Positions 1-64,000 of a stretch of DNA of 64,000 nucleotides are shown here, piece by piece; within the stretch, counting starts at the first letter, position 1, and each line of letters starts with the position of its first letter. The position numbers and the translations under genes were made by a program. The DNA comes from Diadema antillarum (taxonomy: Eukaryota): positions 186,001-250,000 of the forward strand of contig NW_027271183.1 in the NCBI RefSeq assembly GCF_040938485.1, in the 5' to 3' direction. The notes below the pieces were generated by a model. That model had not been told where the DNA came from, ran no database searches, and worked only from the letters and a program-made list of their open reading frames with translations.

Positions 1-199
1 TTGAAATCTCATAGTTTGTTCTGTTTATTTGTTTGCTTTGTTTTTATTTCTTCTTTATTACAAAGAAACCAGTAGATAAGTAGAACAGAGGAAATCGACT
101 GGGGTCTGTTGTACTCTGTAGTAGCAATACACCGGTCCGCAGTGTGTGAGCAGCGGATGGTGGACGACATGGTACACCTCTAGCGGGGATCTTTTGAAA

Positions 200-441
200 C
201 AGCGCCATCTGCGTCAGTAATGAATCATTGCTCCATCGGCTCGCTGTTAGCTAGCTATGTACAGTGCGTATGGCGTAGACTAGACTGTGTAGCAGTGACT
301 GGCGAAAATAGAGCGAGAGAATCACGAACACCAGTTGTGTGAACAACATTGACTGTCTGGCATGCACATTACCGATTGAATGCTCGGTTTTACGTAGTTT
401 ATTCGTCGTTTTGTTCTCCTAAAACCTACCTTAAACTCAAA
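200..441 (+). promoter_or_regulatory. Probable PSMB1 promoter / 5' UTR
   Basis: CpG-containing segment directly upstream of the ATG at 442, with TAGCTAGCTA at 248-257. The TSS cannot be placed from sequence alone. Confidence 0.5.
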
Positions 442-3400
442 ATGCAGAGCATACCTCACGGCTACCAAGAGGTTCCGAGTTATCATCCAGTGGAACATCA
501 ACGCTTCAATCCATATTCTTTCAATGGAGGGTAAGACGGCGGGTGTTCTCGGTCATGTGAATAGGGCCATAATTTTAACAACAACTGTTAGACTTTTCAT
601 AATTAACGTATCTAACGTTAGGGTCTAATTGTTAGATCTCGATAAGTTTTAGGGTCCTACACTTGTTACCATTCCCACTTGGTTTTGCTAGGACTCTCGT
701 CTAACGGTTACCAGAATTTTTTTATTTGTCCCAAAATAATTGCACCCAAAATGCACTCTTATTTTGCGTGTTTCTGTGACTGCGCTTTTGCCTGCCAAGT
801 ACGACAATACTCTTATCAGAGGGATGTACTCATCGGAAGAAGAAGAAGAAGAAGAAGAATTCTTTATTTCCTATAATGTTACTCCATCTGCTGATGAAAC
901 ACGCTACCCAAGAAATGGTCAACCGTCAACTGTCCATCCGCAGCGCAGATGAGGTCCAGCAATAAAATCCAGCTCTTCCCAACAAAGAGAAGATTCCCCC
1001 CCCCCCCATAACGACTAACGTTAGCACCAGTCTTGCGCCCCAGTAAATTAGATCTACTTGATTTCACTGTTATTTTGTAACACTAGATATTTTGATATCG
1101 CACTGCATTCACCACACTGAGCCTAAAATTTAATGTTATGTGGTTAGTAACAAGATAAACAATCAGTAAATTTAAGTTCTAACGTTAGATTCTAAATTTT
1201 ACCTAACGTTAAACGTTAAATTACACCACTCACCAGGACTCCATTAGACAGGCCTAACAACCGCTAGGAGATGGACTTCATTAGATTTCAAGAAGGAGAA
1301 GGAAGAAGGAAATAATGTTAATGTTTGTTATTAAAGCATTTGTCATATGGAGACAATCTCATGTCACTCATCTGTAGGCAGTCATGATCTGGAAGTGCAA
1401 AGTGATGTGTGGCAGAGATTGTTGCATATAAGCGCACAAGGCCCAATCAGGTGGGGGGGGGGGGGGGTGGGTGTGAGAGTATCAGTAGCTATCACTTCCC
1501 ATAACAGTAACACTTGCGAGTAAGTTCAACTCCCAAATTCGGCCAAACACCCCCACTTTTCTTAAAGTCGTTGGGACTAAATTAGATACTGTGTAAAGCA
1601 CACATGATGATGCTCTTGTACTTTTAATATTAGCTGTTTTATCGATGGAAACTGCTGCCCCTGCCACAGAATGATGGACACCCTGTCACAAACAGGAATA
1701 GATCCTAATTGAAATTAGGCCTACTCCAGAAACATACTTTGGCCTTGGCCTTGGGTCTAACCAGTAAATCATCCGTTTGCGACAGGGTGCCTATCATGTG
1801 GCAGGGGCAGTTTCATTTGTTGATTAAACTAGACTATTACGTTAGATGTCTACAAAGATTAATTTAATAGTGTAGGCTCTATAAAAGTCTAGTTCTAATT
1901 GTATTTATTAGAATTACTCTATTGGGACACAAATTATCCACTCTGTGCAGGCTGACAGGTGATGCAAAACTTTATCTGGAAATTATTTAAATCAGCTGAT
2001 GGTTTTGTTTCTCCTCGGATAGCAATATCCCACCTTCGTTGCTGTAGCTAACAATTCATCTTAATTTTATACCTCTGCCGTGGAGGTTATGTTTTTACTG
2101 CGTTTGTCCGTCTGTCTGTTTGCGAAACAGACTTCTACAACTCAAAATGTTACGGCATTTGGATGAAACTCACAGGAAAAGTTGATGCACTTGTATACTG
2201 TATGACACAAGGAGCAAATGATTAATGGTGATCCAAATCACTGTCTTGATACTGCAATTAAAAAAAAAAAAAGATTAAAGGGCTTTCTATCATTGACATA
2301 CTGGCCATAGGGCAAACAGGGAGTTCAAGCTGTGTGTACTTCAGCACATGCTAAAGGCACAGTACAAAGCTGTTCAAAGTGGATGCTGAGACATTAGTAG
2401 AAAGGCTTCTACACAAATTCTTTATCATTGAAAAGAAAAAGGGTGATTTTCAGCGTGTGTGAATGGGTCAAAATTAGCTACATGTACTTGGCAGAGGTCT
2501 GTGCATCCCTGGTGCTTTTCTCGGGGTGATAGATTTTTACTTCTACCAGTTTGATTCATTAATTATACTTGTGCCATCTTTAATGTAGCATCTAGGCATG
2601 GTCACACTACGGGAAACTAGGCGTAGTTTCACTACCTGATATTTTTCGTCGCAAAGCTTGGGCAGTGTGACCTCAAACTTCTGGAGAAGTTACCAGCGAA
2701 ACTCCCTGCGTGCACTTGGGAAGGTTTCTGTCTTCTCGTAAAACGGCATTTAGGTAGTATGACTGCATGTGGCTAAAACTATAAAACCAAATTTTAAAAA
2801 ATGGCTAAAAACTGGATAAAGTTCACTATGCATTGGCACACTTTTTTTTTTTCATCACTGAAAATATAAAACTTTGGCATGAGATGCATACAAGGAAATC
2901 TTGACAGTGGTTGCCAGGCCTGATGTACCCTCGATGTGAGCAAACTGACCAAAGCATCCGGCTAGATAATAAATTTGGTTGCTCATTGCTCTCCATGTAC
3001 AGCTATAAATGTAGAGCAATTATAACTAACCCTTCAATCCTGAGCAATATTCAAGTTAACCAAAAAACAACACATGCTTTCTTTTGTGATCAGGTGATGT
3101 TTACTTATTAGTCAGGTTTGATAGATGGTACATACCCTTTGTTCTCTTAGAGTGTACCTCACAAATGTTAAAGTACATTTTCTGAAGACCATACACGGCA
3201 CATAATAAAATAATAATAACGACAACGGTAATAATTATTTACCTTTTTACTGAACTTTCTACAGAGTTTACTGGAGAGTGTCACGAGTTGAATTTTTTTG
3301 AGCAAAATGTGCAGTTCTCATTTTTTCATTTTTGTTTCTCATATAAACATTATTCCTCTATATGAGGATGTGCCACAATTGCTTGTAACCGACATGGCTT

Positions 3401-6400
3401 GATCAAACTTCATTGCAATATTGTGACTGTACATGTATGTGTATGGCTGAGTGAAGACCAAGCAGTTATTAATATATTGAATTTATCATTCTTTTATCAT
3501 CCTCCAGGACTCTTTTAGCCATGGCAGGAGAAGACTATGCCATCATTGCATCCGACACCAGACTTAGTGAAGGCTTTGCAATACACACACGAGACAGCCC
3601 AAAGACGTACCAACTGTAAGTTTCAAGATTTCAAAGCCTAATTACAACTTCTATTCTTGCCATTGTTTTCCCAGGGATATCAAACCATTCACACTGATTG
3701 ACATGATAAAGGAAATGCGATTTGTAACTTTCAAGGGAAAAATTGAAAATGTGAGATTCATGCTGAAGAAACAACGTACAGTATGAATGACTACATAGTT
3801 GTTGGTGAATATGATACATGCCTAGAGGAAGAGGAATGCGTGGACATGCTTTGGTTGGGAAACTCTGCATTTTATGTGAAAGAGTGTCTCTATCCAGAAA
3901 ATATGATTTGAAACTGCATAGCTGCTGAGTTGCAGTATGTGTGCAGTGATAACATATTGAGTAAATACTGCTCGAAATTTCCATGTCAAGGAAAATCAAG
4001 AGTCTGCTGCAAAGACTATTGGTTTGTTTCTTTCTCGATTAAGTGTATGGTCATTTCGATGTACGTACAAATTACACTCATCAAGTTAAGTGATATTGAG
4101 ATATTTTAAGTAGTGACATGTGAAATGTGTTTTTCTTACTACAGAACTGATGCAACAGTGCTTGGCTGTGCAGGTTTTCATGGAGATGTTTTGACATTGA
4201 CAAAAGTCCTTGGTGCAAGGCTGAAGGTAAATGGACGATACTTGTTTTGTTTGTTTTCTTTCTTTTTTATACCCCCGCCAAACGAAGTTTGAAGGGGGTA
4301 TATAGGAATCAGCGGACGGTCGGTCGGGCGGTCGGTCGGGCGGTCGGGCGGTCGGTCGGGCGGTCGGTCCGTTGCAAATCTTGCGTCGCGAACTACTTCC
4401 TCAGTTTTCAACCGATTCCCATAAAACTTGGCACAGATGTGTGCCTTGGGTTGTAGATGTGCAAGACGTATTTTTTGACAGTACCCAAAAGTACGTTGCC
4501 ATGGTAACGGCATATTATGGGCAAAAATGGGTACAAATCTTGCGTCGCGAACTACTTCCTCAGTTTTCAACCGATTCCCATAAAACTGGGCACAGATGTG
4601 TGCCTTGGGTTGTAGATGTGCAAGACATATTTTTTGACAGTACCCAAAAGTACGTTGCCATGGTAACGGCATATTATGGGCAAAAATGGGTACAAATCTT
4701 GCGTCGCGAACTCCTCCCACAGTTTTTGATCAATTTTTATGAAATTAGGTACAGATGTTCATCTGAATATGTTAATGTGCAAGACACATATTTCCGCAGT
4801 GACAAAAAGTGCGTTGCCATGGTAACGGCATGTTATTGGTAAAATATAGGGCAAAATGCTTCATGGCAAAACTGCTTCATCAGTGTTCTTCCAATTCTCA
4901 TGGAATTCATATTGAATGTTTGTCTTAGGATATAGGTCAGCATGACACATTTCTTGACAGTGACAAAAAGTATGTTGCCATGGTAACAGCTCACATATTA
5001 TGAGCCAAAATGATGGAAAATTTTGTGTTGCAAACAACTTCCTCAGTTTTTGCCCAATTTCCATGAAACTTGGTACAGACATGTGCCTTTGGTTGTAGAT
5101 GTGCAAAACGCATTTTTCGACAGTACCCGAAAGTACGTTGCCATGGTAACGGCATATTAATGGCAGAAGATCAAGGAAAGATCTTGCGGATTTAACTACT
5201 TCCTCAGTTTTTTGACCAAAGCTTATCAAATGTTGTTTTGACCAAAGCTTATGAAATGATGTTTGACGGGGGTATAACCAGTCGCTGTAGCGACATTTCT
5301 AGTTTTATAGAAGAAATTGATGTTCAGTACAGAAGAGCATTAATTGTTTTTAAGGTCTGTAAGACGTGTGGTTCTCAGTATTACTCAAAAAGGGCAAACA
5401 GTTTTTGTATTATGCAATATGTGCCCCTTGTATGCTGGTAAAACCATTGTCTCTTGAGTTAGACATACTGGAATATACAGAATATCAGAATTTTGTAAAT
5501 ATTAACGTACAAAGTTTGAGCATAAATACTGTGCACTACTGTTATAACAAATACAGGTATAACAAAATTCCAGTTACAACGAAGTAAAAATTCAGACCAC
5601 AAGAATATCTGTGCTATGTTTTTCATAATTGTTTATTTGGTCCGTTATAAGGAAAGAAAACTGCCAGTCTGGAGGACTTCGTTATAAGGGAAGTCCACTG
5701 TATGTAGGTAAATTGGTAACACTAGCAAAAGATGAGCTTGCAAAGTGGAAAAAAGGAGAAATGAACTGTGTCAATGGTCAAATACAGAAGAATGTAAGTT
5801 TTCATAAAGTGTGTGTACTCTCACAATGTTTAGTAACGCTGGTTTGGAATGTGAACCACCTACTTCTGCAATATGATCTTGCCTTCTTTTTCTTTTGTAT
5901 CTGTCTCATCTTTTTTCCCCTCCTTTTCTTTTTGCGGTCTTCTTTTTTCCAAGATGTATGAGCACGAGCACCACAAGAAGATGAAGACGTCTGCCATTGC
6001 GGCCATGCTATCCACAATTCTCTACTACAGGAGGTTCTTCCCCTATTACACCTACAACATCCTGGCTGGCCTGGATGATGATGGTGAGATTCATGTCACC
6101 AGTATATCTTGTAAAGATAATTCCTTCCTTTTCCTGGTGATCTTTTTACACTTCTTGCGTGGAAAACCCCCAGAGTGTGTAATGTAGTACTGTAAAAGTG
6201 ATATTTTTGCGCGACTAATTTTCCGCGCTTGGCTGGATGAGAAGAGTTTCGCATGTTTTTAATTCTGCGGAATAAAGACATCAACTACTGGAACATATGG
6301 CATGCAAAAATATTCACGTGCTTTTATTTTCGCGCTAGTTTTTGATTGCACGAAATGTGCGCAAATTTCAACACCACGAAAATTAAAACTTTTACAGTAT

Positions 6401-8606
6401 ACATTGAGAAAGGAGAGGGCAATATACAGTCAACCTTGCCCAAGTCAAATCCATTTGAACTGAAGAAATATCTTTGACTTCAGAGAAAATTAAGACTTAT
6501 GTGGGATTAAAATCAATAGAATGTAAAGAGAAGAGGACTTGAAGAAAAAACCATCGACTTCGTCGATGATTCAACTTATACGAGGTCGACTTAAGCAGGG
6601 TTGACAGTAAATACATTTTATCTACCCTTACCCTCTTAATCCTGATCTTTAATAGTGAGGAGAGGTATATTGACTACTTGTGCTTTATAGTGCAATATTT
6701 CCTGTGCATTGCTTACCAGGGATATCATTGTTGCACATTAGTCATTGTTGCAACATTTTTAGAGGCTTTCCATCAATTTAAGTGCAATTTTACACTATGC
6801 TTGATTTCACTACAGAATTGCAGTAAAATTGAATTTATTAAAAAAAAAATCAAATCAAGTCAATAGTTCATATGTGACCACCAGCTCAAAACCCACAAAC
6901 AGTCACAGATTAGGATTCTATGTAATAAACCAAAATATGTCACTCGTGTTGACTGACTCAAATTCGTAAAGTTTGTCTTGCATGGAAGAGTAATCCTTTC
7001 ATTACCTACTGTCAAAATTTGATGGCTTAGAACAAAACTGAAATAGAGATATAAAGCAGTTTTTCTGGACCACTGGGAAATTTATACTTCTGCATTGCAC
7101 ACTTCAGTGACTAATCTTTTTCCTTTTTTTTCTCCCTTTTCTATCACACTGCACCTCCTCATTTCAATTACTTTTTTAATGGGTAAGGATGGTCCAATTT
7201 TGATTAGTTATATATCATTTAAGAGTGTAAAGCTTAATCTTAGAAAACCTAGAAAACTTCAAAAACTATGTAGGAAAGTGGACATTCATTTTGACTACTT
7301 TTTAGGGGCTTTGAGCAGGGCAATCAACTTGCATCTCATGTCTTGTCATCAGTCTGTGCACACAGGTGTCATGCTTTTTAGACAATTCATTGGGTGTCAT
7401 AGCAACTGACAGAGGAAGCTCCACAAACATTTGCTTCAAAGGAGGCGGTTCTGTTTACAGATTAGTTGCCAAGTGATGCTTCAAATGTGTTCAATGTCCT
7501 GTGCTTTTTTCACTGTGAAATCACAATAATTGTTGGTTGTGATCCTCCAGGCAAGGGGTGTGTGTACAGCTTTGATCCTGTGGGGTCGTATGAGAGGGAG
7601 ACCTACCGAGCTGCAGGGTCATCCAGTGCGCTTCTACAGCCTCTCTTGGATAATCAGGTCGGTGATCAGAAAATCACTCTTTATTACATGTATTGCGCAT
7701 GTTAACTTTTTATTTTCCATTAATATATGCATTGGTCATTCTTCCCAGCTATGGTCTTGGCTCTACACATGAATGAGCAGGGTTCGAAATTAGTGATGGT
7801 CCGCTGGCCATTGGCCACCCGAAATCGCGTCGGACTAGCTAAAAATCATAAAATTCTGAAGTTACTAGTCCGTCTGGCTAGCCAAAATATTGCTTCAGTG
7901 TCAAAATTGATTCTAAGTAGTCCGCCTGGCTAGTTAAAAAAAACAGTTAAGTGCGACCCCTGATGAGCTTGTTGCCGGTTTGTAAGCTGCTGCTAATTCT
8001 GCACCTGAATAGATGGAGGAGAGTTATGAGTGTGCAAATGTATGTATATGTCAGTGATATAATATCATTTCAGTTTCATTATAATTCATCTCAACTTCAA
8101 TTTAGTCAGATACAACATTTTAGAAAAAAGTGAAACTGGGTGACTTGTTTTAAAGTTTTTGAGTGCACCATGTCTCTTTTTCTGATGTACCTACTGTAAA
8201 GATAGAAATTTTTCCCCAAGTAATTTCATTTTTTGCACTCTGCCAGGTAAGATGAATTTTGTGCATTTACAATCTATGGTGCAAAATTCCCTTGGTCATA
8301 TTGAAATTTTGTTATAATGTAGAAAACTGCAGGTCCAGAGGACTTTGTTGCAACAGGAGTCGCCTGCATACACATCTTGAAATTTTCGGATTTTTTGTCT
8401 CTCTCTTGCCCTCTGATCAGATTGGAGGTAAGAACCAGGAAGGGTGGGTGAAGGAACCCATCCCACTGGACAAGGCTGTAGCCCTGGTCAAGGACGTCTT
8501 CATCTCTGCGGCGGAGCGTGACATCTACACAGGAGACGGGATCGTCCTCCACGTCTTGACAAAGGACGGGGTCAAGGAAGAGCGGTTCCCACTCAGACGA
8601 GATTAA
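442..8606 (+). CDS. PSMB1: Proteasome subunit beta type-1, 233 aa. Six coding exons: 442-530, 3508-3615, 4145-4226, 5954-6083, 7551-7657, 8421-8606
   Basis: The spliced translation includes [70 protein letters not shown] and [18 protein letters not shown], and ends PLRRD*. All introns are GT-AG with consistent phases; total 702 nt. Confidence 0.98.
836..858 (+). repeat. (GAA)n microsatellite in PSMB1 intron 1
   Basis: Run of GAA triplets read directly. Confidence 0.85.
2067..2522 (+). mobile_element. Non-autonomous Helentron-type (HINE/DINE-like) element, degenerate
   Basis: Starts TATACCTCTGCCGTGGAGGTTATGTTTT followed by a (TCTG)-like microsatellite. Subterminal inverted repeat ACCTCTGCC / GGCAGAGGT and a 3' stem remnant. 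A related copy lies at 31078-31530 in the opposite orientation. Confidence 0.6.
4265..5304 (+). mobile_element. Pearl/Tsp-like (HINE, Helentron-derived) element with a 159-bp internal tandem array
   Basis: 5' subTIR TTATACCCCCGCCAAAC with an adjacent inverted copy, then a (GGTC/GGGC)n tract. Core units start at 4375, 4534 and 4693 (period 159), followed by diverged units. 3' subTIR GTTTGACGGGGGTATAA and palindrome GTCGCT-GT-AGCGAC at 5281-5294. Confidence 0.8.
6190..6397. mobile_element. MITE with CTGTAAAA...TTTTACAG termini and TA flanks (Tc1/mariner-like)
   Basis: TA|CTGTAAAAG ... CTTTTACAG|TA. A related element lies at 49819-50021. Confidence 0.65.
6427..6607. mobile_element. Tigger/pogo-like MITE, ~180 bp
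   Basis: TA|CAGTCAACCTTGCCCAAGTC ... GACTTAAGCAGGGTTGACAG|TA. A second copy lies at 46405-46580. Confidence 0.75.
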
Positions 8607-9707
8607 ATCTTGCGACATGTCTCGCAGTAGTGTAGATATTAGTGTTGTATTGTCAATGTCTCATATCATTACATAGTCTGCGTTATGTTTGAATGTGATG
8701 TCCACAAAGGTGACATCTCAGTCTGGAAGATCTGGGCACTACAAGATGGTGGTCCAAGACCACAGGGTAGAGATGATCATTTCCTGTGCTTATTGATAAC
8801 TTTGGTCTTAACTGTGACTGAACTTGAGTCTTAAAAATGTTCTCTAGCATTTCTTTATCAATGATGTAACTTAAGAGAGAGTGAAAAGAAAGTGCACACA
8901 GTGTCCCGAGAAATACATTTAGGTGTGATTGCCACATATGACATCATGTACGACATATGTGAGTGAAAGCAGAAACGATTCAAGTTTGTTCTTGATGAGT
9001 AATTTTACTTCTTCTTGAAATGCAGATTTGGGGGAATTAGGTAAGGTCTGATACAAGAAGATTCCTACAAAAAGTTTTATAAGCCTAGTCCCATATTCAG
9101 TGCCTAGTGGTCTGTAGAAATGTGATGCATGTACGGAGCTGTAATTGGAGATGTTGAGTATGACCTGCATTCCATGCAGGTAAGTTCTGAAAGAAAAAAA
9201 AATAATGCTGATGTATTCATGCACACATTGACATTAGGGCCTTGTGAGTAAGTTGTCCTGTGTAAGCCAGATTCTACATGGAGGTGAATAGCAAAACAAG
9301 AAATTTATAGTACAATGATAAAGATATTTTTGTTGGGAAAGTAAAAATTGTCAACCATGGAATGTGCAGATATCCAGCTTTGTGCAGTAGTAATTGTGCC
9401 AGATTTAGTGATTCCTTGGCCAGCTTTGACATTCAAAAATCACCTCCTAACTCAAAAGTACCAGTTAGTTCCAACACCTCAGAAACATTTAAAAAAAGAC
9501 AGAACTTATCCACAACATTCATATTTACTCATTTGAATAACGTTCTCAATCTTTGAGTCTATTTAAGATGAACTGAAAAAAAGTATTGAAGAGAGAAAGA
9601 GAGAGAGAAAAAAAAAACATGTACAAGCTCTTTTAATGTTACTGAACTCATGGGCCCGAATTCACTAAATAAACATTTACAAGCTCTTTTAATGTTACTG
9701 AACTCAA

Positions 9708-9913
9708 GAGCCCAAATTCATGAAGGTGGTTTAAATTCAGTCCATGGTCTAAAAATAGGCGTGAAATACACATACCTTTGACATGCGTGTATCAAGGCAC
9801 GTTTATTTGGATGTCTGTCAACATACTTAATATTGTATCACACATATTTATGTAGAAGTAATTTACATAAATCATGGTCTAAATGGTCTACACCACCTTC
9901 ATGAATTTGGGTC
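9708..9913. mobile_element. MITE with ~21-bp TIRs, possibly PIF/Harbinger-like
   Basis: GCCCAAATTCATGAAGGTGGT ... ACCACCTTCATGAATTTGGGT; downstream of the PSMB1 stop codon. Confidence 0.65.
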
Positions 9914-10367
9914 AGTATAAACTGTCAGATGGTCTTGTGTTGTCTCTTAGTATATCTAGCTGTCATCATGTACACTTGTACATATCTTGTACAACACACC
10001 CTGTCCATACTATGACATTGATGAAAATAAATCAATTTTGTATATGATATCAAATAGACATGTCTCTTTAGCATGTGGTGTATGTGTATGCATTGGTTAC
10101 ATTTGTGAGTGCTACGTGTAGTATACTTGTCAAATGATCTCCAAACATGTACAACTCACCCTAAATGTTCCACAACATCAAATTACTTGCATCTGGGTCT
10201 CAACTTTTTTGAAGGTGGATATTCGCCATTTGCACACTTTTAGTCAAGAAATTGCACATTTGAACACAAGCGATCATATCCATACCTATCACACTGATAT
10301 TTTTCTATGGTATCTCCAACTATGGTATTTACTTTATACTTAATTGACAAATACTTGCATAAAGGCA

Positions 10368-10403
<36 letters not shown>

Positions 10404-10670
10404 TTTTTGCATGTGTGTCTCGGCATGTATGTGTGTGTATGTGTGTGTGTATAAGGGGATATACGGAGTAAAAAGGATAATAGGAATGTATACTACAGTA
10501 TGCACAGTGTTTATGTATGAGTGTTTTGGATATGTGTGGTTTTGTGTATAATGTGTGTGTGTGTGTGTGTGTGTATGTGAAAGAGAGGGAAAATGTGTTT
10601 GTGTGTGTGTCTGTGTGTGAAAGAGAGGGAAATGTGTATGTATGTGTGTGATAGGTGCGGACATGTATGA
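10368..10670. repeat. Compound (GT)n / GT-rich microsatellite region
   Basis: Long (GT)n runs interspersed with GTAT and GAGAGGGAAA motifs. Confidence 0.9.
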
Positions 10671-13246
10671 GTTTTAGGTAGGTAGCGAGAGGAAATGGGG
10701 GATTGATGGTTGGATAGGATTTGGGGACATGGGTTATGATTTCAATGAAATCAAAAAAAAAATTTCATTTCATCTATTCAAGAATGCTTTATGAGATTTT
10801 AGTTTATTGAGGCTCCCATGCCATGCTATCCTTTCATTTGTATATTTTGTGCTATTAAGAAGGCTGTCATACCGTCCTTTCAATTGTATATCTTGTACAA
10901 TCAAGCAGAAGTTATCTTTTTTTTTTTTCAATTTGATTGTTTAGTTAGTTTAATGTTTGTATTCATTTCATTTTAAAAATGGTGGTGATGGCACAGAATT
11001 CCAATAAAAAAATTTAACAAGAAAGTGTGCAGGCACGCTCACCGTGATGTGCGGCATAATTCTCCTTCCTCATCATTAATATGCCATAACTCACGGCTCT
11101 GTCTAGTTCTGGATTCTGGCATTCAGACTAAGATAACAACCACATTCATCAGTTACCCTGCAGCACAATCGTGTACACGCACATCAAACATAAAAATGAA
11201 ATATTGACTGCAGAAAAAAAAAATAAGAGCACAAAACATGATACAGAGGTATTTGTCTTAAAGATATTCTGTATTTCTTGATATATTTTTGATAAACCTT
11301 CACAAAGGAACACTTTCATAGACTTTTAACAAGGAAATAAAAAAAGAGATTGTCTCATGAAAAAAATTGTAGATCTTGTCAAAATGAAAGGGATACTCTA
11401 ATTTTGTTCAATACATAAATGCAAACTTAGATGAAAAAAAAACAAAAACATCAAGCAAAAACAAATACCATAACTTGATGGAACATTTCATATTTGACAA
11501 TGAAAAAAAGTGCGGGGTTAAATTAAGGAGGTACAACCAGGTACTATTGTTCGCCTAGTACCTCCTTGGTTAAATCACAACTCGAGTTATCACGCGGACA
11601 GAGAGGATGGAGGCACGTTCGGACCAAGACGGACGGACAGACGGACAGACGGACAACCCGACAGCAACCCTCTGCAAATTGGCATGAAAACACGATCTGC
11701 CAGAAATTAACGGTTGAAAAATACTCTGTAGAAATGATTTAGGCCTACATTCAATTATGACCCCTCCACCCCCCCCCCCCAATCTGCAATAATCTCTAAT
11801 TGATTGTCATTTTCAAATATGTTGAAGGCTCTATTACAATAAAGTGCTAAAAAGTCGAAATCAGAATTGGAGTTTTACTTTGTTACAATGAAACTGCAAA
11901 ACGCTTCAATTATTTGTAGGGCGCCCTCTCAAATACTTTCTGTAAGATCTAAAATTTTGACGATAACAGTTGAATGAAGGATTACACGAATGCACATGAT
12001 TGAGAATACAATTTACTAGTATGATCGTTTGTTAATGACTATTCTTCAGGACAGAACAAGGGGTTCTAAAATTGGAAAGGAAGACAACACAATATTTCCC
12101 TTGAAGCAAAAGCCACATCATGGCCGCTTGGTGAACAATATACAAATGATGCACAGGACAGAGTGGATCGGTGAGAATTGGATGCACGTGTTTAACTTTG
12201 GAACTGTTTAAACCCACGAGCGCAGCAAGTGGGTTTTAGACTGTTCCAAAGTTAAACGAGAGCATCTTAGAATTTTATGATTTGCTCATTAAGTCGAGCC
12301 ATGAAACAAGAAATTAAATTGTCAAAATGTACAGCTCAAACAGAAAAGCGTTGATTTAAAAAAAAAAAAATCATTGGTAGTCATTGTTCACACTCATCTT
12401 TATTGCCATACCTTGCACTCTTCCCTTTATCATAACAAACCTCAGTCTATCACACTTTCCTTTCCACAACTGATGCTTATGTGGAGTCATAAATTCACTA
12501 GTCCTTTCATTTCAGGTCACTAACCTGATCCCAGTCTCTGATCGTAAAGCGTGCGGTCTAGCCTCTGTTCAGACAAAATAGTAATGTTTTCTATTCATTG
12601 TCAGCTTTCTTTCCCCATCCTAAATCATCTAGTCTTCTCTCAATTTCTTCTATTCACTTTGTATCTTATCCAGCCCCAACCCCACCCTTTTCCCAACTGT
12701 GTGTATAGTCAAAGGAAAAACAAAGACATGAAATACTTTGTAGATGGAGTATCCATTAACCACCGAGTGACACCATTCTCTCATCAGCTCTACCAGTGTC
12801 CGGTCTGTGTTCTCACTTTCGTCTTTCTCACGCCAGCACGAATTCCATTGTCTTCTCGCAGATACTTTACCCACATGAACTCAAAGTAATAATAAAGGAC
12901 CCACTTTCCAGTGGAATTAACAACAAATATCATCTCGCCTCCTCAATGTTATAAGATCAAATTAATATGTCACTGTTTCTATGTAATATATCAACATGAT
13001 TCATGAATAAAGACACCTGCATGTTTCTCATTTTCGAGATATCAAAACATCAAACAAAAAGAAAGCAGGATGCTTTTGATAGCGGCAAAGATTTAATCAT
13101 CAAGGAAATCTCAGTATTATACACTGTAGAATCCCCCTCCCCATTTTCGTATAAAACTCTTTATAAAACCCAGTGTCAGATCAGTCGGTGGTGAAACATC
13201 CTAGGCTTCTATTAAAACGAGAGAGTTATCATTTTCATCTTGTAAG

Positions 13247-15380
13247 ATGGCTGCTGCTCAGCCTTTAGGCAGGAATGTGCCGAACCAGGAAGAGTTTGGA
13301 GGATTAACTATCCAAGATGGGCCATCGATTCAAATATGACGTCGATGCCATAGTTCGTTAGTGTCGGAACCATGGACTACTTGCCACACACATGGACTGT
13401 GCTGCCTTTGGCCGACCATGTCAGAAAAGACCCTACAACAGGACAATTGATGGCGTCACTTGGCGTTGCCCATCCCAAGCCTGTTGTAAGACAGTGAACA
13501 TTTGTGAGGGAACTTTTTTTTTCGAGAAAAGCCACCTGCAACTCTGGTAGGTTTTTGCACTGTCATATATTTGGTCAACAAACTGTTGTTGGGTGAGAGG
13601 GCTACCTCAGGATGTCAAAATGAAGGAGATCGGAGTGTCCAACAGGACGACAGTTGACTAGATGCAGATTTCTTTCGTAATCTCTGAGTGCAACATTTTC
13701 AAAATCATCAACATCATATCGGAGGTCCGGGCGTCATGGTAGAGATCGATGGATCGCATTTCGCAAAATAAAAGAATAATGGGTTCTGGGCAGATACAAA
13801 CCTGCCCGCAAGGTAGGTTTTCTGGTCAAAGTCCAGCTGCGGGACGTGGCAACCTTGCTTCACCACATCCAACAATGGGTGGCCCCGGGGAGTGTCGTCT
13901 GGAAAGACATGTGGCGAGCGTACAACAATCTGCCAAACCTGCCCAGGCAGTATCAACACGAAGTGGTAAATCACAGTCTTAACTTCGTAGGCCTGAAACA
14001 CTGGAGTCACCACGAACAGAGTGGAATCAATGTGGTGGAGGGCTAAGGCGACGTTCAAGGCGCTGCAATGACAGACCAACCGGGAGATGATTGGGGATTA
14101 CCTGGCAGAGTTTATGTGGTCCTAGCACTTCTCAGAGAGTCCACTATTTCATCTGTGGACACAAATTGCCACGGACTTAGGCCCTGTCAATTAGTGTCGG
14201 AATCATGGACTACGTCCCACACACTTGGACTGTTCTGCATATGGCCATTTCAGAAAAGACCCTACAACAGGACAATGGATGGTGTCATGTGGCATTGCTC
14301 ATTCAAAGACTGTTGGAAGACAGTGAACATTTGTAAGGGAACTTTTTTTCGAAAAAAAGCCACCTGCAACTCTGGCAGGTTTTTGCTCTGTTATACATTA
14401 GTTCAACGAACTGTGGTTGGGCAAGAGGACTACCACAGGACGTCATAATGAAGGAGATCAGAGTGTCCAACAGGACGACAGCTGACTGGATGCAGTTCCT
14501 TCTTGATGTCTGCGTGCAATACTTTCAAAATCATCAACATCAAATCAGAGGTCCTGGCGTCGTGGTAGAGATCGATGGATTGCTATTCGCAAAGCGAAAG
14601 AATATTATTGGACACGCCACACCAGCAAAATGGGTTCTGGGCGGATAACAACCTGCCTGGAAGATAGTTTTTTTTGGTCGAAGTCAAGCTGCGGGACGCA
14701 GCAACCTTGTTTCACCACATCCAACAATGGGTGGCCATTGGCAGTGTCGGCTGGAGAGTCCACTATTTCATTCGTGGACACAAATTGCCACGGACTTGTA
14801 CCCCATCAATTAGTGTCGGAACCATGGACTACTAATTCCCACACACATGGACTGTCCTACCTGCGGCCATGTCAGAAAAGACCCTACAACAGGACAATTG
14901 ATGGTGTCACGTGGCGTTGCTCATCCAAAGCCTGTCAGAAGACAGTGAACATTTGTAAAGGAACAAGGCAAAAGAATATCGTCAGACACGCCACATCAGC
15001 AAAATGGGTTCTGGGCGGACAACAACACGCCCAGAAGATAGGTTTTCTGGTCGAAGTCCAGCTGCGGGATGCGGCAACCTTGTTTCACCACATCCAACAA
15101 TGGGTGGCCCCGCGCAGCGTCGTCTGGACAGACATGTGGCGAGTGTACAACAATCTGCCAAACCTGCCCAGGCAGTATCGACATGAAGTGGTAAATCACG
15201 GTCTTAACTTCATAGACCCTAAACACTGGAGTCACCACAAACAGAGTGGAATCAATGTGGTGGAGGGCTAAGGCGAAGTTCAAGGCACTGCAAGGATAGA
15301 CCAAACCGGTGATGATTGGGTATAACCTGGCAGAGTTTATGTGGTCCCAGCACTTCTCGGAGGGTCCACTTTTTCATCAT
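13247..15380 (+). pseudogene. Merlin (IS1595/ISXO2-like) transposase, three rearranged head-to-tail defective copies
   Basis: Motifs DGVTWRC..ACxKTVNI (zinc-binding), GGPGVxVEIDG..FAKRK, WVLGG, RDAATLFHHIQQWVAPGSVVWxDMWRAYNNL, HEVVNHSLNF and, after a frameshift, TGVTTNRVESMWWRAKAKFK. Multiple stops and frameshifts. Confidence 0.88.
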
Positions 15381-15960
15381 GATGAGATTGTTTACATCCT
15401 TGACTATCACAATGTTGCTAATAGAGGATACCATTCTCTTGCTCGAAAAAACAAATTTCTCTCTTGTGCCTGTCAGGTAAGGAAGAAATTGAATTCAATG
15501 ATAGACCTAAAACAGGTAGATGGAAAATATGTAGGTGCCTATACAAGCGTCAGAGAGAGTATCATTCGTGTCCTAAGGGAGCAGGTTGATAACGGCGATA
15601 CTGTGAAGGATAAGGTACGTGTGAAATTAAGTGGCGATGGTACTCGTATCACATGTAAGCAGAGTTTTGTGAACATTGCTATCTTACTTTTTCAGATCAT
15701 AAAGATGCTACTGTATGTCAGAAAATGGAAATCACTTGATTGCCATAATCAAATGCCCTGAAAAGAATGATTCTCTGAAATCTGCCATCCATGACTTGAT
15801 TGAGGAATTTGAAAATCTGAATACCATTTCTATTGATGGTAAAGAAATATTGATTGACTAGAAATGTCGCTATGGCGACTGGTATGCCTCCGCCATAATG
15901 CATGATTCTCCTAATAGGTCTAGATAGTACATGTGGACAATGTGTGATTACATTTTCACA
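15381..15960 (+). pseudogene. Fragment of a DDE transposase of the CMC/Transib (RAG1-core-like) type
   Basis: KVRVKLSGDGT, then across frameshifts GNHLIAIIKCPE.NDSLKSAIHDLIEEFENLNTISIDGKEILI, GDW and LIGLDST. This matches the DG ... GGDWKFL..G pattern I recall for aquatic-invertebrate CMC/Transib-like transposases. Confidence 0.55.
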
Positions 15961-16159
15961 AAATTGGCAAAATATTAAAATGACAAGTTTGTCACATATT
16001 ATGTGTTGAATGTCCACCTTCCTTGACCTAGGTTTAATTGGATGAATAGGAGAGCATGTATTTGGGATTTAAGGATTTTAACTTGACATTGACCCATTCA
16101 TACGTTTATGCATTGAGCAATTTTCAAGGTATGGAGAAAAAGTGCAATTTCTGTATTGA

Positions 16160-17110
16160 ATAGTAAATTGTTACCATTTTCATCTGGCCTTTGACCCTAA
16201 CTTCACAAGATAATCAGGCAGAACATGCATAAATACGTACAATGTAGCACATTTCAAGATAACTTGAGCCACTTCCGAGATATGGAGGAAAAAAAGTAGT
16301 TCAGCACTTTCACTTGATATTTGACCTTTTGACCTTTGAGGCAAAAACAGAAGGAAAAAAAAAACTTTCCAGAGAATCTCTATTAGGTTATAAATGCATA
16401 CACCAAGTGTAAAAAAAAAATAATCCTGCTGGCATTGCATAAACATGAGGGAAATAGTAAAATTTTGAAGTGTTGCCCTTGACCTTTGACCCCTGACCTT
16501 TGACCCCATGAACCCTAAATTCTCTAGATAATCACTGCCAGTCAGTACTATCTTCCATGAAGATACCTTGAACAATTTCCAAGGTACAGAGAAAAAAGAT
16601 GAAGTTTTAATAATTTTACTTGACCTTTTGACCTTTAATGTCATGACCCAAACTTTCACCAGAGAATCTTAGTGGGTAATACATATATAGACCAATTCTG
16701 TGACGCGCTATGTGTATTTTTGGCATGACCAGCGCCATTAACGCGATGTCTTAGCCGACCCCCCCTCCCCTCTCCCCACCCCCTTCCGCGCGCGGAATGA
16801 AAAACTGATGCATGGTCGTTTTAGCCAATAGGCGTCTCGTACTGAGTGCGCGAACACTTGCTTAGTTGGCGAACCTTTGTTACAAGTGCGTGATAAACAT
16901 GTTGCCCGGGGATGGGGGAGAGGAGAGGGGGTCGGCTAAGACACCTGAAAATGAGCTCATGGCTGCGCCCAGTGCCACAAATTGTCTGCTGCCTTCAACG
17001 AACCCGAATCAGTCTATACACTAAGTTTCAAGAAGATATCTTCAGGCATTGCATAGATATGGTGGAAATAGTGAAATTTACATATTTGACCTTGACCTTT
17101 TGACCTTTGA
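16160..17110. repeat. Degenerate TGACCTTTGACC-rich element (probable HINE core repeats), interrupted by a MITE
   Basis: Recurrent GACCTTTGACC motifs on both sides of the 16747-16943 insertion. Confidence 0.45.
16747..16943. mobile_element. ~197-bp MITE with ~35-bp TIRs
   Basis: TGTCTTAGCCGACCCCCCCTCCCCTCTCCCC ... GGGGGAGAGGAGAGGGGGTCGGCTAAGACA; no TSD evident. Confidence 0.7.
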
Positions 17111-17270
17111 CCTTGAGCACGTTCACCCAATTTTTAAAGAAATAACCGCCCATCTGACGGAAATGGGTTTCCAGGCCCGACCCTCATCGAGAGTAAAACA
17201 AAAAATAAACAGGCTGAAGGGGGAATACCGAGAGATGAAAAGAAAAATGAAGACAAGCGGTGAAGGAAAG
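17110..17270 (+). pseudogene. Myb/SANT-like (trihelix) DNA-binding domain fragment, typical of PIF/Harbinger ORF2
   Basis: IFKEITAHLTEMGFQARPSSRVKQKINRLKGEYREMKRKMKTSGEGK, followed by a donor-like GTATTG at 17271. Confidence 0.65.
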
Positions 17271-18039
17271 GTATTGATTGACAAGTCATCAAGGATTACG
17301 TAACGCCTTCGCTCGAGAATTCGAATTCTAATCACAGTTTTCGATTGAGCGTGTGTAAGGTCCGATAATTCTAAAGACGAATTGCAATCATCATTACAAT
17401 GATGATTCAAGTCATGAATTTTCTCTCGTGTGTAACCGATCTTGGAAAAAAGAGAAAGTTTTGCTGCCACTTGGAAAAGAGAGGAAATTCTGGTTCTCCT
17501 CCTTTTAGGAAGCAAAGAGTGAGAAAAACTACAAGACTTTGTGAACATTGTAGTGAAAGGAAGGAAAATCCAAATTTTGAACACAAATGAAATTGTTGTA
17601 CAACTGAACCAGTATACTTCTCTCAGTTAGGAAAAGAGGCAGAGTATGCATCACATTTATTGTTTTATGTTGGTTGCAAGGAAACTTGTTGTGTATACAT
17701 TTATAAAGACAAAAAGTACATGTTGAGTATAATTATGATGCGTGATACAGAAACCCTTTGGCAAAAGAAGATTTATTTGTTACTTTTCACTAAACAGTTT
17801 TGACAGAATTTTGGTTTTTTAAGCTATAAGAGTTAACAGTAACTGGATATAGCTTTCCCAAGAGGAGAATAGAAGTTATTATATAAATAGAATAAAAGGT
17901 GATTAAAAATATTGGTTGATTTATAATTTAAGCAAGAAGGAATTAATCAGAAATCAATCAGAGAAAGGAAGATAATGTGATATATAATTTGCTTGGAGTG
18001 AAATTGGTTTGATTAAGTAATCACATTTTTATATATTTC

Positions 18040-18960
18040 TGTGACAGCAACAAGAACTATTTTGAGCTACATGATGTACAAATGTTCAAGCAGTTATGAA
18101 TGTAACTTTATTGAGAATAAAGAGAACACTTTGCCATGCCATCTCAACCTAACCAGATCGTCTCTCCTCGTCTCTTTTTCCAGCGAGTCCAGTGAGTTTC
18201 TTTCTAAAAGACCCTTGCCACTGGCGCCACCTTGGCACAGGGCTTACATTTGGCGACCCTGCCAGGACGTCACACTGGCTGAAGAAATACAGGTAAGACA
18301 GCTGTGGCGTCCCATGGACCAGAACTAGGAATCCTGAAGAGCCTCTAACCAAGTACCCACACATCTACCATGGCGGCCAAACTCACTACAGTGATGCAGC
18401 AGGTGCAGGAAGGACTCCACAGGCTAGACGAGGGTCAACTCCTGGGGCTGGCAGAGACGCTGAAGATCTCCCCGGAAGAAGAGAAAAAGGTAAGGGGGAG
18501 AGGGAGGATGGGAGCCTTTAGGTGGGTGTGTAGGTATTTGGACAGGGAAGAGGTGGAGGAAATGGAGGACGGTGGACTGGCGGTTTTCGAAGGCGTGCTG
18601 CACTACATCGAAGGACTGGTGGGGAAAGAGAGCAAGGAAATACCTGCACCAGCAGCTGATGGGGCAGACACGTCCATCGGAGAGCACCAGCTACCACCAC
18701 CACAAGCCACACCATACGTTCAGCTACCAACCAACCCCAACTACATTCCCGCCTACTTCTCAGTCCACCATTAATCCAGCTACTTCATTCCTCTTCCCAA
18801 ACCAGTACCCGCCCATCCCTTTTCAGCACCAAACTCTCCCCCAATTCCTTGGTCACCCACAAGTACCACTAATAAGGCCACCATCAAACGCTGGCCTCAA
18901 TAGCCCCATCAATGCAACCATGAATATGCTGTATACTCGCAGTGCTGACGATAATCCTTA
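18040..18960 (+). mobile_element. 5' portion of a Gypsy-like LTR retrotransposon: LTR end, PBS and gag N-terminus (ORF 18370-18774)
   Basis: The LTR-like end CTTACA (18248) is followed by TT and TGGCGACCCTGCCAGGA (18251-18267), a tRNA-Arg-like PBS. The gag-like protein includes LAETLKI...VCRYLDREEVEEMEDGGLAVF. The LTR start is approximate. Confidence 0.6.
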
Positions 18961-19088
18961 AAATCACCTTGGAGATGCCGGCAGATGCACCCTATGGGCC
19001 AGCCCTACACAGTGACGGGATGAAGGTTCTCAACAAGATATGGACTAGAAGGACGTAACAACATGATTGTGAGGACAAGACGGGACCA

Positions 19089-19353
19089 ACGAAGAGTGGG
19101 AAAAAGCGGTACAAAGTCATCAAGCCCAAGTATAAGCCTGTGAAAGCATCAGTTAAGGTCTGCAAAGGAAAGGTCTCATTCTCCTATGTTCATGACCTCA
19201 TGGAAGAGGTATCCCGTCGCAGTGTTAACTACAGCGCAAGTGAACTGGAAAAGAAAGATGCCCCACCATTCCTTAGCAGCCAGTACATACATATACCAGG
19301 CCAAGGATGAGCTCATTCGCCAGCATACTAGCCGCTTCTGTCTGGATACCTGA
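19089..19353 (+). pseudogene. C-terminal fragment of a Kolobok-type transposase
   Basis: TKSGKKRYKVIKPKYK..KASVK.CKGKVSFSYVHDLMEEV...APPFLSSQY, then after a frameshift KDELIRQHTSRF. This matches the G..RY....PK.K / Y+..LM.EV / H.SRF tail as I recall it. Confidence 0.55.
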
Positions 19354-19801
19354 TTATCCATCCCATAGGCTTTCTTACTAGTCCTTTCATCCATATGCAA
19401 GTACTGCAGTATGCTTGACACATAGTTATAGACGAAGGTATCATGAAGACATGAACACTTTTTCATGGTTTCACTCTGGACCCTGTTTCTGTGAGACATG
19501 TACATTTACTGTATCATGTTCATAATCATATTGTATGCTTTGGGAGGCTGTTCTAGCAATAACTTAGCTTATGGCACACATATGGATGTCAAGATTAGTT
19601 AACCTTGCTTGCCAATTTGTATATCACTGTATATATGTTTAGTAGGTATAGACTAATTTTATATACATCATTGTAATATATCATAAACATGTATTCTTGT
19701 ATTTATGTGTTGTACTCTCATACCCCGGAATGGGGTCGGAAGAGTCGAATAAAATCTAAATCTAAATCTAAATCTAAATCTAATATATGTCATATGATGT
19801 A

Positions 19802-19980
19802 CAGTGCACTCCCGAACACGGTTATAACGAAATTCCAGTTGTAACAAAGTAAAAATTTGGGCCGTAACATTATCCACTTTATGTGTTTTTATTGTTTGTT
19901 TGTTCGGTTACAACAAAATTTCAATATAACGAAAGAAAACTGCCGGTCCCAAGGTCTTTGATATAATGGGAGTCCACTAT
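19802..19980. mobile_element. Tigger-like MITE; related copies near 5530-5702 and 44058-44265
   Basis: TA|CAGTGCACTCCC ... GGGAGTCCACT termini, and an internal GAAAGAAAACTGC motif shared among the copies. Confidence 0.6.
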
Positions 19981-21699
19981 GATACAGTCATTCAAGCATG
20001 AAAGAGGTTAACATGTGGCTTGGATTCCATAGTCTTACATTATTATCATAAAAGTACCCCTAGGTGTACTCAGTTCCTTCCTCTAGCAGATTATTATACA
20101 CCTGCCAAACATAGTGTGAAAGGGGTATGTGATAGGTATCAGTGTGACGTTAGTCGGGCAGGTGATGCAAACTGCGACAGCTTTTATGCAATTGACATAA
20201 AAATTTGTGTAAGTGATGAAATTGAGGTGTAGGTGTGCAAGACTTATTTTTTGTGTGTTTTTCAGACAAAGTGATGCCATGTTAACCAAAGTTTCATCAA
20301 AATGTTGTACAGCAATAACTTCCACAGCATTTTAGTAGTTAAGGTCAAAGTTGGTGTTTGTGATGGTCTGTTTCTATTTGTGCGACACACCCTTTGTGTT
20401 TGTACCTGACTAAGCATTAGCCATATAGTTTTCTTTTTTATATTCTATTTTAGTTGAGCCATTTACCACACAGTCAAGAGGTGATGTATAATGAAGTACT
20501 GTACAGATATCTAAGCACCTTCAACTTTTACAACCTTGCACTTTTTGTGGTCACCAACAAAAATGCGGGGTGCACCACCCCTCTTTATTCATTTATTTAT
20601 TTTTTAAACAAAAGAAATATGACAACAATAGGGGGGGGGGGCATAATTTCTGTAGGCTATCACATGTATTTTATGTATGTTTGCATGCCATTGCCATTTG
20701 ACCTTACCCCCAATACATGTACTATGCATAAATGCATCTCATATAATTAGTTACTTTCAACATTCTTTTGCTATACATGTAGTATCCAGTAGTGTTTCAT
20801 GTGCATGCTGTAAACACTAGATACGGTATGTGAACAATCTGTTTCATTATGAATATAAAGATTGTTTAGTGTTTGTTTCATATGTGAAGAGTGATCAAGT
20901 ATTTTTAGACACATGTAGGCTGAAAATGTATGCACAACACATTCTTGCCTTATGTTTGTTTGGTACAAATAATTCATGTTAAGCTTATCACTACTTATTG
21001 CATTGAACAAATGGGTCTTTTTCAGCTCAGTTTAAACCTATGTTGTGCCATGTAGTGTATGTAAACGATCCAGACAAGTTCTCGGTCTATATCATTGTAT
21101 CTTTGTTGTACACATTGCATACATCATGTGTGTTGAGAAAATGTTCAGAGTTTGAGAAAGGATTAAAGAGAATGAAACAAAATAGTGTTCCAATTACCAC
21201 ATACCTAAAATCAAGTTTGTATTCCTTTTTTTTTTTTGTACAATGTACCAGGTAGTAAAATGAAAAGGGAAAAGTACCTAAGATTTTTTTTAGTGTGTGT
21301 TTGTGTGTGTTTGCATTTGAAGTATGTGTGTGTGTCATAAAAGGAAACCCGAGTGTACTGTAGATGTACATACTTAGGGGGTGTTGTAAGAAAGTCGAGT
21401 TGCGATTAATTGCAAATATCTATTGCAACTTTGCAATAGATAGAACTACTGCAACTTGCAATCAATCGCAAGTTGCAGTAAGTTGCAAGAAGGGAGCTTG
21501 CAATTAATTGCAAGATGCAATTAATTCTAAGCTCCCTTACTGTATTTTGTATATTTATGAAAGCGACTGGCAAGACAAGCCTAGCAAGATGCAATTAATT
21601 TCAAATATGATTGTGGTATCTTGTATTTATAAAAGCGACTGGTTAGACAAGCCTACCAGATTTCTCTGTTTTCAGGTCATTCCAGCGATATCGTCTGTA

Positions 21700-21910
21700 T
21701 TTGCAACGCTAAGCTACAAAAACAAGCACTCATGGCCAAGTATGACAATGACAGACTAGAGCAGTACTCTTGGCGTGAATTGGTTCAGATATCTGGGATC
21801 CCAGCAATCAAAGACGAGGATGTCCATAAGAAGGTCATTGATCTAGGAAACAAGCTCGGCGTGGACATACGTGATCAAGATATCTCAGTTGCTCACCGCT
21901 ATGGAAAGAA
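21700..21910 (+). pseudogene. CR1/L2-type LINE ORF1 fragment
   Basis: KYDNDRLEQYSWRELVQISGIPAIKDEDVHKKVIDLGNKLGVDIRDQDISVAHRYGK matches the LEQYSRR..L.I.GIP ... DI..AHR motif of the ORF1p RRM-like domain. Confidence 0.8.
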
Positions 21911-23023
21911 GAGATACATCCACTGCCAACAAACTAGTGGCAGCACGCTAGTAACTGTACAGTAGGAATCAGTGGGAATGCTGGGGGTTGATTGTTCCAC
22001 TTCTTGTGGGATTCATTTAAGAGTACATTATATCTATTGTTTTGTGAAAATTATTTGTTTCAGAATGGTCTCATATTTAAGTAATGTGCAGTTTAATGTT
22101 TCCAAGTTAGCATGCCTGTACAGTGACAGGGCATTAAACTGCACAGTGCTTGAATATAAGACCGTTCTGAAGCAAATAATTTTCACACAACCATAGATAT
22201 ATAAAGCACTCTTAAATAAATCCCACAGGAATTGGAACAATCATCCCCCAGCATTCCCACACAAGATCAACCACCAACTCATCCTCTGGCTCAACATCCA
22301 CAGACCCAAGATCAACGACCAACTCATCCTATGCACACACAGCCTTCTTCCACTGAGCAGCATCATAGCCAACATTCCTACCACCAGCACCCCATTCCAC
22401 ATGATCAAGGTCCATCCCATTTTCAGCATGCACAAGGCCAGCAAAGCACATCTCAAAATTGTCAATCACTCTCGGAAGAAAACAAATGAGTACACCCTAA
22501 CAAAGATGTAAATGAGAACTATGATCTCCTGACTCCATGTAAAGGATTAAAGGTGAAACTCGCTGACAAAATCATCGCAGTTAGTTTGCCACCCACGCCC
22601 GGTCTCCATATCTCGAATGTTGCTGCCCCCAAGCTGCAATCAGCTCCGACGCAATCTGCATCTGAACTCGGAATTGAATTCTTGTTCCAGAGCTTTCCTT
22701 ATCCCACTACTGAACTCGCCCTGTAACAATGCATGATGACATGTATCCACTTCAAACTTATTTTTGTGGTGGTGTCAGAGGTTAGAAGTATTTCTTCTTC
22801 CTTAACTATCAAACAAGAAAATGTGTATAATTAATTAAGAAGGGGGGGGGGTGGGTATTTTTTTCTATCAATATGTATCACAATACACTGTAAAACTGTA
22901 AATGATGTCATTTCACATCAAAATGATATGTCATTATCAAAATGCAAACTTTATCCTACAAAATATTGGCCTACCTATGCACCTCATAACATTTTCCTTT
23001 TTTCCGTCTTTTACATTTGTTAG

Positions 23024-24271
23024 GGGGAAGCATTTAAAGAAGCTTGGTGCCTTTGGGAGCGACTATGGACGCTTGGCTTAGATCCCATCCCTCATCCCAT
23101 GGGCAGTTCCTGTTATAGCTTTGACTGCAACATCGTCACTGGCCTTGAGGAGCGAAATGATTTCTAATTTGTCACTCACATCACCGTCAATCATCACTGA
23201 CACGCCAGATCGACCGAATATTCACTACAGCATCATCAACACGTCACAGAAAGAGCAGCCAGAAATATTCCACAGTCTAGTCCTTGAGCTTAAGGAGAAG
23301 AAACAACAAGCAGTACAAACTGTCATCTTCTGCCGCACTCACAGACAGTGTCGTTTTCTGTACAGTTACTTTTTAGGTGAATTAAGCACTGAATGCAAAC
23401 AATACTTTGCAATGTTTCATTCAACCAGTGAAGAGAGTGTGAAGGATCACGCGCTGAAGTCGTTTTCAGACCCAGATGGTGTTGTCTGTATTCTGTTTTG
23501 TACAATAGCCTTAAATTTGGTATGGGGATCAACTGCCAGAACCTGACAAGAGTTTTCCACTTTGGACCGTCAGAAGACATTGATGACTTATGTGCAGGAA
23601 TGTAGAAGAGGTGGGCGTGGTGGTGAAATTTGCACAGCAGTTTTGGTTAAGTATCGTGGTTGTACACGTCTTCCTACCAGTCAGAGGATCAAAGAGTAAA
23701 TAGAAAAATGAGACGCGGTGCAGGAGAGAACTTCTTTTGGCACCTTTCGGCGAGAAACCAGACACAAGAACGTTAATGCATACATGCTACGATGTATGTG
23801 CAAAGAAGTGCACTTGTGGTGGGGTGATGTGCTCTGACTCACAGTATGGTGACTTTGTCATCATGAGTCCTGAAGCTGAAGAGGAGGACACTTCGGTTTG
23901 CAGAAGACTGACAGAAGAAGAGAAAGCTACACTCAGGGACCAACTCACGGCATTAAAGAGAGGAGAGCTTGCAAAACCAACGGTCAACACTATACGGCGG
24001 GCATGATCTTACTGGAGCTCTACCTCAACATGTTATCGACTTGATTGTAAGAGACTGTGAGATCCTAAATAGCCAACACATCAAGTATCCATTCTCTGGA
24101 AACTCATCAAGAGTATGGGAACTCATATCGGCCTCAGGAACTATTAGTACAGATAGCAGTGGACTCAGCGCCGAGTGCTCAGCGGAGCTTTCAGATTCAA
24201 GTGAATATTCTGACTCTGACATAGATACCGAGCACAGAGGAGTTCTGATTTTTTCATTGGACTCAGATTAA
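23024..24271 (+). pseudogene. RecQ-like SF2 helicase pseudogene, probably from an AcademH transposon
   Basis: Acceptor TTAG at 23020-23023, then (W)G...AFGSDYGRL*..VPVIALTAT, DRPNIHY, VIFCRTH, AMFHST, ILFCTIA, GMGINC, VFHFGP, GRGG and CRRELLL..F. Contains stops and frameshifts. Confidence 0.8.
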
Positions 24272-25589
24272 CTTTTACATACATGTACATACACTGTACA
24301 TGTACATCATGTACACATGCCTATTAAAGGGAATTCGCGCTTCGCGCTCATGATGTGCGCAGCGCACATTATTCACTTCAGATTTTTTCAGACTTTCTTT
24401 AAACCAGCTCTCACACCCCTGTTAACTGATATATATTTTGATAAACATCTGTGCCATGAAAGGTGTCTTGTGAAGCAATTTGTAGATAGAAATCTTTTAT
24501 ATTAGTGCTGTGGACAACTTATACCTCATATGCAACATGATCAAAGCAATTTGCAAAGACTTTTCAGAGACTGAACACTTAAGTGCTTGTGGAAATCAAC
24601 AATGTAAAGTTGGATGGTGCCCTTTACCTTGTTTAAGACAAACATGGCTTTGTAGTTGAATCCAAATCTTAGCTGCAGAGAAGTTCAAGTTCATGGATTC
24701 AGTGAGTAGTATTGTAAAAAATTACTTGTAGAACGTTCTGGTTGAAATCAAACCAGATTTTTTTGACTACACAACGACCACTTGCTACCCCTGAAAAGGG
24801 TAAATTAGCTCCCCCAAAGAAAGCGAGCACCACACAGTGAGTAATCACACTTTTATTGAAAAAAAAGGTATATTAAACGTGAAATTACAAGGAACCTTTT
24901 GCATATTTATAATACAACTGAAAGTATGTCGCAAACACATTTTTGATGGAATTTGGCAACTCGTCAATCTTCCAAGACTTTTAGTGTACGGTACTAATTA
25001 TATGAAGGGTAACTAAGCGGGTATCGGTCAATGAAAGAAGATATTCCCTCCCACCCGATGGAAGTTTTTTTGCATATTTTATTTTTTTCCTTTAACTGAA
25101 GTGAACTGTGATATGCTCCTCCCCCTCTCACAGGATCCACGTCCCTGCGTCAGATGTACGGTTGTGCATATTGCATCACTGCATTTTTAGGAAACACCTG
25201 GTCTGGAGAGCCTTGGTTTATATGGCCATTTGTTAAAGGGATGGATCAGTATTGCTGGAGATAAATATAGGCTTTTAACTTTCTGTGAGATAACAAGAAA
25301 CCACTTACGAAATAATACAGAGCATACATTATTCTAAGAGGAAATCAAAGTTTATAAGATGATAGTTGGTTTTGGAATGCCCGAGACATCCAAAAACACA
25401 GTAAAACAAAGTGATATAAATAAAAGGTGGGTACCATCTTTTATTAGGATTGCTCTGTTTTGGATATCTCAGCTATTTCAAAACCAGTTAACATCAAACA
25501 AAGGTCAAATCCCTCTTAATATGACATGCCCTTCCACATTTCATACGAGGTTTCTCACTATCTCACAAAAAAAGTTATAAACTTGAAGA

Positions 25590-26250
25590 CAGGTCTTAAC
25601 CAAAACCATGAAATCGAACGAAATATAGTATCATTCATCGCTAACGACCTCCAAGCTTGACTCCTGCAATGCTGTGCTTGGGAACCTACCGGAAATGGAG
25701 ATCAAGAGACTGCAACAGGTGCAGAATATAGCTGCCAGGATAGTAACCAAGGCCTGCAAGAAGCAGCACATCTCTGCTTTCAACTCGCCACTGGCTGCCA
25801 ATTCACCTTCGCATTTAGTTTAAGATTCTCCTCCTGGTTTTCAAGTCTCTAAATGGTAGCACACCTTCGTACATTTCTGAACTCAACAAAGATAATGCCC
25901 CAACCAGAAACCTTCGGTCAACTCGTCTGCACCTTTTCCAAACACCCAGGGTTAATACCAAGTGCTACGGGCAGCGTGCTTTCAGCACCTCAGCACCAAC
26001 ACTCTGGAATTCTCTTCCTCCCCAACTCCGAGATGCATCAACTGTCAACAGCTTTAAGAACTCACAAAAAACTTTAACTATTTTCGCACTGCTATACTCT
26101 GTAATTTTCTGTAGATTAAGTTTTGTTTGTTTATTTTGTTTGTTTACTTTTTCTGTTTATGCATGTTATTACATGTACTGTGAAACGCATAGAGACTTAT
26201 GCTTGTATTAAGCACTATAAAAGATGTTATTATCATTATCATTATTATTC
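25590..26250 (+). mobile_element. 3' end of an L2-clade LINE: RT C-terminus, 3' UTR and (ATT)n-like tail
   Basis: SKLDSCNAVL.NLP...IKRLQQVQNIAARIVT, HWLPI, FKILLLVFKSLNG.TPSYISEL and YGQRAFS.SAPTLWNSLP. The tail reads GTTATTATCATTATCATTATTATT. Confidence 0.9.
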
Positions 26251-26339
26251 CTTTTTTCTTATACATTGTCTTATACTTTAAGAAATTCCGAAAAAAAACA
26301 TCATCTTATTTGAATATAGCTCACTCCTAAAACGGACTC

Positions 26340-28123
26340 AATGTTGCGCGGCGAAATCAATTTGGCATAAAAGCTCATGTTACATGCAACTAAAACAGAG
26401 AACCACTAAAGAAGGACGACAGTACAGTGCGGGCCTGATTTTGAAAACTACAAATCTGGAATCATCTTCTACAATAATACCTGCCTACAGCAACAGCTGT
26501 CAAACCCAACTCTAGAAAAAAAAAACTTCATAAATTAGACATCCATCAAAGGGTAATTTTCACCTCTCTCATAAGGACAGAAAAAAATCTTCATCTTACA
26601 GATAACACAATTTAGCAGATAAAGTTTTGCTAGTTTGTTTTGTTTCTTTGTTTACTTTTTCTGTTCAAATGCATAAAGTTATGAATGTGAAGCACATAAA
26701 AACTAATGTTACATTCAAAATTACCTCACTACATGCAAAATGGCAACTGCGAAAGTTTACGTTCTTGAGAGGTTCGAACAGAGAACCACTAAAGAAGGAC
26801 GATGGTATAGTGCGGGCATGATTTTGGACGCTACAAATCCGAAATCATCTTCTACAATGATACCTGCCTACAGCAACAACTCTGGAACCAAGCTCCAGGA
26901 AAAACTGAATAAACTCCAGGTCAACCAACGAGTCATTTTCACCTCAGTGATTAAGCTCATGTTACATTCAAAATTACCTTACTACATGCAAAATGGCAAC
27001 TGCGAAAGTTTACGTTCTTGAGAGGTTCGAACAGAGAACCACGAAAGAAGGATGACGGTTTAGTACGGGCATGATTTTGGATGCTATGAATCCGGAATCA
27101 TCATCTACAATTCTACCAGCATACTACAACCATACAGGAACAAAACTAGAAGAAAAACTTCATCAAGTAGACATCCAGCAAATGGTGACTTTCAGTGCGG
27201 GCATTATTTTGGATACTATCAATCCAGAATCATCTTCAACAATGATACCTGCCTACAGCAACAACTCTGGAACCAAACTCCAGGAAAAACTGAATAAACT
27301 CCAGGTGAACCAACGAGTCATTTTCACCTCAGTGATTAAGCTCATGTTACATTCAAAATTACCTTACTACATGCAAAATGGCAACTGCGAAAGTTTACGT
27401 TCTTGAGAGGTTCAAACAGAGAACCACGAAAGAAGGATGATGGTACAGTACGGGCATGATTTTGGATGCTATGAATCCGGAATCATCATCTACAATTCTG
27501 CCAGCATACTACAATAATACAGGAACAAAACTAGAAGAAAAACTTCATCAAGTAGACATCCAGCAAATGGCGACTTTCAGTGCGGGCATTATTTTGGATA
27601 CTATCAATCCAGAATCATCTTCCACAATAATACCTGCCTACAGCAACAACTCCAGAACCAAACTCCAGGAAAAATTCCATAAATTAGACATCTATCAAAG
27701 CTACATTTTCATCTCTGTGATAAAGACAGAGAGTTTTGTTTATTTGATATGTTTTTTTTTTATACTTTTTTCTGTTTATGCATAATGTTATGAATGTGAA
27801 ACACATAGAAACTTAAGCTTGTATTATGCGCTATATAAGATATCATTAATATTATCATTATCATTATTACTCATTTTTTCTTAATACATTGTCTTATACT
27901 TCCTTAAAAAGAAAAGTCCCCCAAAAAGATAATCTCATTTGAATATCGCGCATTCTAAAAACGGACTCGTAATAATGCATACTACTAGTATACGTATATT
28001 ACTAATGTTGTGCGGCGGAATCAATTTGGCATTTATCAAGATACAAAAGCTCATGTTACATTAGAGATTACCTTATTATGTGCAAAATTGCAACTGCTAT
28101 TACAAAGTTTACGTTCTTGAGAG

Positions 28124-28162
<39 letters not shown>

Positions 28163-28600
28163 TATTTGGCATTTGCAAAACAATACAAGTGATAACAGAG
28201 AAACACAATAAACAGGTTTTAACAGAGAACCACAAAAGAAAGACAACAATACAGTGCAGGTATGACTTTGGATGACCGAAATCATCTTCTACAATTCTAC
28301 CGGCCTATTGCACCAACGCACAAACAAAACTAGAAGAAAAACTTCATCAAGTAGACATCCATCAAATGGTGACTTTCAGTGCGGGAATTATTTTGGATAC
28401 TACCAATCTGGAATCATCTTCCACAATAATACCTGCCTACAGCAACAACTCTGGAACCAAACTCCAGGAAAAACTCCATGAATTAGACATCCATCAAAGA
28501 GTGATTTTTCACCTCTGTGATTAGGAGGGAGAGGAGTCTTTGTCTTAATGACAACTCAAAGGTATATACATATCAGCTATTCTCAGCATGTTCTTATTAC
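26340..28600 (+). repeat. Complex tandem array of a decayed ~85-aa OB-fold-like ORF interleaved with copies of the L2 3' UTR
   Basis: ATG units at 26740, 26993 and 27378 (periods 253 and 385 bp), with degenerate units near 26385 and 28087 and an internal 132-bp module duplicated. Confidence 0.8.
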
Positions 28601-29377
28601 AAATGAATCACAAATTATAAATCATCATGTCAGAAATTAAACAGAACAAGTCTGTAACAAATGTCACATGCTTTAGTATTATCAAAATACTAGACTAGGT
28701 CTATCCCACATTCATGAAAATTACCTTAAATATTGTGCGATATACAATTAATGTATTTTGATCAAAATTGGCAATAGCAAAGATTTTGTTATTTTCAGCT
28801 TATTTAAACATAATTTGAACATCCTAAAACTCATCCTCTCTCACTTCAATGCCTACACTTGTTTGAATGCAACTCATAAACGTTGTTAGCACAGACAGCG
28901 CACTAACAGTACTGATAGCAATGATTTGACCTCACAGAAGCGTGCTGTTATTCGAAATCACTATAAGGGCTGTTAGCCTAACATTTCGAGGCCGCCCAGA
29001 AATAACAGTAGTGGTGATGTTTTAACAACACACTAACAGTGCCAGGGGCACCGATTGTGAAAATGTTAGTGAGTATCATTTTTTTGCGTGTGCTGTAACT
29101 TCAGTTGTCTCCTGTTTTTATACCATGTAGACATACTTCAAAATAGATTGACCTAGACCTCATCAAGAATGAAGGGGGTTGTGGGTGAGATAGATTTTGC
29201 TAATGATGACACGAGGAGACCAAGATATGATCCTTTTCAAGAAGAAAGTGGAAGTGATTTTTTTCCCCCCAGGAAATATCTGTGTTCCAAAGGTGTGCCC
29301 TTTTGACGTTTTAACAGTTAGGTCCTGCTCGGGAAAGAACACTACATATTGTACCCTAAATACAATCAATGCAACAT

Positions 29378-29575
29378 AAAGGACAGGACCATCTTCTGAT
29401 AGACATGCAGGTTGAGTGAATGCAGCAAGATAATACATCAGTGAAAGTTTGAGGAAAATCGAACAATCCGTTCAAAAGTTATGAATTTTTGAAGTTTCTG
29501 CTAAGTCACTGCTGGATGAGAAGACTACTACAGGTTGTGATGTCACATGTGTAGAACAATATAAAGAAAATAACA
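29378..29575. mobile_element. Single arm of the Kolobok-like MITE family seen complete at 39958 and 54207
   Basis: Shares GGTTGAGTGAATGCAGCAA...CATCAGTGAAAGTTTGAGGAAAAT...CAATCCGTTCAAAAGTTATGAATTTTTGAAG with those copies. Confidence 0.75.
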
Positions 29576-29629
29576 TTTTTACATGTTGAATTTTCACGCT
29601 TAATTCCGAAAGCTTATCTCAAAAGGTAA

Positions 29630-29990
29630 GTGAAGCAGATGAAAGCTGAGAGAAAGAAGATTCTGGGACAGGTTGATGACCTGGAAAATCGAGGTCGGAG
29701 GTGCAACTTCTTGTTTAAGTGTTCAAGAGTCTCCATGTGAAAACTGCTATGATACTGTCAACAAAATACTTTGGGATTTCATCGGTCTTCCTCTGGACGT
29801 GATTCACATCGCAAGATGCCGCAGAAATCCTCCATCAGTACAACAAAGAAATGATCAGAAAAATCAGAACAATCCAAGAGTCATACATGTGGCGTTTGCT
29901 ACATTTTCAGAAAAGGAAAGAGTTCACCACACTAGCATCACTAAGTTCAAGGAGGGTCATTTTAAAGGTCACAAAAGGTTTTGTCATGAT
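29630..29990 (+). pseudogene. LINE ORF1 (L1/CR1-type, Transposase_22-like) fragment
   Basis: QVDDLENRGRRCNFLF, then after a frameshift QESPCENCYDTVNKIL..IGLP...HIARC...PRVIHVAFATFSEKERV. Confidence 0.75.
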
Positions 29991-30877
29991 AAAAAGGGAA
30001 ACACTTAGATGGGATTACTGCACGACACTCTGCCTGTGCTTGTTATACAGTAACTCTGCACTGCCATCAAGTATAACATGCACTGGAATCATTTGTTAAG
30101 CCTATGCATCAATTACCTGGAGTACCCAAAAGAGCAGTACCTCATTATGCAGAGATTACTGTACAACACAAATTTGTTTGTACATAAACTGCATAATACC
30201 AAACCTCTGACATAGCATTATCTATAAGCCAGTTCGGGGTTCCACTTTGAGCATGAGCAGAAAAAGGTCATCTGTACCGGCAGAGCATGTTGGCTTTTTA
30301 TTCACTGAGATAAGCATCTGTGATGTACTGATTATTCAAGTGATCATTATGAGTGGTGCTTGCCAGCACATCCACCTGACAGCAAAAGTGATATTTGACA
30401 ATATCAATAGAAAAAGATTATTAATACATTCAATGCAAAATAATGAAATGGATGCTTTCCAAAGTGCTAATTGATGGATCATTCCGGTCACCTGGTCTAC
30501 GCAAGTTCATCCTTTGTTTCAACTGAAATACCTTCTCTCGCTTGAAAACGCGTGGAGTGCCTAATCAACTGAGAAAGAAGAAAGGTCATTTGTACCGATG
30601 TGCCCATGAGCCAACCCCGAACTGGCTTATTGCCTACATGGTTGTAGGAGATGACATCAATAGAGGATATAAATGCAGTCTTCAAGGAAGTAAAACTTTC
30701 TAGAAATCAGTGCTCGGTTTCCTCAGTTGCAACGGATTCCACCTCATTGGCCCCGACAGTACTCACTCTCCATGCAGGTATTCCTGAATGCCGTTATGAG
30801 TTATCATGCTCTTTCACGACAGCGTTCCTCTCGAGATTTAAGAGTAGTCACTCACTCCAGTGATGCGGGGTCAACGG

Positions 30878-33800
30878 TCATGCTTTCCTCAGTGGGTAAA
30901 CCCTCATGTGTTCCCTCAGCTGCCCAATGGGAGTCTCCCAGTGCCGCTCAAAGTAGACATTCAGGAGCAGCTTCGACCTCGGCGCCATCTGTAAGACAGC
31001 CGGCACGTAGTGTGTGAGCAGCTCCCGCCTCTCGCTGCAAGGGTAATCACAGAGACATTCTAGCAGATTAATATTCTAACTAGGAAAAGCACTCTGAGAG
31101 CGCAAACCTCCACAAAGCAGTTAATTTCCATTCATACACACATACAATGTATATGCTGAAAATGGCTCTATTTCTCCATGATAAAAAATCCTTTGTAGTG
31201 TCTCCACCACTTGATGTGTGTGCCTCACTCAGTGATTGTACATGTACTGTATGTGCATCTAAAATACATTCAACTTGAATTTCTTTGTTTTTTGGCCCTT
31301 TTTACAATTGATACATAATCCTTCAAACAATTAAAAACAATTTCAGCATCCAGACAGTGATTTGAATCACTACTACATTCAATCATCTGTTCCTTGTGTC
31401 ATCAAGTTTTCCTGTAAATTACATCCAAATATATTTACAAATCTTTAGTTATTTTGCAAACAGACAGACAGACAATCAAACAAACCAACACCAGCAAAAA
31501 TTAACATAACCTCCTGGGCTGAGGTAATAACTAAGACTGTGCATTAGAAGAGTTCCGATAGCTCCCTTACTCAGTCCATAATGATTCACATTCTGGAACG
31601 GCTTACCGGTTCAACAACAACATATTAAAAAAACACACATTAAACACAATTTATATCGAACTGCAGTAAGGCTTACCTTCCCGACAGATTGATGGGGCCC
31701 AAAATGGCTCCCAAGGCACACATGGGCAATCTGGTTTGGACCGCTTCAAACCACTTCACAACCACCTCCCCCATAATGTTGATGGGCATGTCTAGGAGGG
31801 TGTGGTAGAAGTCGTGGACCTCCCGGTAACGCTGGAGAACATACGCTAGGTCTGGATCGTCGACGAAGCGCACAGGTGCTCTTGTATCAGCTGAGATGTT
31901 CTATGGAGAATTGATACAACGTAACATACATGTTCTGACTTGCTAAAGATCTGATTTTCATAAACTTAAAATATCTATTCCCGCTTCAAAGTATCAGGGC
32001 CATGTGCTATTAAAAGTGCACCTGTACTCAAACGTCATAAAAGATGTTTTAAGGGATATTTGTCATCATGTAGTGTATTACATATACTCCTTTTTTTTTT
32101 CAACAGTACGATACATTTAACTTCTTGCGAATGAGTCTCTCTTTTTAACTTACATACACACAAAAATGAAACCATCAATTTGAATTAAGTTTATCAAATG
32201 CAAACTACTACATTGAGACTGTGTGATGAAAGCCACAATTTTTTTGTTCAAAAATTTCAGTTGGGATTTCCTATTTAAATGACTGAAACAAAGAAACAAA
32301 GAAATAATGAAACTCACATTGGACACCATGAAATCATGATACATCTTTCCAAATGTGTCATCTGGTAGACCAGCCAGGTATTGCATATCAACAGTCTTGT
32401 GACTGATGCGAGGTCTCTCCCTGTGAGAGCAAGAAACAGAGAGAGAGAGAGAGAAATAGTGAGGGTGAATGGTATTAAAGATGGCACGGTGCACATTTTA
32501 AAGGCATTATTTACCATTTGCAGATGAAACAAAAACCCAGCTTAAGTGCTTCAAAATACATCTAAAATGTGAGTTAGGGATAGTAACAACCAATGTAAAA
32601 ATGTCAATCAGTATAATCAATGAACCATAGTTAATAATAGAATTGTTTCAATAATAAAACGTCTACAGTTATGGTTTATTGATAAAAATAGTGATATCTC
32701 TGTATATTTAGGCTTTATTGCAAAATTTCAATATGGCATGATGAACTTTTTGTGATACAAGTGACCTACAGAGTACTCATATGCATCAAATGTGATAACT
32801 CGAATATTTCTTTAAATCACTGCTCCCAAAGGTAAAACAATACCTTTAAGCCTTAGTAAGTGCATTCTATTGCTACCATGACAAAGTTAAAACCCCACTC
32901 TAAACTGAGAAGTTCTGTCACATTCACATCTGAAGATGGTTTTTTAACATTAGAAATTGATTAATTATACTACATGACACAAAATATTCACTTGTTCTAA
33001 ACGATAAGTTAGTTGCACTACAAAAGAAATAAAAAATAAGTATTAGTAATAAAATCAGGTGATTTCAAGTTTATGTTAGATTTGCTAGAAGATTTTCATA
33101 CACATTGAGATGGGAAAAATCTGAAGAGCATCATGCTGATTAGTTTAATTTCACTTCAATCATGAATCGAACTTGATATGAAAAATAAAAATGAAGAGAT
33201 AAAATTTGAACATCAAATATACAAGCTTGACCTGTTTTAAACTTCAGCTTTCATTTTTTGGGACCACTGTTTGATCAATGCTTCAATCACGGCACTCACT
33301 CACATGGGCGTCACCAGGGGGGGTGCGTTGGGTGCGAACGCACCCCCCTTCAGCCTGAAAAAAAAAAACAAAAAAAAAAAACAACTTCAGTCTGCGAGCG
33401 ATCTCAACGCCGGACACTAAATGATTATTATTTTTTATCTATTGTTTTGTTTTTTTTTTTGAAATTTTACATCGGGGACAAAAAAAAAAAAAAAATCTTG
33501 GGCAAAAGCAATTCGCACCCCTGGTTCTGGCAACACTGATTTTATACATATCTACTAGTACAAGTGTATTCTATACAGTGTTGACGATATACATAGATTT
33601 TGACATCCTTCCCATACTTGGTCACTTCGACGCCACCTCGCTGGAAATACCTCCCCCAGTCATGAACATAAACCGACACCCCTGACTACCAGTTGCGGAT
33701 CCAGGGGGAGGGGCGCACCGGGCGTCCCCCCCCCCCCGCCCCCTCTTAATTTCCAAAGCGAAAAAGTATAGCTATACAAACGGCAGTTTTTGTACTGTAA

Positions 33801-46580: not shown

Positions 46581-47387
46581 TACTGTTTCCCCCCCCCCCC
46601 CAAAAAAAAAGCCTTTTCAGCCTTTGGAATACTGCAATGATATTTACAAGGTTGGCATCCTTGCATGTGAGGAAAGGTTCATACTCCATAGTGCATCACA
46701 GCCTCCTATCATGAGACTACTCTTCCCTTGACATTTGGATCAGTCACAAACCCCCTTTGACTTCATGTGGACTCAAATTCTCATTCATGACTATATTTTG
46801 CTATAAAAACCCCATTTCATTTATAAAAAAAACAACAACAAATGAACACAACGGAGCTACTGTATTCCAAACATTTGTAGCTGATGAATTATCAACCAAG
46901 GTGTGTATTCTGCAAAGGTTATGTCTCTTGATCCTTATTTAGACCTTGTTCCTTTTTCTTCTTTTTCTTCGTTATCCATATGTGATCATGCTAACCACTG
47001 TATATAGAATACCACAGTAAGATAAAGTGTAATACAGGTAACTCTGGAGTGAGATTTCTGTTGTAGAATACCTGAGTACTGGATGACTTGAAATCATGCT
47101 TGCTATGTTGTCAATTTCTACTTTGCACAAACATAACATTTCCCATTCTTGTGTCAGTGATCCACCAATATGTACAGAGAATAGTAAAAACTTGATGAAA
47201 GGAAAAGAGAAAAATACATGAAAGATCCCCCAGTGTGTTTCTCTTCCCACGTCGCGGCTCGCTCCTGGCTTCCTAATGCACAGTTTGCATCTCTCATAAT
47301 GGATCACACAGCATCCATACACACGGGGTATGACATCACTGTTTTCATGATCAGCGTCTCTGAGTCAATAGTCTTGTCTCAAGGAGG

Positions 47388-50300
47388 TCACTGTTTGCTC
47401 TGAGAGGCCTCCTTCCGAGCGGCATCCTGTAAAAGCTGTGTGTCGCACTCGTCCGCCGGCAACTGAACATACCTAACCACCGAGCCCCTTATGAAGCAGT
47501 TCTTGACTGACAGCTGTAAACAAATTGCGGAGGAAATTATGTACACAGGCCAGTAAAAAAAGGAAAGGTACATTTTGACAATGCTGAATCAGAGGGTACA
47601 CAAAGTTTTCTCTCAGTAAATAAATTCATAAAGAATGATAATAATAATGACTTATAATTCACCGAATCCAATCCAGATGTAGAGTGCTCTAGGCACATGC
47701 ATACTCCTATTAGCATCCTGAACACGGGATTTGCCTACAAATTATTTCCACTCCGTACTAACACAAACAGTGCTCATTCTCCACTTCCTGGGGAACATTC
47801 CAGCCAGTTGCCACTTTAGGTGCACACATCATAGAAAGGGAATGATACCATCTAAGCATGAGTTCCCTCAATATTCACCCAACCATACCATGCCATACTG
47901 ATTCACACTGTTTTTGTCCATACTTTGCAGGAACTAGGCATATTCAAACTTCCATTACTGTCAAATGTGTTACAGACCTTACAGTGGTATAACATTCGTT
48001 TTCCTAAAAAGACTTTCTTAATGCCCTCTTTTGCAGAAAAATAAATACAGCAGCCAAAACTATTGAAACACAAAAACTGTTGTCTACACTGTGCAGAGGG
48101 TTTGAGAATTGGCTTGTATGCTCAATTCACCTTAAATGTGCTTGGCGACAGGTTTTTTTTTTTTTCAGATGAATATCCATTAAATCCAGACTATAAAATC
48201 TGCTCAAAATGTTTTAACAGTATATATTTAAAAGGCTACTTTAGTTTAACTGCTGAAAATACTAACTGCAAAGATCATCAAATGCTACTAATGTGGGTTT
48301 TATAGTGATAAAACTCCTAAAAAGAGCTGGTAGCCTATCAACTTTTAACCAGTTTTTGATTTTTACATCTTTCTGCCATTTCCATTCTAACTTTCCTCGC
48401 ACTTCTTTTCCACTTGAAAACATGTAATTTTAGTCAGTTCAGGTGCATGTGATTTGAAAGGAACTGATTTATCACTGAAGTGCTCTCTGGACAAACAACT
48501 GCGCTATCCCTCTGCGTGTCAAGGGTCAGAGGTCAAAGAGACAACTTACCATGTGTGGATACCTGTCTTGGTCGACTACAGAGATGTCCGTCAGCTTGAT
48601 GTTCAGGAACTGATCCACAGAATGCAGCGTACCACATATACTGCAGACAAGAAAAAAAAAAAAAAGCACAAAACACAAACATACATTATCTATCTAGCTA
48701 TTGCCTGGATATACACATATCATTTGCAATGCAGTGCTACAAAGATACACCTCCATTAGGTGAAATTTCCTTGAAAAAAAAGAGGGTATAAAGATTGACG
48801 ATGATAAAGAGGTCAAAATAATTTTATTTAGCCACTGACCTGACAAATGGGGAGAAACATTTATGAAATAATTTGAAGCCAGAGTGCTCAAAACAAATTA
48901 TGAAGTAAAGATTGTGATTGTATGTTTTGTCACAAGTTTATCTTTAAAAAATAAAAAAAAAAATCCTTATGAAAGGGTTCTTTTTAGACTTTAACTAGGA
49001 AGGTTGTTTTCCTTTTCATAATGTCAATTACAACATCACTGAATTTATCCTAAAAATTAAAAACATGATGTCTCTCTAAGGGCTGAACATTCTGTATATT
49101 TTTATTTATTTTTTTTTTTTAAAGAATTGCTCGCTTTGCCTTACCAGTATTCAATCCAGGCTTTCAAAATTATACTTTTCTAGTTTAATTCTCATCAGTC
49201 ACTTACTTATTAAGTAAGTGACTGATGAGAATTTAAAAGATGCTAGGAAAAGGCACTGTTTTCTTCCCCTCTTTCTCCTCTACTTCAAAACAATAGGATA
49301 TCACATCTGACAAAGAGTTTTAACAGTAAGTGAATATCATGACCAACAGTCTTCCGAGTGCAAAATCAATTTCCAAAAAGGAAGAATGTTGGATGTGTCA
49401 TGAGTGTATGTAGAGGTCTTCTTGCCTCACAGCACTGATTAGCAGCAATGACAAAAGGGGCGCAAGTAATCGAAATGGACATACCTGAGGTCATTCTTCA
49501 ACTCTACAACCACATCTTTTCCCACAAGGGACTTGAAGAAGGAATAGAACAACTGCAGTGAAAGAAAATCAATCAAACAAGCAACACAGAAAGGGATAAT
49601 GAATAGTATTGACTGTGAATGTTACATAGAAGCCCCTGGAAAATATCTTCATCTGACAGGTAATGGTGAATGAAGGACATTTTGATCATTTTTATGCATG
49701 TACAGTGTACATGTATATATGGCATTCCTTGCACACTTAAATACATTAAATGATATTGGAAAACAATACCAAGTTGTTTGGACCATGGGTGGCATGCAAA
49801 CTGCTCATGCAGGCCCTACTGTAAAACAAGGAATGTTCGCGTGCATTTTAATTTCGCGAATTTCGTAAGCGCCGACATTGGCGAAATTAAAATGCACACG
49901 AAAGTTTGTGCCTATACAATATGCATTAGAAGCCAGTTGCAATTCATGAAAAATTTCATGCTGCGAGAAAGGCCATCGGCTCTAATTCGTAAAATTTTCA
50001 TGGCGCGATCGTGTTTTACAGTAGATTACTTGCATTGTACACAATTGGTAATGCACAAACATCACGCTCATCGATCATGTCACAATGGGCCTATTAGTTA
50101 TACATGCACATATTCACAGAAACTTTTCCTACAAATTCCCCCTTTAATTCATTCTATTAGAAGTTTTGCAAGTATTTTTTTTTTCACAAAATATAGATAA
50201 ATTACTGGTATTACTGTCAACAAAATATCTTCCTGGAGAAAAAATGTATGGAAAACAAGTCAGGCATACTGAACTTTCAATCCACTTTGAGCTAGCGGAT

Positions 50301-51284
50301 GCCTGAAAATGTGATAAAATTGGACTTGATAAAATTGAAAACAGCACTATTTGTACCAGATACCAGATACTACAGCATGCACTGAAATACATTGTAACAG
50401 CAATTCATAATCGAACAATGACTGCACTTGTAAGTACAATTTGCACTGTCTGATAATTCAACCCACTGCCCAAAAGCATCGGGTGGATCCTGCAAAGAAT
50501 TATGAGATTGACAGGGAATGGCTTCAACCCTCTTCTGTGCATGATATGAACAATAATGCATAAAACATAATTTACACCATAAGAACAAATCCACTCTTCC
50601 ATTTGAGAGAATCAATTCTACTGCAGTTACCTGCAAGTGACATTCAAATTCGATTCTTATTTAAATCAGGGGAAATTATGTAGACTAGTGGATAGGCAAA
50701 AGACAGATAGAAAAAAAAAAAAGTGGTATTAAGACCGATATAGATCCAGATCCCCTAGATGTAAGTTCTTTTGACATTGAGTACCTGGTACCATGTTTGC
50801 ACTGGTACATTGTAGGCACAACCTGTCACCCCATCAAGTTAGAGAGTGATGTCATCAGAGTCGCAAAGCTACAAAGTATCATCCAGATATGTACTGAGCA
50901 GACAAGGTGGCATGATTTGGTGTGAAAAGGCCAGCTACTAGCTAGTTAGTTATACAGGTACAGGGTGAGTCAGAAATAATGTCCCATCATTTTGAAGTTG
51001 TCTAGTTTGTGAAGTAAGAACATCTAATCATGGGTGGTTTTGTGATATATCTTGGACCATTGGTAGAGTTATTCCCCCAGCATTTTTGATGCCCTTTTCA
51101 TAAACTTTTTCATGTTTGCATGCATGTCTGAATAACAATCTTTTGAAGACTGCAAAATTTTACTTGTATCAAGTGGCTGGGTGAAGCTAACCATTGGCAT
51201 TATATTTCCATATTAAAACAAATTTTGAGAGAATTTACAACTTACAGTGTACGTGCACACAGAAAGACACACACAACAGGATAT

Positions 51285-51320
<36 letters not shown>

Positions 51321-52569
51321 TAAACAATTCATAACACAGTGTTGACCCCTTTTCTGATCAAGCAATTTCTTTTTATTAATTTAAAAAAAATCAAGATCAT
51401 TGCTGAATGTTACTGAATACCAGACTAATAAGCCAAGTGGTGTGGTATCAAAATTCCCGAACAATTTTAGTGGCTACTTCAAACTTGAACGAAAGATCGT
51501 TAGGACATCGGAGATACTGTAAAATATGTGGTCTATTCGCAGCATGAATTTTCGCGCTCGTTTTATACTTCCATACTACTTACTACTAATACTAGCCGGG
51601 CAGCCCAACCAGACCAGATGCCATGCACAGCCTGTCGCGACGTCAGTACAGCGCCAGGGGCAGGGCTTTGTAATGTAATTTTAAACAAGACAACTTCAAA
51701 ATGATGGGACCTTTTTTATTTTACTTTTTGGTCACTCTGTATAGCCAGGTGCCCGCACCTCGTCAGGGGCCCAAATACCGTCACCCCGCTTAAAATCGTT
51801 TTGAGCGCACTGAACAAAAATGTATGCCCGAGACTGTGTTCTGTACGCTTGAAACTTGGCAGGACTACCACAACCAAGCAAATTGTGGTGAAAACCGAAC
51901 AGTTTTTCGCGAAAATCTGAAATTTTAATAGGGCTATAGGAATACGTGTTATATGTCACCCGCACGCATCTTTTACGTGTATGTCTATGGGAACATCACG
52001 GTCATCGCACACGTCTTTTACGTGCTAAGTCTATGGGAGAGCGGGTGACGAGTTGCGGGCCCCTTCCTTAGCGCGCAACTTTTTCGCATCGTTCGCCTTT
52101 GACGACGATAGCTGCAAATTTTCAATATCGATCAGTGAACTTGTGATTCCATTGGAATTTTCAGCATTTTTCCTGTATGTGAGTTGGATTTCAAAGAATT
52201 TCAGTGGCCAAATGTGATTTAATTATGGGCAAACATTAACTATGACGAGGTGCGGGTCACCCAAGTATACTATGTAAAAGCTTTCACTCAGTGCACTACC
52301 TACCAGTTATACCGCTACCAATGACTCCGGAATTTGGTAGAGAGAGGACAGTGATCCGCAGCTTTGCTTTACCCTTCCTTGTGTTGCTTTGCTTTGGTCT
52401 GATCGCACTGCCACTGCATTGGTTCGCAGTGGCTGCGGCTGGTGGCGTTTGTACTGTGCAGTACCCTAGTGGCAGTGGTTAGTAGGACCCTAAATTTGTA
52501 TTTTCAAACAGTGTTCAGTGAGTGTAACTAACTGTGGACCTGGTTCTTTTACGCTCAAAAACTTACCAT
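47388..52569 (-). CDS. LSM2: U6 snRNA-associated Sm-like protein LSm2, 95 aa. Exons 52569-52567 (ATG only), 49552-49485, 48640-48550, 47513-47388
   Basis: M|LFYSFFKSLVGKDVVVELKNDLS|ICGTLHSVDQFLNIKLTDISVVDQDRYPHM|LSVKNCFIRGSVVRYVQLPADECDTQLLQDAARKEASQSKQ*; 288 nt. Confidence 0.98.
49819..50021. mobile_element. MITE with CTGTAAAACA...TGTTTTACAG termini and TA flanks
   Basis: TIRs and TA flanks read directly; related to 6190-6397. Confidence 0.7.
50961..51739. mobile_element. Mariner-like non-autonomous element, ~780 bp
   Basis: TA|CAGGGTGAGTCAGAAATAATGTCCCATCATTTTGAAGTTGTC ... GACAACTTCAAAATGATGGGAC...GGTCACTCTG|TA; contains a (CA)n tract near 51286-51316. Confidence 0.75.
51740..52271. mobile_element. 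~535-bp non-autonomous element, copy 1 of a direct pair
   Basis: Inverted termini CCCGCACCTCGTCA / TGACGAGGTGCGGG; highly similar to 53660-54200. Confidence 0.85.
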
Positions 52570-53050
52570 ACTTGGAAATCACTCCAACGCCAAACAGTCT
52601 CGGTGATATTTGTAATCAGCCTGTGCTTCTTTACGAATCTGTCTCTCACTCGGTAAGCTAGGCTATCACGATGTTGGCTGCGCTGATGGATAGCTAAAAG
52701 CCGGCCATGCATCCGATGCGATATACGCTAGCTACTAGTAGTTAGCAAGCTGTGTAAAATGTGTGAAGCATGCATGCGAGCGCAATCGTACATGATCGTA
52801 CAACCACGCGACTTTAGCTCACGACTATGCTATGGCTTCACGCGTGCAGCTAGCTAGCTCGTCGAGTTTCGATGCGATGTCGATTTGTTTCTGTACGTAT
52901 CCGATCGCGAAAAAGGTTAATGCAGCACGCATGCGCAGTGAGCCAGAAAATTTGCTGTTCTTGTCCTCTTGTTCTGTTGCAGTCCGAAATATTGGTGAAA
53001 ATGTATAAACTATTAGTTGTCTGACTTCAGAAGGACTGACGTTTGATATC
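52570..53050. promoter_or_regulatory. Probable bidirectional LSM2/KLHL20 promoter with first non-coding KLHL20 exon
   Basis: CpG-rich; NRF1-like CACGCATGCGCA at 52926-52937; AGCTAGCTAGCT at 52848-52859; + strand donor GTAAGT at 53051. Confidence 0.6.
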
Positions 53051-53659
53051 GTAAGTATGATTTTTTACTTCTACCATATTTACATGTCATGTTAAAGTAT
53101 TTTAAGAACATTTTATTGGCAAATAATCACATTAACTAATCGTATGGATATGAAGAGGAAACCAAGCCCATTTGAGTGGTCCCATGTGCTAATGATTGTG
53201 TTGGCTACGGACCCATTGATACAACAACAGGTCAACGAATCTCAGTTTGCCTTAACCATAACTGGGGTGGTGAGGTCTAGATTTTATACAGATGTAGGGC
53301 ATACAGTACTTTATCCCACATCTGCTCTCGTAATTGCATAAACATCAATGCCGCTTTGCCTTTGTTGGCAAATGTTTTTTTCTTGAGAAAAGAAGGGCAG
53401 TTTTTTTTTACTCTTGTTAACCATTGTAATATATAGAGTAACTGCGGCAGTAAGCGGCCGTGCAGCCGTTCGCGGCAGGTACAACATACACGGTAATATA
53501 CCGCTAAACACAGCATTGCACTGTTACATGCACACTACACATATACTAACACACTAGCAATCAACAAAAACCAACCAATATAGAATAGGCATGATCTCTG
53601 ACGAAAGTGAAATTTTCTCACCTAAATGACAACATATCGCATCCAAAATAAAATTTTCG

Positions 53660-54200
53660 GTATAGCCATGTGTCCGCACCTCGTCAGGGGCCCGAATACC
53701 GTCACCCCGCTTAAAATCGTTTTGAGCGCACTGAACAAAAATGTATGCCCGGGACTGTGTTCTTTACGCTTGAAACTTGGCAGGACTACCACAACCAAGC
53801 AAATTGTGGTGAAAACCGAACAGTTTTTCGCGAAAATCTGACATTTTAAAGGGCTATACTGCCTATAGGAATACGTGTTATATGTCACCCACACGCATCT
53901 CTTACGTGTATGTCTATGGGACATCACGGTCACCCGCAAACGTCTTTTACGTGCTAAGTCTATGGGAGAGCGGGTGACGAGTTGCGGGCCCCTTCCTTAG
54001 CGCGCAACTTTTTCGCATCGTTCGCCTTTGACGACGATAGCTGCAAATTTTCAATATCGATCAGTGAACTTGTGATTCCATTGGAATTTTCAGCATTTTT
54101 CCTGTATGTGAGTTGGATGTCAAAGAATTTCAGTAGCGAAATGTGATTCAAATATGGGCAAACATTAACTATGACGAGGTGCGGGTCACCCAAGTATACT
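53660..54200. mobile_element. ~540-bp non-autonomous element, copy 2 of the direct pair
   Basis: Same orientation and termini as 51740-52271. Confidence 0.85.
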
Positions 54201-54206
54201 TCTTAA

Positions 54207-54765
54207 AGGACAAGTTCACCTTCATGTACATAAGGATTGAGAGAATGCAGCAATATTAGTAGAACACATCAGTGAAAGTTTGAGGAAAATTGGACAATCC
54301 GTTCAAAAGTTACGAATATTTTAAGTATCTGCGCAGTCACTGCTGGAAGAGAAGACTACTACAGTGTATGATGTCACATGCGTACAACTATATAAGGAAA
54401 ATAAAAAGAGAATTTCATAAAACTTCACTTTTTGAATAAAGTGCACATTTCTTCGACTTACTACTGACGTATGTTAAGGGTAATATTATTTCCCCTGCCT
54501 TCAGAAAGAGAGAAGTCGAGTGTTCTTTTGAAATGCGAGAAAAATGGAAAAATGTTGAATTTTCATTATTCTTTCTTTATATCGTTGTACTCATGTGACA
54601 TCACAAGCTATAGTAGTCTTTTCATCCAGCCGTGACTGAGCATAAACTTAAAAAATTCATAACTTTTTAACGGATTGTCCGATTTTACTCAAACTCTCAC
54701 TGATGTGTTCTACTAATATTGCTGCATTCACTCAACCCACATGTCTATGAAGGTGAACTTGTCCT
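54207..54765. mobile_element. Kolobok-like MITE, 559 bp, TTAA TSD, opposite orientation to 39958-40516
   Basis: TTAA|AGGACAAGTTCACCTTCAT ... ATGAAGGTGAACTTGTCCT|TTAA; the central asymmetric part is the reverse complement of that in the first copy. Confidence 0.85.
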
Positions 54766-55367
54766 TTAACATAACAGTTAAGAAACAATGGTCCAAGAAA
54801 CTGGATTTTTTGTCGTTTTCTCGATGTTCATGGATTTTGAAAACACATCCTCACGTAAAATAGAACTTTCGCGAGCCGATGTGGCCCGCCATTTTTTTCG
54901 GAAAGTGGATGTTACCATCGTAAAAAATGAGAAAAACACGAGAAAGACATCAACAACACCGCCAGAATTGCAATCTTGTTTGCGGCCAATGCATGTGCGC
55001 CCGCAATTTTCATGTGCTTTCGCAATGGGAATTGGCGCTTACGCAATGTTCGCGAGACATGTGAAGGTGTTCAGCTAAAGATCGCGGAGCACGCGCGTAT
55101 TGCATAGGGATTGTACATCGTGCCGTAAGCAGAAATACTATGTCGCATATCGCCCTTATCGGCGAAAATTGTGCCGGGTTTTGCCCTGGTAAATCATGAA
55201 AACTGCGTTGGTCAATGGTAAATTTCTTTCGTGAAAACAATTGTGTTAATGAATAATCTTGTCTATGATGTATGAAATGGTTGAAAATACTTTGCCTGAT
55301 TTGTTTACAAGTTGGAAAAACCCTTAACAATGCTTAAACTGCCGCAAACGGGATATTTTACTCCATA

Positions 55368-55759
55368 CAATTCGACCTCGATTATCCGGCCTCCTTCTAT
55401 CCGGAAATCTCTATTATCCGGACGCGTTCACGCAGTGAAGGACTTTTTTTTTCATCCAAAAATTGAGAGAAAAAACAGTGACTTTAAGTTTAAACTCAAA
55501 TAAAATTTCTACAAAACTCACACGATTTACCTACAATATTCCCAACAGAACTAACATAAATTCACACCACATTATCATCGTAAAAGTAAGCAGTCATCAT
55601 CACCGTTGCGGGGTACGCTACCTGCCTAACTGCCAGTGCACTGGGACGGCAGCTTGGACAGCAGCTATATACATTAACATTGTGTCTCCCATATCCGGCC
55701 AATTCGCTTATCCGGATGAGCGCCGGTCCCAACATGGCTGGATAATCGAGGTCGAACTG
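55368..55759. mobile_element. Tigger/pogo-like MITE, 392 bp
   Basis: TA|CAATTCGACCTCGATTATCC ... GGATAATCGAGGTCGAACTG|TA, with subterminal TATCCGG repeats. Confidence 0.8.
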
Positions 55760-58621
55760 TAGTTGGACACATGTTGATGTTTATTTTTTTTTACATAACT
55801 TTATATGTTATGCACATGTTTGGTTATTTCATCTCCCAGGGGTATGAGCCTCTTGATGAACGTGCGCTTTACGTGTATTGTGCGCTGATTGCGATACTGT
55901 ACTTTAAATGTTTACCTGTTTTACCTGCTCATCTCTGGTGATCTCCTGTGTGCTGTGTGCGACATGCTTGTGTTGCGTGTAGGTATGTACATGTATCAGT
56001 TTGTGTGTGCACGCATTCTAAATTGCTCATGCTGAATGCACTGGCACAGCAAGATACAAACGTAGATGGCTTTGTGTGTAACGAAAGTAAAAAAGCAAGT
56101 TACCCATTTTTCGAAGGCCTAAATTGCAGAAGCAAAATAGCATGCATGATTCGAACGCCTGCGCTGCCATCATTGTTTGACCCCATATGTCTATGCTTCG
56201 AAATCGCGACGTACTGCCGTGCGCCACCGATGAATGGGTTAGTGCGCCGCCCATGAATGGATTAGTGCGCGTGCCACGTGCGGACGAAACGCTGTGCTAG
56301 CAATTCAACGCATACACGTCGCGGTCGAACCATGTCGAATATCGCAAATTCTGGCACGGTGGCATGCAAAATATAGATAGCGGGTAAACGCACAAGTTAT
56401 CTCAGAAACTGCTGCCACCATCATTGTCGGTGTACACGCTGTACAGATTCAATGCAGATAAGCGGACTAGTAACTTCGAAACTTGGAATGAAACAAGTAT
56501 ATGTGTTGCTATGCAACTTTACTTACCAGTTACTTACCCGTTGAACTGCGTATGCGAGCTCACCTGGAAGGGTCGCGACAGTGATTTCTGGGGTCCGACG
56601 ATGTGGCCCACTGTTGTGCTCTTCGGAACAAGTGTGGAGGTAGTTGCATAGTTTGAATTTCGCACTTGATTTGGGCCATTTTTTATTCATGAATTTCAGG
56701 GAATTTATATTCGTAAGAGTGGTCTATTCATGGAAACGGTCGAATCAAGGGTAACATGCTTTATATTGAGTCTGCATGGAAGTCATCCCGTTGTCCATTT
56801 TCTGCCTTTTTTTCTCTCCTTACCTTCTCCTAATTCTCTGCTTTCCTAAGTACGCCATAGTATCTTGTGTTTGTAATACTAGTTAACTGATGATTTGCCA
56901 GTGTTAAAGACAACTCACCTGAGCAGACCATTCCATCTTCTGATTCCCTTCTCCCTGGCCCCTCTCATCTTGTACTTGGCTCACCCTGCTCTTTCCCCTT
57001 TTCCCACCCTTGCACTGATCACACGAATGATGAAAAAAAATGCAAACACCAAACCACTTCCTAACGGCAAATATGTGTCCACTTGCAAACAACAGCAAAT
57101 ATGTGTCTCTTGTAAGGTGAAGCAAAATGTTAAAAGATAATGATATGAAAAACAACATTGATAGCTAGGGGGAAACTTGACACCCATGCATGCCGACAGG
57201 CAAAGCCACAGGGCATAGGAATTTGCGCACACGTGTAAATTGCATGGATTTATAGGGGTTGGGAACAGGGTGTTAAAGTAATTGAAGCAGACTCATTTGT
57301 TTTCTGCTTGTAACAGACACCATGATTCCTTCATCAAATGTAAACTACATGTATTGTGTTCAACCGAGCAAGAAACACACACACAAGGCATGCCTTTTGC
57401 ACATTGGCACACACACTGACACACACACACACACACAGCTGGTATAAAACTATGGATTACACAGAATGTGGATCGTTGTGGCACAGTGACTTAATACGAT
57501 ACAGGGTATTAGAGAAACCAGAACTGTTACAAATTATGTTAACGAAACAAAGTAAAATGAAATTAATGCTTTCAAAATACATGCAAAAATTGTTTCCATA
57601 CTTACAGATGTGTGCGTCAAGACTTTGACTTTGGTATGCTTCAATTTACCAAGGATGTCCCTCGTATTTGTGACTGAGATGTGCATCACTTTCATTGTTT
57701 TGTCGGTCAAAAAAATTAACTGAGGGGTGCTTAAAAAACCACATATATGGTCATCCAAAAGAATGACCATGACGCACCCATGTCCGCAGATAGTAGGATG
57801 GGGCTTTACGTTGACAGGTGCATTATGCCTAATGCAGCCTAACAACTTTAATTTTTTAAAAAAAGGCAGTGTATGTCAGTCTGGGAAACTGTCTTTTGAG
57901 GGAGCTCCTGTTCATATGGATCCCTCCTCCTCATGAGCACCCCTGGAGTGCTCATGAGGCCCCCTGTTCACTTCTAATTCATGAATGTCACATCTGACAT
58001 GTAAATTGTCACAAGTTTGCACGAGATTTTTTGTTACTCACACATGTCCACTCTTGATGATGAAAAGAGAAAATTCTGTCTGTGCTTCTTGACAAAAATT
58101 GAGTTTTAATCAACTCATGTGCAGCAACCCACCGAAACATGGGCGCCAGCATGTTTCGCTCAATGCAGGGCTGCCATATCTATCGGCCTGATTCCAATTT
58201 TGGGGGCTTTTTTTTGCAGCTCTCACCTCTCCATGCACGATTCAGCCCCATGAAGGTGAAGTCTGACATCATTTTACAAATATTCATAGAGAGAAAAATA
58301 AAATCAGAACTAACCTGATCTTGTACATATATTCCAAATTACTATTCCACAATGAAACTGTTGAAAGAGTATGTGGGTACTCAAATTTGTCAGGAAACTA
58401 ATCACTTTGTAGGTATTACGGGTGCACTTTCTTCATGAATTGTGCCGTCCACTAGCCTTTTGCCGCTTTTCCTGCAATCGTCCTAGATGTACAATGTATA
58501 GGAAAACATCTATACATAGCCTGTAGAGGCACAATGCTCTCACTTTTCTCCAAAGAAAGAAGAGAAAACAACAAAACCAAGAATGTTACTCATTTCTTTT
58601 CCTGTGCAGACTTCAGGTTCC

Positions 58622-61600
58622 ATGAATGTAATCATGGCAGGAGCACAGCAAGTATTTGAGACGCAGCCCCAGCAGTCCAAGTTTGTCTACGTGTCGGACC
58701 GACACCCGAAGGACACCCTGGAGATGACGAACATACTGCGGAAACAGCGCGAACTCTGCGACGTTGTGATCAACGTCAACGACATGAAGATTTATGCCCA
58801 CCGGATAATTCTCTCAGCTTGCAGCCCGTACTTTCGTGCAATGTTCACGGGGGAACTGGCCGAGAGCAGGCAGACGGAGGTGACAATAAGGGACATTGAC
58901 GAGCGTGCCATGGAGGCACTCGTGGACTTTGCGTACACGTCCACCGTGACAGTGGAGGAGAGCAATGTACAGACTCTATTGCCGGCCGCATGCCTCCTGC
59001 AGCTGTCCGAGATCCAGGAGGCGTGCTGCGAATTTCTGAAGCGCCAACTCGATCCATCCAACTGTCTCGGCATCAGGGCCTTTGCCGACACGCATGCCTG
59101 CCGAGATCTGCTCAGGGTTGCAGACAAGTTCACCCAGCACAAATTTCTCCAGGTGCGTATGAATGTTATTCCCCTCTGCACGTAATATAGTGAACATGAA
59201 GTTTACAATGCGAAGTAGATTGTACTGAAAAACAGTGTGAAATAAATGGTAAACATTAGCACCTGATTGTTTGTCAGATCAAAGTATTTACCAGTGTTGA
59301 AGCACATGTTGACAATGAGGAATAGTTTCCAAATTATCAAAATGAGAGGTAATAAGACAGACATGTTTTTATCTAAAATAAACTTCAATCTTCTCATCTT
59401 GGTCAATATGATAGGTTTCTAGTAAGTGTCTGACAAATGCAGTGAAGAGTAGATTGCTGTATCTACAGTTGTCCTCTTTACACTTCAGTTTGCTATTCAC
59501 ACATGACAACACATTCCTAACAGTCCAATATACATCATGCCAAGTACAGGATATTGGTGTCTTTCACTGTCACCTTTGTAGATAAGCACCATACTTTAAA
59601 GGTCGAAACTGATCACAAGATGTTTCAGCTGTTGATACAAGGGGCCCGTTGCATAAAAGTTCAAATTATGGTAACTTTGCCATCCAGTGGTAACTACCAT
59701 TGTAACAATACTCAACAGCCAATCAAAATCAAGAATTCCATGGAAGTTACCATTGGATGGCAAAGTTACCATAATTGTAACTTTTATGCAACGGGCCCCA
59801 GATATTGTGCCAACTTTTGTGACCAGACTCAGCAAAGGATTTGAAATTGACAGCATGTGCAATGTACATTTTATTATCATTTTCTTTTTCCTGCATGGCA
59901 CGAAGGTGATGGAGAGTGAGGAGTTCATGCTCCTGCCAGTCAACCAACTCATGGAGATCATCTCCAGCGACGAGCTCAACGTCCACAGCGAGGAGCAAGT
60001 GTACAACGCCATCATCTCCTGGGTCAAGTACAGCATCCCAGACAGGAGGGCGCACCTAGCAGAGGTCTGTTTGTTTGTTTGTTTGTTTGTTTGTTTAATT
60101 GATTAAGCCACAGTAAGAGCTTGCAATTAGCAGGAGACTTTTTACAGTGAAATTTTTTTTTTTGAAGATTTTTAAAGATTTATTTAATATTTTTACAAGA
60201 ATAAAAGAAAGTAACAGAAGTTAGACACAAAAGTGTAAAACATCAAAACTTTGGAGAACAAACAAATTTTCAGGATAAATATAAAAACAATAGATAAAAT
60301 GAAACGTCAAAGTTATATGATGTTAGTAGATTGACAATTGTGTATTACAGACAAATATTATTTTTTACTTCATGAGGGAGATGTGTGGCTTATCCGGGTT
60401 TCATGTTCTTGGTAAACGTTTGCATATTGGCAGTCAAATGTTCCAAGGTAGGTTACGGAATAGCTTTGAAGAGAAGTATTCACTACATAGATATAGGTAC
60501 ACAGTTACATTTTGTTCAAGATTTTGAGCAAGGCAATTTGACTTTAGGTGCTACAAAGACTAACAAGATTGCTGGAAATATTTGAAACTACTTTGTTTTC
60601 TCAACTTGGCATAAATTCAAACTCTCAATCTTCAAATTGCTTATTATTATCATCATCAAATTAACCCATCTCTCCAGGTGTTACAACATGTAAGACTGCC
60701 GCTCCTCAACCCCAAATTTCTGGTGGGTACGGTCAGCTCGGACCTGCTGATCCGCAGCGACGAGGCCTGCAGAGACCTGGTGGATGAGGCCAAGAACTAC
60801 CTACTCCTTCCCCAGGAGAGACCTCTCATGCAGGGCCCCAGGACAAGGCCACGCAAGCCGATACGATGTGGAGAGGTGCTCTTCGCAGGTACTACAATTT
60901 AGTCCTTTAATACTTTGATGAGTCTTAGTTTGAAGATGTTGAAATATATTGTTATCAGCCTATATTTTAGACATATGATTTGAATTTGAAGATGTCAAAT
61001 GTATTGTAATGAACCTATTTTTAGACATATGAAAATTTGTATATAATGCACCTTCATGATAAAGATTACTCCCAACAGGTAATAAACTTACCAACCTTTG
61101 ACAGACATAGCAACAATAAATGAATCCATCTGGAGAGAGAGAAGATAATTTTTGTCAGTGCAAATGTAAACACTTTGATGGAGACTGTATTGAATAAGAA
61201 CAAATCTGTTTATTCCTTTATTCCCATCCCCCTACCCCCTCCCCCCCCCCCCCCCAAAAAAAAGAGGGAAAATAATAGTTTGAGAAACGAATAACCCAAG
61301 ATCAGAATGTTTGATCTTGAAAAGATAAGTGTGGTGCTGTTCAACTTTATTGTGGCAGCCAGAGTTATGTATTCAGACAGGACATCAAACTCAAGTTATA
61401 CTTCTGTACCTTCCGGATAATGCTTTACTAATCATGTGCTATTGTTGTCAGATGAATGATACGATGGCTTACTTTGCTAGCTAAACCCGTTTAATGTAGA
61501 GGACACTGCATGTGTGACTAGTCATTCAAAGCATCCCTTTGCATGTTTCTTGTTTTATTTTTTGTGTTTTCCAGTTGGCGGCTGGTGTAGCGGTGATGCC

Positions 61601-62676
61601 ATTTCCAGCGTGGAGAGATTCGACCCCCAGAGCGGCGAGTGGCGTATGGTGGCGCCGATGTGCAAGAGGCGCTGCGGTGTGGGAATCGCCGTGCTCGACG
61701 ACCTTCTGTATGCCGTGGGTGGACATGACGGTGCATCCTACCTCAACAGCATAGAGAGGTACAGTAAATGATGCAATATCTTCTTTATGAGAGAATGTTC
61801 CCCTCTGTAGGCAAGCTTCAACCACTGTCTAAAGATTGCAAATCAAATCATATTTGGCTTGCTGAAGCTTATGTCAATTTACACCCATGAGAACTATTAG
61901 TGTTTCGTCCATTTTCTTCCAATATCTGTCAAGGCTTAGGCATTGCCCAGTTATTCCAAATTGAGATAAATGAAATTTGAATGTTAAATCGTATTCAACA
62001 GTGGCCAATAGATGATGAAGAATTGTGATGATTTAGTCACTGTATGCATCATCTGTAACTCTTCATTAACTCCACTTCTTTCCATTCAAACTATACAGCA
62101 GTCAGGTGCAAATAGGAGCTGCAAAAGTCATCATTCCTGTGTAGCATGTACTTATGTGCATTACACACTCAACTCAAGAGGGACTTCAATCTGTCCATCT
62201 GCTTTGCTCTCTGAATTTGTGATTTCAAGTCCGATTGTCGTTCAGTTCCGTGAATGCAGACTTTTTTGAATTCATTATTTTGTGTCCACCCAAATTGTTT
62301 GTATTGCTTTGGTATCATTTTGTTTACCAGCATAGTTTCCTTTGCCTGGGACTGTGCCTACAGTGAAACAAGTGTTCTAGTTAAGTCTGCAACCCATATA
62401 TTTCACGAACCTTTGTGAAGTCGATATATTGAAACCCACTCAGACCTACCATTGTTGGGAGGAAAATGATAGCTGTAACAAAGCAGCAAGAAACACAAAT
62501 TATCAGGGAGTGCCCTTTCTCGTTCAATACAGGTATGATCCCCAGACTAACCAGTGGAGTAGCGACGTCGCCCCCACCAGCACGTGTCGAACCAGTGTAG
62601 GCGTGGCGGTGCTGGATGGGTACATGTATGCCGTGGGAGGCCAGGATGGGGTGTCCTGTCTCAACATTGTGGAGAG
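58622..62676 (+). CDS. KLHL20: Kelch-like protein 20 (diablo homolog; BTB-BACK-Kelch), partial. Exons 58622-59152 (exon starts at acceptor 58610), 59906-60064, 60678-60888, 61575-61758, 62533-62676; continues beyond the window
   Basis: [112 protein letters not shown] and [21 protein letters not shown]. Phases are consistent. An upstream coding exon cannot be excluded. Confidence 0.96.
59641..59799. mobile_element. Near-palindromic MITE with ~60-bp TIRs, possibly PIF/Harbinger-like
   Basis: GGGGCCCGTTGCATAAAAGTT..AATTATGGTAACTTTGCCATCCA ... TGGATGGCAAAGTTACCATAATT..AACTTTTATGCAACGGGCCCC. Confidence 0.8.
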
Positions 62677-62735
62677 GTGAGAGGGTGTGCATAGGTTTGT
62701 GGGAGGGGGTAGCAAGCAGCTGGTGTGTCTTAATA

Positions 62736-63661
62736 CAGTACTCTCCGCGTAATCGGGTATCGCTTAAACGGGTACTCCCTTTAATTGGGTAGTGAATTCA
62801 AAATCAGTTCCAATGCACATAAAAATTACCTGATAATCAGGTTGCCTCTCTGCATAAACGGGTAAATAATTGTCTTCTAATCTTATTTCTACCCACATGT
62901 TATCGCAGATATAACACTAAGAAATCATGAATGTCAATTTTTCCACGGCTAATTGCATTCTCTGCTTAATTTGCAAAGAAGACTCATCATTCGGGGAGTG
63001 ATTAAACATGAAAACACACGTACAAGTACCGACTTGACACACGGAAACGAACATTACACGTGTAACTGACACTCACAATTGCATAGACAGACAAGAGTTG
63101 AACACACTTGCGCTCATCCCGTGCTCCGCAGCGACATTCACAATGCAATAACTTTGCAACGAGAATCAGGCCGTGCACCAGCTCCTAATTCCCCGGTCAC
63201 TTCTCGAAAAGTAACCCGACGTTCTACGTGACTAGTGCACGCAAAGAGACGTGTTCATTTCAGAAAACGCCTGCATGTTAGCGAAGAGCCTACAGTCAAA
63301 CGACAAAGTTTTCTGAAGACATATTTGTCCATAAAATGAGTGTAAATTATTGTTCGTGACTGAGCAAGTGTAAGTTATGTATGATGTGCCGTTTAGGCAT
63401 ACAGTGTAGGTGTTTGGTGCAGTGTAAAATACATGTTCACACACATTGTGTAAATTATTGTTCGTGACTGAGCAAGTGTAAGTTATGTATGATGTGCCGT
63501 TTAGGCATACAGTGTAGGTGTTTGGTGCAGTGTAAAATACATGTTCACACACATTGTGTGTGTCTATTGTGAGTGAGACGTGTTCTTCTGTTAATCGGGT
63601 ATCCGCTTAATCGGGTAAGAAACGCTCTGCTCGAGCCTACCCGATTATGCGGAGAGTACTG
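62736..63661. mobile_element. Tigger/pogo-like non-autonomous element, 926 bp, TA TSD
   Basis: TA|CAGTACTCTCCGCGTAATCGGGTA ... TACCCGATTATGCGGAGAGTACTG|TA, with subterminal TAAxCGGGTA repeats; contains a 108-bp tandem duplication. Confidence 0.85.
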
Positions 63662-64000
63662 TACTGGTGTTGGGGGGAGGGGAGGGGTCATTATCATAAT
63701 GCTGAGTAGATATCAGTCGCTGCAAGAATATATAAGGCTGAGAGGGCTATCACAGATAAAGCAGAGATGATGAGAAAACTTAATGGGAAACTCTAGAGTC
63801 TGTGTTCATGTTGACTTTGATAAAAGGAGTGAATTCAAGCAAACAATTGTTAAAGCTTGATCAGAAGTAGACAAAAAAAAGTTATGTAATTTCTGCTGGT
63901 TCTGAAATTTTTCTCACATTTCTCACATTTCTCACATTTGCATATTGAGATAAGACAGTGAGGTCATCACCATACAATTTTGCCGGATGTGTCAGTGCAC

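What the first reader, a model, noticed from the sequence alone, without database searches (positions are those of the whole stretch)
13247..29990. Candidate unistrand piRNA cluster: all recognisable TE coding fragments share one orientation
About ten unrelated fragments are all on the + strand: Merlin, CMC/Transib-like, Myb/SANT, Gypsy gag, Kolobok, LINE ORF1 (21700), RecQ helicase, L2 RT, the OB-like array and LINE ORF1 (29630). If orientation were random and independent, the chance of ten matching is about 2 x 0.5^10, or 0.002. Several fragments abut with little or no spacer (Merlin to CMC-like at 15381; gag region to Kolobok near 18960). The block lies directly downstream of minus-strand COQ4, so read-through or a minus-strand lncRNA would be antisense to every fragment, as in flamenco-type clusters. 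Caveat: I may recognise + strand fragments more readily than minus-strand ones.
Basis: partly seen in the sequence, partly recalled or inferred. Interest (0 to 1): 0.72.

Follow-up and report, generated by a model that had tools for sequence, protein, structure and literature searches.

The report
Same-strand transposon debris between convergent genes
The stretch is a transposon-littered gap between two housekeeping genes in which the five verifiable transposon gene remnants do all point the same way, but that is too few to mean much and nothing in the sequence shows it to be a piRNA cluster.

Summary
Window 13247-29990 is most of a ~22-kb spacer between two convergent genes: a proteasome beta-subunit gene (+, last exon ends ~8603) and COQ4 (-, last coding exon 30881-31075).

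I scanned all ORFs on both strands against Pfam and followed up with profile searches. Five of the ten claimed fragments hold up, all on +:
- Merlin/IS1595 DDE
- Myb/SANT-like domain
- LINE ORF1p-like RRM piece at 21.6 kb
- RecQ-family helicase remnant
- C-terminal tail of a LINE ORF2 (the RT domain itself is absent)

One claim, the ORF1-like piece at 29.6 kb, is weak. Four found no support: gag, Kolobok, CMC/Transib-like and OB-like.

No transposon domain was found on the minus strand, whose only hit is a marginal, non-transposon FAXC_N match. Long ORFs are also skewed, 43 on + against 23 on -, and 0 of 300 shuffles reach that difference.

So the strand bias is real, but it rests on about five independent insertions (two-sided p about 0.06). 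The Merlin pieces and the 385-bp array are local duplications.

The block is 16.7 kb and has no verified Gypsy/LTR content, so it fails the size and content criteria of flamenco-type clusters. Whether it makes piRNAs cannot be tested from sequence.

The most likely reading is ordinary intergenic transposon debris. I put the piRNA-source reading at about 7%.

The parts
5855..8603 (+). 3' part of a proteasome beta-subunit gene, the left neighbour, which converges on the block
   Evidence: Pfam Proteasome matches 5855-6184 (profile positions 69-125) and 7466-7702 (positions 107-154). I read 8256-8603 as the last exon from its translation; Pfam gave no hit for that ORF.
13358..15378 (+). Merlin/IS1595-type DDE transposase remnant, present as three overlapping direct partial copies (about 13358-14153, 14135-14964, 14754-15378)
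   Evidence: DDE_Tnp_IS1595 in 14507-15268 (E 2.5e-6) and 13780-14043 (E 4e-6). Self-alignment shows the copies are 81-89% identical.
15379..15758 (+).
   Evidence: No Pfam, word-search, PDB or viral-contig hit. The Merlin homology ends at 15378.
17025..17587 (+). Myb/SANT-like DNA-binding domain remnant
   Evidence: Myb_DNA-bind_4, E 2e-5, 25.3 bits against a gathering score of 27.
18017..18958 (+).
   Evidence: One relative only: P0001, 106 aa, 80% identical, unnamed. No Pfam or PDB hit.
19179..19505 (-). Marginal FAXC_N-like ORF, the only minus-strand domain hit and not a transposon domain
   Evidence: E 2e-4, 21.8 bits, below the gathering score of 27. About 550 ORFs were scanned, so this could be chance. 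There is no PDB support.
19787..19998 (.). Copy of a ~200-bp interspersed repeat
   Evidence: Other copies lie at 5550-5699 (+), 44042-44258 (+) and 43008-43185 (-).
21633..21962 (+). LINE ORF1p-like fragment (RRM region)
   Evidence: 577 relatives at E<=1e-3, mostly 250-310 aa. Their profile A9 matches L1 ORF1p structures 2ykp, 2yko and 2w7a at E 2e-4. A local HMM finds no other clear copy on either strand.
21972..22260 (.). Palindromic hairpin, MITE-like, directly after the ORF1 fragment
   Evidence: Inverted repeats I9/I10. The reverse self-match is 82% identical.
23082..24003 (+). RecQ-family helicase remnant, running from motif III to the zinc-binding module, with frameshifts
   Evidence: Helicase_C E 2e-3 and RecQ_Zn_bind E 2.4e-3. 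PDB matches to WRN (3e-6), BLM and RecQ.
25605..26073 (+). C-terminal tail of a non-LTR retrotransposon ORF2, from a 5'-truncated copy
   Evidence: 35 related metagenome loci. In L005, L007 and L013 the tail ends an ORF with RVT_1 (E 1e-30 to 1e-34). tblastn maps only residues after the RT domain to the window.
26119..28559 (+). 385-bp tandem array with 132+253 sub-units; its left flank 26119-26339 is repeated at 27732-27968
   Evidence: TRF reports period 385 at 95% identity. Repeat families D3, D6, D11, D12 and D16 and self-alignment. The ORF has no homologue and its fold model has pLDDT 41.
29371..29612 (.). Partial copy of a palindromic foldback element
   Evidence: It matches 39951-40523 and 54203-54769 in both orientations.
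29643..30005 (+). Possible second ORF1-like fragment, weakly supported
   Evidence: HMM E 0.22. hhalign probability 11%, in register with the RRM region. No PDB hit.
30297..31075 (-). 3' end of COQ4: last coding exon 30881-31075 and the first minus-strand AATAAA at 30297-30302
   Evidence: Coq4 profile positions 171-219 fall in 30881-31075. Earlier exons lie at 31676-31900, 32153-32497 and 37404-37595, in descending profile order. AATAAA list.

Best explanation
The block is an ordinary intergenic graveyard of old, broken transposon copies. It fills most of the ~22-kb spacer between the 3' ends of two convergent housekeeping genes: a proteasome beta-subunit gene on + and COQ4 on -.

At least five unrelated insertions left recognisable coding remnants: a Merlin DNA transposon, a Myb/SANT-bearing element, a LINE ORF1 piece, a RecQ-like helicase gene copy and a 5'-truncated LINE. 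Local tandem duplication then multiplied the Merlin piece and a 385-bp unit. Small palindromic MITE-like elements were inserted between them.

All five remnants point the same way. With so few independent events this is most simply a chance run. No special function follows from it.

What is shown: the identities, orientations, duplications and flanking genes. What is inferred: that the shared orientation has no function.
For: - Flanking genes and their convergent orientation.
- Five tool-verified remnants, all on +.
- All are fragmentary. The RT domain is missing, the helicase starts at motif III and has frameshifts, and ORF1 is cut by a hairpin element.
- The Merlin pieces and the array are local duplications, so they are not independent.
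- Five of five on one strand has a two-sided probability of 0.0625 before any correction for a genome-wide scan.
- The block is 16.7 kb. Flamenco-type clusters are 227-1085 kb and Gypsy-rich (PMC10643416), and no LTR or Gypsy domain was found on either strand.
- piRNA clusters cover only 0.27% of a snail genome (PMC6128900), so the prior for any one block is low.
Against: - The bias is complete. No transposon domain was found on the minus strand in a strand-symmetric scan.
- The excess of long ORFs on + (43 against 23) is beyond all 300 shuffles. It persists after redundant copies are removed (35 against 20).
- If the weak or unidentified + ORFs (29.6 kb, 18.3 kb, 15.4 kb) are also separate transposon remnants, the chance probability falls to about 0.01-0.03.
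- All transposon-type domains of the 64-kb window lie in this block.
Confidence: 0.75

Rival explanations
1. Small unistrand piRNA source. A minus-strand transcript crosses the block antisense to the transposon remnants and is processed into antisense piRNAs. The transcript would be either read-through from COQ4 past its poly(A) site near 30.3 kb or a separate lncRNA.
For: - All verified remnants are on +, so they are antisense to transcription coming from COQ4.
- The block starts about 300 bp beyond the first COQ4 poly(A) signal.
- It holds several unrelated transposon classes at higher density than the rest of the window.
- Snail piRNA clusters are enriched for DNA transposons as well as Gypsy elements (PMC6128900).
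Against: - There are no small-RNA or transcript data.
- Only about five independent orientations support it.
- The block is 16.7 kb, far below flamenco-type sizes, with no verified Gypsy or LTR content.
- The minus strand of the block has 13 AATAAA hexamers.
- No promoter can be assigned.
- The remnants look old and have no close relatives in the databases. The best matches are 62% identity for ORF1 and 40-61% for the LINE tail, so they are poor guides against active elements.
- The prior is about 0.3% of the genome.
Confidence: 0.07
2. Orientation filtering by host transcription, without piRNAs. COQ4 transcription often runs past its poly(A) site. Insertions that are sense to it, carrying their own splice and poly(A) signals on the minus strand, were removed by selection. 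That would leave antisense (+) copies, as is known for transposons inside introns.
For: - An antisense bias of intronic transposons, attributed to selection against sense-oriented terminators, is documented (PMC3517506 and PMC1794541, abstracts).
- The remnants are antisense to COQ4.
- The + ORF excess is strongest in the 8 kb nearest COQ4: 12:1 and 8:3 ORFs per 4-kb bin.
- The + strand of the block has A>T, the same sign as in the COQ4 gene body (0.04-0.06).
Against: - The block is intergenic, not intronic, and extends 17 kb beyond the gene.
- The same copies are sense to the proteasome gene that converges from the left.
- The A>T skew is stronger inside the verified coding remnants (0.10) than in the rest of the block (0.04). 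It may simply reflect A-rich transposon sense strands.
- The sample is too small to separate this from chance.
Confidence: 0.12
3. Non-independence. Several neighbouring remnants belong to one composite or segmentally copied unit, so a single insertion or duplication event set their common orientation.
For: - The Merlin zone is three direct partial copies.
- The left flank of the array plus array units is duplicated as a ~1.6-kb higher-order unit next to the LINE tail.
- The ORF1 fragment at 21.6 kb and the ORF2 tail ending at 26.07 kb are about 4.4 kb apart, roughly the length of one full LINE. This comparison is my inference.
Against: - No EN or RT remnant lies between the ORF1 piece and the tail; a RecQ-like remnant sits there instead.
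- None of the 35 loci related to the tail carries this ORF1 family, though most are short contigs.
- Merlin, Myb/SANT, RecQ-like and LINE remnants are not known to me as parts of one element.
Confidence: 0.06

Closest known systems
Ordinary intergenic transposon-rich spacer (TE graveyard) between convergent genes
   Same: It holds mixed classes of fragmentary, frameshifted transposon genes, MITE-like palindromes, a tandem array and local duplications. No intact element remains, and it lies between the 3' ends of two housekeeping genes.
   Different: All five verifiable coding remnants share one strand, where about half on each strand would be expected.
flamenco and flam-like unistrand piRNA clusters of Drosophila (PMC10643416; FlaHMM, PMC11400887)
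   Same: Transposon fragments are arranged predominantly in one orientation next to a protein-coding gene. In principle they are antisense to a Pol II transcript.
   Different: - Size: 16.7 kb here against 227-1085 kb.
- Content: no verified Gypsy or ERV remnants here, whereas in flam-like clusters the strand bias is driven by Gypsy elements alone.
- No promoter and no piRNA data here.
- The animal is not Drosophila. Its identity is unknown, and the one named relative of any fragment comes from a snail.
Genic/3'UTR-derived and proTRAC-type piRNA clusters of other animals, e.g. molluscs (PMC6128900)
   Same: The size range of tens of kb is compatible. DNA transposons are enriched in snail clusters. 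The location just past a gene's 3' end would allow a read-through precursor.
   Different: These clusters are defined only by mapped small RNAs, and none are available here.
Antisense orientation bias of transposons in transcribed regions (PMC3517506, PMC1794541)
   Same: The remnants are antisense to the nearest upstream transcription unit, COQ4.
   Different: The effect is described for introns, not for 17 kb of intergenic DNA. The copies are sense to the other convergent gene.

Membership tests
flamenco-type unistrand piRNA cluster | Abundant piRNAs (24-32 nt, 1U) derived from one genomic strand | not testable with these tools
   No small-RNA data or mapping tool is available, and the species is unidentified.
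flamenco-type unistrand piRNA cluster | Strong strand bias of transposon fragments, antisense to the cluster transcript | tested here: inconclusive
   5 of 5 verified remnants are on + and 0 on -. The ORF asymmetry is 43:23, with 0 of 300 shuffles reaching it. That is only about five independent events (p 0.06), and no transcript is known.
flamenco-type unistrand piRNA cluster | Large size (227-1085 kb in PMC10643416) | tested here: not met
   The block is 16.7 kb and is bounded by genes at about 8.6 kb and 30.3 kb, so it cannot exceed about 22 kb.
flamenco-type unistrand piRNA cluster | Enrichment for Gypsy-family LTR/ERV fragments | tested here: not met
   No RVT, rve, gag or other LTR-retroelement domain was found on either strand. 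The claimed gag ORF has no support. Non-coding LTRs could not be searched.
flamenco-type unistrand piRNA cluster | Discrete Pol II promoter at the 5' end; spliced, capped precursor | not testable with these tools
   The only candidate driver is COQ4 read-through. The promoter scanner offered is bacterial and uninformative.
Merlin (IS1595-like) DNA transposon | DDE transposase of the IS1595/ISXO2 type | tested here: met
   DDE_Tnp_IS1595 at E 2.5e-6 and 4e-6, at or just above the gathering score (28 and 27.3 bits against 27). Terminal inverted repeats and target-site duplications were not sought; the copy is fragmentary.
Non-LTR retrotransposon (LINE) | ORF2 with a reverse transcriptase; ORF1p with coiled coil and RRM | tested here: inconclusive
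   The window holds only the post-RT tail. Membership is inferred from relatives in which that tail follows RVT_1. The ORF1-like piece belongs to a family whose profile matches L1 ORF1p. The clade (L2, CR1 or other) was not determined.
RecQ-family helicase | Helicase C-terminal lobe followed by the RecQ zinc-binding module | tested here: met
   Helicase_C and RecQ_Zn_bind lie in consecutive ORFs, with PDB matches to WRN, BLM and RecQ. Whether it is transposon-borne or a host pseudogene was not resolved.
   No Pfam, word-search, PDB or viral-contig hit for any of them. The array ORF model has pLDDT 41 and is helical.

The most novel reading that the evidence does not exclude
The spacer downstream of COQ4 is a compact, read-through-driven unistrand piRNA source in a non-model, probably invertebrate, animal. 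COQ4 transcripts that miss the poly(A) site at about 30.3 kb would run antisense through Merlin, LINE and other remnants and feed the piRNA pathway. This would be a minimal, gene-tethered analogue of flamenco.
Probability: 0.07. Interest if true: 0.5.

Novelty: already known. Interest (0 to 1): 0.18.

Why it matters
If the block were a piRNA source, it would be a small, gene-tethered unistrand cluster outside insects. That would be useful for asking how clusters arise from read-through transcription. As it stands, it mainly shows how easily a short run of same-strand transposon remnants appears in intergenic DNA. It also shows that half of the labels given by eye do not survive a database test. 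The practical value is a checked annotation of this spacer and a corrected estimate of the statistical weight: about 0.06, not 0.002.

Tried and rejected
Searches that found nothing:
- Pfam on all stop-to-stop ORFs of 50 aa or more, and then of 33-49 aa, on both strands of the block. This added nothing beyond the five families listed, and the short ORFs gave no hit at all.
- Word-index protein search. The 'gag' ORF returned one unnamed 106-aa protein. The 'CMC-like' ORF and the array ORF returned nothing.
- PDB sequence search for the 'gag', 'CMC-like', 'Kolobok', FAXC-like and second 'ORF1' ORFs, and for three long minus-strand ORFs. Nothing was significant.
- Viral-contig scans for the 'gag' and 'CMC-like' ORFs.
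- tRNA and Rfam scans of the window, run to find SINE heads or known RNAs.

Tests that did not help:
- The AlphaFold model of the array ORF has pLDDT 41, so I ran no fold search.
- I asked whether the ORF1 piece and the LINE tail belong to one LINE family. No ORF1-family hit appeared in the 35 tail-related loci, but most are short contigs, so this is inconclusive.
- The bacterial promoter/terminator scan is irrelevant for a eukaryote.
- CpG observed/expected and AT skew, tried as indirect signs of germline transcription, do not discriminate. CpG is depleted everywhere, and the A>T skew has the same sign as in COQ4 but is stronger inside the transposon ORFs.

- The species stays unidentified. 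The only named relative of any fragment is a hypothetical protein of the snail Batillaria attramentaria.
- I examined host genes exon by exon, by reference.
- The window has no N, and nothing in it looked human.

Full report
**Setting**

The window is eukaryotic DNA of 64 kb, about 40% G+C, with no N. I scanned the flanks ORF by ORF against Pfam. The plus strand gave a proteasome subunit, a zf-DNL gene and a BTB-BACK-Kelch gene. The minus strand gave Coq4 in four ORFs. Neither flank gave a transposon domain.

The Pfam profile coordinates fix the geometry.
- COQ4 exons run from 37404-37595 (profile positions 1-30) through 32153-32497 and 31676-31900 to 30881-31075 (positions 171-219). The gene is on the minus strand and its 3' end faces the block.
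- The first minus-strand AATAAA after the stop is at 30297-30302.
- On the left, a proteasome beta-subunit gene on the plus strand has exons at 5855-6184 and 7466-7702. By my reading of the translation, its last exon ends at 8603.

The block 13247-29990 is therefore most of a ~22-kb spacer between two convergent genes. I looked at exons one by one, by reference, and joined no spliced model.

**Strand-symmetric test of the observation**

I listed every stop-to-stop ORF of at least 50 aa in the block, 75 on + and 56 on -, and ran each strand's set against Pfam at the same threshold.
- Plus strand: DDE_Tnp_IS1595 (two ORFs), Myb_DNA-bind_4, Helicase_C and RecQ_Zn_bind.
- Minus strand: only FAXC_N at 19179-19505, with E 2e-4 and 21.8 bits, below the gathering score. 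It is not a transposon domain and has no PDB support.

ORFs of 33-49 aa gave nothing on either strand.

A second test needs no database. The block has 43 ORFs of at least 70 aa on + against 23 on -. In 300 dinucleotide-preserving shuffles the difference is -1.3 +/- 4.8, and none reaches 20. The total of 66 is twice the shuffle mean of 31. After redundant Merlin and array copies are dropped, the count is still 35 against 20. The excess is strongest at 24-32 kb.

The coding remnants really are on +.

**The ten claimed fragments**

*Confirmed*

1. Merlin. 14507-15268 and 13780-14043 carry the IS1595-type DDE domain.
2. Myb/SANT. 17025-17300 matches Myb_DNA-bind_4 at E 2e-5.
3. LINE ORF1 at 21.7 kb.
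   - 21633-21962 has 577 relatives in the 1.84-billion-protein library, mostly 250-310 aa.
   - A profile of 33 of them matches human and mouse L1 ORF1p structures over the RRM region at E 2e-4.
   - Four of 41 relatives also match Baculo_FP.
4. RecQ. 23082-23543 and 23704-24003 match Helicase_C and RecQ_Zn_bind, and WRN, BLM and RecQ in the PDB down to 3e-6.
5. 'L2 RT'.
   - 25819-26208 has 35 relatives in metagenome contigs.
   - In L005, L007 and L013 the homologous tail ends an ORF with RVT_1 at E 1e-30 to 1e-34.
   - tblastn of those ORFs against the window aligns only residues after the RT, at 25605-26073 on +, and nothing on the minus strand.
   - It is a 5'-truncated LINE tail, not an RT. 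I could not assign the clade.

*Weak*

6. The second 'ORF1', 29643-30005, aligns in register with the RRM region. The scores are only E 0.22 (local HMM) and 11% hhalign probability, and it shows no similarity to the first piece.

*Not supported*

7. 'Gypsy gag' (18017-18958). It has no Pfam hit, no PDB hit and no viral-contig relative. Its one database relative is unnamed, 106 aa and 80% identical.
8. 'Kolobok' near 19 kb. Nothing was found.
9. 'CMC/Transib-like' (15379-15758). Nothing was found. The first residues of that ORF, up to 15378, still belong to the Merlin copy.
10. 'OB-like array'. This is a 385-bp tandem repeat whose per-unit ORF has no homologue. Its model is unconfident and helical.

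**Independence**

Self-alignment shows that the Merlin zone consists of three overlapping direct partial copies, 81-89% identical: 13358-14153, 14135-14964 and 14754-15378. This counts as one event, not several.

The homology ends at 15378.

The array (26394-28559) and its left flank (26119-26339, repeated at 27732-27968) form a higher-order local duplication directly after the LINE tail.

The ORF1 piece is followed at once by a palindromic hairpin at 21972-22260. A partial palindromic foldback element lies at 29371-29612, with full copies at 39951-40523 and 54203-54769. These elements have no orientation.

None of the 35 tail-related loci carries the ORF1 family, so I treat the ORF1 piece and the tail as separate.

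That leaves five verified independent units, all on +, for a two-sided probability of 0.0625. With the weak or unidentified plus-strand ORFs it could fall to 0.01-0.03. The block limits were also chosen after the fact, and the finding comes from a scan of many windows.

**Is it a piRNA cluster?**

The defining property is one-stranded production of small RNAs, and that cannot be tested here. The sequence-testable criteria used for flamenco-like clusters are a size of 227-1085 kb, enrichment of Gypsy-family LTR elements, a strong antisense bias driven by those elements, and a discrete promoter (PMC10643416; FlaHMM works on Gypsy content per strand in 5-10-kb bins, PMC11400887).
- The block cannot exceed about 22 kb.
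- It has no verified LTR-retroelement domain on either strand.
- It has no assignable promoter other than read-through from COQ4.
- Its minus strand carries 13 AATAAA hexamers, against 10 on the plus strand.

Clusters of other animals are smaller and can be rich in DNA transposons. In the snail Lymnaea stagnalis, however, they cover only 0.27% of the genome (PMC6128900), so the prior for any one transposon-rich spacer is low.

Indirect compositional signs do not help.
- CpG is depleted across the whole window (observed/expected about 0.35-0.7).
- The A>T skew of the plus strand (0.06) has the same sign as in the COQ4 gene body. It is stronger inside the verified transposon ORFs (0.10) than in the rest of the block (0.04).

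**Explanations**

- Ordinary intergenic accumulation of old transposon fragments whose shared orientation is a chance run: most likely, about 0.75.
- Orientation filtering by COQ4 read-through transcription without piRNAs, analogous to the documented antisense bias of intronic transposons (PMC3517506 and PMC1794541): about 0.12. The copies are, however, sense to the converging proteasome gene.
- Several remnants travelling together as one composite unit: cannot be excluded, about 0.06.

**Novelty and limits**

The element types are known superfamilies, and the arrangement is what intergenic DNA commonly looks like. I rate it 'already known', with low interest.

Limits:
- No repeat library or RepeatMasker was available, so non-coding SINE, LTR and MITE copies could not be oriented.
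- The large protein searches were capped, and all four went to plus-strand ORFs. The minus strand was covered by Pfam, a local ORF1 HMM, tblastn with LINE ORF2 proteins and three PDB searches.

Noticed in passing
window 33733-35624: A 166/333-bp satellite array lies inside a COQ4 intron. It is G+C- and CpG-rich (CpG observed/expected 0.99, against about 0.5 around it).
   Followed up: partly
window 4375-5231: A 159-bp tandem array of about five units, 72-99% identical, lies within or next to the proteasome-subunit gene. It has long ORFs on both strands that are probably spurious.
   Followed up: no
window 39951-40523 and 54203-54769; partial copy at 29371-29612: A family of ~570-bp palindromic foldback (MITE-like) elements. 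The two full copies are 87% identical to each other.
   Followed up: partly
window 51736-52278 and 53657-54207: A pair of ~550-bp direct repeats, 94% identical and 1.9 kb apart. They lie in a CpG-rich stretch (52-56 kb, CpG observed/expected 1.0-1.1) upstream of the KLHL20-like gene. They could be LTR-like ends of a small element or a tandem duplication.
   Followed up: no
window 63340-63559: A perfect 108-bp tandem duplication (2.0 copies, 100% identical) within the Kelch-gene region.
   Followed up: no
window 37404-42587: COQ4 (-) and a zf-DNL (DNLZ-like) gene (+) are arranged head to head. About 4.8 kb separates their first recognisable coding exons, and CpG is higher at 38-40 kb (0.80), which suggests a shared promoter region.
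   Followed up: no
window 19179-19505 (-): This ORF gives a marginal FAXC_N match (E 2e-4, below the gathering score). It is either a decayed fragment of a failed-axon-connections-like gene or a chance hit.
   Followed up: partly
window 18349-18771 (+): An ATG-initiated 134-aa ORF has one 80%-identical 106-aa relative on a 710-bp ENA contig and belongs to no known family. Its nature is unknown.
   Followed up: partly
window 16194-17112: Degenerate repeats built on a TGACCTTTGACC-like motif give rise to a spurious 162-aa minus-strand ORF.
   Followed up: no
L019:385-3651: A metagenome contig related to the LINE tail carries a 1089-aa ORF upstream of the tail match with no Pfam domain at E<=0.001. 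That is odd for a LINE ORF2.
   Followed up: no

What the first reader, a model, noticed from the sequence alone, without database searches (positions are those of the whole stretch)
26120..28600. Tandem array of an unrecognised ~85-aa OB-fold-like gene with a signature of past protein-level selection
The consensus is MATAKVYVLERFEQRTTKEGRWYSAGMILDATNPKSSSTMIPAYSNNSGTKLQEKLNKLQVNQRVIFTSVI-RTEKNLHLTDNT, with the variant RRERSLCLNDNSKV near 28525-28563. The strand/turn pattern (V.VL...RT.K.G..Y...ILD.T ... L..L.V...V.F..V ... L.L.DNS) resembles RPA/SSB-type OB folds; this is an inference. Two 44-codon module types align without indels and differ at 9 synonymous codons (GAC/GAT, TCT/TCA, CCT/CCA, GCC/GCA, ACC/ACA, AAG/AAA, CTC/CTA, CTG/CTT, GTC/GTG) plus mostly conservative replacements, so they diverged as protein-coding paralogs. 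The units at 26993 and 27378 share one CGA-to-TGA stop at codon 21, so they duplicated after inactivation. Units are interleaved with copies of the neighbouring L2 3' UTR (26120-26250, about 26615-26705, about 27735-27870). The source could be a Helitron-, virus- or host-derived ssDNA-binding gene family.
Basis: partly seen in the sequence, partly recalled or inferred. Interest (0 to 1): 0.7.

Follow-up and report, generated by a model that had tools for sequence, protein, structure and literature searches.

The report
Decayed copies of a transposon exon
This is a broken, locally repeated first exon of a five-exon gene whose intact relatives elsewhere in the genome often sit beside rolling-circle transposons (Helentrons); its protein is predicted to fold like single-stranded-DNA-binding proteins, and this copy is most likely a dead transposon remnant.

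Summary
The array is real: 8 segments, the stated 9 synonymous codons and the shared TGA all check out. The unit is not a small stand-alone gene. It is exon 1 (first OB fold) of a five-exon, 264-codon gene that is intact at G000:C587, 10.5 kb from a 3,540-aa Helentron RepHel frame. A second, roughly 30%-identical version lies inside a ~45-kb Helentron found at three unlinked sites. AlphaFold gives an OB barrel (pLDDT 89.5; SSB/PriB/RPA matches), and the only database homologue is an unnamed sea-urchin multi-OB protein. The window keeps only upstream DNA, a LINE 3' fragment, exon-1 copies and 300 bp of intron 1. Exons 2-5 and RepHel were not found. Only 1 of 21 segments on two haplotypes is uninterrupted. 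dN/dS of 0.3-0.5 is real but most likely inherited from formerly functional templates. The gene is optional cargo: RepHel is near 9 of 23 loci, and 0 of 7 other Helentrons carry it. Verdict: a pseudo-exon array in a likely Helentron fossil, from a Pfam-undetected member of a known class.

The parts
24992..25263 (+). Remnants of the DNA upstream of the gene, colinear with the intact C587 locus (three pieces, 67-73% identical)
25233..25614 (.). High-copy palindromic (MITE-like) repeat, at the same place upstream of exon 1 as in C587 (77% over 25331-25614)
25640..26250 (+). 5'-truncated LINE 3' end with broken ORF2 C-terminus, 3'UTR and (TTA)n tail, inserted between two stretches that are adjacent in C587; the L2 label is recalled, no Pfam hit
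26252..26385 (+). Upstream/leader DNA of unit 0 (77-81% to C587)
26386..26612 (+). Unit A0: exon-1 copy lacking its first ~12 codons, with indels and a stop
26623..26704 (+). LINE 3'UTR copy 2
26740..27021 (+). Unit A1: the only open frame (93 aa): exon-1 codons 1-71 (59% identical to the C587 exon) plus read-through into the next leader; no splice donor
26993..27193 (+). Head plus B-type module 1, TGA at 27053-27055
27194..27340 (+). A2: headless exon-1 copy fused in frame to B1
27378..27578 (+). Head plus B-type module 2, TGA at 27438-27440 (second copy of the 385-bp duplication)
27579..27731 (+). A3: headless exon-1 copy fused in frame to B2
27732..27870 (+). LINE 3'UTR copy 3 with (TTA)n tail
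27872..28087 (+). Upstream/leader DNA of the last unit (70-75% to C587)
28088..28377 (+). Head without ATG, split by a (TTA)13-containing insertion of about 90 bp, then a degenerate B-type module
28378..28561 (+). A4: headless exon-1 copy with a frameshift, running to the natural exon end
28562..28873 (+). GT donor (28562-28563) and start of intron 1, 72% identical to C587; the homology stops here

Best explanation
The array is a set of broken tandem copies of exon 1 of a five-exon gene predicted to encode a multi-OB-fold, likely ssDNA-binding protein, lying in what is likely the fossil of a Helentron (HLE2 rolling-circle transposon). Shown: homology and colinearity with the intact C587 locus, open exon frames with GT-AG borders there, a RepHel next to that locus, and loss of exons 2-5 and RepHel here. 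Inferred: in active elements the protein would coat the displaced single strand during rolling-circle transposition as an optional helper. Inferred history: a LINE 3' end inserted upstream of exon 1; blocks of LINE tail, leader and exon 1 were then duplicated and partly deleted at short microhomologies; some segments (the B type above all) were likely copied from already diverged functional relatives, which explains the low dN/dS; the rest of the element was lost and the array now decays and changes structure between haplotypes.
For: Closest intact relatives (59% aa) have colinear non-coding flanks on both sides. The exon-1 donor after 'SK' is kept in paralogues only 33% identical. Five exons total 795 nt with GT-AG borders and match P0002 part by part. 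RepHel at C587 has OTU, Herpes_teg_N, DUF6570, Helitron_like_N, PIF1 and Exo_endo_phos. A second family lies in a ~45-kb block with RepHel that shares a sharp, palindromic end in unrelated flanks at 3 of 3 loci compared. OB fold predicted. 1 of 21 segments uninterrupted. No exon 3 on C295 or C36 among 17 genome hits; no RepHel in the window +/-10 kb or in 50 kb of C36. pN between units (0.13-0.16) is about the non-coding distance (0.12-0.20 between non-recent units) while pS is 0.27-0.37. RPA/Ssb-like OB genes upstream of RepHel in HLE2 are described in PMC11417382.
Against: The window itself has no RepHel and no Helentron end, so its Helentron origin rests on its relatives. RepHel was near only 9 of 23 loci with the gene; one whole subfamily (C142, C346, C34, C1234, C640) had none in 20-130 kb. 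0 of 7 other Helentrons carried the gene upstream. The ends of the C587 element were not delimited. Splicing and DNA binding are predicted only. Units are mosaic, which weakens tree-based dN/dS.
Confidence: 0.7

Rival explanations
1. The gene family is a host (or other non-Helitron) multi-OB gene family; Helentrons captured it twice, and the window is a segmental-duplication pseudogene of a host paralogue, not a Helentron fossil.
For: An open-frame copy at C142 has no RepHel in 130 kb. The abundant Helentron family lacks the gene, and in C364 it lies in a ~22-kb extra block. Orientation to RepHel differs between the two families. The window has no Helentron parts.
Against: The window's nearest relatives lie beside RepHel at C587, C701 and C955. 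Two divergent RepHel lineages both have the gene upstream. Copies are dispersed, multi-copy and often broken, as for mobile DNA. Only one database homologue turned up, unlike a conserved host gene.
Confidence: 0.2
2. The array was or is itself functional: exon 1 was amplified under selection, and the 93-aa frame makes a single-OB protein, or the array makes silencing RNAs against the Helentron gene.
For: omega 0.33, 0.40 and 0.47 among units, p 3e-5 to 0.006; neutral simulations reach the observed ratio in 0-8 of 100 runs. The 93-aa frame models as an OB fold (pLDDT 75). Exon 1 is duplicated in tandem at six independent loci or allele pairs, while none of 17 exon-3 hits is repeated at a locus.
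Against: No intact counterpart on the other haplotype. The model's tail is unrelated leader sequence at pLDDT 47-60 and the fold is driven by the alignment. pN is about the non-coding distance. Exon 1 was searched with four queries, exon 3 with one.
Confidence: 0.08
3. Assembly artefact or chance translation of a satellite.
For: Tandem, AT-rich region; much of it had no cover by the one public run at 95% likeness.
Against: Units are 77-95% identical, not collapsed copies; a second contig holds a different array in the same flanks; an independent contig bridges a junction; intact homologues exist.
Confidence: 0.02

Closest known systems
RPA-like / Ssb-like_OB accessory genes of Helentrons (HLE2), PMC11417382, PMC4067079, PMC4683698
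   Same: OB-fold gene upstream of a RepHel with EN, DUF6570, OTU and Herpes_teg_N; optional and often fragmentary.
   Different: Below every Pfam cut-off (best REPA_OB_2 18.3 bits against 27, for the homologue P0002); five exons over 14 kb, where the mite Helentron RPA is an intronless 358-aa RPA70-like frame; here beside a Herpes_teg_N/EN-type RepHel, whereas PMC11417382 reports RPA limited to HLE2 subgroup a and those domains enriched in subgroup b (subgroup not tested here).
Lytechinus pictus LOC135156006 (XP_063962894.1, 290 aa, uncharacterised)
   Same: Matches exon 1 (hhalign 98.3%, residues 6-109), exon 3 (98.9%, residues 157-220) and exons 2 and 5.
   Different: About 30% identity; its genomic context was not examined; the window holds only the first domain.
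SSB / PriB / RPA / Teb1 / CST OB folds (3koj, 2ccz, 3lgj, 3u4z, 4gnx)
   Same: Same barrel: best Z 9.2, rmsd 2.4 A over 76 residues (exon 1); Z 10.8, rmsd 2.5 A over 86 (window frame).
   Different: 5-21% identity, no Foldseek E under 0.001; the fold does not single out a family or show binding.
Tandem repeats in non-autonomous or truncated Helentrons (PMC7492417, PMC12628747)
   Same: Tandemised internal Helentron-linked DNA, variable between copies.
   Different: Here the monomer is a coding exon with its leader and a LINE tail, irregular and low-copy, with no element ends found around it.

Membership tests
Helentron (HLE2), intact relative at C587 | Rep (HUH) plus PIF1 helicase in one frame | tested here: met
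   3,540-aa frame; Helitron_like_N E 1e-34, PIF1 E 5e-24
Helentron (HLE2), intact relative at C587 | C-terminal AP endonuclease and DUF6570 marker | tested here: met
   Exo_endo_phos E 9.5e-6, over cut-off; DUF6570 E 8e-19; markers as given in PMC11417382
Helentron (HLE2), C750/C364/C920 family | Gene moves inside one element with a defined, palindromic end | tested here: met
   Shared ~45-kb block, common end in unrelated flanks at 3 of 3 loci compared; the end motif occurs 440 times, reversed control 0
Helentron (HLE2), intact relative at C587 | Element ends enclosing both the OB gene and RepHel; TT target | tested here: inconclusive
   A like end lies at C587:2703600 but may belong to a separate 2-kb element; the 2687008 boundary is another repeat's insertion
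Autonomous Helentron, window locus itself | RepHel or element ends at the locus | tested here: not met
   No tblastn hit in the window +/-10 kb or in C36:740-790 kb; end motif absent. It can only be a remnant
OB-fold nucleic-acid-binding domains | Five-stranded barrel with a helix between strands 3 and 4 | tested here: met
   Predicted: pLDDT 89.5, E-E-E-H-E-E; SSB/PriB fill the top ranks; Atlas OB/RPA clusters at 0.92-0.95 for P0002
RPA1 / REPA_OB_2 / OB_Ssb-like Pfam families | Score above the curated cut-off | tested here: not met
   No OB family hit for the window units or exon 1; P0002 REPA_OB_2 18.3 against 27 bits; 1 of 8 exon-3 sequences tRNA_anti-codon E 0.006
ssDNA-binding proteins | Binds single-stranded DNA | not testable with these tools
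   Needs a binding assay
Spliced, expressed gene (C587 copy) | Transcript joining exons 1-5 | tested here: inconclusive
   GT-AG borders and open frames; no RNA holder listed; the one run laid covers introns and showed no exon-exon joint among the rows shown
L2-clade LINE | 3'-anchored, 5'-truncated dispersed copies with a simple-repeat tail | tested here: met
   43 matches, most ending at query position ~590-610; tails
L2-clade LINE | Reverse-transcriptase sequence placing it in the L2 clade | tested here: inconclusive
   No Pfam hit on two frames; the L2 label is recalled from the translated motifs

The most novel reading that the evidence does not exclude
A Pfam-invisible, intron-rich SSB-like gene is an old optional passenger of giant (45-50 kb) Helentrons, and its promoter plus exon 1 is a recurrent amplification hotspot (six independent loci or allele pairs). 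The amplified truncated OB domains or their RNAs could act as host-retained decoys or silencers of Helentron transposition, the window's array being one such decoy in decay.
Probability: 0.1. Interest if true: 0.7.

Novelty: new member of a known kind. Interest (0 to 1): 0.3.

Why it matters
The array itself is probably inert. Its value is as a pointer to an unannotated multi-OB gene family that Pfam, PDB sequence search and a 1.84-billion-protein HMMER scan all miss. Some Helentrons carry it and near-identical ones lack it (C364 against C53 and C50), which offers a natural test of whether Helitron-borne ssDNA-binding proteins help transposition. It also shows that low dN/dS in a repeat array can be inherited from transposon templates and need not mean host function.

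Tried and rejected
Sequence searches with exon 1 found nothing: protein collection, longer (0 of 97 candidates) and near length; 1.84-billion representatives (0 at E 0.001); PDB sequences; Pfam; phage records. The Atlas did not hold exon 1, so its result is for the homologue P0002 only. The viral structure library gave only weak phage SSB matches, none under E 0.001: no sign of a viral source. No RNA holder was listed; run X1 behaves like DNA and gave no splice joint among the rows shown. Alignment A4 was misaligned and not used. The 119-aa frame at C587:2678347 is conserved in C701 but had no Pfam hit and does not belong to the exon chain. The boundary at C587:2687008 looked like an element end but is a repeat insertion shared by C701 and C1354. 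No RepHel in the stretches fetched around C142, C346, C34, C1234, C640, C413, C840, C894, C137, C1099, C1354 and C837; C1867 and C793 end too soon to test. Three look-ups of earlier findings returned nothing. Five paper searches listed no description of this family; Repbase and subscription reviews were not searchable, and no supplements were read (HELIANO's domain tables may bear on novelty). No complex prediction was run.

Full report
Observation. The window is G000:C295:186001-250000 in a 1.75-Gb eukaryotic assembly. Between 26386 and 28561 lie 8 segments of one coding unit, with spacings of 132, 253 and 385 nt. The codon-21 TGA stands at 27053 and 27438. LINE 3'UTR copies interleave at 26120, 26623 and 27732. 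Only 26740-27021 is an open frame, and its last 22 codons are read-through into the next leader.

The unit is an exon. A genome search with the 71-codon unit gave 23 matches: 8 on C295, 11 on C36 and 4 stop-free single copies on C587, C1867, C701 and C955 at 59% identity. C36 shares the window's flanks at 88-99% and is most likely the other haplotype. In the intact copies the frame ends at AAG|GTATGT; the same donor follows 'SK' in paralogues only 33% identical and survives in the window at 28562. At C587 four more exons follow (2681605, 2682555, 2685677, 2686835), all with AG acceptors and GT donors, 795 nt in all, i.e. 264 codons and a stop. All five match the C701 copy at 82-93%, with dN/dS 0.18 for exons 1 and 3. 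Splicing itself was not observed.

What the protein is. Sequence searches with exon 1 were blank. A profile of exon 3 found one protein among 7,986 candidates scored: P0002, an uncharacterised 290-aa Lytechinus pictus protein. It matches exon 1 (hhalign 98.3%) and exon 3 (98.9%) and also exons 2 and 5. It has a sub-threshold REPA_OB_2 hit and falls among OB/RPA clusters in the Atlas. AlphaFold2 on exon 1 with 19 sequences gave pLDDT 89.5 and the order strand-strand-strand-helix-strand-strand. Top structural matches are SSB and PriB, with RPA, Teb1 and CST lower (best Z 9.2, rmsd 2.4 A, 76 residues; no Foldseek E under 0.001). The window's own 93-aa frame models similarly (pLDDT 75; Z 10.8, rmsd 2.5 A, 86 residues), its tail at low confidence. 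ssDNA binding is inferred from the fold and the context.

Context of intact copies. At C587 a 3,540-aa frame starts 10.5 kb upstream on the other strand. It has OTU, Herpes_teg_N, DUF6570, Helitron_like_N, PIF1 and Exo_endo_phos domains, the HLE2/Helentron signature of PMC11417382 (passages and section 22 read). C701 and C955 have the same arrangement in broken form. A second gene family (about 30% identical) lies upstream of, and co-oriented with, a divergent RepHel on C750, C364, C920 and C553. The ~45-kb block ends sharply at a palindromic motif in unrelated flanks at 3 of 3 loci compared; that motif occurs 440 times, its reversed control never. C159 and C498 have a Rep domain about 40 kb away by coordinates. 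Against an obligate link: RepHel was near 9 of 23 loci examined (7 by tblastn, 2 by coordinates; 10-130 kb looked at), with none for a third family. 0 of 7 other Helentrons had the gene in 20-40 kb upstream, and in C364 it lies in a ~22-kb block absent from close relatives on C53 and C50. The ends of the C587 element were not fixed.

What is left in the window. From 24992 to 28873 the window is colinear with C587's upstream DNA, exon 1 and the first 300 bp of intron 1, at 63-77% identity. A 610-bp LINE 3' end interrupts it at 25640-26250 (L2 label recalled). Exons 2-5 and RepHel were not found in the window +/-10 kb or in 50 kb of C36, and none of 17 genome-wide exon-3 hits is on either contig. 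C36 holds 13 segments in a different order, without the B type; 1 of 21 segments on the two haplotypes is uninterrupted from ATG to codon 71. Run X1 holds a further variant that bridges the 27578/27579 junction and has a joint skipping 26371-26695 (one contig, 20 letters on the short side).

Selection. A1 against B1: dN/dS 0.28, p 0.0017; neutral simulations with transition and CpG bias reached that synonymous share in 2-15 of 300 runs. Codon models gave omega 0.33 (7 window segments), 0.40 (5 A-type) and 0.47 (10 C36 segments), p 3e-5, 0.006 and 0.001. Left out were one gappy window segment and three head-only C36 segments; stops were masked; mosaicism violates the tree. Simulations on the trees reached the observed ratio in 0-8 of 100 runs. 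Pooled pN (0.13-0.16) resembles the distance between non-coding leaders (0.12-0.20 for 11 of 15 pairs; the other four are allelic or recent) and LINE tails (0.15-0.17), while pS is 0.27-0.37. The simplest reading, inferred, is neutral decay on top of older divergence under selection, part of it imported from sibling copies.

Mechanism. In an active element the protein would likely bind the displaced strand during rolling-circle transposition as an optional helper (inference; RPA-like genes of Helitrons are described in PMC4067079, PMC4683698 and PMC6431247, passages read). In this copy a LINE inserted upstream, and blocks of tail, leader and exon 1 were duplicated and trimmed; junctions show 3-6-nt microhomologies (my reading). 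Tandemised Helentron interiors are known (PMC7492417, abstract; PMC12628747, passages). Exon 1 is also duplicated in tandem on C1354/C837, C34, C640, C1099 and C649, while exon 3 is not repeated in 17 hits. The searches were unequal (four queries against one), so this is a lead.

Verdict. A real but ordinary-in-kind fossil: pseudo-exon copies from a likely Helentron accessory OB gene (0.7), a host gene captured by Helentrons (0.2), a functional array (0.08). The family is not in Pfam and was not listed in five paper searches. Interest 0.3.

Noticed in passing
G000 genome-wide: 146 Helitron_like_N matches among 150 candidates scored, many in open frames of 3,300-3,800 aa and several in pairs 26-44 kb apart on one contig (C53, C755, C887, C1355, C1623): a young, possibly tandem, giant Helentron family with a shared palindromic end (440 matches).
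   Followed up: partly
L094 / G000:C142:1761385-1766000 and C164: Open-frame copy of the OB gene with no RepHel in 130 kb: candidate host-retained copy.
   Followed up: partly
G000:C1099:1268350-1268929, C640:1973966-1974625, C34:2343506-2347917, C649:80763-84619, C1354:53777-57093: Independent tandem duplications that include exon 1 of the same gene family.
   Followed up: partly
L025:5348-5704 (C587:2678347-2678703): 119-aa open frame in intron 1, conserved in C701, no Pfam hit.
   Followed up: partly
window 14507-15271 (+): 254-aa frame with a DDE_Tnp_IS1595 (ISXO2-like) transposase domain, E 2.5e-6.
   Followed up: no
window 58520-59185 (+): BTB plus BACK domain exon, likely of a kelch-type host gene.
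   Followed up: no
window 39953-40521, 54203-54769, 29377-29573: Copies of a ~570-bp palindromic MITE-like repeat that also recurs in most fetched loci.
   Followed up: no
window 4375-5159 and 33739-35584: Tandem arrays of 159-bp and 333/496-bp period.
   Followed up: no
window 28125-28215: Insertion of about 90 bp with (TTA)13 in a unit's head, flanked by a possible 5-bp target duplication; perhaps a reversed retroelement tail.
   Followed up: no
G000:C701:229566-230900 (+): 445-aa frame that reads like the seven-transmembrane part of an LGR-type receptor (label recalled).
   Followed up: no
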